Source of the DNA: a bacterium
GTDB taxonomy: Bacteria > Patescibacteriota > Minisyncoccia > Phycocordibacterales > UBA6899
Direction of reading: 5' to 3'
Length of the DNA: 37,718 nt
Assembly: GCA_043758815.1 (NCBI GenBank)
Contig: JAYVMS010000009.1
Span: forward strand, 1 to 37,718
The notes beneath the pieces were generated by a model. It ran no database searches and was not told where the DNA came from. It saw nothing but the letters and a program-made list of their open reading frames with translations. The position numbers were made by a program, and so were the translations under genes. Positions 1 through 37,718 of the stretch are shown one piece after another (positions within the stretch are counted from its first letter, which is position 1; the number at the start of each line of letters is the position of its first letter).

Positions 1-233
1 CCTGCGGCTTTTTTGTCTTCGACTATCTTTGTACCCTTCTTCATAAACCATGCTTCGTCTTTGTTGTAGTGCTTCCAGAATGTTGGCTCATCTGCGAGAC
101 CGAACTTCATTCCGACCACCTTGAGCCCTGCGCGCTCAAATCGCTTGAGGATCTCACCCATAAGTGCGCGCTGTATGGCGTCGGGTTTTAGAATGATAAA
201 TGTGCGCTCTTTCTTCGGATGTGCCTGCTGCAT
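1..233 (-). CDS. ndk: Nucleoside diphosphate kinase, N-terminal part. The C-terminus lies beyond the window edge.
   Basis: Reverse-complement translation from the ATG at 233 gives [44 protein letters not shown]..., the classic NDK N-terminus (ERTFxxxKPD). This ORF is not in the supplied track because it is truncated. Confidence 0.85.
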
Positions 234-280
234 ATGATTGTATTGTTAGGATTACTAAAGTTTAATTCGCTCCATACTAA

Positions 281-329
281 CAAAAAACACCAGTTATGCA
301 ACCAACGAATTGGCTCACATAAATGGTGT
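281..329 (-). terminator. Intrinsic terminator of the giant gene
   Basis: On the minus strand, just after the TAA at 340-338: ACACCATTTATG..CCAA TTCG TTGG..CATAACTGGTGT. The outer stem pairs 11 of 12 positions and there is a 4-bp inner stem. TTTTTTG follows. Confidence 0.6.
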
Positions 330-337
330 TTTCAGCT

Positions 338-3300
338 TTAGCGCTTGTGTGTCTCCATGTACATCAGGAGTTCGCCCTCAGCATCCGGTGAAACAACAAC
401 CTTCGTTTCGAGGTGATGCGCTTCGAGTATCTTGTACATTGCAAGCGGGCGTAGCTCTCCCTTTGCAAGCTTCATCGCATTTATTATTTCCATTTTTGCG
501 GCAGCAATATCTGTACTTAATCCTGGATTCATCTTGGTGCCCTGCTCAAGCTCAAGGAGATTAGTGAGGGTGAATGATTCGTCAGGTGTCGGAGTGTGCT
601 TAATGTACGCAGCAATTTCAGCGACACTGTGTGCGCGCTGAATACTTGCCTCAGGTGACACTACTACTCTGGGGGCGCTTTCTATTGCAGCGGCTTTGCT
701 GGCACTGCTCATTGCTTCAGGAGGCACGGAAACCGCGGGAGCCACTTCTGGGATTCGAATCTGCGCATCAAGCGCATTATGCTGATGCAGGATATGCATC
801 ATCTGCTCTGTTGTAAGCGGCACACCATTCGTAGCACGCATTTCTTGACCCAAATGAGCGACAGCCTCGTTGATATTATTCTTTGCCGCATCAGTGTCTG
901 CGAGTAAGGACAGACCCTTTATACTATGGAGCACGTTTGACTCAGTGGCGGATATTGAGCGGCCGAGCGTACTCTCGATAGATGCAGTATCACTTGCCGA
1001 AAGGGTGCCGACAAACTCACGCACTTCCCCGAAGCCTGTGGGGCTGTGTCCTGACATTACTGCCTCACTAGCGACTCCTCCCCCTCCACTCGTCTCCCCT
1101 AAATGCTGTGCGTGATTGATAAGACTCTCGCCGTTTATATTTATGAGTTTTTCCGAACCCAAGAGATCGTTCAATTTGTCTATTTGTATACTTTGCCCTG
1201 GGACAATGTGATTGGGGTCAATGATGCCTATTGCTTTCATGTCAACCAGAGTCAGCTTACTCAGTAGATTCTGTATCGCATTCTCTTGCTGTGGGGGTGT
1301 CAGATCCCTCATGACCGCAATGTGATCTTTGATGATGTGGGTGAGATTATCTCCTACTTTGACCACATATGCTGCGGTGGCACTTTCTTGACCTGAGTTC
1401 GCTGTCTCATTCTCGAGAGCCGCAGCTCCTTCTTGAATGCTTGTCGGCACATTAGTATTTTGAAGAATGTCGGCGATCTTTGCATCCATTGCCTCGCGAG
1501 TCATAGCAAGAGTTTTTGCAATTGCATCTTTTCCACTTTCATCAGCCGCCATGTACTCTTCAAACCCCTTCGCGAGCGCTGCTTGCTGTGGACCCACAAT
1601 TTCTTGCGGTAAGCCGCTCGTATTTCCTTGACCTCGTATTGCTTCACCGACTGCTCTTATCCCTGATGGGTTATATACAGCAGCATGGGTTGAAGATTTT
1701 TCTGCAAGAATTCCCGTACCGACGCCACCCCCAAAGTGCAGTAATTCTTTTGCTCCTTGAACTATGGCACCACCTGCAAGTGCGAAGCCACCACGAATCA
1801 ACCCTGACTTCACCGCCATCTTTCTGACTTCGCTCTTCCTTACCTCTTCGATAGTTTCTTGGCGGTTACCGACGATACGATCCATTTCTGCTTCGAGTGC
1901 ACCCTTGTCTACCGCGGTCTCTATCTCACCTTTGGACATTGCCTGGATGAAGCTTAAGCGGTTGGCTATGGTGTTGCCTTTGCGCGCGTCATCCTCTAGA
2001 AGCGATGAACCGCCGAAGTTTATCATGCCGCGTTCGTTCTTTTCTTTCATGAGCGCGACAGTTTGTGCAATCTTTTTTTCGAGAAGTTCACGCTCTGTAT
2101 CATCAGTCGACTGTTCAAGTTTGTTGGTTAAACGATCGACGCGCTTCACAAAGAAATTCGCATCGGTGAACTCGCGTATCTTTCTTGTTTCAACATGTTC
2201 GATAACTTTTTCTCCTGTCTGCTCATCGATAATCTCTTTGCCATGCTCATCTTTTTTAAATACTGCGTATTCTACTTCCTCGCGCACATCCTCTTCGCTC
2301 ATACGTCCATCGGCACGCTTTGCTTTCATCAGCTTCTTGCCTTCTGCCTGACCTATTCCGTAGCCGACTCCACCGCCTACCATCGCGATAACGGGAAGCA
2401 TAACACCGCCAGAGATTGCGACCGCGGCGGCGCGAGCTGCAGCACCATAGACCATAAAGCTCCCCTTTTTCTTCCAAAATTCCTTTGCAGCCACCCCGAT
2501 AACTGATTGATCCTCAACCTTAAGGAGAGCATCTTCTGCATTAGGATGCGTATTGAAAAGCTGATCGAGCTGCATTCGCTCATCCACCTTGTTCATCTCA
2601 AGCATTGCGGACTGGACTGGATCCTTATCTCCGCGTTCGGCAAATTTTGCCTCATAGGTTGCAAGCATGCTACTGCGCGCGGCATCATATTCAGCCTTCG
2701 CACCATTGTATTCGCGGCGCGTCTGTGAAAATCGTTCTAATAATCCGGGCTTTGCTGTCTCATAGCCCCACTCATGCGGGAACTTTGCATACGTATCTGC
2801 AGCTGCATTAAAGCGCTCCATAGCAGCGAGATTTTCCGGAGTAAGATGACCGGCATCAAGGTGGCCGAATATATCTTCGCGTGAAACATATTTAATACTG
2901 AGCTCGCCGTTTGCTTTAGTTTCTACTTCGGGACCGGCTTTGGCTACCTTTGTGAGCTCACCGAGTGCGGCGAGATTCTTCGCAAGGATCTTTATACGCT
3001 TGGGATCATTTGCGTCCCCCTCGCGTTGTTTTGCTGCAAGTTCTTTTTCTATCTGCGCCACACGGATATCAGGCGACATGCCGAGCGTTATTGCTGAAAG
3101 TCCAATACGCTTCCATATGCTTTTCTTTGCCCACTCTTCTTTCTGAAGCACTGCTGCATCCTTCTTCACATCCTCGAGCGCCATGGACTCGAGATTTTTT
3201 AGCGCAAGCAATTGCTGTCCGGAGGAAAGGTTTCTGAAGCCTGGAATACTCTTTATCATCTCTTCATCGATACCAAACTTCTCTTTGAATTGCTCTGCTA

Positions 3301-6300
3301 CAACAGGCTCAGGCATTGGCGCAGAGTCTTCTATTAAGCGCTCGGCAACTTTCGCCCAGCGATTGAGAGGTTCGTGTTGAAAAATACTGATGATTGCTTC
3401 TTTGTCGAGGCCATGCTCACTCAATCTCGAAAATGCGGCAATTCCCTGCTCAATCTGCTCGTTATATTCATTTCCCAGTACTTCGTTCTTTGACACCTCG
3501 AGAATGCTTAATAAACGCTTAGCAAATTCAGGAGCTTGGACCTTTACTATCGAGGTGATCATGTCTGCTGCGCTGCGTTCATCTTTGAGGTAGTCATAGA
3601 GACCGCCCTCCTCTTCGCTTTTGGTGAGAGATTTATATATTGCCTTGGGGTCACGACCCTCTTTCATGTATGCCAAGATCTCATCTGCAGCTTTCTGGTC
3701 GGCAATAACTCCCCTTTCGTTGCGTAATGCGCGTGACGCATACAGCGAGATTCTTTCCAACTCCCTTTCGAACATCATTGTCGCTTTTTCTTTTTCTTTT
3801 GCACTTGCACCTCCGTTCATGATGGCAAACTCTTCTTTTGCGCTTTGTATTGCATCTCTTGCCACTGCTTCGTTCATCGATCTATCAAAATTCGCTACTT
3901 GGCCCTCAAGAAGCACCGCATTAAATGCGTGCTGCTCCTCATGTTCGTAGATACCTTTTGCGCCACCTTCAAATGCTCTGCCCTGTGCTCGCTCAGCTAT
4001 GACTGCACCCCGAAGCTCGGGGATATACGTTGCAACACCCGCACACCCACCTGAGTGTTTCGCATCATCGATATCCTTCTGCTCTAGACTTTCAGTATTC
4101 TTACCTTTGCCTATATAGACTGCTGCATAATCATTATCATCGTGGATGCGGAAATACAGTGTCATTGGGCCTTTTATAACCTCTACTTTCCCTGCGGGCA
4201 CCATGCCGAAGCAGGCAGTAAAGAGCGCTTCGGGTGTATTGTATTTTTCAAAATTTTCTTCAACGGCAAGATGGATCTTGTTGTATTTGTCGTACGCTTT
4301 CTCCGCTATTGCAAACTGTTCTTTGGTTGGATGGAACTCTTTTGTCAGTTCAGTAAATTGCGCAAGAAAATCTTCTTTTGAGACATCAGAATTTGCTTTT
4401 ATTTGGCTGATCAATTCCTTTTGTGCATTTCCAATTCCTATCTTTTGTGCGGCGAGTCGTTCGCGATATGCAAGCAAGAGTGCTTTACGTTCTGCCTTAG
4501 GGGCTTTCAGAATGTTTTGCAGTTCTATTTCAGGATTCCACGCATCAGGGAGCTCTTTAACCATTACTTCTCCTTCGCCCAACACATCCTCAAGCGGAAG
4601 CTCGAGATCGAGTTTGGGGTCAGACTCAAGTTCAGGCTTCGGTGCTTCGGGGACTTTGGGGGCTCCCACATCGGCTTCGATCTTATCATCGTTTTCAGAA
4701 ACGACGAGCGAGGCGAGTTTCGTAAGAAGAATAGGGATCAAAACATTTTCGAGATAGGCCGGATGCCCGGTCGCATTCGCCTGAGAATCAGCTCTCCAAA
4801 TATCTGCCTCTCTTCTGCTTTCAGCAATATATCTTTCGATCGCCACTCTCTCCGTTTCTCCGGACTCCCTCGCGACCACTATCCGGTTAGCAATATCAGC
4901 TTCCGCCCGTCTCCTGGCCTCAGGGTCAACATTAAGTTTCACCTCTTCTTTTGGCGTATCTCCTCGTTCGAGTGCTGCGATCTTCTCGGCAATAATAGCA
5001 ATAAGCACTAATTCGAGGTAATCCGCATGACCACTTTCGCCCGCATTCTTCCATGCTTCCACCTCCATCTTGCTCTCCGCTAGGTATTTTTCGAGTGCTG
5101 TTTTTTCTGTCTCCCCGCTCTCAACTGAAACTTTTACCCTGTGAGCAATGTCCTCTTCGGCTTTTACTTTTAGCGTTTCGTATTCGGGATGTACTCGCTT
5201 GGGAGTTTTGGGAACTGTGATGATCTCATCCGGACCCCCAACCGGAACTTCGGGTGCTTCGATGGTGTGCTCAATAGGCAGAAGCTGCGGGTCTTCCGTC
5301 GCTTCATTTTTAAAATTGCGCGGAACCAAGGATTCAAGCTCCCATGCAGGAGCGTTGATATCCATGGCTTGCTCCTCAAGCGCATTGTCATAATCACTCA
5401 GTTTTGCTGTTGGTACTACTAAAGAGGGGGTTTTAAAAGTTTCTGACTCTATGAGGACCTGATCTGGTGGGAGTTGCGGGACATCAGGTGCAGCCGGAAG
5501 AGTGGATTCTATTGAAGTTTCCATGACTTCGTCAGTGGAATTGTTTATTAAATTGTTGTCCGGTAAATTAAGTGCATCGAGTTCAGCCTGTGCCCGCGCA
5601 GCATTTTGTTCTAATTTATCTAAATAACCGGTTTTGGGTTCGATGACATCAGGAAGTGTGTCTGCAGTTGCTTGCGCTGAATCAACAACCGGCTCGGGGG
5701 GATGAGAAAGAGCCACTGTAAGGGCACTGTTTCTTCGATATTTCGCCACCACAGGAACCTCGGCAAACTCTGTTAGCCATTTTTCTGGAACGGTGGCGCC
5801 ATGACCACTCTCTATTGCCTCAAGTGTGTTTTCGAGTGCACCGCGAGTTTTCTTTTCGAGACTGTAGAGTAATGCGCCCCTCTCTCTCCTCTGCCACTCT
5901 TCTTTTGCTAGACCGCTCAGCTTGGGGTTTGTATCAGACATCATACTATCTACTTCTTCCCAATTAGCGTCAATTAACTTTTTTTGTATTGCAGCGATAT
6001 CGTTCTGATCGACTGAAGCCTCTTGTGCGAGAGTTCCCATTCCAAAAGCAGCAATCGCCGCATCAGCATCCGATTGTTTCTTGACTGGAATTTCATCTTG
6101 CATCAGTTGCTCCTTGATCATGGCAAGCCCTGCGCCGATGTCGCTCACATCGATGCCTCGTGCGGCAAGTGTCTGTCGGATCTCGTCGCCAGAAAAGACC
6201 GCAAGATCGGGGGTACCGACCGCAGCTGCGATATCTTTCCAATTTGTCTTTCCTTCTGCTTTTTTTCGCAGCATTTGATTGGCTTCCCACTCGCGCGCAG

Positions 6301-7165
6301 AAAGCTCGCGCATGATGCGCTCAGCTGCCCACATGTTCACATTATATTTATCGAGCACAGCTTTATCACCTACGCGTATTGCCTGCTGCAACTCTTCATC
6401 AAGACTCTTAAAATCACTTACGACGACCTCTATGTTTCCGCCGATCTCAAGATCTGCCTTATTCAAATAGGCCTTTGCTTCTACTTCACCACCTAAGAGC
6501 CACTTGAGCTGGCTTTCGATGCTACGTTTTCGTTTGAGTTCTTCGGGATTAAGAATACGCTCGTCCGTGCCAAGTGCCATAAGCTCTGCCTCGAGTTCGT
6601 CGGCACGCTTAGTGAGACCGGGCAAAACTTCATCCCCCCTTCTTCTTCCCTCGAGCTCTCGCACTGCCCGCTGTCTTTCTCTGTCAACGTAATCGATCAT
6701 GTTGATCCTACTGATCAACATATCAGTTTTATTTAGCGGAGAGACTTCTTCTTTTTCAGCAGGCGATGAAACAGCTTCGATCGCATCCATGGGTGCTACT
6801 TGCGAAGAGAAATGACCGCCTGCATCTATAGGCGATTCAGTGGTCGACTCAACCAGAGTAGGAAGAGTCAGTGTTTGATCTTCTACTTGTTGTTGTTCAC
6901 CAGCCTGTTGCTCGAGTGGAGCGATATTTCCCACTGCAGGTGTGTAGTTCATCGCCGCTTTTATGCTCTCATATTCCCCCAAGGTCGAGATGATTGCATG
7001 GTTTTCTTGTTCAAATTGATGTTTTTCACTAAGTAGGCGAAGCTTCTCACGCGCATCATCCTCCAGCATGTCACTCTCGAGAATCTCTCTACTGAGAGCC
7101 TCAATTTCTTTAGCAACTCTTACCGTGAATTCCTCTTCTGTCTCTGGTGGATTGCGCTCTGTCAT
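338..7165 (-). CDS. Giant 2275-aa multidomain membrane-associated protein of unknown function
   Basis: A single uninterrupted 6.8-kb ORF with an ATG start. Features seen: an acidic coiled-coil-like N-terminus, a tandem ~70-aa repeat, an HEEQH motif, two Gly/Ala-rich hydrophobic hairpins, and a LysM-like segment. It has its own consensus promoter and terminator. Confidence 0.9.
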   Translation of the reverse strand: MTERNPPETEEEFTVRVAKEIEALSREILESDMLEDDAREKLRLLSEKHQFEQENHAIISTLGEYESIKAAMNYTPAVGNIAPLEQQAGEQQQVEDQTLTLPTLVESTTESPIDAGGHFSSQVAPMDAIEAVSSPAEKEEVSPLNKTDMLISRINMIDYVDRERQRAVRELEGRRRGDEVLPGLTKRADELEAELMALGTDERILNPEELKRKRSIESQLKWLLGGEVEAKAYLNKADLEIGGNIEVVVSDFKSLDEELQQAIRVGDKAVLDKYNVNMWAAERIMRELSAREWEANQMLRKKAEGKTNWKDIAAAVGTPDLAVFSGDEIRQTLAARGIDVSDIGAGLAMIKEQLMQDEIPVKKQSDADAAIAAFGMGTLAQEASVDQNDIAAIQKKLIDANWEEVDSMMSDTNPKLSGLAKEEWQRRERGALLYSLEKKTRGALENTLEAIESGHGATVPEKWLTEFAEVPVVAKYRRNSALTVALSHPPEPVVDSAQATADTLPDVIEPKTGYLDKLEQNAARAQAELDALNLPDNNLINNSTDEVMETSIESTLPAAPDVPQLPPDQVLIESETFKTPSLVVPTAKLSDYDNALEEQAMDINAPAWELESLVPRNFKNEATEDPQLLPIEHTIEAPEVPVGGPDEIITVPKTPKRVHPEYETLKVKAEEDIAHRVKVSVESGETEKTALEKYLAESKMEVEAWKNAGESGHADYLELVLIAIIAEKIAALERGDTPKEEVKLNVDPEARRRAEADIANRIVVARESGETERVAIERYIAESRREADIWRADSQANATGHPAYLENVLIPILLTKLASLVVSENDDKIEADVGAPKVPEAPKPELESDPKLDLELPLEDVLGEGEVMVKELPDAWNPEIELQNILKAPKAERKALLLAYRERLAAQKIGIGNAQKELISQIKANSDVSKEDFLAQFTELTKEFHPTKEQFAIAEKAYDKYNKIHLAVEENFEKYNTPEALFTACFGMVPAGKVEVIKGPMTLYFRIHDDNDYAAVYIGKGKNTESLEQKDIDDAKHSGGCAGVATYIPELRGAVIAERAQGRAFEGGAKGIYEHEEQHAFNAVLLEGQVANFDRSMNEAVARDAIQSAKEEFAIMNGGASAKEKEKATMMFERELERISLYASRALRNERGVIADQKAADEILAYMKEGRDPKAIYKSLTKSEEEGGLYDYLKDERSAADMITSIVKVQAPEFAKRLLSILEVSKNEVLGNEYNEQIEQGIAAFSRLSEHGLDKEAIISIFQHEPLNRWAKVAERLIEDSAPMPEPVVAEQFKEKFGIDEEMIKSIPGFRNLSSGQQLLALKNLESMALEDVKKDAAVLQKEEWAKKSIWKRIGLSAITLGMSPDIRVAQIEKELAAKQREGDANDPKRIKILAKNLAALGELTKVAKAGPEVETKANGELSIKYVSREDIFGHLDAGHLTPENLAAMERFNAAADTYAKFPHEWGYETAKPGLLERFSQTRREYNGAKAEYDAARSSMLATYEAKFAERGDKDPVQSAMLEMNKVDERMQLDQLFNTHPNAEDALLKVEDQSVIGVAAKEFWKKKGSFMVYGAAARAAAVAISGGVMLPVIAMVGGGVGYGIGQAEGKKLMKAKRADGRMSEEDVREEVEYAVFKKDEHGKEIIDEQTGEKVIEHVETRKIREFTDANFFVKRVDRLTNKLEQSTDDTERELLEKKIAQTVALMKEKNERGMINFGGSSLLEDDARKGNTIANRLSFIQAMSKGEIETAVDKGALEAEMDRIVGNRQETIEEVRKSEVRKMAVKSGLIRGGFALAGGAIVQGAKELLHFGGGVGTGILAEKSSTHAAVYNPSGIRAVGEAIRGQGNTSGLPQEIVGPQQAALAKGFEEYMAADESGKDAIAKTLAMTREAMDAKIADILQNTNVPTSIQEGAAALENETANSGQESATAAYVVKVGDNLTHIIKDHIAVMRDLTPPQQENAIQNLLSKLTLVDMKAIGIIDPNHIVPGQSIQIDKLNDLLGSEKLININGESLINHAQHLGETSGGGGVASEAVMSGHSPTGFGEVREFVGTLSASDTASIESTLGRSISATESNVLHSIKGLSLLADTDAAKNNINEAVAHLGQEMRATNGVPLTTEQMMHILHQHNALDAQIRIPEVAPAVSVPPEAMSSASKAAAIESAPRVVVSPEASIQRAHSVAEIAAYIKHTPTPDESFTLTNLLELEQGTKMNPGLSTDIAAAKMEIINAMKLAKGELRPLAMYKILEAHHLETKVVVSPDAEGELLMYMETHKR
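1175..1372 (-). other. LysM-like (peptidoglycan-binding-like) segment of the giant protein
   Basis: YVVKVGDNLTHIIKDH...IVPGQSIQIDKL matches the LysM ends (YxVKxGDxLxxI ... PGQxLxI). The interior is about 20 aa longer than canonical LysM. Confidence 0.45.
1700..1810 (-). other. Second hydrophobic Gly/Ala-rich membrane segment of the giant protein
   Basis: GLIRGGFALAGGAIVQGAKELLHFGGGVGTGILA. Confidence 0.4.
2350..2465 (-). other. First hydrophobic membrane hairpin of the giant protein
   Basis: SFMVYGAAARAAAVAISGGVMLPVIAMVGGGVGYGIG is flanked by Lys-rich stretches (KKKG... / ...EGKKLMKAKR). Confidence 0.55.
3929..3943 (-). other. HExxH (HEEQH) candidate zinc-metallopeptidase motif in the giant protein
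   Basis: The context is GAKGIYEHEEQHAFNAVLLEG. It is preceded by a beta-rich stretch (GKVEVIKGPMTLYFRIHDDNDYAAVYIGKG), as in zincin folds. Confidence 0.4.
4701..5160 (-). repeat. Two tandem ~70-aa protein repeats inside the giant gene
   Basis: AEEDIAHRVKVSVESGETEKTALEKYLAESKMEVEAWKNAGESGHADYLELVLIAIIAEKIAAL versus AEADIANRIVVARESGETERVAIERYIAESRREADIWRADSQANATGHPAYLENVLIPILLTKLASL. By eye these are roughly 45% identical. Confidence 0.7.
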
Positions 7166-7173
7166 ATATTTAA

Positions 7174-7202
7174 ATTATATCAATAATAATAAGAAATGTC
7201 AA
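7174..7202 (-). promoter_or_regulatory. Consensus sigma70-type promoter of the giant gene, implying a leaderless mRNA
   Basis: The minus strand reads TTGACA (7202-7197), a 17-nt spacer, then TGATATAAT (-10 hexamer at 7179-7174). Only 8 nt separate the -10 box from the ATG at 7165, and there is no SD. Confidence 0.6.
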
Positions 7203-7324
7203 GCTATTGCATGACGATAGTTGAAGTTAATTTAAGTTTAATTATACATTAAAACAGCCAATACAAAATAATTTATCGGTGATCACTGACTCTAGCTAAA
7301 AATCCTGACGTCGAGTATGGCGGA

Positions 7325-10300
7325 CTACTTATCAGTATCTGATGTATCACCAAGCTGCGAACGGGCGAACATTTTCGCAAACGGACTTTCTTCTTCTTTG
7401 ATTGCGGGTGCTTGCGCTTGTGGTAGAGTAGAAGTAGGTTGCTGGGATAGAGCAGATTGTGGTGGGCTTACAAATACCTGAGTGATCTGAGGCAAAAGCG
7501 GAGGTTGTGGTGTTTCGAGTACTTGAGTTTGCACTGGGGGGGCGACCGGAGGTTGTGAGGCAACATTCGCAAAGGCTTGCGCGAATTGATGCTGCGGCGC
7601 GACCTGAGGAGCTTGCGCCATCTGTTGTGTTGGGGGTAATACTAGTGTTGCTTGCAGTGGTGCTGCCACTTGAGACTGTACTTGAGTTACTGGGCGTGAC
7701 TGAGGAGGCGGTGTGGGCGCAGCTTGCTGAGGAGCCGCTGGCTCGGGACGCGCAAGGTATTTTTTCATGACTGCGTCGTCGACAGTTGCGCGGTCTTTGC
7801 CGAACTTGAGATATGAAAGATTTTTTATTTGCTCGACCACTTCTGGAGTGCCTGTGGGCGGCGGCATGGTTTCAATATTAAACGGCGGTACTGGTTTGCC
7901 GTTAATAAGCATCTTGAGATACGCATTATGATTGTCTATCTTCATGATGTCTGAGGCCTTGAAGATCGGGGCGAACTGCGATTCAAGAAATTGCGCATCT
8001 TCGGCGCCAACACGAAATACTGCCATCGAGCCAACGTTGCCGAACACCGCATCCTTTATACCCGGATCAAGCTGGGCGATGAATTGATGCGCGACATTTA
8101 GCGAGAGCCCATATTTGCGCGCCTCTGAAAGTATCGACGATATGGAGTCGGTCGAGATATTCTGGAATTCATCAATATAGAGATAAAAGTCAGGAAGTAT
8201 TTTCCCTATCGCATCAACGCGGGAGAGTGCGGCCATAAGGATCTTGCCGACCAACACCAGTCCGATAAGATTGGAGTTAATTTCACCGAGCTTACCTTTG
8301 GCGAGATTCACAAGAATGATCTTCTTGTTGTCCATGATATCGCGGAAGTTGAATGATGACTTTTCCTGCGCAATGATTGGACGCATCACGTCATTTGAAA
8401 GAAATATATCAAACTTGTTTGTAATGTATGGCACCATGTTAGCGAGCGAGGACTCCCCTGTCGATTTGCCAGCGATATCGCGCCAAAACTGCACCACGAT
8501 AGGATTTTTGCAACGTGAAAGTTTCAGATTCCTGAATGACACATCGACAAGTACGCGCGGGATCTCGAGCATGGTGTTGCCGGTCTCGGGATCTTCCATC
8601 ACCAAGAGTGTCGAGTAGCGGAAGTATTGTTCGAATGCGGGGCCCATCGACTCTGGCGTCGAAGAATAGAGTTTTTTGAAAATAGAAAGCATTTCATTGA
8701 CGACGAAAATTTTCTGCTCGGGCTTTGTGATATCGTACTCGAGCATATTGAGCGCAAATGGCCGTGCTGTATATGACGGATCAAAATAAATGACGTCATC
8801 GATGCGTTCCTTAGGGATATTGGCCAAAATATCTTGCACGTCAGAACCGTGCGGATCAATGAAGCACACCCCCTTACCAGCCTTGATGTCCTCGACAATC
8901 ATATTCTTGAGGAGCGTGGTCTTACCGGTACCGGTCTGTCCGATGACATAGAGATGTCGCACGCGATCCTGCTTGGTCATGCGAATCTCATGTGTCTCAC
9001 CGCGATATTTATTAACCCCGAGCAAAGTTCCCTCATGCGGAAGATCAGAAGGCGCTGGCGCAGACGACGCCTTCACGGTCTTGAGCTGTGGCGCATCTTT
9101 CTGCGACATTCCTGCAGGAAGGTGATAAAGCGTGGCAAGCTCCTTCGTGTTGAACACCAGCGCCTCGTTATCATCGACTTCGCGATAAGTGAAGTTATGC
9201 AAGAGCGTCGACAAGCGTGCCTTATCCGCATGTGTGAACTTTATGCCGTTTGCTTGTGGTCGTGCGAATTGATTAAATGCTGATTCGATGGAAAGTCGTA
9301 TCGCCTCAGCACGCTCTCGCGTTGGAGCAGAGACGACAAGGCGGAGATTGGCGATCAAAAGTGGGGATTGGATCTTTTCTTCCATCAGGGCAGTAGCTTT
9401 CTGTGCGGAATCAGCTTCTTTCGCGTCAAGCGTACTGTCTTTCTTTTGTCCTTTTACTTGTGTATTGAAAAACTCACTGAAGGTCTTCACGATAGCTCCT
9501 CCTGCAGAGAGTGGGATATCGGTCGCGCGTTTTACCGGCACTCCCTGCTTTATCTGCCCTAACGCATGCTTGACCTTATTGACCACACGGTCAGAGTCAG
9601 GAGAGATTATCAACTGTAGCGCCGCACCCTCACCATCGCGTTCAATCTTGGTAAACGAATTGAGAATAACGGCGAAAGGATCCTGCTCACTATCATCAGA
9701 CATCTTGATGGGATAAACAAAGCGATTGGTCACCTCCGCATATGAGCCAATTGACGCACCGAATTCATTGAAGATATTGTAGTCCCCCGGATGCTCCTCT
9801 ATCTTTGCTGTGGGAAACGCGCCCAAAATCTGCTTCACAAAAAGATCCTTCATGTGCTCCTCAACTGCAATATAAAACACAATATCATTTGAGAAATTTG
9901 AAAGCACGAGCTCAAGAGAAAAGTGTCCGTATTGTGACTTCGATGCACCCTCAAGCGGTATCATGCCAACATAGAAGCGCTCCATTTCTAATATGACGTC
10001 TTTAAAAGACAGCACCTTCTCCCCTTCCTGCATTCCTGCGAACGGAAGCGTGACCTCATACACAACCATATGCAAAAGCATCGACAGATCGCGCTCTTTT
10101 TCGAGTCCAGGAACAATTGCTCCTGTTCGTACATACTCGACAAGTACGCGATGAAAATCATCTTCAATGTGCGGATTGCCAAGGGCTTGAGACAACTTAA
10201 TAGCAGAAAGCACGCCTTTCTCCGCAAGTATCTTGTAGATCTCACGCATCTTTTCGCGATGAGGAAGTGAGCCGATATGCTCAACCACAGTTTCGAATTG

Positions 10301-10531
10301 AGGATTATCTACGATGAGGTGTTCCTCCAGCTTGGTTTCGGGCATCTGCTTTCCGTATTCGGTGATGGTCGCAGAAATTGCCGCCTCAGTCTTATTCGCG
10401 GGAGCAGTCTGCTCTTGCCACATCGCACTCTCTTTGTGTGCGACCTGCTCACGCAAATACTTCAACTCTTCTTCGGGAGAAGAAAATTTTTGCGATTCAT
10501 TATATTCTCTGGGAGCTCCTCCATTTTCCAT
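7325..10531 (-). CDS. VirD4/TraD-like (type IV coupling protein family) P-loop ATPase. It is soluble, with an unknown N-terminal domain and a P/Q-rich C-terminal tail.
   Basis: Walker A is HLYVIGQTGTGKTTLL (8918-8941). Walker B is DFYLYIDEFQN (8161-8190). ARKYGLSLNVAHQFIAQL is typical of TraD/VirD4 coupling proteins. No TM helices are present. The last ~140 aa are P/Q/A-rich low complexity. Confidence 0.8.
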   Translation of the reverse strand: MENGGAPREYNESQKFSSPEEELKYLREQVAHKESAMWQEQTAPANKTEAAISATITEYGKQMPETKLEEHLIVDNPQFETVVEHIGSLPHREKMREIYKILAEKGVLSAIKLSQALGNPHIEDDFHRVLVEYVRTGAIVPGLEKERDLSMLLHMVVYEVTLPFAGMQEGEKVLSFKDVILEMERFYVGMIPLEGASKSQYGHFSLELVLSNFSNDIVFYIAVEEHMKDLFVKQILGAFPTAKIEEHPGDYNIFNEFGASIGSYAEVTNRFVYPIKMSDDSEQDPFAVILNSFTKIERDGEGAALQLIISPDSDRVVNKVKHALGQIKQGVPVKRATDIPLSAGGAIVKTFSEFFNTQVKGQKKDSTLDAKEADSAQKATALMEEKIQSPLLIANLRLVVSAPTRERAEAIRLSIESAFNQFARPQANGIKFTHADKARLSTLLHNFTYREVDDNEALVFNTKELATLYHLPAGMSQKDAPQLKTVKASSAPAPSDLPHEGTLLGVNKYRGETHEIRMTKQDRVRHLYVIGQTGTGKTTLLKNMIVEDIKAGKGVCFIDPHGSDVQDILANIPKERIDDVIYFDPSYTARPFALNMLEYDITKPEQKIFVVNEMLSIFKKLYSSTPESMGPAFEQYFRYSTLLVMEDPETGNTMLEIPRVLVDVSFRNLKLSRCKNPIVVQFWRDIAGKSTGESSLANMVPYITNKFDIFLSNDVMRPIIAQEKSSFNFRDIMDNKKIILVNLAKGKLGEINSNLIGLVLVGKILMAALSRVDAIGKILPDFYLYIDEFQNISTDSISSILSEARKYGLSLNVAHQFIAQLDPGIKDAVFGNVGSMAVFRVGAEDAQFLESQFAPIFKASDIMKIDNHNAYLKMLINGKPVPPFNIETMPPPTGTPEVVEQIKNLSYLKFGKDRATVDDAVMKKYLARPEPAAPQQAAPTPPPQSRPVTQVQSQVAAPLQATLVLPPTQQMAQAPQVAPQHQFAQAFANVASQPPVAPPVQTQVLETPQPPLLPQITQVFVSPPQSALSQQPTSTLPQAQAPAIKEEESPFAKMFARSQLGDTSDTDK

Positions 10532-10650
10532 GCTAGTTATAGTATATCAGGAGAAAAACACGGAGGATATACACGTGTAGGGATACCTCTTGAGCTTATC
10601 GCTTTTCACTGTTTGGGGTCATGCGACTGATGCGTAAAATCGGTAATTGC

Positions 10651-12258
10651 CTAAGAATATATCTCGTCTTTCTTTTCCTTGAGTACTGAGGAGAAGGTGT
10701 CGAAGAATTGCAATATAAGCTTGAGTGGGATCTCGATGAAGAAGTCCATGAAGATGGCGATGAGATTCAGGCGTTCGAAGCGCACCACAAGCCATCTTCC
10801 GACTGAGACTATTGGGAGCATGAGTAACTCTGCGAGCGAGCGCAGGAAACCTTCGCGTGCGCCCGTAAGCTCCATTCTGCGGGCCGCATAACGTATACGG
10901 AATCCAAAATAAAGCACGAGCGCGAGGAAGACGAGGAAGAATCCGATGTCGATGTAATGAAATCCAAGACTGAGAAGTGTCCGCGTTATCCATGCAAATG
11001 TTGCTCCAAGGACTGCTACATAGAGCCCAAGTGCGATATCGGAAATGATACCAAAACGCTTTAGCGTAAGGGTAATTTGCGGAAGTGGTCCTCCATAGAC
11101 AATATCTTTAACCAAAAGAGTGAGACGATCGGTGTTTTGCTTGGATGGCAAAGCGAGACCCGAGGTGAGCATGAAGAGCATTGCCGGATGAAAGAAGATA
11201 TTCGTCGCGACTGCGACATAGTTGATGCTTGCCTTCCACACTGACAAATAGAGCGACTCAACTACGACAGCGAGCAGTGTCTTGGTGGCAAAGATATAAA
11301 TGATGGCTTGCCATGCTCGACGTGATGCGCGCGAAACATCTTGTTTGTATTTTTCGACGATCACCGCTCGAACGCGTGTTTCAAAATCCGCACGATTGGT
11401 GATGAGTGTTTCGACACCTGTATCATAATGCTCGAGCAGTTCGTAAAGCACCGAGACCGCGATGGAGTAATTGCGCAGGCGTGGCTGTAGGCGTTTGCCA
11501 AGGTCATGCTCAATAATGCTCTGTGCGTGTGTGATGAACTCTGGAAACACGGCAGCGAGCTGTATAAGTGTTTCAGTATCCGCATTTTCCCAATTGGGAT
11601 AGTGCACAAGCCATAATTTATATAAAAGTAAGGCACTATCCGCCGCAAAGAGTGACCGCCAAGCAGTGGCGTAGACGACAAGCTCGCGTGAAGCATTATC
11701 AAGTGTGATCCCTGTTGTAACGAGGGTGTCGTCGGTAATGCGTGCAAGCAGTCGCACCGATGCCTCTTCATTGTGTGTGAGATAGAGTCGGTCTTCGATA
11801 GCACCGGCCACGATATCGAGGAGATATTTGCGCAACTGCAAGAATTCGGGAACGGAAACACTCGCTTCGATGGCACTCGAAAGCAGAAGAAACGCTGATA
11901 TCGTTCGGCGGACATCTTCTTCGCGATGGCGGGTGACGCTTGCCTTTGAGAGGTAGTGCCCGCGATAGAGATCTTGCAAAAGTCCTTGCGTGATGACCTT
12001 CGGGTCATCAGAGAACCACATAATACGTTTTGCGATCCGCCTTATGGCATAACGCCGCAAAAAATGCTCTTCTTTGTTGTCGACCGCATTGCGGATCTTT
12101 TCATAGACTATTCCAGCCTGATCAGAAATCTGACTCAAAAAAAACGGCGCACTTTCTTCGCTTCGCTCGCGTGACTCATCTTCGATCTCGGTTGCGCGAA
12201 GAAAGGCAAGTACGTCCGACATTGCAGATCCGATCTCGATTTTAGACTCTGGTACCAT
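10651..12258 (-). CDS. Polytopic membrane protein of unknown function, with a ~330-aa helical soluble N-domain and at least 5 C-terminal TM helices
   Basis: Long ORF. The C-terminal hydrophobic segments include AIIYIFATKTLLAVVVESLYL, IALGLYVAVLGATFAWI and IGFFLVFLALVLYFGF. The start is ambiguous. The ATG at 12258 is preceded by TATAAT plus 7 nt. The alternative GTG at 12309 overlaps the map stop (GTGA). Confidence 0.75.
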   Translation of the reverse strand: MVPESKIEIGSAMSDVLAFLRATEIEDESRERSEESAPFFLSQISDQAGIVYEKIRNAVDNKEEHFLRRYAIRRIAKRIMWFSDDPKVITQGLLQDLYRGHYLSKASVTRHREEDVRRTISAFLLLSSAIEASVSVPEFLQLRKYLLDIVAGAIEDRLYLTHNEEASVRLLARITDDTLVTTGITLDNASRELVVYATAWRSLFAADSALLLYKLWLVHYPNWENADTETLIQLAAVFPEFITHAQSIIEHDLGKRLQPRLRNYSIAVSVLYELLEHYDTGVETLITNRADFETRVRAVIVEKYKQDVSRASRRAWQAIIYIFATKTLLAVVVESLYLSVWKASINYVAVATNIFFHPAMLFMLTSGLALPSKQNTDRLTLLVKDIVYGGPLPQITLTLKRFGIISDIALGLYVAVLGATFAWITRTLLSLGFHYIDIGFFLVFLALVLYFGFRIRYAARRMELTGAREGFLRSLAELLMLPIVSVGRWLVVRFERLNLIAIFMDFFIEIPLKLILQFFDTFSSVLKEKKDEIYS

Positions 12259-12305
12259 CTCTTCTATTATAACGTGCTTTTCGCGGGAGTACTCACCGCT
12301 AAAGA

Positions 12306-13067
12306 TCACTGCGTAACGATCTCAGAGCCTTTATCGGTAATGACAATAGTGTGTTCAAAATGTGCAGACAGAGAGCCGTCTTCTGTAACAATGGTATAGC
12401 CGTCAGGCATCATGCGTATATCTTCGGAGCCCAGCATGAACATTGGCTCTATGGCGATAACCATCCCCGCTTTCAATATCGGGCCATTACCTTTTTTGCC
12501 ATAATTGGGGACGTAAGGGTCTTCGTGTACCTTATGCCCTACTCCATGACCGCCAAGTTCTCGCACGAGACCATAACCCTTCGATAGTCCGATACGTTCA
12601 ATCGCAGCACCAATATCACCGATGTGCCCTCCTGCGCGCGCAGCTTTAATACCAGCATAAAGGGCTCGCTCTGTCTCAGCAATGAGCGTCTTCAGCTGTT
12701 CGGGGACATCACCCACAGCTACGGTGAGTGCTGCGTCGGTGATCATGCCCTTATGCAGAACCCCAAGATCGATACTTACCAGATCACCGTCTTTGATGAC
12801 TCTGTCACTTGGGATGCCGTGCACGATCTCATCGTTTATCGACACGCAAAGCGATGCAGGAAATGGCTGGCGTGCGCCATGTGGAGTGTAGTTTAAAAAT
12901 GGCGGAGTATCCCCCCCTTCTCGAATAAGACGCTCGGCCACCTCATCCAAATATTTGGTTGTGACTCCCACTTTTATTTCTGCTTTTACCGCATGGAGAA
13001 TACGACCCAAGCGCTTTCCTGACTCGCGCAAGGCTACGATCTCTTCCGCAGTCTTTAATTTTGCCAT
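12306..13067 (-). CDS. map: Methionine aminopeptidase type I
   Basis: MAKLKTAEEIVALRESGKRL..., plus the metal-ligand context DLVSIDLG, GHGVGHKVHE and IAIEPM. It follows adk, as in other bacteria. Confidence 0.95.
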   Translation of the reverse strand: MAKLKTAEEIVALRESGKRLGRILHAVKAEIKVGVTTKYLDEVAERLIREGGDTPPFLNYTPHGARQPFPASLCVSINDEIVHGIPSDRVIKDGDLVSIDLGVLHKGMITDAALTVAVGDVPEQLKTLIAETERALYAGIKAARAGGHIGDIGAAIERIGLSKGYGLVRELGGHGVGHKVHEDPYVPNYGKKGNGPILKAGMVIAIEPMFMLGSEDIRMMPDGYTIVTEDGSLSAHFEHTIVITDKGSEIVTQ

Positions 13068-13293
13068 TTAAAGATACTACCATGTCCCACAAAAGAAAAA
13101 AGAGTCTCAGAATTTCTGAATAATGCTGATTTTCGATGTAGTACGAAGTCTTGGATAAGGATAATTAACAAACTGAGTGATGCGGTTTTGAAATGCAGTA
13201 TGAGGCATCGAGGAAGTGACACCTATGAGGTGTATTCATATACATCGAATAGGTTCACGACGATGATAGCGAAATAATGCATTCAAAACCGCA

Positions 13294-13899
13294 TCACTCA
13301 CCGAAGACATTGGCAATGATATCCCTCTGCACCTCCTCAATTGACCCCTCCCCATTTATCTCAATGAAATCATAGTCACGGTCACGGCGGTAATGATTGA
13401 TAGTTGGAAGCACGTCGTGATCGAACCAATCGAGTCTGCGATTGATACTTTGCTCGGTGTCGTCAGTGCGTCCCTCTTTCTCGGCGCGTGCCATAAGATG
13501 CTTGAATGACCACTCGCGATGTACCTTGAGATAGATAACTGTTGGCTGTTCACGTTTAAAGAACTTCATTGCAATATCAAGGTGATGCGCTTCAGAAAGA
13601 GTACGCGGCGCACCGTCTAAGATGATGTGTTCATTGCCGGTGAGATTCTTAACAAAGATATCTGACCAAAGCCACATCGCAAGAAATGACGGTTGTAACC
13701 CTCCATGCTCCTGCACTTCGCGTGCAATATGCGAGGCGTAGGTATTACCCTTGATGAACTCCCTGAAGTGCTCACCGGTTTGCACATAAAATATGGGGAT
13801 TTCCGGAGTTTTTTTCTTAAAGTAGTCTTTTACCAGAGCCACTTGAGTGCCCTTGCCTGACCCTGAAGCACCGATAAATATAAAAGTTTCTTTATGCAT
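13294..13899 (-). CDS. adk: Adenylate kinase family nucleoside-monophosphate kinase (short-lid form)
   Basis: P-loop FIGASGSGKGTQ, ILDGAPRT, and the syntenic position between secY and map. Confidence 0.85.
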   Translation of the reverse strand: MHKETFIFIGASGSGKGTQVALVKDYFKKKTPEIPIFYVQTGEHFREFIKGNTYASHIAREVQEHGGLQPSFLAMWLWSDIFVKNLTGNEHIILDGAPRTLSEAHHLDIAMKFFKREQPTVIYLKVHREWSFKHLMARAEKEGRTDDTEQSINRRLDWFDHDVLPTINHYRRDRDYDFIEINGEGSIEEVQRDIIANVFGE

Positions 13900-13950
13900 G
13901 TGGAGAGTATAACCACATATCTCGATAATTCAAAATTACTCTACGAAAGA

Positions 13951-13979
13951 TTGACAGTGCACATTATCTTATATATAGT
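13951..13979 (+). promoter_or_regulatory. Near-consensus promoter of the plus-strand orphan gene
   Basis: TTGACA (13951-13956), a 17-nt spacer, then TATAGT (13974-13979). It lies ~25 nt upstream of an AAAGGAG SD and the ATG at 14005. Confidence 0.5.
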
Positions 13980-14004
13980 TTTCCGAGAAACAAAAGGAGT
14001 TGCA

Positions 14005-14382
14005 ATGCCCAAACGCTCAGTCTACGACAAAACCGCTGATCTCATCGCACAAGAACCAAGCGAAGTACTCCGTGCTGTCCTTGAACGGCCCTACTGGCCA
14101 AGACAGCTCGATGTCGGCATCTCCTACACCCGACTCGGTGACGACAACCGTGGTGAGGTGACTGTTACCATAGCACCTGACGCTGACGCTTGGATAACGG
14201 TGTTCTCAAGGCTCGACCCAGAAGAGTGCGGTCTTTCACACCGCTTCCGCTCTGGCTTCGGTGGTGGTGAGAGCGAGCGTGTCCGCAATGCACTGTTGGC
14301 GCTTGCGCTTGCTATTAAGCTCGACAATCGCGAGCGACCACAGGATCATAGACGCAAGATCCCACCTGATGCTCCGAAATAA
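14005..14382 (+). CDS. Orphan hypothetical protein (125 aa) inserted antisense between secY and adk
   Basis: Internal ATG of track ORF 13894..14382, with SD AAAGGAG 5 nt upstream. It has its own promoter and its own terminator. I recognise no family. Confidence 0.65.
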   Translation: MPKRSVYDKTADLIAQEPSEVLRAVLERPYWPRQLDVGISYTRLGDDNRGEVTVTIAPDADAWITVFSRLDPEECGLSHRFRSGFGGGESERVRNALLALALAIKLDNRERPQDHRRKIPPDAPK

Positions 14383-14394
14383 GTTCCTTCAATC

Positions 14395-14423
14395 ATAACT
14401 GCACTTGGTGCAGTTATTTTTTT
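14395..14423 (+). terminator. Intrinsic terminator of the orphan gene
   Basis: ATAACTGCA cttgg TGCAGTTAT (9-bp stem) followed by TTTTTTT. Confidence 0.7.
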
Positions 14424-14448
14424 CATACCTGCATCAAAATAATTGAGC

Positions 14449-14478
14449 AAAAAACAAAAACAGCCTTTTGGGCTGCTT
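14449..14478 (-). terminator. Intrinsic terminator ending the secY transcript
   Basis: The minus strand reads GCAGCC CAAAA GGCTG followed by TTTTTGTTTTTT. It lies ~155 nt downstream of the secY stop. Confidence 0.55.
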
Positions 14479-14631
14479 TGCTAGAATTTAAATTAAACGA
14501 CAGCGGTGTTTACTTTTTTGATGCAATGCGAAGTCCTGGAGCGCTTCGGTGTTCGAGGGGGTGTATGAGTGATACATCCTCCGAACCCGAATGCGGGAAG
14601 GACGAGTAGTGCGCAAAAAATAGACGCCGCT

Positions 14632-15906
14632 CTAGTACTCGCGCATTGAGAGCTGTGCATCCATCTTCTTGATGAGATCAAGCACCACTGAGACAACAAT
14701 GAGCAGTGCGGTACCGCCGATAGCGAGCTTGGTGTCGCCGGTGATAGATTGCATAGCAAGTGGCAAGACTGCAACGACTGAGAGGAAGAGTGCGCCGGCA
14801 AATGTCGTGCGCGTAAGTATCTTTGCGAGATGCTCTGCGGTCGCATTACCTGGGCGAACTCCCGGAATGAACGCACCTGACTTCTGTAGATTCGTAGCAA
14901 TTGCTTCAGGATCGAAAGTCACTGCGGTGTAGAAGTAGGTGAAGAGGAAGACAAGGATAAAGTAGAAACCTGAGTAGACCCAGCCTTGCGTGAAGTGAAG
15001 CTTTAAGAATTCTCCAATGTGCTGCGCGGTTGGATTTGCAAGTCCAGAAAGAAAACCACCGATAAGCTGAGGGAAAAGCAATATAGAAAGTGCGAAGATG
15101 ATAGGAATGACACCCGCCTGATTAACACGAAGTGGGAGGTAGGTTGAAACTCCGCCGTACATCTTTCCACCGCGCACGCGCTTGGCGTAGGTGATCGGTA
15201 CGGGGCGCTCAGCCTCGGTCATGACAATAACACCTGCGACAATGGCTACTGCTGCGAGTACGAATGCGAGATAAGTAGGGATTTCCGCCTGATTAAAGCC
15301 TGATGCCAAGATCTGCGATGTTGCGGTGGGGATACGTGAAACGATACCTGCGAAGATGATAAGCGAGACACCGTTTCCTACGCCGAACTCAGAGATGAGT
15401 TCACCGAGCCACATAAGGAAGACCGAGCCAGCTGTGACAATTATGACGTTTGAGAACATTTGAAACGGATTGAGCGTACCCAAAACACCTTGGTGGGCCA
15501 AGAGAATGAGAAGACTGTATCCCTGAAGCAATGCCAGGGGTATGGTAAGCAGACGAGAGTATTGCGTGAATTTCTTGCGACCAAGCTCGCCTTCCTCGTG
15601 ATACATCGCCTTAAGCTTAGGCGACATCATAGTGAGTAATTGCATGATGATAGAACCCGTAATGTAAGGACCCACACCGAGCATAACTATAGAGAGGTTA
15701 GAAAGGCCTGAACCAGAAAATACGTTCAAAAGTCCGAGGAATTGGTTGTTCTTGAAGAATTGATCGAGCGCAGCGTGGTCAACTCCCGGAATAGGGACTG
15801 CAGCGGCGATACGAAATACCACGAGTGCACCTATGACAAAGAAGATGCGATTGCGAAGCATCGAATCACTCATCATCAGTCGTAATTTGTAGAAAAAATT
15901 GTTCAT
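14632..15906 (-). CDS. secY: Preprotein translocase subunit SecY
   Basis: A 424-aa polytopic protein with typical SecY sequence (GVGPYITGSIIMQLL, GVIPIIFA), directly after rplO. Confidence 0.95.
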   Translation of the reverse strand: MNNFFYKLRLMMSDSMLRNRIFFVIGALVVFRIAAAVPIPGVDHAALDQFFKNNQFLGLLNVFSGSGLSNLSIVMLGVGPYITGSIIMQLLTMMSPKLKAMYHEEGELGRKKFTQYSRLLTIPLALLQGYSLLILLAHQGVLGTLNPFQMFSNVIIVTAGSVFLMWLGELISEFGVGNGVSLIIFAGIVSRIPTATSQILASGFNQAEIPTYLAFVLAAVAIVAGVIVMTEAERPVPITYAKRVRGGKMYGGVSTYLPLRVNQAGVIPIIFALSILLFPQLIGGFLSGLANPTAQHIGEFLKLHFTQGWVYSGFYFILVFLFTYFYTAVTFDPEAIATNLQKSGAFIPGVRPGNATAEHLAKILTRTTFAGALFLSVVAVLPLAMQSITGDTKLAIGGTALLIVVSVVLDLIKKMDAQLSMREY

Positions 15907-15967
15907 AGATTACTTTGAAGCGAGAGTATTGCAACAGAAAAACCGAGTATGTCTCAATGCGCTCCTT

Positions 15968-16459
15968 TTACTTCTTGCCTTTTACTTGCTTCTTTTTGCC
16001 GGTTGTTTCTTTTACTTCATTCTCTACCTTGCCTCCTGCAGCTTCGATCGCAGCCTTGGCACTTGCTGACATCAGGCAACCATTGAAGGTGATGCTCTTC
16101 GTAAGCTTTCCAGTTGCAAGGATCTTAACCTTCGGTACGCGGCCACCAAATCGAGCGATGAGCTTCTTTTCGAGCAGTATCTCAGGAGTGACTGTGGCAC
16201 CTGCTGCAAAGTTCTTCTCGATGAGAATGAGATTAACCGGTGCGGGCTTTATTTCGAATGACTTGTTGGTGTTCTTTCCGCGACCACGAAGTTTAGGGAT
16301 CTTTTTGATGATGTCACGCATTTCTGGACGCATCTTGTGTCCTGCACGAGCCTTCTGTCCCTTTGTTCCGCGACCTGCAGTCTTACCGCGCTTGCCTCCA
16401 CGAGCAACACGCTTTGAGTCACGATTCTTTGTTTTTCTTTTGAGTTGATTGAGTTGCAT
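15968..16459 (-). CDS. rplO: 50S ribosomal protein L15 (Lys-rich C-terminal extension)
   Basis: GGKRGKTAGRGTKGQKARAG motif, and its position between rpsE and secY. Confidence 0.95.
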   Translation of the reverse strand: MQLNQLKRKTKNRDSKRVARGGKRGKTAGRGTKGQKARAGHKMRPEMRDIIKKIPKLRGRGKNTNKSFEIKPAPVNLILIEKNFAAGATVTPEILLEKKLIARFGGRVPKVKILATGKLTKSITFNGCLMSASAKAAIEAAGGKVENEVKETTGKKKQVKGKK

Positions 16460-16473
16460 AAGCCGTTACAAAA

Positions 16474-17199
16474 TTATTTTGCTGTAGTAGTTTCTGCTTC
16501 CGCCTTGTCTACCTTTTCTTCTGTCTTTACTTGAGGGGTGCGGCGAGCATGGAGCATGCTGAGGGCCTTGATGGTTGCACGAGCAATGTTTAGCTTGTTC
16601 TTTGAGCCACTGCGGATCTTTGCAGATACGTCAGTGATACCAGCAAGCTCAAGTGCATTGCGCACGGCAGATCCTGCGACGAGACCACGGTGAGGTGCGG
16701 GCATGATCTCAACGATGCCGGATGAAGACTTTGCTTCTACTTGATGAGGGATAGAGTTGGTCTTGGTCAGCTTGATTGTGATCATGTGCTTCTTGGCATC
16801 CTTTGCCGCCTTATCCATTGCCATTGATATATCGCCAGCCTTTCCTGTTCCTACGCCGACCTTACCCTTACGGTCACCGATAATCATCGCGACACTGAAA
16901 GAGAAACGGCGTCCACCTGCAACAACGCGCGCAACGCGGCGTACCTCGATAGACTTCTGCTCATATTCGGGCTTTGCGCGCTCAGGGCGAGGGCGTCCGC
17001 CTCCGCGCTTGTCGCCTGGCTTACCGCTACCGCGACCTGATCCTCCACGTGCACCACCGCCACCGCGGTTGCCTGCTGCTCCGCGCTGAGGTGCTCCTCC
17101 TACTCCGAATGAGCGAGGACTTGAGACGGTTGTCTTTGCGGGGGCTGCTGCTTCGGCTGTAACTGGGGCTGCTTTAGGTTGTGTATTTTGTTCATCCAT
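16474..17199 (-). CDS. rpsE: 30S ribosomal protein S5 with a long Gly/Arg-rich N-terminal extension
   Basis: The core is VRRVARVVAGGRRFSFSVAMIIGDRKGKVGVGTGKA. The N-terminal ~80 aa contain GNRGGGGARGGSGRGSGKPGDKRGGGRPRPE. Confidence 0.95.
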   Translation of the reverse strand: MDEQNTQPKAAPVTAEAAAPAKTTVSSPRSFGVGGAPQRGAAGNRGGGGARGGSGRGSGKPGDKRGGGRPRPERAKPEYEQKSIEVRRVARVVAGGRRFSFSVAMIIGDRKGKVGVGTGKAGDISMAMDKAAKDAKKHMITIKLTKTNSIPHQVEAKSSSGIVEIMPAPHRGLVAGSAVRNALELAGITDVSAKIRSGSKNKLNIARATIKALSMLHARRTPQVKTEEKVDKAEAETTTAK

Positions 17200-17212
17200 A
17201 ATATTTCGTACT

Positions 17213-17563
17213 TTAGAAAGTGAGTCCTCCTTCGCGGGCAGCGTCTGCTAATGCCTTCACGCGTCCGGCGTAAAGAAAACCTCCGCGATCAAAAACGATC
17301 TTATCTATCTTAGCGACCTTAGCCTTTGATGCGATCTCGACTCCTACTGCCTTTGCGCGTTCAACTTTGGTTCCCTTAGCTGACTTCATATCACTTGCTT
17401 GAGCGAGGGTAATGCCTTTTGTATCATCGATAAGCTGTGCAATGATAAAACGGGCAGAGCGAAATATCGCAAGTCGGGGCACAGATGCGGTTCCTGATAC
17501 CTTTGCGCGGATACGGTTGTGTCGGCGCATGCGGTGGTAATTTTTTTGTTCTATCTTGTTCAT
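17213..17563 (-). CDS. rplR: 50S ribosomal protein L18
   Basis: [23 protein letters not shown]...[25 protein letters not shown]. Confidence 0.95.
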
Positions 17564-17574
17564 ATAACTATAGA

Positions 17575-18120
17575 TTACGCGCTCTTCTTACCCTGCTTAC
17601 GGCGAATAACTTCATCGGAGTAGCGGATGCCTTTACCCTTATATGGTTCTGGTTCCTTGAGTGAGCGGACCTTTGCAGAAAATGCACCAACGAGCTCCTT
17701 GTCGATACCTGAGACATTGATGGCTCCCTTCTCGGTCGTCACCTTAAGTCCGGTAGGGACCGAGAGTACGATGGGGTGTGAGAATCCAAGTGCGAGGTGA
17801 AGATTGGTATCAGCCCCCGCAGGCTTTGCGTCTGCCTTAAAGCCGACTCCTTCAATAAGAAGGCGTTTGACAAATGCAGTATTGACGCCTGAGATCATGT
17901 TCTTGATGTGCGCCACCACGGTTCCATCAAGCGGCTTGAAGTCGCGATGAGGATTAGTGACTGCAACGCGGATCTCGCTTCCCTCCTTAACAATAGAGAC
18001 GACCCCAGGGAAAGAGCGTGAGAGCGTACCAAGAGGTCCTTTCACAGTAACGGCGCTGCCAGTAATAGTTACTTCGGTTTTCTCTGGTATGATGATTGGT
18101 TTTTTTGAAAGTCGTGACAT
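17575..18120 (-). CDS. rplF: 50S ribosomal protein L6
   Basis: [33 protein letters not shown]..., and its operon position. Confidence 0.95.
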
Positions 18121-18130
18121 AAATTTTGCA

Positions 18131-18538
18131 TTACCAGATCTTGCAGATTATCTCTCCTCCGACGTGCTCCTTGCGAGCCTCAACATCAGAAAGTATCCCT
18201 TTGGGGGTCGATAGGACCATAAGTCCGTGACCTTGATTGACGGGACGGATCTCCTTAGCACCAATATACATACGGCGAGATGGGCGTGAGATACGTTCTG
18301 TACCCCTCACACGTGGGATGCGAGGTGCGTCATAGCAGATACCTACTTCAAGCACACGCATTGAGGTCTTGCCCTTGCGGATCTTCTTTGTTACGTAGGT
18401 GACATAGCCCTCCTTTACAAGAAGATTGGCAATGCGCAACTTTACGTCAGAAAACGGCACAAGTGTGGTCTTCTTTCCTGCAGCACCAGCGTTTCTGATG
18501 CGCATAAGCATGTCTGCTATAGGGTCTGTGATTACCAT
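18131..18538 (-). CDS. rpsH: 30S ribosomal protein S8
   Basis: [14 protein letters not shown]-terminal motif. Its start overlaps the rpsN stop (ATGGTAA). Confidence 0.95.
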
Positions 18539-18714
18539 GATGATTTCGTAATACCGGGGATCTTACCCTCGTTTGCTAATTCTCGGAAACATATACGGCA
18601 GAGATCGAAATCACGGATATAGCCATGCTTTCGTCCGCATTTGAAGCAGCGATTTGTAGCCCGAGTTGAAAACTTGGGATTTAACTGCCTTGCAATAGTA
18701 GATTTTTTTGCCAT
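18532..18714 (-). CDS. rpsN: 30S ribosomal protein S14, zinc-binding type Z
   Basis: A 60-aa protein with [23 protein letters not shown] (CxxC...CxxC). Confidence 0.9.
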
Positions 18715-19029
18715 ATGATTATTATGTGCTTATTCACATAATCTCCACTTTTGGCGCTTTTTGCATTTCTCGACTGGTGCGGTTCGGAGAACGTATCCGA
18801 ATATGTCCTCTCGCACACGCACTCAGTCTGCGGCATGCAAACTGCATCAAAAACTGAAGATTAGAGCTAAAATAACTTAGCTCGGAACAAGTTCGTTCTC
18901 TCAATATCGCGTCTATTTTCTTCTACGTCCCAAAATATGGGGCCTAAAAGGAGAGAGACGGATTAAAGAGAACGATTGGGGTATCCTATCAGTTCGCGCT
19001 TTCACTGTCAAACAAGGGGTCAAGGTGGC

Positions 19030-19071
19030 AAAATAAATATAAGAAAACCACCATGCACGGATGCACGGTGG
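19030..19071 (-). terminator. Intrinsic terminator after the M50 protease gene
   Basis: The minus strand reads CCACCGTGCA tccg TGCATGGTGG (10-bp stem, one mismatch) followed by TTTTCTTATATTTATTTT. It starts 26 nt after the TAA. Confidence 0.55.
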
Positions 19072-19096
19072 AGAAAAATAAAGGAACGAAGAACTT

Positions 19097-20272
19097 TTAT
19101 ATGTGCAGTCTCCCAGAAAAATACACAAGCACGACAAGCAAGAGCATGAGCCGTGCCACGAGTAGGAAGTAATGCTTCGTCATTATTGCCTGATCGGCCT
19201 TGAGAACGGATTGATTACGCCAATCATTTTCGACCTCGTCCGAGTGCTTCCACCTTTCATAGTAAGTCCAGACCATGAAGCCTCCCAAGGTGGCATACAT
19301 AAGCTCGCCCAGAACTTCCCAGAATTCATTACTCCAGAGCGTCGCGCCATAATAGCCATGCACTAGTCCGAATACGAGAACGACGAGAAGCAATAGTGCG
19401 ATCAAGAACCGGAGCAAAGGCGTTACAGCGTACTTCCCGAAGGAAAGCCGGAACTCACCGATGACGAGAATCCAGACCACAACCATCGAAGGCTGCTTGG
19501 TGAGCGTGGTCACAAGAACGAGGATGACGAAACCAAGTACGCGCAGAGTGTGAGGCCAGTATCCGCTCATTGCCTGTGAGATCCTTCCCCCGTCCAAAGG
19601 AGAGATCGGGATCAAATTGAACAGGTTGAGTACGGTCGAGGCAACTGCCACAGTATAAATTATCTGACTCCACTCATGCGTGAACCCGAAGGAATATGTA
19701 GGAGCAAAGACAAACCACACCGCTGACACGAACAAGGAGCACCAGAATCCGGCAGCAGGACCACCGTATGCTATGTGCGCTTCGTCGATGCGATAGTCTA
19801 TCTCAGGCAATCGCATAATGGCACCGAGGAACGGAATGTTCCACCACCAACGCGGATCATAACCACATTTTTGGGTGCTCGTGTAATGACCTGCCTCGTG
19901 CCACGAAAGTACGAACATAAGTCCGAGTGCCACATACACGCCCATCGTCGGCGAGTAGGTTATCGCCGAAAGCAGTGCGGTAACGAAGGTCACGGTCGGA
20001 TGAATGAGCTTCGTCGACTTGATAAAGTCAGCGGCCTTAGGCATGCGATGTGTTGCAAAGAAGGCATAGAGCCAACGCTTGATTCCATCTTGGCGCTGCC
20101 TCTCCATTGTCCGGCGCAAATCGTTATTGCGCTGATCTGTGTCTCTACGGTCGACACTCGTGCGGACAACCCTGCGTTGCTCATCTCTGCGGCGTTCTTC
20201 CTGTCTACGCTCTGACTCACGTCTCCCGTTATCGCGGAGACGCTTGAAGATCTTCCCGAGGGGAATTTCCAT
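19097..20272 (-). CDS. M50-family (site-2 protease-like) intramembrane zinc metalloprotease with an Arg/Glu/Asp-rich N-terminal tail
   Basis: HEAGH lies in a hydrophobic segment (LSWHEAGHYTS), and NLFNLIPISPLDGGRI matches the NxxPxxxLDG motif. I chose the ATG at 20272 (SD AAGGAG 6 nt upstream). The track ORF starts 2 codons earlier, at 20278. Confidence 0.8.
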   Translation of the reverse strand: MEIPLGKIFKRLRDNGRRESERRQEERRRDEQRRVVRTSVDRRDTDQRNNDLRRTMERQRQDGIKRWLYAFFATHRMPKAADFIKSTKLIHPTVTFVTALLSAITYSPTMGVYVALGLMFVLSWHEAGHYTSTQKCGYDPRWWWNIPFLGAIMRLPEIDYRIDEAHIAYGGPAAGFWCSLFVSAVWFVFAPTYSFGFTHEWSQIIYTVAVASTVLNLFNLIPISPLDGGRISQAMSGYWPHTLRVLGFVILVLVTTLTKQPSMVVVWILVIGEFRLSFGKYAVTPLLRFLIALLLLVVLVFGLVHGYYGATLWSNEFWEVLGELMYATLGGFMVWTYYERWKHSDEVENDWRNQSVLKADQAIMTKHYFLLVARLMLLLVVLVYFSGRLHI

Positions 20273-20417
20273 ATGCATCTCCTTATAAAGCGTGGATGAA
20301 AAATGACAAATATTCTCTAGCTAGAATACATCAAAATTAGAAAAAGTCAATACTACTACGTGCATGGTTCATCTCTACAAAAAACACCCCTCAATTCGCG
20401 GTGTTTCTTTCTGGTCT

Positions 20418-20537
20418 TTAATGAAAAAATACGTAGACGAACGAAAGGTTGATGACGATAGCAGCGAGCAAAGCAAGGAGGCTCACCTTCTTGTGGTTTG
20501 CAAATGAAGAAGCGGAAGACTTGGACTCTTCTACCAT
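20418..20537 (-). CDS. Possible 39-aa single-TM micro-protein (below the track's length cut-off)
   Basis: GGAG followed by 6 nt and the ATG. The translation is MVEESKSSASSFANHKKVSLLALLAAIVINLSFVYVFFH*, a polar head plus one hydrophobic helix. It lies downstream of the MFS gene. Confidence 0.35.
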   Translation of the reverse strand: MVEESKSSASSFANHKKVSLLALLAAIVINLSFVYVFFH

Positions 20538-20608
20538 GATGAACTCCAGATTGAGGAAATACCTGTGCGCATACTACTGACCCCACTTAAACGAGTCAAG
20601 CGGATAGT

Positions 20609-21838
20609 TTACTTACTTCTCGCGTGGGAAGTTCTGTACAACAAAAACGCGCCGAGGAGCGTGAGCATAGGTGCGGCGACCATGAGCAAGAAACCTAAAC
20701 GTATGGTTTCGATATCTCCGTGCACATACATGGTGACGATGAGCAGCAAGGAACATCCCACCATCCTCCAAACCCAGAGCGATAGGTCGCGCAGTATCAT
20801 CGTCGGATAGAAATCGCTGTCGGCGTGCGCAAGAGTTTCCATAGTTTCCAAGTCGATGACGTGTGATGAGACCCGATAGAGAGGTTTTACGATGACGCTC
20901 CCGAGCGTAAAGATAACGAACACGATCAGGGTGAAGCTCACGGCTGGTAGTATGGCAAAAAATGAGAGCAGGAGTGTGGTGAGCGCCAAGAAAGAGAGTC
21001 GATTGCCTTCATTACGAAAGCGGGTAAGAAAAACAAGCATAAGAGCAGAGATGACAGCAAAGATCGAATTATAGATACCGACGTTTTTTGCATCCTTTAA
21101 AAGTAAAAGCGATGCGACGGGGATAAGCGACGCCTCGCATGCGAACGAAAGCGAGTCGCCCGCCATGTAGACCTGCAAAAATTGATTTCGCCTATCGGTG
21201 AAGAAATGCCGCACGTCACGCATGCGTATTGGATGTGGTCGATAGTCACTGATGTTTGCGATGAACGGAAGACCGAATAAATAAAATATCGGCGCCACGA
21301 GAAAGAGCAGCGTAAAGGTCTGATGAAATATAAATTCAGAAAGATAGAGGAGAAGCGTGCCAAGGAGTGGCGCAATAAGACCGACCACAAGTCCGCCAAA
21401 TGAAAGCATGGAGGAATAAAATTCGCGTTCGTTATTCTTGGTTTCGGTGAGTTCGAATGTGTATATCGTGAGCCAGTATATGCCGTTTCCCATTCCATTT
21501 ACGAACATGAAGAGCATTGCGTCACGGTACGACACATCGCCATACAAAAACAAGAAACCTGTCGCCATCAAGATGAACGAGCCGACATAGCCAAGCTTAA
21601 TATTGATACGCAGTCGGGCATACAGCCAGCCAACAACACAGAAGCCGATCATTAGCCCTGTAAAGTTCACGCCCATGGCGATAACGTTAGTGGCAATGCT
21701 GTGAAATTTTCCGTAAACAAAAAGCTGAACGAAAAATCCCGTAAAACTTGCTGCAAACACGTATATCCAGAAGAGATATATCATTGCCTTCACGGGCGGG
21801 CGCAATGCAATAAATTGCGCGACGGACTTACTCTCCAT
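20609..21838 (-). CDS. MFS-like polytopic transporter (about 12 TM)
   Basis: A 409-aa protein, uniformly hydrophobic, with a central cytoplasmic loop (DYRPHPIRMRDVRHFFTDRRNQ). It starts 2 nt after the glyQS stop. Confidence 0.65.
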   Translation of the reverse strand: MESKSVAQFIALRPPVKAMIYLFWIYVFAASFTGFFVQLFVYGKFHSIATNVIAMGVNFTGLMIGFCVVGWLYARLRINIKLGYVGSFILMATGFLFLYGDVSYRDAMLFMFVNGMGNGIYWLTIYTFELTETKNNEREFYSSMLSFGGLVVGLIAPLLGTLLLYLSEFIFHQTFTLLFLVAPIFYLFGLPFIANISDYRPHPIRMRDVRHFFTDRRNQFLQVYMAGDSLSFACEASLIPVASLLLLKDAKNVGIYNSIFAVISALMLVFLTRFRNEGNRLSFLALTTLLLSFFAILPAVSFTLIVFVIFTLGSVIVKPLYRVSSHVIDLETMETLAHADSDFYPTMILRDLSLWVWRMVGCSLLLIVTMYVHGDIETIRLGFLLMVAAPMLTLLGAFLLYRTSHARSK

Positions 21839-21840
21839 AG

Positions 21841-23271
21841 TTATGTTTTGCTTCCGATATGCGACGCAAGCTGCGAAAGCGGGACGCGTTTTTGTGTTCC
21901 GCTGTCGCGGTCGCGCAAGGTCACCGTATCAAGCAGTTCAGGATTCTCGCCGAGCGTGTCGAAGTCGATGGTCACACAATAAGGCGTTCCTATTTCATCT
22001 TGACGGCGATAACGTTTACCAATGTTGCCGTTGTCATCGAACATCACTTTGCTGCCAAATATCTTACGCAGATTCTCGTACACCTCACGCCCCTTCGCCA
22101 CAAGCTCTGGCTTATTCTTAAGTAGTGGAAATACTGCGACACGAATCGGTGCTATACCAGGAGCGAACTTAAGATAAACGCGCTTCTCGCCTCCCATCTC
22201 GTCCTCGGTATATGCATCGCTTAATATCGCAAGCATAGTGCGCCCAACTCCAAGTGAGGGCTCGATGACATGCGGAAGGAATCGCGCTTTGCTGTCTTCA
22301 TCAAAATACGTAAGGTCTGCCTTGCTTCCCTCTTGATGACTCTTGAGATCAAAATCTCCTCGATAAGCAAGACCGTAGAGTTCTTTTCTGCCAAACGGAT
22401 AATCGAATTCAAAATCGATGGTACGGCGGGAATAATGTGCGCGGTCTGTCTCAGCTACTTCAAGTTCGTGTACGTGTTCACGCGAGAGTCCGATTGCGTC
22501 GATAAAGCTCCACATGCGTAAACGAAATTCTTCGAAATACTTCTCCCACTCACTCGGGTCTACAAAGTACTCGACTTCCATCTGCTCGAGCTCACGCACG
22601 CGAAAAATAAAGTCACGGACGGCTATTTCGTTGCGAAACGCCTTGCCTATTTGTGCGAGCCCGAAGGGTAGCTTGGGATGAAACGAATCCATCACATTCT
22701 TGTAGTTGACAAACATTCCCCCTGCAGTCTCAGGGCGAAGATAGGTAGTACTTCCTGCATCTTCATTGGCTCCGACGCGGGTCTGAAACATCATGTTGAA
22801 TTGACGAACTTGGGCATTCCTTAAACTGTTGCCGCAATTGGAACACTTGATATCGAAGGACGAAAAGTCACGATTCAATACTTCGACTGTTCCGCTCGGT
22901 TCATCGTGAAGGATGGCTGGGTTCTCATTTAAAAATGTGTCCCGCAAATGATCTGCACGAAAACGTTTTTTGCATTTTGTGCATTCAACCAAAGGATCAG
23001 AAAACCCACCGACATGGCCCGATGCGACCCATGCTTGCGGGTTCATAAGAATAGCTGCATCAACGCCATACATGTCTTCACGCTCCTCGACGAATATCTT
23101 CCACCACATATTCTCAATATTCTTCTTGAGCATCACTCCTAGCGGGCCGTAGTCCCATGTCCCCGCTAAGCCCCCGTAGATCTCGGAACCTTGGTATATA
23201 AAACCACGCCGCTTCGTAAGAGAGATGATCGCCTCCATCTTTTCGTTTCGTTCTACTTTCTCTTTTGCCAT
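21841..23271 (-). CDS. glyQS: Glycyl-tRNA synthetase (class II, homodimeric type)
   Basis: RRGFIYQGSEIYGGLAGTWDYGPLGVMLKKNI and YLRPETAGGMFVNYKNV. The length is 476 aa. Confidence 0.95.
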   Translation of the reverse strand: MAKEKVERNEKMEAIISLTKRRGFIYQGSEIYGGLAGTWDYGPLGVMLKKNIENMWWKIFVEEREDMYGVDAAILMNPQAWVASGHVGGFSDPLVECTKCKKRFRADHLRDTFLNENPAILHDEPSGTVEVLNRDFSSFDIKCSNCGNSLRNAQVRQFNMMFQTRVGANEDAGSTTYLRPETAGGMFVNYKNVMDSFHPKLPFGLAQIGKAFRNEIAVRDFIFRVRELEQMEVEYFVDPSEWEKYFEEFRLRMWSFIDAIGLSREHVHELEVAETDRAHYSRRTIDFEFDYPFGRKELYGLAYRGDFDLKSHQEGSKADLTYFDEDSKARFLPHVIEPSLGVGRTMLAILSDAYTEDEMGGEKRVYLKFAPGIAPIRVAVFPLLKNKPELVAKGREVYENLRKIFGSKVMFDDNGNIGKRYRRQDEIGTPYCVTIDFDTLGENPELLDTVTLRDRDSGTQKRVPLSQLASHIGSKT

Positions 23272-23335
23272 AGATTATTATGCTACACAATTTATGTGCT
23301 TTGGAAAAGCGTCGGACTAAATTGATACGCTTATC

Positions 23336-25255
23336 TTATTGAACGACGTTATACATGTCCTTTGTCGCCTTTGGATCCGTATTGAGCTTCGTCGTAATAT
23401 CCTCCCTATCTTGTGCAAGCGATTCACCAGTGAATGAGTCTGTGCCATCGAAGTGGATATTATTCATGAGTGTCGGGAAGCTTGCCACCTGACTTAAACT
23501 TGGAGTAAGGATAATCTGGAATGCAACCTCGCGTGGTGGCTTGCCCACTCCGGTGCCCGCAGGAATGTCTCCCGGTACCCAGGTTATCTGGTGAGTATTT
23601 TGATTGTAGGTGATATTTTCTTTGTTCGGATATACTGCTCCAGCCCATGTCACATATGGTGGCATGATAGCGCGTACTTGTGGATTACTGATGGTGTTTG
23701 AGATGTTAACAATATCCCAAATTATGGTGTAGGTCGTTTCTTGTTCAACTTTCGGAGGAAGAGGTCCGGTATTCACAAAAGGTCCGGCATAATACACTGA
23801 ACGCGCGGTGAATTGTGCCTGCGATGTGACCTTAACGTTCTGTGTGATTGCGGTCTTCACTTCTTCTGGTACACCGGCTTCCGAGATACGCTTTCCACGC
23901 ACGGTCACCTCGGCCGTGATGGTCGGGTTCGTCAAAAGCTGGGTTCCTGAGATCGCGGGCATTGGCAAGAATGAAAAACCAACACTACCCTTGTCGCCTG
24001 CTTCAAGCACTGCGAGTGCGGGACTGGAACGTTCATCCCAAAATATCGTATCGTCAGATGAACGATAAAATCCATCATGCGCAATAACGGTAGTTCGATC
24101 GAGTGCGACTCCACTTAGCTTGACCTCGATCTGCGCATTGATGATCTTCGTCGGGAGATTGTTGAGCCAATTGACCTCGCCCGCAATTCGCTGTCCAAAG
24201 TGAGCGGTCGCCTGTTCGGCAGACTTCCCATTCAACAAAAGAGCGATGCCAATAAAAGGACGCTGCACTATCAAACTTGAGAGCTGTGTTGAATACATAA
24301 CACTGATATTGCGTTCAGTTTGATCACTTCCGGCGCCGACGCTTGTATGAAAGACCTTTTCTTGCGTATCTTCACCGGCAAGTATCCCCCTGATGCGTAT
24401 CTTGAATTTACTTGCAGGGTCCATGGTACCGATACGCCAGATGTTGTTACCAAAAGTCGGCTTCGGGTCAGTGTCGGTCAGGGTAAATCCGAGCGGAAAT
24501 TCAACCTTTACGAGCACATCGCGAAGTGGAATAACGGTATTTGAGGCGGCATTGACACCCAACTCAATCTCTTGTCCGGAGTTCACTTCTTTGAGAGTGT
24601 CGACGGTGAGATTCACCGGCGCGGCGAGAAGGTGGACCGGACGTACCTCGTCCTTCGTAAAGACTGAGTTGATATTTGCGAAGCGATACTCGAGACTGGC
24701 GTGCAGTTCTTTGTCGGTATTTTCTTCACCAAGGAAGACAGCCTTCGTGTGATACTCGACGACTTGACCAGGGGCAATTTGCCCGAGCACTTTTTTCTCA
24801 TCATGGAGATCCTTTTCGGGAGTGTCGCCCATGCGTGTACCTGGTGGGTAGACAATGGTGAGATTGGCATACTCCAGAGCGATACGGTTCTGGTTGCTAA
24901 TGCGTACCAATATATCTGCAGGAACTCCAGGAGTAGTGCCAACGGGAACATCAAAAGCGATGAGGATGTTTTTATCGGATGGTTTAGCGAATGGATCAAA
25001 GAGATTATATAAAAGAAAGCTTGCTGAGCCGAAAGTGACAAGCACGGCGAGCACAACAAGGGCCTTGAGGATCTTTACTCCCCCGGTTCGCTTTTCTCTG
25101 TCGTGAACGATCGTTGTATCTCCCCAGTCGTCTGCCACGTCGATATCAAGCGGTGAGAGATCGGCATTCGTGCCGGTGTTGTGACCCTCTGCATCTGGCT
25201 GGTAAAGACCTCGCTTTACCTTCTCGATACGACTGCTTTCATACTCAGTGTCCAT
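23336..25255 (-). CDS. Membrane-anchored (type II) beta-rich extracellular protein of unknown function
   Basis: A polar N-terminus is followed by one TM (ILKALVVLAVLVTFGSASFLLY) and then ~560 aa of beta-strand-like sequence. An extended -10 (TGGTATAAT) ends 8 nt upstream of the ATG. Confidence 0.8.
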   Translation of the reverse strand: MDTEYESSRIEKVKRGLYQPDAEGHNTGTNADLSPLDIDVADDWGDTTIVHDREKRTGGVKILKALVVLAVLVTFGSASFLLYNLFDPFAKPSDKNILIAFDVPVGTTPGVPADILVRISNQNRIALEYANLTIVYPPGTRMGDTPEKDLHDEKKVLGQIAPGQVVEYHTKAVFLGEENTDKELHASLEYRFANINSVFTKDEVRPVHLLAAPVNLTVDTLKEVNSGQEIELGVNAASNTVIPLRDVLVKVEFPLGFTLTDTDPKPTFGNNIWRIGTMDPASKFKIRIRGILAGEDTQEKVFHTSVGAGSDQTERNISVMYSTQLSSLIVQRPFIGIALLLNGKSAEQATAHFGQRIAGEVNWLNNLPTKIINAQIEVKLSGVALDRTTVIAHDGFYRSSDDTIFWDERSSPALAVLEAGDKGSVGFSFLPMPAISGTQLLTNPTITAEVTVRGKRISEAGVPEEVKTAITQNVKVTSQAQFTARSVYYAGPFVNTGPLPPKVEQETTYTIIWDIVNISNTISNPQVRAIMPPYVTWAGAVYPNKENITYNQNTHQITWVPGDIPAGTGVGKPPREVAFQIILTPSLSQVASFPTLMNNIHFDGTDSFTGESLAQDREDITTKLNTDPKATKDMYNVVQ

Positions 25256-25303
25256 AGATAAATATTATACCACTCCTCTTTAGGTTCTGTATAAGGTACG
25301 AGA

Positions 25304-25891
25304 CTACAGCTGTGTCTCGCGCAGAGCCTGATTGATGCCCACCAAAAGCGGGGCGCGCAAAGCCTCCGCGAATGCGAGGGTCATGTCGCTCCAAGGACTC
25401 TCTCCCAAGAGTGGCTGAAAAACTTCATTCTCCTCCCAATAGCCGAGATGGTAGAGAAGGCGAACCACAAATACGAGCTCTGCAGTACGAAGCACTGCTT
25501 CATGCCGAACATCTTTGAGGAATTGTAATCCAGATAATATATCATCAAAAAGTTTTTCATGTCGCTCCTCTCCCTGTATCAGACGACGAAGCAACTGTGC
25601 ATGCTGTGCGTACAGCACACGCTTTCCCGAATGCTCCCACAGCGCAGCAAATGAGTCGACAGGCCGCGCTGAAATAAGTTTCCACCCATGCTTTCCGTGA
25701 ATGACGTCGAGTTCTGCGTGTGAGAACATTTGCAGTGCGTAGCGCAGGCGCGACCGTCCTTCGCGCAAACTTTTTGCATGCGCAGCTATAAGCCCGAGCT
25801 CGCGCGTATAGCAGTAAAGCACCTGATCGCCTTCCCCACTCGGTTTTCCTCCCAATATTATAGCTTCGGTATGATAGATATGATACGCCAT
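25304..25891 (-). CDS. recO: DNA repair protein RecO (short form)
   Basis: The N-terminal OB-fold pattern is TEAIILGGKPSGEGDQVLYCYTRELGLIAAHAKSLRE..SRLRYALQMFSHAELDV. The call is by similarity of pattern only. Confidence 0.7.
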   Translation of the reverse strand: MAYHIYHTEAIILGGKPSGEGDQVLYCYTRELGLIAAHAKSLREGRSRLRYALQMFSHAELDVIHGKHGWKLISARPVDSFAALWEHSGKRVLYAQHAQLLRRLIQGEERHEKLFDDILSGLQFLKDVRHEAVLRTAELVFVVRLLYHLGYWEENEVFQPLLGESPWSDMTLAFAEALRAPLLVGINQALRETQL

Positions 25892-25898
25892 GGCGCTA

Positions 25899-28800
25899 TT
25901 ATACCTTGCGAACGGTTATGGTGAGTCCTGCAGATGTGGCGTCTTTAAGAACGAGTGTGCCTCCCTCGGGAAGTTTTTTTTCGAATAGAATTATATTTGC
26001 CGCTTTCTCGAGCTCATTTTTATATTTTTCAATCAGCGCTTCAATTGCTGTGTCACCTTGATATGTGAGGGCGATGGTGTTGTCGGGGACAAGCTGAAGC
26101 GTCTTCCGATTTTCTTGGATGAGTCGGATGAGGTCGCGTAATACGCCTTCGTCTTTGAGTTCGGGAGTGATAACGGTATCGAGCAGAACCGCACTCACAT
26201 CAACCTGATCAGTGACGATGACATTCTTCACATTCACCTCATCGGCAATGATGGCGAGTAATTCTCCCTTACTCTTCAAGGTTCTCGCATTCACCGAAAG
26301 TGAGGCGAGCGGTTGGCGCACCTTAATCCCCGCTTTGACACGCGCATCGAGCGCAAGCGAGACCAGGCGACGCACTTCTTCCATGTCTCCCAAAATAGTG
26401 CTTGCGGCGATGCCAACTTCATTCCAACCTTCAAGATGAACGCTCTCCTTCTTATTGTCGATCTTGAGGCGCTGATAGATATCCTCCGCAAGAAACGGCA
26501 TGAAGGGGGCAATAAGTTTTGCAAATTGAAAAAGTATCCAACCGGTCGTACGCACGGCTTCGCTTCCACCGTCATTGTGTGACTCTTCCTTAAAGCGCTC
26601 ACGCGAACGGCGCAAGTACCACGTGGAAAGATCGTCAACAAAGGGCAAGACCGGACGAGCCGCACGGTCGAGTTCGTGATTATCGAGGAAATGCGTTATC
26701 TCTGCATGCGCCTCAAGGAAGCGAGCAAGTATCCACTGGTCAAGCACACTCGTACTTTTCGGTGACTCGCGCGATATGAGCTCTAGCCCTTGATACATCT
26801 CGTAGAACGAGCAGACATTGCCAATACGTAGAGTTATCTTTTTGAATACCTCATCGACACCCGTTGTGACAAAGCGTAATTCTTCTCCGCGCACCGCAGG
26901 TGAAGACAACAAGTAGTAACGCAGTGCATCTGCGCCATACTTCTCCACCACCTCCATCGGGTCGGGGTAATTCTTGAGCTTCTTGGACATCTTTTGTCCA
27001 TCTTCAGCAAGAATAAGGCCGTTAACAATGACACTCTTATAGGGCGAACGATCAAAAAGACCGGTAGAAAGTATGAGGAGCGTATAGAACCACCCACGCG
27101 TTTGATCAATTCCTTCGGCGATAAAATCCGCTGGAAAATTCTTTATGAATTGCTTGCCGTCTTCAGTGCGCTCGTCGCCCATGTAGTGGAACTGCGCGAA
27201 TGGCATTGCCCCTGACTCAAACCAGCAGTCGAAAACATCGTGGACGCGCGTCATCGTACCTAGGCCGCAGGTACATTGATAGGTCGTTTGCACGTCGACA
27301 AAAGGGCGATGGAAATCGAGTTCATATCTGCGATTGTGAGAAAGCGGAGCGAAGTGGAACTCGCGTGATTCACCAGTAGCAATAAAATCATCCTCACCAT
27401 CTAGGCGCATGCGTGAAGCCTCCTCATTGGTTGCTCCGCGCGCAGCTGCCTGCATCATCCACACACCGTACTCATGAGTGACAAAGAGAATGGTCTTGCC
27501 TTTATATTTTGCATCGACATCATAAAGAAACGCTGCTATACGCGATTTCATCTCTTCAAGGGTCTCGCCATTGGGCGGGCGTTTGTAAAATTTTTCAAGC
27601 GTATCATTGAAGTGACTACGATAGTCTTCTATCGGGCAACCATTGAAGTCGCCGGTATTTACTTCAGCGATACGTGCATCGAAGATAACCTGCTCAGGTG
27701 TAAGGCCCATTGCTTCGGAGACGAGGAGCGCTGTCTGCTTAGTGCGGAGTACGGGCGATGCGATGATGAGGTCAATATTTTTATCTTGGCTCTTAAGGAG
27801 CGCTTCGAGCTTCTTGGCGGTAACCTTAACCTCGCTTTCGCCTTTTGCTGTGAGCGGGAATGGATCTTCTGACTTATAGCTGACGATGCCTTTGGCATTA
27901 CTCTCAGACTCACCGTGGCGCATGACAAAATACGTATTGCCTGAAGTAAGCTTGGTCTTGAGCTCTTCGGCACTGCCCATCACCTCGGTTTTTGCGCATT
28001 TGTTGCATTTCCAAACTGGAATAGGTGCGCCCCAGTAACGCGTACGTGATATTGCCCAGTCGCGAGCGCCCTCAAGCCATTTCCCGAAGCGACCTTCACC
28101 CATATGCTCGGGTATCCATGAGATCTCTTTGTTTTCCTCAAGCAGGCGAGGCTTTAGTTTGATGACATCAACGAACCACGACGAGGCAGCGTAATTAAGA
28201 AGCGGAGTATCGCAGCGCCAACAATGCGGGTAGGAGTGGTTGATATTTTCTTTTGCAAAAAATAGCCCGTGTGCTTGTAAGTACTTGAGCATTGCAATAT
28301 CCGTGCCGAGGCGGACCCTATCATCTTCGGACTTAGGCTTTACGGACATGCCGGCAAAATGCTTGACCTCAGGCTTGATCTCGCCGTTCATGCGCACGTG
28401 CTGAATGAACGGAAGCTTCATCTTCTTTCCGAGTTCCATGTCGACTTCACCAAATGCAGGTGCCTCATGCGCGATACCGGTACCATCCTCTGCGGTAACG
28501 AAATCGGCAGCATAGATTTTCCAGCCATTCTCGCGATTCTCGAGTTTCTCATCAGATGCATAATAATTAAAGAGCGGTGTATATGCTTTCCCAATAAGGT
28601 CGCGGCCAAACACTGAAGTCTCCGTCATCAAAGGCACTCCCTCTGCTTCGGTTTCAATTGCTGCCTTTTTCAATATCTCTTGTACGCGTGCTTTCGCAAT
28701 TATGTAGGTATTTCCTGCATGTACGCCGCTTGCGAAGCAAATCTTGGCGTACTCAATATCAGCTCCGACGGCGATGGCAACATTGCCCGGTAAGGTCCAC

Positions 28801-29513
28801 GGCGTAGTCGTCCATGCGATCAAAAATGTCTTGGGTTCATCCACGAGTTCGAATTTCACGTACACGGAAATGTCTTTCACGTCCTTGTAGTTCATGCCGA
28901 CCTCAGATATTGCGAGTGTCGTCTCGCAGCGCGGACAGACATGCATGGACTTGAATCCCTCATAGATAAGTTTCTTGTCGTGAAGAGTTTTGAATGCCCA
29001 CCAGATTGAGTCGGTATAGGTCGCGTCCATGGTCTTGTATTCTTTGTCCATGTCGACCCAGCGGCCCATGCGCGAGACTATCGAACGCCACTCTTTGTCG
29101 TAAGTGAGCACACTTTCGCGCGCTTTTTGATTGAAGTTTTCGATACCATACTCTTCGATATCCTTTTTGGTTTTAAATCCAAGCTCTTTCTCAATCAGGT
29201 TCTCAATAGGAAGTCCATGGCAATCCCAGCCCCACTCGCGTCTAACATAACGACCGCGCATTGTCTGAAAGCGCGGAACGACGTCTTTGATAGTGCCTGC
29301 GAGTAGGTGACCATAATGCGGGAGTCCGGTTGCAAACGGCGGGCCATCATAGAAAACATACGGTTCATTGTCTTTGGTGGCGTCGAGGGTTTTCTCGAAA
29401 ATATCATTATCTTTCCAGAATTTTTGTATGGCTTCTTCGCGCTCGGATACGCTCATTTCCCCATCTTTCCCCACACTGCCATTGTTCTTCTTTTTATCAT
29501 CTACTTTATCCAT
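25899..29513 (-). CDS. ileS: Isoleucyl-tRNA synthetase (type 2-like) with an inserted histidine-phosphatase domain
   Basis: HIGH is PHYGHLLAG and KMSKS is KMSKKLKN. The editing-domain motif TTTPWTLPGN and WAISRTRYWGAPIPVW are present. The 1204-aa length exceeds usual IleRS by ~200 aa. Confidence 0.95.
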   Translation of the reverse strand: MDKVDDKKKNNGSVGKDGEMSVSEREEAIQKFWKDNDIFEKTLDATKDNEPYVFYDGPPFATGLPHYGHLLAGTIKDVVPRFQTMRGRYVRREWGWDCHGLPIENLIEKELGFKTKKDIEEYGIENFNQKARESVLTYDKEWRSIVSRMGRWVDMDKEYKTMDATYTDSIWWAFKTLHDKKLIYEGFKSMHVCPRCETTLAISEVGMNYKDVKDISVYVKFELVDEPKTFLIAWTTTPWTLPGNVAIAVGADIEYAKICFASGVHAGNTYIIAKARVQEILKKAAIETEAEGVPLMTETSVFGRDLIGKAYTPLFNYYASDEKLENRENGWKIYAADFVTAEDGTGIAHEAPAFGEVDMELGKKMKLPFIQHVRMNGEIKPEVKHFAGMSVKPKSEDDRVRLGTDIAMLKYLQAHGLFFAKENINHSYPHCWRCDTPLLNYAASSWFVDVIKLKPRLLEENKEISWIPEHMGEGRFGKWLEGARDWAISRTRYWGAPIPVWKCNKCAKTEVMGSAEELKTKLTSGNTYFVMRHGESESNAKGIVSYKSEDPFPLTAKGESEVKVTAKKLEALLKSQDKNIDLIIASPVLRTKQTALLVSEAMGLTPEQVIFDARIAEVNTGDFNGCPIEDYRSHFNDTLEKFYKRPPNGETLEEMKSRIAAFLYDVDAKYKGKTILFVTHEYGVWMMQAAARGATNEEASRMRLDGEDDFIATGESREFHFAPLSHNRRYELDFHRPFVDVQTTYQCTCGLGTMTRVHDVFDCWFESGAMPFAQFHYMGDERTEDGKQFIKNFPADFIAEGIDQTRGWFYTLLILSTGLFDRSPYKSVIVNGLILAEDGQKMSKKLKNYPDPMEVVEKYGADALRYYLLSSPAVRGEELRFVTTGVDEVFKKITLRIGNVCSFYEMYQGLELISRESPKSTSVLDQWILARFLEAHAEITHFLDNHELDRAARPVLPFVDDLSTWYLRRSRERFKEESHNDGGSEAVRTTGWILFQFAKLIAPFMPFLAEDIYQRLKIDNKKESVHLEGWNEVGIAASTILGDMEEVRRLVSLALDARVKAGIKVRQPLASLSVNARTLKSKGELLAIIADEVNVKNVIVTDQVDVSAVLLDTVITPELKDEGVLRDLIRLIQENRKTLQLVPDNTIALTYQGDTAIEALIEKYKNELEKAANIILFEKKLPEGGTLVLKDATSAGLTITVRKV
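27440..27943 (-). other. Histidine phosphatase (phosphoglycerate-mutase superfamily, branch 1) domain embedded in IleRS
   Basis: All family motifs occur in order: YFVMRHGESESN (RHG at 27912-27920), PLTAKGESEV, IIASPVLRTKQTA, IAEVNTGDFNG, PPNGETLEEMKSR, and ILFVTHEYG (His codon at 27474-27476). Confidence 0.75.
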
Positions 29514-29644
29514 AGTAGCGATTATACTACACCGAGTCGCTTAATTCCGCACTATATTTCTCGTAAGCGGAAGTTACAAAAGGCTTTATTTCACGGTACT
29601 ATCCACAAAGAAAGTACCGCTCATTCTATCGTAAGGAGAAACAA

Positions 29645-30037
29645 ATGTTACAAAAACGCATCAGCGCACTCGGGAGACGCTTGGGTTCATTTCTTTCAGG
29701 ACCACACTCCGTACTCTTTGCTTGCTGTTTTGTCTTTTCTCTGACATTCGGTCTTTTCTTCGTTTGGTCGATCAAAGCCGTCGAAGAAGGCGAGATGTAT
29801 CTCGCATGGTTGCCATTCGTTTTTATTTTCTTCACTTGGAAGGTGGTGATCAAAAGGCCGGAATATCTCCTCATGCTCTACCACCGCAGCGCTTGGATGC
29901 TGATCAAGAAATTCATCAAACCACTTAAGGTCGAGCGGCATGATCCCAACAAGCCCCATCTACGAGATGGGCTCATCACCTTGATCCAAGTCGGCTACGT
30001 ACTCGGTGTGCTGATTTCGTTCTTAGATTTTATTTAA
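29645..30037 (+). CDS. Small (130-aa) membrane protein of unknown function
   Basis: SD AAGGAG lies 6 nt upstream of the ATG. There are three hydrophobic segments. A bidirectional terminator follows. Confidence 0.7.
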   Translation: MLQKRISALGRRLGSFLSGPHSVLFACCFVFSLTFGLFFVWSIKAVEEGEMYLAWLPFVFIFFTWKVVIKRPEYLLMLYHRSAWMLIKKFIKPLKVERHDPNKPHLRDGLITLIQVGYVLGVLISFLDFI

Positions 30038-30053
30038 ACTTCTGAATTTTTCT

Positions 30054-30090
30054 AAAAAAATACGCACTCTCTAAGTGCGTATTATTGTTT
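30054..30090. terminator. Bidirectional intrinsic terminator between convergent genes
   Basis: AAAAAAA ATACGCACT ctcta AGTGCGTAT TATTGTTT, with a 9-bp perfect stem. Confidence 0.65.
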
Positions 30091-30094
30091 ACGG

Positions 30095-30448
30095 CTACGA
30101 AGCGTTACTGACGCGAACGGATTCGCCGCATCCGCAGGCCTCGAGGTTGTTGCCCCGAAGCACGAGAATCTTCCCGAGCGAACGAACTTCGAGTGCGACC
30201 GATAGATCTGTGATACCAATTGGAAGTTTATGCATGTCGCACACAAGCGTAAGTCCAGATACCTCGATCAGCGTATCTTCGTCAGGATCGACCATTGCAT
30301 TGGGCGTGAAGAGTGGCGAAAGGTCAGCGCACCCCTTGGCGGGCTTGAGTGAGAGCCGCACCGGTTGCAACTTGTTTTCGGTGAATCTACCGGCAGCTTC
30401 AAAGAATCTGTGGATATGGAGTGCCGCCTCCTCACTTATGCTGAGCAT
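30095..30448 (-). CDS. HesB/IscA-family iron-sulfur cluster insertion protein
   Basis: The C-terminal CGCGES signature, an upstream Cys (AKGCADL), and the ~117-aa length fit the family. SD is AAGGAGAG. Confidence 0.65.
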   Translation of the reverse strand: MLSISEEAALHIHRFFEAAGRFTENKLQPVRLSLKPAKGCADLSPLFTPNAMVDPDEDTLIEVSGLTLVCDMHKLPIGITDLSVALEVRSLGKILVLRGNNLEACGCGESVRVSNAS

Positions 30449-30475
30449 ATCTCTCTCCTTATTTAAAAGACCGAT

Positions 30476-30497
30476 GATATAGTCACGCGACTATATC
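30476..30497. promoter_or_regulatory. Perfect 9-bp inverted repeat (candidate operator or 5'-UTR hairpin) upstream of the IscA-like gene
   Basis: GATATAGTC acgc GACTATATC lies 28-49 nt upstream of the ATG at 30448. Confidence 0.4.
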
Positions 30498-30516
30498 GGC
30501 ATTCTATATGCTTCGG

Positions 30517-30546
30517 GAAAAAAGAAAAGCCCCCCAAAGCGGGGGC
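30517..30546 (-). terminator. Intrinsic terminator ending the long dCMP-deaminase...kinase operon
   Basis: The minus strand reads GCCCCC gctttg GGGGGC followed by TTTTCTTTTTTC. It starts 28 nt after the stop at 30574. Confidence 0.65.
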
Positions 30547-30573
30547 AAAAAAAAGTAGCTAAATATACGCAGA

Positions 30574-31326
30574 TTACGCGAGGATCCATTCGCCAACGAC
30601 TCGTTCCACATTTTGAGTGAGGAGTTCCTGTGTCTGATTGTTGTAAACGATCGCATGCGCGTACGGCTGCAAAAGCTTAATCTGATTTTCAGCTTCTGCG
30701 CCGCGCAATTTCTGGAACTCTACCCACGTCATGGTAGCATCATCGCTATTCTCTTTGCGACCCTGCATGCGACTAAATGCAACCCCGGGATTGCATTCAA
30801 GATAAAGCAGACGAAAGCGCTGGGAGTATAGCGGGTCACGAAGAAGTGTGCCGATATCGACAAGTCTGCGTACGCCTTCGATGATGCCTGAGATGGGCGA
30901 CGGGCTATGCATTTTTTCGATACGCGAAGCAACAGCGCGCTCAAGGATATTCTCAGCAAAGATACTGCGGAGTGCAGTAGACAGATCCTGTAGATGCACG
31001 CGGTCCAATTCGACACGAAAAAAATGTTTTCCGCCCCAATGTTTGGTCATCCAAAATGCGAATGTATCGAGTGCGTCGGCTCGGGCGGTGTGATCGAGTA
31101 CTTCAGGGTAAAAGATATCCTGAAATGCGTGCGTAAGTGCCGGATGTCTACCTGGCAGTATAACCTGATGACCAACGAGATCTCGCTTGACCCAGAGCAC
31201 GAACTCGCGCAGTGAATCAGAGTAGCGCGCGGATGGAGTGCCGGGATAACGGCGTTTGATAATGTCCGCGACCGTTGATTTCCCTGACAAAAATTCTCCC
31301 GTAACCCCCACCATAAGTCCCCGCAT
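30574..31326 (-). CDS. P-loop nucleotide/nucleoside kinase-like protein, a paralogue of 34628..35182 with an internal insertion
   Basis: P-loop GVTGEFLSGKST. It shares IEGVRRLVD and LLYLEC...RM..R.ENSDD...T..EF with the 184-aa paralogue. I chose the ATG at 31326, with SD GAAGGAGG 5 nt upstream. The track ORF begins at a GTG at 31341. Confidence 0.75.
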   Translation of the reverse strand: MRGLMVGVTGEFLSGKSTVADIIKRRYPGTPSARYSDSLREFVLWVKRDLVGHQVILPGRHPALTHAFQDIFYPEVLDHTARADALDTFAFWMTKHWGGKHFFRVELDRVHLQDLSTALRSIFAENILERAVASRIEKMHSPSPISGIIEGVRRLVDIGTLLRDPLYSQRFRLLYLECNPGVAFSRMQGRKENSDDATMTWVEFQKLRGAEAENQIKLLQPYAHAIVYNNQTQELLTQNVERVVGEWILA

Positions 31327-31444
31327 GACAACCTCCTTCACAATGTGAAAAACTCTCTCCGCTCATGGTAAGGGATTCTCAAAGACAGACAAGTTGACCA
31401 TGCAAATAATGTAGGTTGGAATCAATCACGTATCCAACTCAGAA

Positions 31445-31714
31445 TCATTTGTTGAATTCACTGATGTTCAGATTCTTCATATAACCAGTTTCGTTCCATG
31501 TTTTTACACCCTCCATATTGGCTATCTCAAGATGCAGATTATGCTGCGTCTTTAAGAGCTCAGTATATTCCACGCCATGCGATTTTTCTTGCATAAACAA
31601 TTTATAGCTGTGAAAACGATAAAAAAAACCTACAATAAGAAAATTCGCTATCAGGGTAATGACAACAAGTATTGTTAAACCATTCAGTTGAAGTACTTCT
31701 TTGCGTTCATTCAT
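31445..31714 (-). CDS. Small bitopic membrane protein, FtsL/DivIC-like (TM plus coiled coil)
   Basis: MNERKEVLQLNGLTILVVITLIANFLIVGFFY is followed by a heptad-like helix. I took the internal ATG (31714) of track ORF 31445..31828 because the longer form overlaps the upstream gene by ~110 nt. Confidence 0.6.
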   Translation of the reverse strand: MNERKEVLQLNGLTILVVITLIANFLIVGFFYRFHSYKLFMQEKSHGVEYTELLKTQHNLHLEIANMEGVKTWNETGYMKNLNISEFNK

Positions 31715-31718
31715 ATAA

Positions 31719-31988
31719 TCATTTTTTAGCGCTCGTAGTGGTCGATGAAGCTTCCGTTTGGGTCGTGATTGCGCTTGTGCTCGCCATCTTAGACTTGAGT
31801 TGTTCGCGATAAATAATAAGGCGAGCAATATCTTCTTTTACGACGAGTGATTCTTTTTCATCCGCGACGCGCATTTCATGCAGGCCCATTGTGTGCCACA
31901 CGAAGCCGAAGAGCCCCGTTGCAAGCATCGTGCAAAAGACCACCATCCATACATTTACCATTGATGTCGGTTCAGTTTCATTCTCCAT
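31719..31988 (-). CDS. Small bitopic membrane protein, FtsB/DivIC-like
   Basis: The TM is VNVWMVVFCTMLATGLFGFVW. A charged helix (EKESLVVKEDIARLIIYREQLKSK) and a Ser/Thr tail follow. It starts 3 nt after the argS stop. Confidence 0.6.
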   Translation of the reverse strand: MENETEPTSMVNVWMVVFCTMLATGLFGFVWHTMGLHEMRVADEKESLVVKEDIARLIIYREQLKSKMASTSAITTQTEASSTTTSAKK

Positions 31989-31991
31989 ACA

Positions 31992-33764
31992 TCACATTCT
32001 ATCTGGTGCCTCGATTCCAAGCAACCCGAGTCCACACTTAAGGATATGTGACACAGACTGCACAAGTGCGAGCTTGTACGGCTCATCGGGAGCCCCATCT
32101 AAGATTGGGTTATTGGAATAAAATGCATTGAACTCGCGCGCAATCTCGATAAGGTAGGTAGCAACAAAGTGTGGCTCGCGCGCCTCTTGTGCACGCAAGA
32201 CCACCTCAGGAAATCGCAAAATGTACTTGTGAAACGGTATAATCTCGGACGAAGTCATAGCAAGTGCGTTCGCCTTTTTCTCGCCTGCCTTTTTAAGCAA
32301 TGAGCATGTGCGCGCGTACGTATACTGCAAATAAGGACCCGAGTCTCCTTCGAATGAGAGCGACTGTTCGAAGTCAAAGATGATGTCCTTCCCAGACGCC
32401 TGTCGGAGTATGCTGTATTTGATGGCGCCGACTGCTACCATCTCTGCGATGGCGGACTTTTCTTCATCGGTAAAATTTTCATTATTGATCTTTGCTATTG
32501 CTCGTGCTTTTACATTTGCGATGAGCGCTTCTGCGGTTATGACATCCCCTGTGCGTGAGGACATCTTGCCTGTAGGCAAACGCAGCATGCCATGTGAATA
32601 ATGTTCGGTCTTAGGCGCAAGTTCGGGAAATACTTTTGCCATTGCATCGAGCAGCACTCTAAAATAATCATTCACCTCATTGCCGGTAATGATGATTGAC
32701 GTATCGTATGGATACGCGTCGTACTTTATCTGCGCGAGTCCTAGCTCCTTGGCTTCATAGGTTGGCAATCCTTCTTTGTTGATGAACACGCGTGTATGCA
32801 GGCCTTTTGCTTCATCACCCTTGTAGACCACAGCCCCTTCGCTTGTCTCAAATATATCTCTATGCTCTCCAACAACTTTCTTCCCGAACTCACCGGTCTT
32901 CGATTCAAAGAAATAGAAATCAAAAGCTTTTTCTGGTCCGTGGTTTGTACCGAGACGTTTATATATATGCTCAAATTCATTTAGACTCCATTCTTTTCCA
33001 AAACGATAATTGCTACTGATTGGGTTGGGAGAATTTAATTCGTCGCTACTTCCTATTAGTTTATATATTTCTTTATTTATTTTATTTATTGCGTTCTTCG
33101 CGCCCTCGTCTTCCTCGTATGCCCTACTTCCTTCTGCATATACTTTTGGCATATATGCTTCTGCGCCAAACCCTGATACTTCGGCGACATGCGTCCTGAA
33201 CTCACCAGACCCCATGGACTGTCTTATCTGCATAAGTCTCCACACCGCCTTCGCTACGTGCAACCCCACATCTCCTTGATAGCAAGCCCGTTTTGTTTCG
33301 GCGCCTGAGGCTTCGACGAGACGCGAGATTGATTCACCAATTGTATTACTCATGAGATGACCAATATGAAATTCTTTGAACGGATTAGGGTCGGTATATT
33401 CAACGACCACCTTCGTGTTCGCAAGGGTTTCGTTTTTGCCAAACGCATCTGCATTGTCGAGGCTCTCGCTCAGTGCATTCGTAAAAAAGGCATTTGAAAG
33501 TTTGAAGTTAATGAAACCAGGGCCAGCAATGAAGACGTCCGCAATTTCCACGGTGTTCCCCTGCTTTAGCTTGGCGACAATTTCCTCGGCGAGCGCACGA
33601 GGATTCTTGCCGGCAGCCTTTGCCGCTACCATGGCTACGTTGGTAGCATAATCACCGTGCGTGATTTCTGCGGGATGCTCCAGGGAAACTTTTACATTTA
33701 TAACTCCAAGCTCGGCAAGCGCGCCCGTGATAAGTTCTGCCAATTTATCTTCCATCTTTATCAT
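31992..33764 (-). CDS. argS: Arginyl-tRNA synthetase
   Basis: The HIGH-type motif is FHIGHLMSNTIGES and the C-terminal anticodon-binding end is typical (...YLQYTYARTCSLLKKAG). I chose the ATG at 33764 (MIKMEDKL...), preceded by TGTTACTAT plus 6 nt. The track ORF extends to 33803. Confidence 0.95.
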   Translation of the reverse strand: MIKMEDKLAELITGALAELGVINVKVSLEHPAEITHGDYATNVAMVAAKAAGKNPRALAEEIVAKLKQGNTVEIADVFIAGPGFINFKLSNAFFTNALSESLDNADAFGKNETLANTKVVVEYTDPNPFKEFHIGHLMSNTIGESISRLVEASGAETKRACYQGDVGLHVAKAVWRLMQIRQSMGSGEFRTHVAEVSGFGAEAYMPKVYAEGSRAYEEDEGAKNAINKINKEIYKLIGSSDELNSPNPISSNYRFGKEWSLNEFEHIYKRLGTNHGPEKAFDFYFFESKTGEFGKKVVGEHRDIFETSEGAVVYKGDEAKGLHTRVFINKEGLPTYEAKELGLAQIKYDAYPYDTSIIITGNEVNDYFRVLLDAMAKVFPELAPKTEHYSHGMLRLPTGKMSSRTGDVITAEALIANVKARAIAKINNENFTDEEKSAIAEMVAVGAIKYSILRQASGKDIIFDFEQSLSFEGDSGPYLQYTYARTCSLLKKAGEKKANALAMTSSEIIPFHKYILRFPEVVLRAQEAREPHFVATYLIEIAREFNAFYSNNPILDGAPDEPYKLALVQSVSHILKCGLGLLGIEAPDRM

Positions 33765-33860
33765 AAACAGATAGTAACATACGAGCCTTGAAATAGAAGC
33801 CATCTATATAAACAAAAAGCTCGACTGATGTCGAGCGATTGTAAATATTTGTTTTACTAC

Positions 33861-34565
33861 TTAAATAGCCTTGGTGGCTTTGAGAAACTCATATATCTCC
33901 TCATGTACGTCAGCCTTATCACGAAGTGCGTCATCACCATTCATAAGACTGATGATCTTCCAGTTTTCTTTGCGAGCCACCTCAAGATACGCCCCGGATG
34001 AATGTCGCAGATGTTCAATATCTGCTTCGTGGATATCACGCTTCATGCCTTGCGTGTAAGCGCGCGCAGACTTGTTGTCTACAAGCAGCTGCCCCATCTC
34101 AGGAGTGACGTAGAGGAGAATATTGATGTCAGGCATAGGAATACCACGCACCTCGTATTCGTATTCCTTGAGCCACAGAAGAAAGCGCTCACGCTCCACT
34201 CTGTCCGCAATTTTTCCTGCCTGATGTCCCATGTTTGAAGAGACATAACGATTACAAAGCACGATAGCTCCGCGCGCAAGTGCTGCTTTTATTAGAGGGG
34301 CGGCATCGGCTCTATCCTCTGCATAATAGACCGATGCACGGTATGGCCCGACCTCGTCAGCAGTTCCCATTTCGCCACGCAGGTAACGCTCAATGAAAAG
34401 CGCCGAGGGCATTCCATAGCGAGGAAAATCCATCATGACCACATCGCGACCTTCCTTTTGTAGGCGATCGACGAGCATGGCAGTGTGCGTGCCTTTCCCT
34501 GAACCATCGACACCGTCAATGACGGCAAGAACTCCTTTTTTGTCCACCTTTTTATCCATATGCAT
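33861..34565 (-). CDS. tmk: Thymidylate kinase
   Basis: The P-loop is IDGVDGSGKGTH, with DRY-like CNRYVSSNMGHQ. An alternative start ATG at 34559 has better SD spacing (AAGGA). Confidence 0.9.
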   Translation of the reverse strand: MHMDKKVDKKGVLAVIDGVDGSGKGTHTAMLVDRLQKEGRDVVMMDFPRYGMPSALFIERYLRGEMGTADEVGPYRASVYYAEDRADAAPLIKAALARGAIVLCNRYVSSNMGHQAGKIADRVERERFLLWLKEYEYEVRGIPMPDINILLYVTPEMGQLLVDNKSARAYTQGMKRDIHEADIEHLRHSSGAYLEVARKENWKIISLMNGDDALRDKADVHEEIYEFLKATKAI

Positions 34566-34627
34566 CCTTAGTAGAACTTCTTTACAACTTTATATCACAA
34601 ATACCACGACTGTGTAGAGATGTGAGT

Positions 34628-35182
34628 TTATTCGCCATATTTCTTTATGATAGCGTCAAGCGCAGCTTGAAGTTCTGGTATTGTGCCGCTATTGTCAATA
34701 ACCTCGGCTGCGAATGCCTCGAGTTTTGTTATCTCGAGTTCGCTCTCACGCTGATGATCTGCCTCGAATTCAGGATAGGTCTTCGTGCTGTCGTCTGCCT
34801 TCTCGTCACGCTTTACCATGCGCTCGTAGCGCGTACGCATTGGTGCGCTCAAAAATACAAGCTTGAATTCGGGTAGTTCGCGCAGATATTTTACATCCTC
34901 AAGGCGTCGCACCCCATCGATAACCACAAGTTCTGCCTGTGCGCCTTTGGCATCCTGAAACATGACCTTTGCGAGGGTATCTTCACCGAACTCTTTGCGG
35001 AAAAATGTCGATATCTTTTGGAGCGTATCGCGATCATCCTTTAGGTGCATACGATGTGCAACATCAAAAAGTGCCGTGGAAAAACGAAACGTTTCGGCAT
35101 TATATTTGTCTTTCAAATATGCAGCGCAAGTACCCTTACCGCTTGCCATCTCGCCCGTAAATCCAAGTATAAGTTTTTTCAT
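34628..35182 (-). CDS. P-loop nucleotide/nucleoside kinase-like protein (184 aa)
   Basis: P-loop GFTGEMASGKGT and IDGVRRLEDVKYL. It sits between the dCMP deaminase gene and tmk. Confidence 0.75.
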   Translation of the reverse strand: MKKLILGFTGEMASGKGTCAAYLKDKYNAETFRFSTALFDVAHRMHLKDDRDTLQKISTFFRKEFGEDTLAKVMFQDAKGAQAELVVIDGVRRLEDVKYLRELPEFKLVFLSAPMRTRYERMVKRDEKADDSTKTYPEFEADHQRESELEITKLEAFAAEVIDNSGTIPELQAALDAIIKKYGE

Positions 35183-35202
35183 AGCAATCTTAATAAAGCC
35201 TA

Positions 35203-35709
35203 TTATCCTTCAGCATCCATGTCCGAATAAGTTTCCATTTCTTTCGATAACAATTCGAACTTCACTCCTGCTTCGTGAAATATCTCCTTGCTTCGTGCTG
35301 CACCATGATAATCTTTGCCCGCAACGATACGAATGATGCCTGCGTTGATGATCATCTTTGCACAAGCATAACAAGGAGCCATGTGTGTATAGAGCGTTCC
35401 GCCATTAAGCGACACACCGATGCGTGCCGCCTGCACTATAACATTCTGCTCTGAGTGCGTACCTCGCACACAGTGCTGCGACTTTGTTCCATCTGGATGC
35501 TCGACCATGTGGAGTTCATGCCCTGACTCGTCGCAATCTTTTACGCCTGCCGGAGCACCAACATAACCAGTGGTAAGAATGCGCTTGTCGCGGGTCACGA
35601 CACTTCCCGCTCGTCCGCGGTCACACGTTGCGCGGCTACCTACTAGCTCTGCGATCTGCATAAAATATTCGTCCCATGAAGGGCGTTGGTGAGTTTTTTG
35701 CTCGTTCAT
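35203..35709 (-). CDS. Deoxycytidylate (dCMP) deaminase, ComEB-like
   Basis: The zinc motifs HSEQN and PCYACAKMIINAGI are present. The ATG at 35709 (MNEQKTHQRPSWDEYFM) is preceded by TGCTATACT plus 6 nt. The track ORF starts 9 codons earlier. Confidence 0.85.
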   Translation of the reverse strand: MNEQKTHQRPSWDEYFMQIAELVGSRATCDRGRAGSVVTRDKRILTTGYVGAPAGVKDCDESGHELHMVEHPDGTKSQHCVRGTHSEQNVIVQAARIGVSLNGGTLYTHMAPCYACAKMIINAGIIRIVAGKDYHGAARSKEIFHEAGVKFELLSKEMETYSDMDAEG

Positions 35710-35831
35710 ATTCTGAGTATAGCATGCGCCGCACACTCCACGACCGCTTGAATAAGGATAACATTCTTGACCCTAATGTGTAGGAGGTATACCCTGAGAA
35801 GAGACATTTTTTGATATAAAAGAAGCATGCC

Positions 35832-35987
35832 ATGAAATCGCTTCTCATTTTTGCACTTGGTGCAATCGTCGCAACTATTTTTCTCGTCCAGAAACCCGCC
35901 TTCCACGCAGAGCTCCGCGAGAAAAGAAAAGACCTCGCAAAACTTCGCCTCGTTGCCTCAGGTGGTCAAGCCGTCAACCGCAGCTAA
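35832..35987 (+). CDS. Possible 51-aa membrane/secreted micro-protein (below the track cut-off)
   Basis: MKSLLIFALGAIVATIFLVQKPAFHAELREKRKDLAKLRLVASGGQAVNRS*. It has a hydrophobic N-terminal helix and a strong hairpin terminator follows. I found no clear SD. Confidence 0.4.
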   Translation: MKSLLIFALGAIVATIFLVQKPAFHAELREKRKDLAKLRLVASGGQAVNRS

Positions 35988-36012
35988 GCGACGACATGCA
36001 GAATGTACATTT

Positions 36013-36043
36013 AGGTCCTACATCGAACGTAGGACCTTTGATT
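36013..36043 (+). terminator. Intrinsic terminator after the 51-aa ORF
   Basis: AGGTCCTAC atcgaac GTAGGACCT (9-bp stem) followed by TTGATT. Confidence 0.55.
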
Positions 36044-36061
36044 CCAAAATTTACGACTCTA

Positions 36062-36092
36062 AACAAAAACAGACTGGGTTGTCTGTTTTTTG
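36062..36092. terminator. Bidirectional intrinsic terminator; probable end of the nusG-rplK transcript
   Basis: AAAAA-C AACAGAC tgggtt GTCTGTT TTTTG. An A-run lies before it and a T-run after it. Confidence 0.65.
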
Positions 36093-36176
36093 TAAATATG
36101 AGTCTATGTAAAAGGTTTAATTTCGGATGCAATTCGAGGCGACAAGACGAGCGTGTTCAATTGATAAAGGTGCTAT

Positions 36177-36599
36177 TCAGAGCACCTTTATCCCCATGGA
36201 GCGTGCGGTCCCCGCTACGGTCTTCATCGCCGCTTCAACTGAAGCCGCATTGAGATCTGGCATCTTCTTCTCTGCTATCTGACGAATCTGATCTTTGGTA
36301 ATCGCATCCATCTTCTGAGTACCCGGCTTGTTAGCACCCTTGTCCTTTCCGAGTGCCTTTAAAATTAGGCGAGAGACGGGAGAGACTTTGGTGATAAAGG
36401 TAAAGCTACGATCATCGTAGACTGAGATCTCAACAGGGATAATCTCACCCATTTGCTGTGCGGTCGCAGCATTGAACTTCTGTACGAAGTCGCCAATATT
36501 GATACCTGCTTGACCCAAGGCCGGACCTACTGGAGGAGCAGGAGTAGCTTTTCCGCCCGGTATCTGGAGCTTTAATTTTTTTGTTATTTGTTTAGCCAT
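36177..36599 (-). CDS. rplK: 50S ribosomal protein L11
   Basis: [26 protein letters not shown] and [10 protein letters not shown]. Confidence 0.95.
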
Positions 36600-36816
36600 A
36601 TATTATTTAAAATTGATGATTAGCTAGCAGTAAGTAGAAGCCTTACAGCAACTTGGAACGAGAGGCCGTGCACATATGTGCATATTCCAATGGCATGATA
36701 CTACTGAATTTTACTCAAAAAGGCAAGACGTTCACTGTAAAGCAAAAAACACCCGAGTTAATCTGTATCCCAAATAATGGACACGAATAAACCCCCCTAG
36801 TCGGGCTGCCGTCAGA

Positions 36817-37377
36817 TTAGATCTTCTTAATCTGGAGGAAGTCGAGTTCGACGGGTGTCTCACGTCCGAACATTGGCACCATGACCTTCACGCGGCCTCG
36901 CTCTTCGTCTACCTCGCCAACACGTCCCTCAAGTTCCTTGAACGGTCCATCAGTGATGATGACTGACTCGCCCACAGCGAGATCGATAGTATGCTTCACA
37001 TTCTTCGAACCCATACGCAAAAAGAGAGAGTCTATCTCCTTCTGATCGAGCGGTACGGGCACAACGCCTGCGCCGACGAAGCCGGTGACGCGAGGAGTGT
37101 TGCGAACGACATACCATGAATCAGGGTCGTAGATCATGTTCACGAGTACATAGCCTGGGTAGATCTCTTCTTCGATCTCTGCGCGCTTACCTGCTTTCAT
37201 CTTGATCTTCTTCTCTTTTGGGACGACGACCTCGAAGATCTTGTCTTCCATGCCGAGCGACTCGATGCGCTGCTTCAGATTGCGTACGACCGCATTCTCA
37301 TAGCCTGAGTAGGTGTGGATGGCGTACCATTGGCGCGTTGGAGATGCCTTAGGGGCTGTTGTTTGTTCTTCTTCCAT
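36817..37377 (-). CDS. nusG: Transcription termination/antitermination factor NusG
   Basis: WYAIHTYSGYENAV (NGN domain) and a C-terminal KOW (GESVIITDGPFKELEGRVGEVD). It sits in the secE-nusG-rplK order. Confidence 0.95.
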   Translation of the reverse strand: MEEEQTTAPKASPTRQWYAIHTYSGYENAVVRNLKQRIESLGMEDKIFEVVVPKEKKIKMKAGKRAEIEEEIYPGYVLVNMIYDPDSWYVVRNTPRVTGFVGAGVVPVPLDQKEIDSLFLRMGSKNVKHTIDLAVGESVIITDGPFKELEGRVGEVDEERGRVKVMVPMFGRETPVELDFLQIKKI

Positions 37378-37419
37378 AATTGATAGTTATTTTTTGTTAA
37401 GACTGAGTAGCGTCGTGCT

Positions 37420-37599
37420 TTAGATAAAGCGCTTGAGCACCATGCTGAAAGTGAAGTCGAGAAGACCGAGGAAAAGACCGGTCCCGACCGAAATGATAAG
37501 CACGATGATCGTGTAGTTTATTGCCTGCGATCGTGTTGGCCAGCTCACGTGGCGGAGCTCAGCACGCACGTCACGAAGATAATTAATGAGTGTAGACAT
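37420..37599 (-). CDS. secE: Preprotein translocase subunit SecE (59 aa; not in the ORF track)
   Basis: My translation is MSTLINYLRDVRAELRHVSWPTRSQAINYTIIVLIISVGTGLFLGLLDFTFSMVLKRFI*. It has the canonical E..KV.WP.R motif plus a single TM, immediately upstream of nusG. Confidence 0.85.
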   Translation of the reverse strand: MSTLINYLRDVRAELRHVSWPTRSQAINYTIIVLIISVGTGLFLGLLDFTFSMVLKRFI

Positions 37600-37718
37600 A
37601 GAAGTAAAAAATATAATAACGTGATAGACACCTGTCGCGCGAAAGAGCAGTTTCCTCGAGAAATATAGCTCGGAGGATCAGGACGCCACCTCGGCGTTTC
37701 CCCTAAGAAAAAACGCCC

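Follow-up and report, generated by a model that had tools for sequence, protein, structure and literature searches.

The conserved core of the locus analysed here is a predicted soluble, T4CP-like ATPase, encoded by what has become a chromosomal gene in Paceibacteria-type Patescibacteria, away from T4SS and relaxase genes. The locus is not a conserved three-part machine; the two neighbours of the ATPase gene, which encode a membrane protein and a giant acidic protein, were added only in some lineages. We tentatively read the ATPase as a chromosomal T4CP-type motor core that would serve a T4SS, the giant protein as its clade-specific client or partner and the membrane protein as a neighbour in one clade, a reading to which we give nearly an even chance.

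The window (the whole stretch of DNA analysed, 37,718 nucleotides of contig JAYVMS010000009.1) carries three open reading frames on the minus strand directly 3' of a minus-strand cluster of secY (14632-15906), adk (13294-13899) and map (12306-13067), with adk located between secY and map, and map immediately upstream of the three genes. These encode the membrane protein (10651-12309, minus strand; 552 aa from a GTG start), the ATPase (7325-10531, minus strand; 1068 aa) and the giant protein (338-7165, minus strand; 2275 aa). A sequence-only reading of the window had placed three genes after map on the same strand, and all three are real, each with conserved homologues. In the membrane protein gene the ATG at 12258 is favoured over the GTG at 12309 by homologues as well as gene callers, which gives a protein of 535 aa (10651-12258, minus strand). 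In the 3 kb past the window the parent contig carries ndk, DUF2238 and a beta-CASP RNase gene.

Sequence and fold comparisons assign the ATPase to the coupling-protein (VirD4/TrwB/TraD) branch of the FtsK-HerA superfamily. Its best profile matches are to TraD/TrwB and all of them are weak: Pfam TrwB_AAD_bind scored 26.6 bits (cut-off 20.5) and TraG-D_C 21.9 bits (cut-off 22), and the TraD-type NCBIfam models TIGR03743 and TIGR03754 scored 43.4 and 32.5 bits against cut-offs of 366 and 647, respectively. TrwB was the only match of the ATPase family profile among PDB sequences. A Foldseek search with the AF2 model matched VirB4, HerA and TrwB, and superposition of TrwB on the model gave a TM score of 0.61-0.65 (TrwB-normalised) at an rmsd of ~5 A over ~430 columns. 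FtsK_SpoIIIE remained under its cut-off (17 bits, cut-off 24) and covered the P-loop region only; DUF87 reached 23.8 bits (cut-off 23.2) over 38 residues only. Judged by these scores the ATPase does not appear to be an FtsK or HerA orthologue, in line with the earlier view of an orphan T4CP-like protein. A PADLOC ‘mad8’ match (E 6e-15) was put down to resemblance of the motor domains and was judged not to indicate a defence system because the synteny of the ATPase is housekeeping.

The motifs pointed out in the sequence-only reading are all present and invariant in 49 homologues, namely Walker A (GQTGTGKT, residues 531-538), Walker B (YIDEFQN, residues 785-791), ARKYG (residues 804-808) and HQ (residues 815-816). 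The proposed lack of a membrane anchor was also borne out: residues 1-500 are free of hydrophobic segments, and the sole flagged hydrophobic stretch (~residue 751) is a conserved helix within the ATPase domain. As far as can be told from its residues, the protein should be a catalytically intact, soluble, T4CP-like ATPase. Its N-terminal ~520 residues, formerly described as unrecognisable, resolve into a helical extension (residues ~20-140; 10112-10474, minus strand), which derives from a once-separate small protein, and an alpha/beta domain, DUF8128 (residues ~150-500; 9032-10084, minus strand). The latter assignment is a precomputed PF26449 annotation, taken over without re-scoring and found on the window ATPase and most homologues; in the AF2 model this region shows strands alternating with helices, mostly at a pLDDT of 80-95. 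A literature search on DUF8128 found nothing. The P-loop motor domain (residues ~505-925; 7757-9019, minus strand) carries the invariant motifs, superposes on TrwB as described and contains, in the AF2 model, an all-helical insert (~593-711) that separates the two Walker motifs. The C-terminal tail (residues 936-1068; 7328-7726, minus strand) is P/Q/A-rich, with 25 Q, 24 P and 19 A among 133 residues, and is, to judge from this composition, probably disordered.

The helical extension points to a gene fusion. Sister lineages possess a membrane-anchored ATPase (~800-840 aa, one N-terminal helix) together with a separate upstream gene for a protein of ~140 aa. An HMM built from nine of these small upstream proteins aligns collinearly with residues ~20-135 in many ATPases of the soluble form (E 1e-7 to 1e-3, without iteration); the window ATPase itself was matched by the small-protein profile only in an iterated search. 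The window ATPase is a fusion, in which the small helical protein has become the N-terminal part and the membrane helix has been lost.

Members of the ATPase family also occur in monoderm conjugation loci. In Shouchella clausii, plasmid NZ_CP012476.1 encodes a DUF87-annotated homologue (21837-24488; residues 205-903, 24% identity, E 3e-32) that adjoins a Replic_Relax gene and the conjugation genes TcpC, TcpE and AAA_10; gp156 of Bacillus phage G, a further relative, lies beside a VirB4-like gene, and phrog_5156 matches the ATPase at E 1e-78. The Bacillaceae plasmid protein shares the DUF8128 region from residue 205 onward, and phrog_5156 shares it from residue 200. Relatives of this kind, sitting with conjugation genes, could suggest that the region in the window is an integrated conjugative element or the remnant of a plasmid or phage, a scenario that we regard as very improbable indeed. 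Neither the window nor the adjoining 3 kb of the parent contig contains integrase, relaxase or T4SS genes, which agrees with and extends what had been noted for the window; a Pfam scan detected no VirB4 or VirB6 families, the locus shows no tRNA genes and no repeat boundary, its GC content is even throughout, and its synteny with housekeeping genes is kept in distant species. Since T4SS, relaxase and integrase genes are missing nearby, the locus is not an ICE. It is chromosomal and housekeeping-like, and the earlier suggestion of a chromosomally fixed rather than conjugative locus holds.

ATPase homologues occur in >600 GTDB species. Among the 464 homologues that were scored, many are >50% identical over 85% of their length. 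Soluble-form loci have map upstream of the ATPase in 23 of 43 cases and ndk downstream of it in 20 of 44; the map-ATPase-ndk layout is unchanged at 52% identity, and the gaps (map to ATPase 0-7 kb, ATPase to ndk 0-2 kb) are of mixed content. In roughly every second soluble-form locus sampled in this class, the gene cluster continues from map through the ATPase to ndk. This order represents an ancestral layout and not, as had been supposed, a local replacement of the continuation of the ribosomal superoperon. No T4SS or relaxase genes were found in the window, in locus L001 or around 80 related loci (as much as 10 kb of flank on either side), and no T4SS families were found near the membrane-anchored ATPase forms. 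Five arrangements were observed: map-ATPase-ndk; map-membrane-ATPase-ndk (L099 and L100); map-ATPase-giant(s)-ndk (L088 and L089); map-membrane-ATPase-giant-ndk (the window and L087); and the giant gene upstream of the ATPase (L041). Most ATPase-bearing genomes have neither a giant nor a membrane-protein neighbour, and the core role of the ATPase therefore cannot depend on them.

These arrangements bear directly on the idea, put forward in the sequence-only reading, that the three genes form one module, i.e. a single dedicated envelope translocation or host-contact apparatus. The genes are indeed co-oriented and adjacent, bounded by map on one side and, past the giant gene, by a strong intrinsic terminator (282-334, minus strand; dG -25.5 kcal/mol, z -5.2, a stem followed by U6), and the membrane protein could supply the anchor that the ATPase is missing. 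The trio is found together in the window, in L087 and in L097 (where the sequence ends inside the membrane gene), and L086 keeps the membrane-ATPase-giant order on a contig that ends before map and ndk. Against this, the trio is a minority arrangement, every pairwise combination as well as the ATPase alone occurs, the ATPase is the single widely conserved member, each gene has a promoter to itself, and no channel-forming component was recognised. The module thus fails the check for co-localisation in related genomes, and we consider a single apparatus improbable.

The membrane protein consists of a helical soluble half of ~300 aa and five to six hydrophobic helices, which matches the earlier description (a helical soluble half and at least five TM helices) except that a length of 535 aa instead of 552 aa is better supported. 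Its AF2 model is confident (pLDDT 81.5, pTM 0.79); despite this, no fold match was obtained in PDB or BFVD, and Pfam, NCBIfam, PADLOC, PHROGs and PDB sequences returned no sequence match. A profile search places it in a far larger family, for which at least 1000 clusters (50% identity) were recovered; the cluster names looked up were limited to ‘hypothetical protein’ and a single aquifer MAG label. Two distant family members that were looked up both occur in unrelated gene contexts, which is a further argument against the single apparatus. The membrane protein adjoins the ATPase in one clade only, and its adjacency alone suggests that it could tether the anchorless ATPase to the membrane.

The giant protein is acidic (pI 4.9) and shows neither a signal peptide nor a recognised secretion signal. 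A word-indexed search found only three homologues besides the protein itself, and its N-terminal third is the fastest-diverging part. The conserved core (residues 1280-2060; 986-3328, minus strand) is matched by jackhmmer and BLASTP to large ATPase-neighbouring proteins in L041 and L086-L089. A metagenome scan, for which a three-sequence alignment of the core served as bait (an eight-sequence alignment was too divergent), located the core between the ATPase and ndk in five loci and, in a sixth locus with its 5' end cut, just upstream of ndk. The features listed for this protein in the sequence-only reading were confirmed in part. Two Gly/Ala-rich hydrophobic segments (residues ~1568-1606, 2348-2464, minus strand, followed by a conserved KRADGRMSEE; residues ~1785-1815, 1721-1813, minus strand) are kept in its relatives, and the HExxH motif is present as HEEQH (residues 1075-1079; 3929-3943, minus strand), with HEEQHA found in four of five close homologues. 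The putative LysM segment (residues 1933-1997; 1175-1369, minus strand) carries the pattern ‘Y.V..GDN(L/F)T.I...GQ.I’, conserved in five homologues; Pfam LysM was unmatched at E<=5 (slice 1801-2275), and the resemblance to LysM is confined to the motifs at its ends, the segment being ~20 residues longer. No peptidase family matched around HEEQH in Pfam, scanned with the whole protein or with slices of it. The whole protein matched nothing in Pfam, NCBIfam, PADLOC and PHROGs, seven overlapping slices of 400-475 aa gave only noise-level coiled-coil matches in Pfam, and the core found nothing below E 0.09 among PDB sequences. A literature search on giant proteins in Patescibacteria returned nothing relevant.

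All three genes have a predicted leaderless-type promoter of their own. The predicted sigma-70 promoter of the giant gene (7174-7202, minus strand) reads TTGACA-17-TATAAT with a TG extension, ends 8 nt before the ATG and is the only 12/12 sigma-70 match in 16 kb; it would give a leaderless mRNA. Near-consensus promoters also lie 6-16 nt before giant genes in eight related loci. Between the ATPase and giant genes no convincing terminator was found (z +1.4), and read-through is therefore possible.

The giant core adjoined the ATPase in every locus where it was detected, including the reversed order in L041, and tandem giant duplicates occur. Of 11 distinct ATPases that adjoin a giant core, 10 have tails of 39-408 aa (13 of 14 loci), whereas ATPases without such a neighbour have tails of 0-47 aa. 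The one exception is L041, whose ATPase has the neighbour and no tail; L099 and L100, with ATPases that are 57% identical, have neither tail nor giant. Both the adjacency and the correlation of tail with giant stem mainly from a single clade and could reflect shared ancestry instead of selection. As a functional unit, only the pair of ATPase and giant retains some support, and from this pairing we infer a functional link between the two.

A different reading holds the ATPase to be a housekeeping DNA translocase of T4CP descent (for segregation, uptake or repair), with both neighbours unrelated to it and merely inserted in permissive gaps. TrwB-type folds move DNA, and HerA and VirB4 match the fold just as well; the ATPase is highly conserved in hundreds of species, most of them without either neighbour, the gaps around it are variable with assorted contents, and the three genes have separate promoters. 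This reading is weakened by the FtsK_SpoIIIE and HerA profiles, which are below cut-off or marginal, by the presence of the giant core beside the ATPase wherever it was found (in one case in rearranged order) and by the appearance of the ATPase tail together with the giant. We hold it to be a serious possibility, if on the doubtful side.

Under our preferred reading of a T4CP-type motor core, the ATPase would be a hexameric, membrane-proximal motor for substrate recognition and translocation. Patescibacteria depend on host cells, and their T4SS is essential in the single species for which this was tested genetically; the ATPase probably serves a putative chromosomal Patescibacteria T4SS encoded elsewhere in the genome. 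In the clade of the window the ATPase would have gained its P/Q-rich tail, with one or more fast-evolving giants beside it, each bearing two Gly/Ala-rich hydrophobic segments; the giant, made from its own strong promoter, may be a clade-specific client or a membrane-embedded partner of the motor. A more daring version, in which the P/Q-rich tail of the anchorless motor recognises the diversifying giant and drives it into or across the envelope as a minimal, co-evolving host-contact export system, seems unlikely to us.

Quinonero-Coronel et al. 2025 (PMC12102498) report 5,713 VirD4-type homologues, just 148 of which lie near virB4, across 2,918 genomes of Patescibacteria, suggest exaptation for these homologues, and describe the Southlakia t4cp homologue as not essential for epibiotic growth. 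The Southlakia T4SS cluster is without a recognisable coupling protein (PMC10633639). The family of the window ATPase probably comprises the same genes as these published orphan T4CP homologues; the DUF8128 architecture, the map-ATPase-ndk position, the split and fused forms and the giant neighbours go beyond the parts of PMC12102498 considered. Orphan T4CP genes now form a coherent family with a DUF8128 plus motor build and a conserved chromosomal address, which can be traced to monoderm conjugation loci and includes fused soluble and split membrane-anchored forms. From the existence of both split and fused forms a specific contact between two proteins is predicted, and from the tail-giant pairing a second one, with one clade offering a candidate client in the giant protein with its matching ATPase tail. 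If the ATPase were a housekeeping DNA pump, a part of the conjugation machinery would have been domesticated for core cell biology.

In Bacillus subtilis, one motor family has a soluble member, SftA, and a membrane-anchored one, SpoIIIE, and in EssC (T7SS) the variable C-terminus of a motor matches variable neighbouring cargo genes. Both cases are analogies only, from other ATPase subfamilies and without homology beyond the superfamily level. VirB4 (TrwK) gave the top Foldseek E-values, with ~900-column alignments, and like the window ATPase is built in two parts, with an alpha/beta N-domain ahead of the motor; a VirB4 identity was nevertheless rejected, as the fold match is local only (global TM 0.24-0.31) and the TIGR00929 profile is far below its cut-off (E 0.006, 14.8 bits, cut-off 643). 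The Bacillaceae plasmid ATPase, phage G gp156 and phrog_5156 resemble the window ATPase in a DUF8128-like region and the motor domain, but the plasmid gene lies beside conjugation genes and the phage gene beside a VirB4-like gene, whereas the window ATPase is found among housekeeping genes. With the T4CPs (TrwB of R388, VirD4, TraD) the window ATPase shares the P-loop motor with its helical insert, the TraG-D_C region and the ARKYG/HQ motifs. It differs from them in scoring far under the curated whole-protein cut-offs (43 bits against 366 for TIGR03743), in having no N-terminal anchor and no linkage to relaxase or T4SS genes, and in adding the ~350-aa DUF8128 domain and the fused ~140-aa helical domain.

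All sizeable genes of the window lie on the minus strand in our ORF survey. Read downstream they follow the order rpsN, rpsH, rplF, rplR, rpsE, rplO, secY, adk and map, after which come a membrane-protein ORF (552 or 535 aa, 10651-12309 or 10651-12258, -), the ORF of the soluble T4CP-like ATPase (1068 aa, 7325-10531, -) and the giant ORF (2275 aa, 338-7165, -). On the 82.9-kb parent contig the giant gene is followed by ndk, a DUF2238 membrane protein and a beta-CASP RNase. GC content is even across the window (0.43-0.51), no tRNA genes were detected in it, and Pfam-type family scans of its genes detected no integrase, relaxase or T4SS families. Gene order, flanks, even GC content and the outcome of these scans show that the sequence-only reading described the genes correctly, as three minus-strand ORFs after map without integrase, relaxase or T4SS families.

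The same reading had the three genes replace the expected continuation of the ribosomal superoperon after map, a view that comparison with other genomes does not bear out. A word-indexed search returned 464 ATPase homologues, many of them above 50% identity across 85% of the length, and a scan of one genome per GTDB species placed the ATPase in at least 600 species, all records listed being Patescibacteria-type MAGs. Synteny was counted by tblastn with the window's neighbour genes at loci with enough flank that carry the soluble form, i.e. the window-type ATPase without membrane helix. Upstream of the ATPase, map is present at 23 of 43 such loci (600 bp away or less in 14), and ndk lies downstream at 20 of 44 (600 bp or less in 16). 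The order around a 52%-identical homologue on a 354-kb contig is secY-x-adk-map-ATPase-138aa-ndk-67aa-betaCASP. Thus, map-ATPase-ndk is a common layout of the lineage and not a local replacement.

Immediately upstream of rpsH lies rpsN (18532-18714, -), coding for a 60-aa zinc-ribbon S14. Beyond it, at 19097-25255 (-), an M50-peptidase-like membrane protein, an MFS transporter, glyS and a 639-aa protein without Pfam match are found where rplE, rplX and rplN were expected, so the spc cluster is broken there in the window genome. The 730-bp secY-adk gap holds a 162-aa ORF on the opposite strand (13894-14382, +), likewise without Pfam match; in L001 and the distant locus L004 gene callers also predict an opposite-strand gene in this slot. 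In distant relatives (loci L010, L018, L020, L021, L027 and L032) a soluble protein of ~565-590 aa recurs between adk and map, usually adjoined by a protein of ~228 aa.

The identity of the ATPase was approached through sequence families and structure. Pfam gave weak, consistent coupling-protein signals (TrwB_AAD_bind 26.6 bits, TraG-D_C 21.9 bits), and TraD families ranked top in NCBIfam (1.6e-11), far under their curated cut-offs. TrwB was the sole match in a PDB sequence search, both with the single ATPase and with a 49-sequence profile. An AF2 model of residues 1-930 (pLDDT 78.7) superimposes on TrwB with a TM-score of 0.61-0.65 (normalised to TrwB) and an rmsd of ~5 A over ~430 columns; VirB4 and HerA reached E-values similar to TrwB's with poor global superposition. 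The Walker A, Walker B, ARKYG and HQ motifs are unchanged across 49 homologues. Precomputed database annotation assigns the N-terminal half to PF26449 (DUF8128), a name of which a literature search found no mention. There is good support for the identity and ancestry of the ATPase and for its chromosomal, non-ICE status.

In 17 of 80 GTDB loci the ATPase is shorter (~800-840 aa). It begins with a hydrophobic helix of ~25 residues, with the DUF8128 region directly after, and this membrane-anchored form is always preceded by a gene of ~130-156 aa immediately upstream on the same strand (loci L062-L085; e.g. small gene L064:9477-9914 with ATPase L064:9908-12382, and L067:9384-9854 with L067:9878-12409). 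The neighbours of the membrane-anchored forms are housekeeping genes, not T4SS genes, and map or ndk is near them in none of those loci. An HMM built without iteration from nine of the small proteins recovers 16 small proteins (E 1e-11 to 1e-44) and also matches, collinearly, residues ~20-135 of many soluble-form ATPases (E 1e-7 to 1e-3); the window's own ATPase matched the small-protein family in an iterated search. By this homology the window ATPase is the small protein fused to the motor, with the membrane helix lost. Such a clear fusion/fission pair predicts physical contact between the small protein and the membrane-anchored ATPase.

The membrane protein belongs to a large family. About 50 clusters (42-92% identical) were returned by a word-indexed search, on contigs equal in length to ones that carry the ATPase, and a full profile search extended this to at least 1000 clusters at 50% identity, 563 of them with E below 1e-30; among the 150 matches listed, nearly all are ~510-600 aa long and matched over their full length. 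AF2 models it with confidence (pLDDT 81.5, pTM 0.79) as an all-helical protein containing 5-6 hydrophobic helices, and a fold search gave no significant match in PDB or BFVD. With family HMMs, the membrane protein was found near the ATPase only in the window, in L086 and L087, and as a partial copy in L097. It is also present at L099 and L100, where the order is map-membrane-ATPase-ndk and the giant gene is absent. Two distant family members sit in unrelated settings, one close to mraZ-rsmH, the other close to a TP_methylase gene. The membrane protein represents an uncharacterised family in its own right, not an ATPase-specific travelling partner.

The giant protein is acidic (pI 4.9), rich in A, E, L and K, has an internal repeat at ~665-830 and no signal peptide. 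A direct search found only three homologues besides itself. In genomes with an 85-88%-identical ATPase it is 59-82% identical in the C-terminal two-thirds and 49-60% in the N-terminal third. Residues 1280-2060 form a conserved core, which runs from an N-terminal F.E.FGI..EDL..I.GF..LS.GQQ motif through a Gly/Ala-rich hydrophobic segment with KRADGRMSEE behind it, an INFGG motif and a second hydrophobic segment to a LysM-like segment. Jackhmmer found this core in large ATPase-adjoining proteins at five loci: a 2514-aa protein with a PP2C domain in L087 (14237-21781), proteins of 1173 and 2274 aa in L086 and of 1421 and 2024 aa in L089, a protein split into parts of 568 and 591 aa in L088, and one of 1401 aa in L041, positioned upstream of an ATPase with 46% identity. 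In L087, from a Lloydbacteria-like relative, the PP2C phosphatase domain lies within the variable N-terminal part, which suggests that this region exchanges enzymatic modules between lineages. A JGI metagenome scan baited with the giant core, which avoids ATPase-centred sampling bias, found the core between ATPase and ndk in five loci and just upstream of ndk in a sixth whose 5' end is cut.

Presence of the giant core goes along with a P/Q-rich ATPase tail. In 10 of 11 distinct ATPases with a giant-core neighbour (13 of 14 loci), 39-408 residues follow the conserved core, against 0-47, mostly fewer than 13, where no such neighbour is present; both the adjacency and the tail-giant correlation come largely from one clade and are not phylogeny-corrected. 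The L099 and L100 ATPases (57% identity) have neither tail nor giant. Co-localisation of all three genes, the check set out with the sequence-only reading, fails in related genomes, as these two loci and the map-ATPase-138aa-ndk order at 52% identity exemplify, and the dedicated three-gene apparatus proposed from sequence alone is not supported. The main rival to a functional association takes the ATPase as a domesticated DNA pump and its neighbours as incidental insertions into variable gaps. Most likely, we suggest, the ATPase would act as a membrane-proximal motor for substrate recognition and translocation, possibly serving a T4SS encoded elsewhere in the genome, and the giant protein would be its clade-specific client or partner, recognised via the tail.

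Each of the three genes has its own promoter signal, so they appear to be separately promoted, with read-through possible. Only one 12/12 sigma-70 match exists in 16 kb; it reads TTGACA-17-TATAAT, has a TG extension and stops 8 nt short of the giant gene's ATG. Eight related loci have near-consensus promoters 6-16 nt ahead of their giant genes. The ATPase and membrane genes carry a -10 box 7-9 nt ahead of the ATG. The hexamers, defined by at least 5/6 matches to TATAAT, lie at 7174-7179 (giant), 10541-10546 (ATPase) and 12266-12271 (membrane protein), and others precede adk, rpsN, glyS, the 639-aa gene, recO and ileS. In total, 9 of 25 window gene starts have such a hexamer ending 5-9 nt before the start codon and no Shine-Dalgarno, as against 1.9% of other ATGs (binomial p 5e-10), which suggests that leaderless mRNAs are widespread in this organism. 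Behind the giant gene lies a strong terminator (dG -25.5 kcal/mol, z -5.2); none convincing was found between ATPase and giant gene. A second TG-extended -10-like motif (TGnTACAAT or TGTATAAT) occurs ~60-70 nt upstream of giant genes, often right after a T-run (window 7205-7260, -; equivalents in L086, L087, L088, L089, L093, L095 and L097), and may be a tandem promoter or the ATPase transcript end.

That Patescibacteria have orphan T4CP homologues has been published before: PMC12102498 counts 5,713 VirD4-type homologues across 2,918 genomes, places just 148 of these near virB4 and raises exaptation. Wang et al. recognised no coupling protein in the T4SS cluster that is essential in Southlakia (PMC10633639). 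New here are the ATPase architecture, its fixed address, the fusion/fission and the giant-plus-tail association. Outside Patescibacteria, the PHROGs family phrog_5156 matches ATPase residues 200-924 (E 1e-78), and tblastn with the ATPase found Bacillus phage G gp156, beside the VirB4-like gp155, and 278 plasmid records, mostly from Bacillaceae, Streptomyces and archaea. Residues 205-903 align (E 3e-32) to the homologue carried by Shouchella clausii plasmid NZ_CP012476.1; directly after this homologue comes a Replic_Relax gene, and TcpC, TcpE and AAA_10 (VirB4-like) genes come next. These neighbours indicate that the DUF8128-plus-motor build holds the coupling-ATPase position in monoderm conjugation loci, a context that agrees with the derivation of the Patescibacteria T4SS from monoderm conjugation machinery as concluded in PMC12102498.

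Follow-up and report, generated by a model that had tools for sequence, protein, structure and literature searches.

The gene that occupies positions 338-7165 on the minus strand of the window (the whole stretch of 37,718 nucleotides analysed here) encodes a giant protein that is a fusion of several undescribed modules, and the family to which it belongs has been described by nobody. What the analysis demonstrates is this modular make-up, together with the conservation of the motifs, the relationship to LysM domains and the gene neighbourhood. The reading that we tentatively favour is that the giant serves as a wall-anchored membrane hub for the VirD4-like ATPase encoded beside it, and that it also carries a probable metallohydrolase.

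A giant gene and its dispersed family

An earlier note, written from the sequence, had singled out this ORF as an unusual giant, and its product proves to be a real protein of 2275 residues from an ultra-small bacterium of the Patescibacteria. From its ATG start the ORF runs uninterrupted over 2275 codons in one reading frame with an even GC content, and four contigs encode an identical product with the same neighbours. These come from at least two assemblies made independently: one is an ENA metagenome scaffold of 82.9 kb, and a Logan assembly also contributes. Three of its modules (A, B and C) stand in the same order in orthologues of 2012-2561 residues, and their fusion recurs in orthologues at 59-82% identity and also in L009/L027, which argues against the assembly artefact that the note had itself envisaged. 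The nucleotide ranges given there fall on residues as described, and ten of its eleven features stand where they were placed, the exception being a heptad-like pattern at the N-terminus. A consensus sigma-70 promoter (TTGACA-17-TGaTATAAT, a 12/12 match; 7174-7202, minus strand) ends 8 nt before the ATG, which no Shine-Dalgarno sequence precedes; hence, the mRNA of the giant is predicted to be leaderless or nearly so. A spacing of 7-10 nt between promoter and ATG is also found in six orthologous loci (L002, L006, L008, L011, L012 and L013).

At this chromosomal locus the giant is found at the end of a ribosomal protein-secY-adk-map operon, and the genes from map onwards are map, a gene for a 552-aa protein, the ATPase gene, the giant and ndk. 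This location, together with the absence of relatives from the plasmid and viral collections searched, points to a housekeeping rather than a mobile gene. The 552-aa protein (10651-12309, minus strand), whose start overlaps the map stop by 4 nt, combines a soluble N-terminal part of about 330 residues with five to six C-terminal transmembrane helices, and it is kept at the same position in L002, L011 and L027, if not in all orthologous loci. Downstream, the window opens with the 5' part of ndk (1-233, minus strand), identified by translation as a nucleoside diphosphate kinase gene, which comes after the giant in almost every orthologous locus.

The modules of the giant are also found apart: an exhaustive profile search (E<=1e-3) turns up no fewer than 1,327 protein clusters that contain them, and members are known so far from the Patescibacteria only. 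Modules A, B and C each occur alone and in several combinations in this search, and phmmer comparisons with family members and loci reveal that the N-terminal and C-terminal modules are likewise reshuffled among relatives. A word-indexed protein search returned just three relatives when queried with the whole protein and two when queried with a four-sequence core, all the others coming from the exhaustive search. Among the best 150 matches of the latter, to which our module tallies refer, 78 carry only module A and 68 carry module B, and A is fused to B in 13 of these 68, a Rosetta-stone argument for joint action of the two modules.

Every database name encountered is 'hypothetical protein', and the impression that this combination does not correspond to a described family was borne out by all the resources consulted. 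Neither the whole giant nor its segments have a significant match in the Pfam, NCBIfam, PADLOC and PHROGs profile libraries, and nothing was found in the PDB by sequence, either in a single-sequence search or with profiles of modules A and B. Foldseek searches with the model of module A against the PDB and BFVD, and with the model of modules B-E against the PDB, yielded long-helix noise only. A homology to membrane-bending proteins was discarded, the best Foldseek match, to F-BAR, being weak (E 0.09, probability 0.16), and the Pfam matches to Not1 and, in the repeat, to PUMA_CC were disregarded as sub-threshold. A Pfam scan for fused domains in 35 further module-B proteins produced a single, marginal match to FtsK_gamma.

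Module architecture and predicted topology

The N-terminal module N1 (aa 1-140; 6746-7165, minus strand), which recurs in P0020, P0032 and P0036, is acidic, with 28 D/E against 9 K/R in its first 130 residues. It had been described as both acidic and heptad-like, and only the former part of this description holds, since 23% of shuffles match or exceed the 3.5-residue periodicity seen in aa 1-130. The reported lack of an N-terminal signal peptide agrees with the absence of any hydrophobic segment at the N-terminus. Next come the helical and charged modules N2 (aa 141-360) and N3 (aa 361-530; both within 5576-6745, minus strand), which are delimited by phmmer and by tblastn in orthologous loci and are shared with other module-B proteins in varying combinations. 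The two tandem repeats noticed further along correspond to a duplicated unit of about 75 residues (aa 669-822; 4700-5161, minus strand), the copies of which are 51% identical over 67 residues (E 1e-21); relatives carry one degenerate copy at most.

Module A (aa 900-1284; 3314-4468, minus strand) is defined by search, conservation and an AlphaFold model of high confidence (pLDDT 90.7, pTM 0.87) in which strands lead into an HExxH-bearing helix and then into later helices. The HEEQH motif (aa 1075-1079; 3929-3943, minus strand) lies on a predicted helix after four short strands, in keeping with the beta-rich stretch, and with the helical sequence after it, that had been read from the sequence. 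Across 69 module-A sequences P990, D1012, G1040, H1075, E1076, H1079, E1162 and Y1190 are invariant and the whole HEEQH motif is invariant or nearly so; E1162, a candidate for the distal third metal ligand of gluzincins, lies on a helix 83 residues downstream of HExxH. A small beta sheet followed by a helix with a conserved HExxH is the arrangement of zincins, and we infer catalysis from the invariance of the HExxH, the Glu and the Tyr, so that module A is probably a metal-dependent hydrolase. Both the E and the Q inside HEEQH are conserved, and these residues are atypical of zinc peptidases. Module A has no known peptidase family in Pfam or NCBIfam, no PDB match by sequence and no structural neighbour at E<=0.001 in PDB or BFVD by Foldseek. 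Two other active sites were considered and rejected: a peptide-deformylase-like site, suggested by a GGC upstream of HExxH, of which the Cys is not conserved, and a di-iron site, for which there is a single ExxH only. Elsewhere the module mostly makes up a soluble protein by itself, some 390-520 residues long, as in PIW97469.1 of the Jorgensenbacteria.

The core that defines the family is module B (aa 1285-1830; 1676-3313, minus strand), recognised by conservation, search and AlphaFold and present in 74 proteins beyond the 68 mentioned above. It is 50% identical across Lloydbacteria orthologues and consists, in this order, of a helical bundle, a membrane hairpin, a conserved domain predicted to be cytoplasmic and a third hydrophobic helix, with a pLDDT above 90 for most of aa 1285-1555. 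The Gly/Ala-rich hydrophobic hairpin that the earlier note had placed here (aa 1569-1606; 2348-2461, minus strand) is confirmed by a Kyte-Doolittle (KD) maximum of 2.04 and by the model, a helix-turn-helix with its turn at aa 1585-1588 and short, weakly hydrophobic arms of 15-17 residues each. Its aa 1579-1597 give a Hessa sum of +2.65, on par with the weaker SecY helices; G1574 and R1578 are nearly invariant, G1598, G1602 and G1606 form a GxxxGxxxG run, and throughout the family the hairpin has K/R-rich flanks on both sides. The stretch of some 180 residues that follows (aa 1607-1785; 1811-2347, minus strand) had been taken for a charged linker. The stretch is there, but far from being a linker it is the best-conserved part of the whole family, with the motifs GRMSEED, EFTDAxFF, KKIAQTVAL, RGMINFGG and TIANRLSFIQAM, and it is modelled as a beta hairpin plus helices and predicted to be cytoplasmic. 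The third hydrophobic segment (aa 1786-1812; 1730-1810, minus strand), counted as the second in the note, is present at the end of a 58-residue helix, with F1794 and G1798 nearly invariant. In the giant itself it is weak and only marginally hydrophobic (KD 1.25, Hessa sum +7.0), and in P0111, P0116 and L026 it is clearly hydrophobic.

Beyond the membrane core, module C (aa 1932-1997; 1175-1372, minus strand) is shown by profile comparison to be a divergent LysM domain; two helical insertions interrupt it, and its predicted location is external to the membrane. The LysM-like segment proposed earlier does not reach the gathering cut-off of PF01476 (15.4 against 20.9 bits, over profile positions 28-42 only), and LysM is the top, albeit sub-threshold, Pfam family in 16 of 27 members, none of them above the cut-off (best E 0.0017). 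Homology over the full length of the domain is nonetheless apparent when the 27 module-C sequences are compared by hhalign with four E. coli LysM domains (one each from NlpD and Kbp, and two from MltD): the alignment reaches a probability of 96.1% (E 3.7e-9; 0.07% for a negative control alignment), spans template columns 3-47 of 50 and covers the whole beta-alpha-alpha-beta unit with the two insertions. The model agrees, displaying a beta-alpha...alpha-beta arrangement at a pLDDT of about 93. The Gly/Ser-rich SGGGGVAS stretch is present as noted, and the two loosely similar helical modules perceived at the C-terminus turn out to be homologous by hhalign (97.2%, E 4e-11), a relationship that BLASTP alone misses (E 0.66). 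These are module D (aa 2058-2139; 749-994, minus strand), also found in P0032, P0036, P0100 and P0111, and its helical repeat, module E (aa 2179-2259; 389-631, minus strand), also found in P0005, P0017, P0020, P0022 and P0028.

The inside-to-outside topology put forward in the note, with about 1560 residues inside and the LysM end outside, is supported indirectly by several lines of evidence. In 60 relatives the mean K+R content per 15 residues is 4.4 ahead of the third segment and 1.1 behind it, and the fraction of charged residues drops on its C-terminal side in 58 of 58 relatives. The K/R-rich flanks of the hairpin and the LysM homology point in the same direction, and so does P0214, in which a YkuD L,D-transpeptidase domain is fused C-terminal to module B; enzymes of this type work on peptidoglycan, outside the membrane. 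The third segment is thus probably a transmembrane helix in N-in/C-out orientation. The compact relative in L026 consists of module A, the hairpin, a clearly hydrophobic third helix and, after it, a LysM-like module.

The neighbouring ATPase and alternative readings

The upstream neighbour of the giant (7325-10531, minus strand) encodes a VirD4/TraD-like ATPase of 1068 residues, composed of a DUF8128-type N-terminal domain (recorded in the database for this very product), a Walker A motif (GQTGTGKT) and a Q/P-rich tail. Its assignment derives from Pfam, where it matches TrwB_AAD_bind (26.6 bits, cut-off 20.5) and DUF87 and falls just under the cut-off for TraG-D_C (21.9 against 22 bits), from NCBIfam TraD models (E 1.6e-11) and from the PDB, where TrwB is the best match by sequence. 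Canonical coupling proteins have a membrane anchor. This ATPase has no hydrophobic segment in its first 750 residues and no predicted membrane helix, and its more distant homologues have one or two. The ATPase also matches mad8 and HerA models; a defence system was dismissed on account of the housekeeping locus and of the lack of any PADLOC match for the giant.

The ATPase gene adjoins the module-B gene in nine of the nine ndk-linked loci with enough flanking sequence (L001, L002/L004, L005, L008, L011, L012, L016, L027 and L095), at module-B identities down to 31%. In the Campbellbacteria locus (L095) the order of the two genes is swapped, and in L091 they lie 2 kb apart; the compact A-hairpin-TM-LysM protein is also encoded beside a coupling-protein homologue. 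Were the two genes functionally unconnected, it would be difficult to account for an adjacency that is kept in all nine loci, with a changed order in one lineage. Adjacency is not contact; that the giant touches the ATPase is something we infer from the conserved neighbourhood and the missing anchor. Distant module-B subfamilies have no ATPase nearby and are found instead near mreBC/dnaKJ or a mraZ-PBP cluster, with other conserved neighbours, so the link may hold for one subfamily only. A neighbour of about 760 residues in a distant subfamily was examined as a candidate and is not the ATPase.

In the hub arrangement that we propose, the N-terminal 1,560 or so residues (N1-N3, the duplicated unit, module A and the first half of module B) would be cytoplasmic and the Gly/Ala-rich hairpin would dip into or across the membrane and return, leaving the most conserved 180 or so residues in the cytoplasm; the third helix would then cross the membrane and the last 460 or so residues would lie outside, the divergent LysM sitting on peptidoglycan and the two helical repeats following it. 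The cytoplasmic part would act as membrane receptor and scaffold for the adjacent soluble ATPase, and the hub would carry in cis, as module A, a probable metal-dependent hydrolase that is a separate protein in other species. Against this arrangement speak the weak hydrophobicity of the hairpin arms and of the third segment in the giant, the lack of module A in many orthologues and the fact that a stand-alone module A is near the ATPase in just about 5 of 25 distinct loci.

The most serious competitor of this arrangement, although rather unlikely in our estimation, is an envelope landmark or morphogenesis scaffold of the FimV/HubP or RodZ kind that works independently of the ATPase, which would be one client at most, and whose large acidic region in the cytoplasm would determine where the machinery for division, elongation or surface appendages is placed. 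FimV/HubP is the nearest analogue of the giant in its presumed mode of working: FimV/HubP/TspA and the giant (by its predicted topology) share a LysM on the wall side, a membrane crossing and a very large acidic, repeat-bearing cytoplasmic part, and that of FimV/HubP organises ATPases and envelope machines. In FimV/HubP, however, an N-terminal LysM lies behind a signal peptide, whereas the giant reverses this orientation, with a C-terminal LysM behind three hydrophobic segments, and adds the extra hairpin, the HExxH module and the module-B core. Nor is there a relation in sequence, with 0 NCBIfam families among the FimV core and C-terminal models at E<=1 and none in Pfam. The scaffold would suit the housekeeping locus, with its own strong and conserved promoter, the member fused to an L,D-transpeptidase and the distant members near mreB-mreC, mraZ-rsmH-PBP, DivIC, OmpA-like and YkuD genes; yet in small genomes many loci will by chance have cell-wall genes less than 8 kb away, and the nine-out-of-nine adjacency with one lineage's order changed speaks for the ATPase.

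The hub could also be part of something larger. Module-B proteins might oligomerise through the Gly/Ala hairpin and the third helix into the conduit of an undescribed, VirB4-independent translocation machine, tied to the wall by LysM and driven by the anchorless DUF8128-type VirD4 homologue, by which Patescibacteria would pass DNA or protein through the envelope, perhaps trading it with their hosts. We deem this extension unlikely. The locus shares with type IV secretion (T4SS) and conjugation systems of monoderms the VirD4/TraD-type neighbour, and a wall-binding-type domain on a membrane protein is reminiscent of VirB1-like proteins, which have been reported to carry LysM in Patescibacteria (PMC12102498). 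It differs from them in that its ATPase lacks a membrane anchor and that neither the giant nor the window ORFs scanned bear a VirB4, relaxase, VirB6 or VirB8 signature; searches for T4SS components (VirB6/PrgH, VirB8/PrgL, VirB1/PrgK and VirB10) returned 0 profile families, and no T4SS structure was retrieved by Foldseek. In 2,918 Patescibacteria genomes, 5,713 VirD4-like genes have been counted, most of them remote from virB4 or from any type IV secretion gene, and they may have been exapted (PMC12102498); a literature search on DUF8128 and on giant proteins beside Patescibacteria coupling proteins revealed nothing relevant beyond that study.

The invariant HExxH...E, predicted to be cytoplasmic on the same chain as an external peptidoglycan-binding-type domain, and the retention of precisely module A, hairpin, TM and LysM in the compact L026 relative, suggest another possibility, which we regard as distinctly improbable: a transmembrane signalling protease whose LysM would sense own or host peptidoglycan and whose HExxH module, switched on by a signal passed through the helices, would cleave a regulator. 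BlaR1/MecR1 (M56) similarly join a cytoplasm-facing HExxH...Glu to an extracellular domain for cell-wall chemistry, but without homology or fold match to the giant, and the BlaR1 protease is woven between membrane helices, whereas module A is detachable and lies some 300 residues upstream of the membrane hairpin. The module is also missing from many orthologues that retain B and C, and it is mostly a free soluble protein. No conserved regulator gene is found nearby, and Foldseek matches the putative protease to neither M56 nor another zincin.

Less probable still is that the giant is an exported substrate or surface effector of the ATPase, after the fashion of relaxases, effectors or polyvalent proteins. 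Coupling-protein genes of conjugative systems often adjoin the genes of their substrates, and a giant mosaic with a zincin-like module beside a coupling-type ATPase would resemble the polyvalent proteins. The usual domains of the latter have no Pfam match in the giant, however, and it differs from them in its core chromosomal locus between map and ndk, its absence from plasmid and viral collections and its predicted embedding in the membrane. Its conserved membrane segments and wall-binding-type domain argue for an integral envelope protein, its conserved part is central and not a terminal secretion signal, and no virB4 or other channel gene occurs among the 22 window ORFs scanned. Finally, the unusual length and the existence of the modules as separate genes elsewhere might suggest that several genes were read through or joined in a chimeric assembly, but this is vanishingly improbable in view of the identical product on four contigs from independent assemblies, the repeated A+B+C fusion, the uniform GC content and the conserved promoter directly at the annotated start.

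Implications for the Patescibacteria

The Patescibacteria account for a substantial part of bacterial diversity. They live in attachment to other cells, and for most of their envelope proteins no function has been assigned. The analysis conducted here adds three new sequence families to this picture (a membrane core module, a divergent LysM and an HExxH...E domain that is confidently modelled and lacks any structural neighbour) and names a conserved candidate partner for one large group of orphan VirD4-like ATPases, within a concrete and testable architecture that would connect cell wall and cytoplasm. Should the giant and the ATPase be physically linked, a way would open to learn what these motors transport in organisms reliant on host material; and if the conduit reading were true, thousands of orphan coupling proteins in the phylum would gain both a partner and a function.

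Reality and modular composition of the giant gene

The giant gene occupies positions 338..7165 of the minus strand as a single unbroken ORF of 2275 codons in the ORF list of the window, with uniform GC content, and the nucleotide ranges of the earlier note translate to exactly the residues described there. The same 2275-aa product is encoded, next to the same neighbours, on four contigs, one of them an ENA scaffold of 82.9 kb and another from an independent Logan assembly, and it has orthologues of comparable length. Hence, the ORF is real, and the suspicion that assembly had joined several genes is set aside.

The impression that the protein belongs to no described family was also borne out: no part of it is hit in Pfam, NCBIfam, PADLOC or PHROGs, and no match was obtained among PDB sequences. 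A word-indexed protein search returned only three relatives. An exhaustive search by HMMER, using a profile that covers aa 900-2099, retrieved representatives of 1,327 clusters at E<=1e-3 (925 at E<=1e-10). By names and record titles, these belong to Lloyd-, Campbell-, Wolfe-, Jorgensen- and Falkowbacteria and to 'Patescibacteria group' MAGs; none were seen elsewhere, and viral and plasmid collections contained no relatives. Mapping the 150 best hits on the profile reveals that modules A, B and C each occur independently. Module A (aa 900-1284) stands alone in 78 of them, as soluble proteins of ~390-520 aa; module B (aa 1285-1830) is present in 68, ranging from 296 to 2775 aa, 13 of which also carry module A; and module C (aa 1926-2100 on the profile) follows B in 35 and is found alone in four. 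On these matches, the giant is a fusion of separable modules. Relatives also share modules N1-N3 of the N-terminal part, the 'mid' region and modules D and E of the C-terminal part, in differing combinations. In two genomes, tandem module-B genes lie upstream of ndk (locus L010, 600-4118 and 5924-12745; locus L015, 276-3152 and 3276-9176), and this arrangement indicates paralogue expansion.

The first 130 residues are acidic, as had been noted (D/E 28 vs K/R 9), but their supposed heptad periodicity is no better than that of 23% of shuffles. The two tandem units are confirmed at aa 669-822 (51% identity, E 1e-21); this duplication is found only in the giant, being absent even from an 82%-identical relative, and other relatives hold one degenerate copy. 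The loosely similar helical modules D (aa 2058-2139) and E (aa 2179-2259) prove homologous in an hhalign comparison of their family alignments (97.2%, E 4e-11), though BLASTP gives a non-significant E of 0.66.

A putative hydrolase and a LysM-like module

The HEEQH sequence is present, and lies in module A at aa 1075-1079. Across 69 aligned sequences the motif is nearly always HEEQHA, and P990, D1012, G1040, H1075, E1076, H1079, E1162 and Y1190 are invariant. The AlphaFold2 model built with this alignment is confident (pLDDT 90.7, pTM 0.87) and places four short strands and two helices before the HExxH helix; E1162 is close to the end of a long helix further on. This modelled order of elements is compatible with a zincin whose distal ligand is a Glu. 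Foldseek searches of the model against PDB and BFVD yielded no matches at E<=0.001, the module A profile matched no PDB sequence, and five stand-alone module A proteins matched no peptidase family; module A is therefore probably a metal-dependent hydrolase of a new family, outside the known peptidase families. Stand-alone module A genes (e.g. L067, 8787-12822; L080, 8784-12819; L029, 9923-12344; L033, 9406-11835) have varied neighbourhoods: of 25 distinct loci, about 5 have a gene for a coupling-protein homologue next to module A, and GtrA or sugar-transferase genes also occur beside it. Some copies are flanked on both sides by PMT_2 glycosyltransferase genes, the ends overlapping or abutting, and two other contigs carry tandem paralogues.

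The LysM-like segment in module C scores below threshold with the Pfam LysM HMM in the giant itself, but its family alignment matches a reference alignment of Escherichia coli K-12 LysM domains (NlpD, two from MltD, and Kbp) over the whole LysM, with two insertions (96.1% probability, E 3.7e-9); the same reference gives 0.07% against module A as a control. Pfam LysM is the top family for 16 of 27 diverse module-C sequences, and the model shows a strand-helices-strand order at high confidence. Module C is thus a divergent LysM.

Module B and the predicted membrane topology

Throughout the family, module B forms the constant core; it is ~50% identical among orthologues from Lloydbacteria, and 31% identical in the most distant orthologue that keeps the synteny. 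Its model (pLDDT 79 overall, >90 for aa 1285-1555) comprises a helical bundle, a helix-turn-helix (aa 1555-1618, turn at SGGV), a beta hairpin, more helices and a 58-residue helix, the last third of which is the second hydrophobic segment. The helix-turn-helix houses the Gly/Ala hairpin of the original description (aa 1569-1606), the sole strongly hydrophobic part of the giant. The second hydrophobic segment, here termed the third segment (aa 1786-1812), does exist, but is only weakly hydrophobic in the giant. What had been taken for a charged linker between them (aa 1607-1785) is instead the best-conserved stretch of the family, with motifs including GRMSEED, EFTDAxFF, KKIAQTVAL, RGMINFGG and TIANRLSFIQAM.

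The hydrophobicity of these segments is modest: the simple Hessa-scale sum is +2.65 for aa 1579-1597, like the weaker SecY helices of the same window, and +7.0 for the third segment. Nonetheless, five independent lines agree on a predicted topology with the N-terminus inside, a hairpin, a return to the inside, a third helix and the C-terminus outside, as the inside-to-outside proposal had it. The hairpin flanks are K/R-rich on both sides across the family. In 60 relatives, the 15 residues before the third segment hold a mean of 4.4 K+R, vs 1.1 after it. The charged fraction is lower on its C-terminal side in 58 of 58 relatives (0.32 to 0.19 in the giant). A compact protein of locus L026 and the shorter relatives have, at this segment, a helix that is uncharged and clearly hydrophobic, and the LysM-like module comes next. 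Lastly, module B of the relative P0214 is followed, ~1,100 residues further towards the C-terminus, by a YkuD L,D-transpeptidase domain (43.5 bits, cut-off 23.4); L,D-transpeptidases work on peptidoglycan outside the membrane. The near-invariance of G1574, R1578, F1794 and G1798, together with a GxxxGxxxG run in the second hairpin arm, suggests that these segments engage in specific helix packing rather than act as a plain anchor. The compact L026 protein (9062-13486, 1475 aa) has module A, the Gly/Ala hairpin, the third helix and the LysM-like module, without recognisable module-B helices, and adjoins a coupling-protein homologue with two membrane helices.

Genomic context and possible role

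The genes of the locus run in one direction, in the order ribosomal protein genes, secY, adk, map, the gene of a 552-aa protein, that of a VirD4/TraD-like ATPase of 1068 aa, the giant and ndk. The 552-aa protein has 5-6 C-terminal membrane helices, and the map stop overlaps its start by 4 nt (12306-12309), an overlap suggesting that its translation is coupled to the end of the ribosomal protein operon. The ATPase (7325-10531, minus strand) passes the TrwB_AAD_bind threshold, is matched by TraD models and has TrwB as its best PDB relative; its N-terminal domain is DUF8128, and no membrane anchor was found in its sequence. It also matches phage family phrog_5156 (function unannotated, E 1e-78) and has relatives at 21-23% identity in Bacillus and Geobacillus phages (e.g. 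phage G gp156), the phage matches spanning part of the N-terminal domain. Patescibacteria are reported to harbor thousands of such 'orphan' coupling proteins without known role (PMC12102498).

A perfect extended sigma-70 promoter (TTGACA-17-TGaTATAAT; 7174-7202, minus strand) ends 8 nt ahead of the giant's ATG, which no Shine-Dalgarno sequence precedes. This arrangement recurs in diverged orthologous loci (L002, L006, L008, L011, L012 and L013), where the -10 element likewise ends 7-10 nt ahead of the ATG, and in near-consensus form in L001, L010 and L015. The promoter and its conserved spacing suggest a strongly transcribed, probably leaderless mRNA. Elsewhere in the window, a 1204-aa isoleucyl-tRNA synthetase-like protein (25899-29513, minus strand) bears His_Phos_1 (E 6e-28) inside the synthetase at aa 529-705, and a gene between recO and that of a prolyl/histidyl-type tRNA synthetase (23336-25255, minus strand) encodes a protein of 639 aa with a single membrane helix, at the N-terminus, and no Pfam or NCBIfam matches. 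In L002, from a Patescibacteria MAG, the product of a gene (1366-1941) situated a few kb upstream of map-ATPase-giant hits Pfam T6SS_HCP.

The best-supported reading is that the giant is a wall-anchored membrane hub, the large cytoplasmic part of which would receive the anchorless ATPase and which, in this lineage, would bear the putative module A enzyme in cis. The ATPase-giant-ndk synteny holds in all nine orthologous loci having enough flank, among them a Campbellbacteria genome with the order map-B-ATPase-ndk. The strongest rival casts the giant as a landmark or morphogenesis scaffold to which the ATPase is incidental. The ATPase context is not common to all module-B proteins, and a distant subfamily has either the mraZ-PBP cluster or mreBC and dnaKJ in its vicinity. 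In L093, L096 and L097 (~3800-7900 and 11600-14700 in each), this subfamily has conserved neighbours of its own: a divergently transcribed ~760-aa protein, which is not the ATPase, a ~215-aa protein and downstream OmpA-like genes. A BlaR1-like sensor-protease, in which module A would be the protease, and an exported substrate are less likely, as is an artefact. An assembly of hub and ATPase might serve DNA or protein transport, or wall remodelling; that a new translocation machine has the giant as its conduit seems to us improbable. Already known are the LysM, the HExxH motif and the VirD4-type neighbour; undescribed are modules A and B and the architecture as a whole. We view the giant as a wall-anchored envelope scaffold that would be tied to a coupling-type ATPase.

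Follow-up and report, generated by a model that had tools for sequence, protein, structure and literature searches.

A histidine phosphatase domain nested within the isoleucyl-tRNA synthetase of a Paceibacteria bacterium

The ileS locus and the host synthetase

The window analysed here is a 37,718-nucleotide stretch of bacterial DNA (GCA_043758815.1, contig JAYVMS010000009.1, positions 1 to 37,718), in which the gene for isoleucyl-tRNA synthetase (IleRS) lies on the minus strand together with argS and recO. The synthetase and its marker genes are located as follows:

25899..29513, minus strand: complete open reading frame (1204 aa) of the type-2 IleRS that hosts the insert, from the ORF scan, TIGR00392 and Pfam
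29307..29318, minus strand: HYGH, the HIGH signature, aa 66-69, from the motif scan
26979..26993, minus strand: KMSKK, the KMSKS signature, aa 841-845, from the motif scan
25304..25891, minus strand: RecO (RecO_N, RecO_C), directly downstream of ileS and used as a synteny marker
31992..33803, minus strand: ArgRS (PF03485, PF00750, PF05746), upstream member of a conserved argS...ileS-recO block

The uninterrupted 1204-aa IleRS frame reported in a preliminary description of this DNA was recovered at 25899..29513 (minus strand), unbroken over its whole length and with uniform GC along the gene. The IleRS equivalog model TIGR00392 (ileS) scores 852 bits against a cut-off of 621, in two stretches on either side of the insert, and tRNA-synt_1 (PF00133) likewise matches in two stretches (452 bits), accompanied by Anticodon_1 (PF08264) at aa 925-1069 and DUF5915 (PF19302). 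The motif scan also located the CP1 editing motifs WTTTPWT (aa 234) and GTGIAH (aa 344). An AlphaFold 2 (AF2) model of the full-length protein reached a pLDDT of 90.4 and a pTM of 0.83, and Foldseek comparison with the solved IleRS structures 8c9d, 8wnd and 1ile gave TM-scores of 0.81-0.89, normalised to the target. The query thus shares family, fold and HIGH, KMSKS and CP1 editing motifs with the type-2 enzymes of Priestia megaterium (IleRS2, 8C8U/8C9D), yeast (8WND/7D5C) and Thermus (1ILE). Judged from its sequence, the protein serves a Paceibacteria bacterium (Parcubacteria, Patescibacteria/CPR) as its housekeeping type-2 IleRS, the synthetase being intact and predicted to form Ile-tRNA(Ile).

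Two special classes of IleRS were considered and rejected. With 693 and 677 bits, the models of the mupirocin-resistant enzymes MupA and MupB stay below their cut-off of 1900, and the similarity reflects common type-2 ancestry and nothing more. The model ileS_w_GNAT (NF040702), a curated precedent for an IleRS with an extra enzymatic domain, scores 308 bits against 1999; its accessory enzyme is an N-acetyltransferase, unlike that of the query, which has no GNAT Pfam match. Scans of the whole 37.7-kb window for tRNAs and with Rfam gave no matches, and no glycolytic genes were found within it.

An inserted domain in the CP3 loop

Between the two halves of the synthetase match lies a segment of about 211 residues, whose position relative to the CP3 subdomain and its cysteines is given below:

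27231..28028, minus strand: CP3 subdomain including the insert, approximately aa 496-761, with boundaries transferred from Candida IleRS CP3 through alignments to solved IleRS
27996..28007, minus strand: C503-x-x-C506 (C503-N-K-C506), opening pair of the CP3 zinc knuckle; conservation of at least 98% among 120 close homologues, but found in only about 16 of 81 sequences across GTDB species
27321..27953, minus strand: inserted segment, aa 521-731 (~211 aa), from the alignment gap to solved IleRS and the empty-site alignment to the L082/L088 IleRS
27399..27929, minus strand: match to the His_Phos_1 profile (PF00300) over aa 529-705, scoring 98 bits (cut-off 21.7) at E 6.2e-28
27267..27275, minus strand: C747-x-C749 (C747-T-C749), closing pair of the CP3 zinc knuckle, with conservation as for the opening pair

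The solved IleRS structures have a short CP3 linker with no catalytic domain there, and query residues 521-731 are skipped in every alignment to them, which sites the insertion in CP3. In the alignment to yeast IleRS (8wnd/7d5c), query residues 20-520 pair with chain residues 8-490 and query residues 732-1103 with 498-886, the ~211 residues of the insert standing in place of about 7. The inserted segment comprises a histidine phosphatase followed by a C-terminal linker that bears a near-invariant H726-N727.

The domain identity put forward in the preliminary description was borne out by the PF00300 profile, whose match exceeds the Pfam gathering score and spans profile positions 2-172 of 194; the excised segment alone matches with an E-value of 3.7e-29. 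An AF2 model of the domain, about 185-190 aa long and among the smallest of its superfamily, has a pLDDT of 96.6. Foldseek returned 302 PDB matches at E <= 0.001, and the best among the matches listed are His_Phos enzymes, namely PspA-type phosphoserine phosphatase (4ij5/4ij6), S. pombe PGM (1fzt), CobC and PhoE. Profile and model together identify the insert as a complete histidine phosphatase of branch 1 (PF00300), with a confidently predicted fold.

The site had been described as a zinc knuckle with the phosphatase nested inside it, and its two cysteine pairs (CxxC at 27996-28007, CxC at 27267-27275) were placed exactly, with 240 residues separating C506 from C747. As a description of the query's subclade this holds, but as a general one it does not, because the host is CP3 and most carriers of the insert are without the cysteines: all four are kept in only about 15-20 of the 81 divergent GTDB sequences, which correspond to that subclade. 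Similarly, the further statement that the segment is normally a short zinc-binding connective peptide is right in that it is CP3 and bears a zinc motif in T. thermophilus, but not for most insert carriers, which lack the motif. In Candida IleRS, CP3 comprises residues 473-534 (PMC7191050), and the CP3 of T. thermophilus IleRS carries a four-Cys zinc motif, as in the query (PMC7191050). In the insert-less IleRS of L082/L088, a CxC/CxxC...CxxC pattern is found with its halves about 40 aa apart, and in L082 a 17-aa linker occupies the site of the insert. From these comparisons, most carriers of the insert are taken to have lost the zinc cysteines, and the general host is the CP3 loop.

Catalytic residues and family membership

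The residues predicted to form the phosphatase active site are as follows:

27912..27920, minus strand: R532-H533-G534, the RHG motif with the predicted phospho-acceptor His; R and H in 81/81 divergent, 233/233 nested and 26/26 free-standing sequences
27744..27746, minus strand: R590, second phosphate-binding Arg (SPxxRxxQTA); 81/81 divergent, 233/233 nested, 26/26 free-standing
27663..27665, minus strand: E617, predicted general acid/base; 81/81 divergent, with E or D in all nested and free-standing domains
27474..27476, minus strand: H680, second catalytic-site His (THEYG); 81/81 divergent, 233/233 nested

All of the ordered superfamily motifs listed in the preliminary description are present in the query: R532-H533-G534-E-S..N539, P553-L-T..G558, S586-P..R590..Q-T-A, E617...G621, P647-N-G-E-T...R658 and T679-H680-E-Y-G. 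The catalytic set R532, H533, N539, R590, E617 and H680 is unchanged throughout a deep radiation, and the catalytic Arg and His are not degenerate in the orthologues, R532, H533, R590, E617 and H680 being found in 81 of 81. The dN/dS ratio of the insert (0.054) equals that of the rest of the synthetase (0.054), so the insert is under strong purifying selection equal to that on its host. The domain is apparently active, to judge from its intact catalytic set, and the earlier suggestion of a possible second enzymatic activity of the synthetase has all the support that an analysis of sequence can give. The same fold (Foldseek E ~1e-13, TM 0.65-0.75) and the same catalytic constellation (RHG, second Arg, Glu, second His) are found in iPSP1 (4IJ5), PhoE (1H2E), CobC (6NRU/6E4B) and S. 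pombe dPGM (1FZT); these enzymes are 18-27% identical to the domain, differ in substrate-defining residues, and none is embedded in another enzyme.

Assignment to a named family was attempted with the NCBIfam equivalog models, and no cut-off was reached by the insert or by its free-standing relatives (described below). The rejected candidates include the dPGM models NF038349 (76-98 bits against 225) and TIGR01258 (21-44 against 81.7), CobC (TIGR03162, 67-97 against 162.9), PspA (NF045917, 59-87 against 350) and SixA (TIGR00249, 29-38 against 74.5). In dPGM, numbered as in E. coli, the distal phospho/carboxylate group is bound by K100, R116/R117 and the RHYG that follows the catalytic Glu. The query has VNTG rather than RHYG after E617, its other dPGM-binding positions are variable with only K644 partly conserved, and the long dPGM insertion is missing from the nested phosphatase. 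With the cut-offs not reached and the mutase-specific residues missing, the best reading is that the domain would act as a phosphatase rather than a mutase. Pocket residues outside the generic family motifs vary across the family; those at N/D619, F623, K644, P683 and W685 are common to nested and free-standing forms, which suggests one substrate class for both.

Distribution, free-standing homologues and origin

The nested architecture is widespread, with the phosphatase occupying a surface loop of the catalytic core of IleRS in a whole lineage of tiny uncultured bacteria (Paceibacteria/Parcubacteria). PF00133 and PF00300 occur together in all 120 of the closest database homologues, down to 54% identity, and junction-spanning matches place the insert at the same site in independently assembled genomes of at least 116 GTDB species, which disposes of the concern that the query might be a chimera. 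In an exhaustive search, nested IleRS or fragments thereof made up about 105 of the top 150 representatives, and the architecture was present in NCBI, JGI, ENA and Logan assemblies. The RHG motif lies 38-39 aa past WGxPIPxW in 168 of 178 proteins.

The same phosphatase family also occurs as a separate gene directly upstream of ileS in sister lineages, a context missing from the preliminary description. These free-standing homologues, found in related Parcubacteria, are about 190 aa long, are annotated as 'histidine phosphatase family protein' or 'broad specificity phosphatase PhoE', and are 34-52% identical to the insert, the same range as between nested domains. They (P0153, P0201, P0216, P0285 and P0337) are its closest relatives, with the same length, catalytic and pocket residues and locus, but they are separate polypeptides without the 'PHN..YELD' linker and are paired with an insert-less, divergent IleRS subtype. 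The near-invariant P-H726-N727 of that linker occurs in 73-74 of 81 nested sequences and is missing from the free-standing proteins, which end in 'GE[LV]RELN'.

The gene order argS-HP-ileS-recO (HP, the phosphatase gene) was observed in 7 of 7 free-standing contexts, with gaps of 1 nt or overlaps between genes; ileS there encodes 936-984 aa without PF00300, and these insert-less neighbours are bona fide IleRS. Since they are only about 36% identical to the query and differ in the HIGH region, the ileS genes that occupy this locus in the two arrangements are possibly not related by simple orthology. The argS...ileS-recO block was found at 61 nested loci and at all free-standing loci, with recO present in 57 of 81 sources (80 nested loci plus the window segment). 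At about 10 of the 80 nested loci argS directly adjoins ileS, and none of the 80 carries a free-standing copy. Nor was a conserved functional partner (kinase, toxin or tRNA-repair gene) found beside the fused gene in these 80 loci, where only housekeeping synteny was seen. A third arrangement, with the phosphatase fused to the ArgRS C-terminus, occurs in 3 of the 120 best ArgRS clusters; as strong Rosetta-stone evidence it was down-weighted, being limited to those 3 clusters.

Considering that a separate phosphatase gene lies just upstream of ileS in sister lineages, co-expression followed by fusion is the simplest reading, rather than new aminoacylation chemistry. In a neighbour-joining (NJ) tree of the domains, nested and free-standing forms are not separated, the best split containing 9 of 27 free-standing sequences, so that neither a single origin nor a direction (insertion versus fission) is proven; the proposed single origin of the nested domains rests on the identical insertion site instead.

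The free-standing proteins are strongly basic (median pI 9.9, net charge +19, against pI 5.6 for nested domains). As a sign of RNA binding this was rejected: the charge is compositional, because ArgRS, IleRS, RecO and SmpB are equally basic in the same loci of 30-40% GC.

Functional interpretation

The explanation favoured here, to which close to but slightly less than an even chance is assigned, is that an autonomous phosphomonoesterase derived from a relocated adjacent gene is nested in the CP3 loop of IleRS, with the fusion ensuring 1:1 co-expression. The CP3 loop of ileS, being permissive, would have received an adjacent, co-translated phosphatase gene, probably in a single event. In the proposed reaction, the phosphate would be held by R532, R590, H680 and N539 and attacked by H533 to give a phospho-histidine intermediate, as in other family members, while E617 would protonate the leaving group and activate water. 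The second active site may work autonomously on a small-molecule phosphomonoester, in the manner of a housekeeping phosphatase such as PhoE, CobC or PspA, and the fusion would mainly fix 1:1 co-expression with IleRS, leaving the aminoacylation chemistry unchanged. Counted against this explanation is the observation that adjacency and two kinds of fusion (nested in IleRS, C-terminal on ArgRS) would be equally expected from a true link to aminoacylation.

Such a link, although judged unlikely, is the most serious alternative. The phosphatase would be coupled to aminoacylation as a third catalytic site, with tRNA, or a class-I synthetase ligand of the nucleotide or adenylate type, as its substrate; for example, it might prepare damaged or toxin-modified tRNA for charging by stripping off a 3'-terminal phosphate or pyrophosphate (or the opened product of a 2',3'-cyclic phosphate), or hydrolyse a phosphorylated inhibitor or by-product. 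The tight placement of the gene between argS and ileS in all seven free-standing contexts, with translational coupling, is consistent with this, as are the fusions to two class-I synthetases and the persistence of the nested form through a deep radiation with the dN/dS of its host. The small size of the domain (~185 aa) also fits, since some small members of the superfamily use macromolecular substrates; SixA, for instance, acts on a phosphoprotein. That a CobC/PhoE-like His_Phos domain can be joined to an enzyme acting in nucleic-acid metabolism is shown by the bifunctional RNase H/acid phosphatase NF005567, of the Rv2228c/SCO2299 type. This model ranks first or second among the NCBIfam matches, and first for the excised insert (79 bits, far under the cut-off of 326), but its fusion is terminal rather than nested and its partner enzyme is different.

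Several observations weigh against coupling to aminoacylation. A block of SmpB, argS, ileS, recO, DUF7619 and a glyS-like gene is syntenic as a whole, and adjacency is weakly informative because the members of this block are functionally unrelated. The ArgRS fusions are rare and could be explained by read-through between neighbours, the free-standing proteins owe their apparent basic charge to a genome-wide trend, and no partner kinase or toxin is conserved nearby. Furthermore, no contact between CP3 and tRNA is given in PMC7191050 or in the paper on the yeast IleRS-tRNA complex, in which CP3 is named once, in a list of domains. In its narrower form, the proposal that a dedicated argS-HP-ileS partner became a third catalytic site serving the synthetase's own reaction, by repairing or conditioning the tRNA 3' end or by destroying a phosphorylated adenylate-like inhibitor or by-product, is considered a little less probable still.

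A further possibility, held to be quite improbable, is that the domain is the 'missing' phosphoglycerate mutase (PGM) of these Parcubacteria, a short cofactor-dependent enzyme hidden in IleRS or in the small upstream gene and thereby escaping standard HMM screens. Jaffe et al. have been cited in favour of this idea. For both insert and free-standing proteins, NF038349, which models the archaeal short dPGM, ranks first or second among the NCBIfam matches, and the sequence and structure searches have 1fzt, the short and monomeric PGM of S. pombe, among their top matches. However, the NF038349 scores lie far under the cut-off, the CobC and PspA models score alike, and the residues that bind the distal group in dPGM are absent, the corresponding positions being variable.

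Slightly less plausible again is a domain without turnover, serving IleRS as a sensor of ligands, as a regulator or in a purely structural role; through it, for example, a phosphometabolite might tune charging or a partner might dock. The insert-specific, near-invariant linker suggests fixed docking onto the IleRS body, and the high pTM of the full model would fit a defined orientation. On the other hand, pseudo-enzymes usually lose at least one catalytic residue, whereas the free-standing enzymes and over 230 nested domains retain all of them, nucleophile and acid/base included, and the free-standing enzymes have no host to regulate.

The remaining reading, an artefact in the form of an assembly chimera, a pseudogene or an intein-like self-splicing or mobile element cut from the mature protein, has a practically negligible probability: an 'H-N' dipeptide near the C-terminal junction superficially resembles an intein terminus, but the unbroken frame, uniform GC and hundreds of independent occurrences (116 GTDB species among them) rule out a chimera, and the low dN/dS and the His_Phos fold likewise oppose an artefact. 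An intein junction needs a Cys, Ser or Thr nucleophile after the C-terminal HN; here the residue after N727 is variable (most commonly E, D, A, K or R), and no HINT/intein Pfam match was obtained.

Implications

Aminoacyl-tRNA synthetases are among the most conserved enzymes and are known to acquire extra domains. To our knowledge, no further example exists in which what is presumably the only IleRS of an entire bacterial lineage has an unrelated and intact enzyme nested in its catalytic core. In line with the earlier impression that such a fusion had not been described, a full-text literature search, in which Meheust 2019 was also checked, yielded no published account of a nested phosphatase-IleRS.

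The locus offers a very clean natural example of domain insertion, in which the same gene is found free-standing, terminally fused and nested at one conserved locus. It also indicates that the CP3 loop of IleRS tolerates a folded insertion of 200 aa, which may be useful for engineering. The architecture goes together with weak annotation: NCBI names the nested proteins merely 'class I tRNA ligase family protein', and metabolic reconstructions screening whole proteins could overlook the nested phosphatase. If the domain were indeed a third catalytic site, class-I aminoacyl-tRNA synthetases would have an accessory activity not recognised before, and one conserved in a large part of the CPR. More generally, a lineage-wide and strongly conserved phosphatase in organisms of minimal metabolism may stand for a metabolic step that has escaped notice or for a new auxiliary role in translation.

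Architecture of the synthetase with a nested phosphatase

The preliminary description had reported a single uninterrupted 1204-aa isoleucyl-tRNA synthetase (IleRS) carrying a complete histidine-phosphatase domain inside its zinc knuckle. The reading frame is borne out, both cysteine pairs lie exactly where it had placed them, and every phosphatase motif it had listed is found, numbered in the protein as R532-H533-G534, N539, R590, E617 and H680. The profile search it had proposed places His_Phos_1 (PF00300) at residues 529-705 (E 6.2e-28; 98 bits, gathering score 21.7).

25899-29513, minus strand: uninterrupted IleRS ORF, 1204 aa (ORF reading)
27996-28007, minus strand: C503-x-x-C506, with 240 residues between C506 and C747
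27267-27275, minus strand: C747-x-C749, closing the 240-residue interval

The host was identified as IleRS by NCBIfam TIGR00392 (852 bits vs 621), and the synthetase signatures HYGH (66), WTTTPWT (234), GTGIAH (344) and KMSKK (841) are kept. Besides His_Phos_1, Pfam recognizes a class-I synthetase catalytic domain split in two, an anticodon-binding domain and DUF5915. A confident AlphaFold2 model of residues 20-1204 reached a pLDDT of 90.4 (93-97 in the insert) and a pTM of 0.83, superposing on type-2 IleRS structures with TM values of 0.81-0.89. Modeled alone, again with confidence (pLDDT 96.6), the insert aligns structurally with histidine phosphatases of branch 1, namely PspA-type phosphoserine phosphatase, S. 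pombe PGM, CobC and PhoE.

Residues 521-731 are skipped in alignments to all solved IleRS; in yeast IleRS, for example, query residues 20-520 match chain residues 8-490 and query residues 732-1103 match 498-886. In the nomenclature of the Candida IleRS study (PMC7191050), the insertion site is the CP3 subdomain, whose zinc-binding motif is present in T. thermophilus IleRS and absent in Candida and S. aureus (PMC7191050). Two insert-less Patescibacteria IleRS show the empty site as C-ECGNFEVIGSKEELKK...(17 aa)...HRPWVD...CKKC; compared with these, the query has the phosphatase in place of the linker between GSAEELK and HRPFVD. The site is constant, with RHG 38-39 residues past WGxPIPxW in 168 of 178 full-length proteins. 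All four CP3 cysteines are kept in the 120 close homologues but in only ~15-20 of 81 broader sequences, so that nesting within the zinc knuckle holds for the query's subclade, and the general host is CP3. Directly before HRPxxD lies a linker motif, P-x-(P/S)-H726-N727-x-x-Y-E-L-D (residues 724-731, nt 27321-27344), which is near-invariant in nested proteins (H726 in 74/81, N727 in 73/81) and absent from free-standing phosphatases; it might dock the domain onto the IleRS body or contribute to a site.

Distribution and conservation

The nested architecture is real and lineage-wide. A survey of relatives, also proposed initially, found PF00133 together with PF00300 in 120/120 best database homologues (NCBI, JGI, ENA and Logan; 100% down to 54% identity), the named ones being Lloyd-, Yonathbacteria, Minisyncoccota or Parcubacteria. 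Scanning one genome per GTDB species yielded a junction-spanning match in 116 genomes, including Zambryski-, Taylor-, Kaiser-, Nomurabacteria and Paceibacterota. Searching exhaustively by HMMER with only the insert as query gave 555 representatives at E <= 1e-10, and nested IleRS or its fragments make up ~105 of the top 150. GC content is uniform along the ORF, and an artefact is exceedingly improbable.

Across 81 divergent sequences (median identity 38% in the insert, 48-51% in the synthetase body), the catalytic Arg/His residues, whose degeneracy in orthologues had been raised as a concern, are invariant; R532, H533, R590, E617, R658 and H680 occur in 81/81, and N539 in 79/81. The same conservation is seen in 233 nested domains. 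Compared with the 91%-identical homologue L001, dN/dS is 0.054 in both the insert and the rest of the gene.

Several IleRS relatives are unusual. More than one phosphatase copy occurs in protein clusters P0247 (1087 aa), with two His_Phos domains and a duplicated CP3 piece between them, and P0169 (1161 aa; L094/L095 366-3851), with four His_Phos stretches, one of which occupies an additional site upstream of CP3, and without the C-terminal half of IleRS. Given its place on a 3.9-kb contig at ~2x coverage, P0169 may be a mere oddity of assembly or a pseudogene. The IleRS-like P0211 (1066 aa; L096 4001-7201) carries a REP-associated/IS200-like tyrosine transposase domain inside CP1 (aa 326-472), His_Phos (680-854) and GNAT acetyltransferase (935-1063), with no match to the KMSKS-bearing Rossmann-fold half or the anticodon-binding domain; it is encoded next to an SLH-domain protein and a ProRS of archaeal type.

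Free-standing relatives and origin

Matches of the exhaustive search include ~25 phosphatase-only proteins of roughly 190 aa, with N-terminal MKLNNKYYILRHG and C-terminal GE[LV]RELN. Taking one of these as query gave 122 clusters, each of ~187-200 aa and annotated as 'histidine phosphatase family protein [Patescibacteria / Paceibacterota]' or 'PhoE'. Free-standing domains resemble nested ones as closely as these resemble one another (median identity 0.34 against 0.39), and the pocket residues are common to both. In 7/7 readable contexts, argS precedes the free-standing gene and an ileS lacking the insert (936-984 aa) comes after it, with recO and a DUF7619 protein next in line; often the genes overlap or leave gaps of 1 nt. 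The products of these ileS genes are genuine IleRS, matching TIGR00392 with 689 and 958 bits over a single continuous stretch. The window has the same block, comprising argS, ileS, recO, a 639-aa protein and a class II aaRS.

31992-33803, minus strand: argS
25304-25891, minus strand: recO

Neither the window nor any of the 80 nested loci has a separate phosphatase gene, and argS directly abuts ileS in ~10 of the 80. Because of this absence and the conserved argS-phosphatase-ileS order, we infer that the nested domain comes from a neighbouring, co-translated phosphatase gene that moved into the ileS CP3 loop, although the phosphatase-domain tree leaves nested and free-standing forms unseparated and the insert-bearing and insert-less ileS subtypes are only ~36% identical.

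A third and rare state, a same-family phosphatase on the C-terminus of ArgRS, accounts for 3 clusters out of the 120 best ArgRS relatives (P0263 / L081 6001-8070, P0400 and P0401; linker ~5 aa) and fits read-through between neighbours. At L081, recO directly follows the fusion, without an intervening ileS. In a single stand-alone 260-aa protein, P0188 (L089 361-1143), Cys pairs resembling the two halves of the CP3 zinc knuckle (C-DNAQ-C ... C-KK-C) lie on either side of the phosphatase. Its gene adjoins mfd and pth, not ileS; the protein may represent a module of CP3 plus phosphatase that was excised, or else a zinc ribbon that hosts the phosphatase independently.

Window genes besides argS, ileS and recO include the following.

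338-7165, minus strand: giant ORF, 2275 aa, no Pfam match at E <= 0.001
7325-10531, minus strand: 1068-aa ORF adjoining the giant ORF; weak signatures of a TrwB/TraG-type coupling protein and a HerA-like ATPase, resembling type IV secretion or DNA translocation
23336-25255, minus strand: membrane-anchored protein, ~640 aa, no Pfam hit in the window

Equivalents of the last gene occur in 65 of 81 sources (80 loci plus the window segment), with faint DUF7619/CLIPPER matches elsewhere and synteny with ileS-recO equal to that of the synthetases.

Possible function of the phosphatase

By analogy with the family, H533 would form a phospho-intermediate, with the phosphate clamped by R532, R590, H680 and N539, and E617 would act as acid/base. 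The domain is tentatively read, at close to even confidence, as an autonomous phosphomonoesterase acting on small molecules, which became fused to IleRS after the two had been co-expressed. That it serves tRNA or aminoacylation instead appears rather unlikely; no conserved partner gene was found beside nested ileS in the 80 loci and the window. Insert and free-standing members fall below the curated cut-offs of dPGM_arch (76-98 bits vs 225), CobC (67-97 vs 163), PspA (59-87 vs 350) and SixA (29-38 vs 74.5). Jaffe et al. 2020 (PMC7304191) noted a missing PGM in some Parcubacteria; mutase-specific residues are missing from the phosphatase domain, and it is improbable that it fills this gap. A non-catalytic regulatory module, set beside the invariant catalytic residues, is slightly less probable still.

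The apparent contrast in charge between free-standing and nested phosphatases was rejected as a functional sign, as it reflects genome-wide composition. Within Parcubacteria, a marked proteome-wide difference separates the free-standing-phosphatase lineages (loci L082, L088, L090-L093; 30-40% GC), whose proteins are uniformly basic (pI 8-10, even IleRS and ArgRS), from the window (48% GC) and its relatives, with acidic IleRS (median pI 5.8).

Annotation and implications

The nested architecture is already visible in public databases through precomputed Pfam hits, and full-text literature searches turned up no description of a phosphatase nested in IleRS. Among curated families, the closest precedents are an IleRS bearing a GNAT domain (NF040702), to which neither the query nor P0211 belongs, and an RNase H/acid-phosphatase fusion (NF005567), of which the query is likewise not a member. 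Synthetases with accessory domains are known; in this apparently new form the accessory is an entire enzyme set into the catalytic core, and its origin can be traced to a neighbouring gene. In NCBI, the 120 homologues are labelled no further than 'class I tRNA ligase family protein' or 'hypothetical protein'; the phosphatase within (window 27321-27953) is named nowhere. A metabolic survey scoring proteins as wholes might overlook it.
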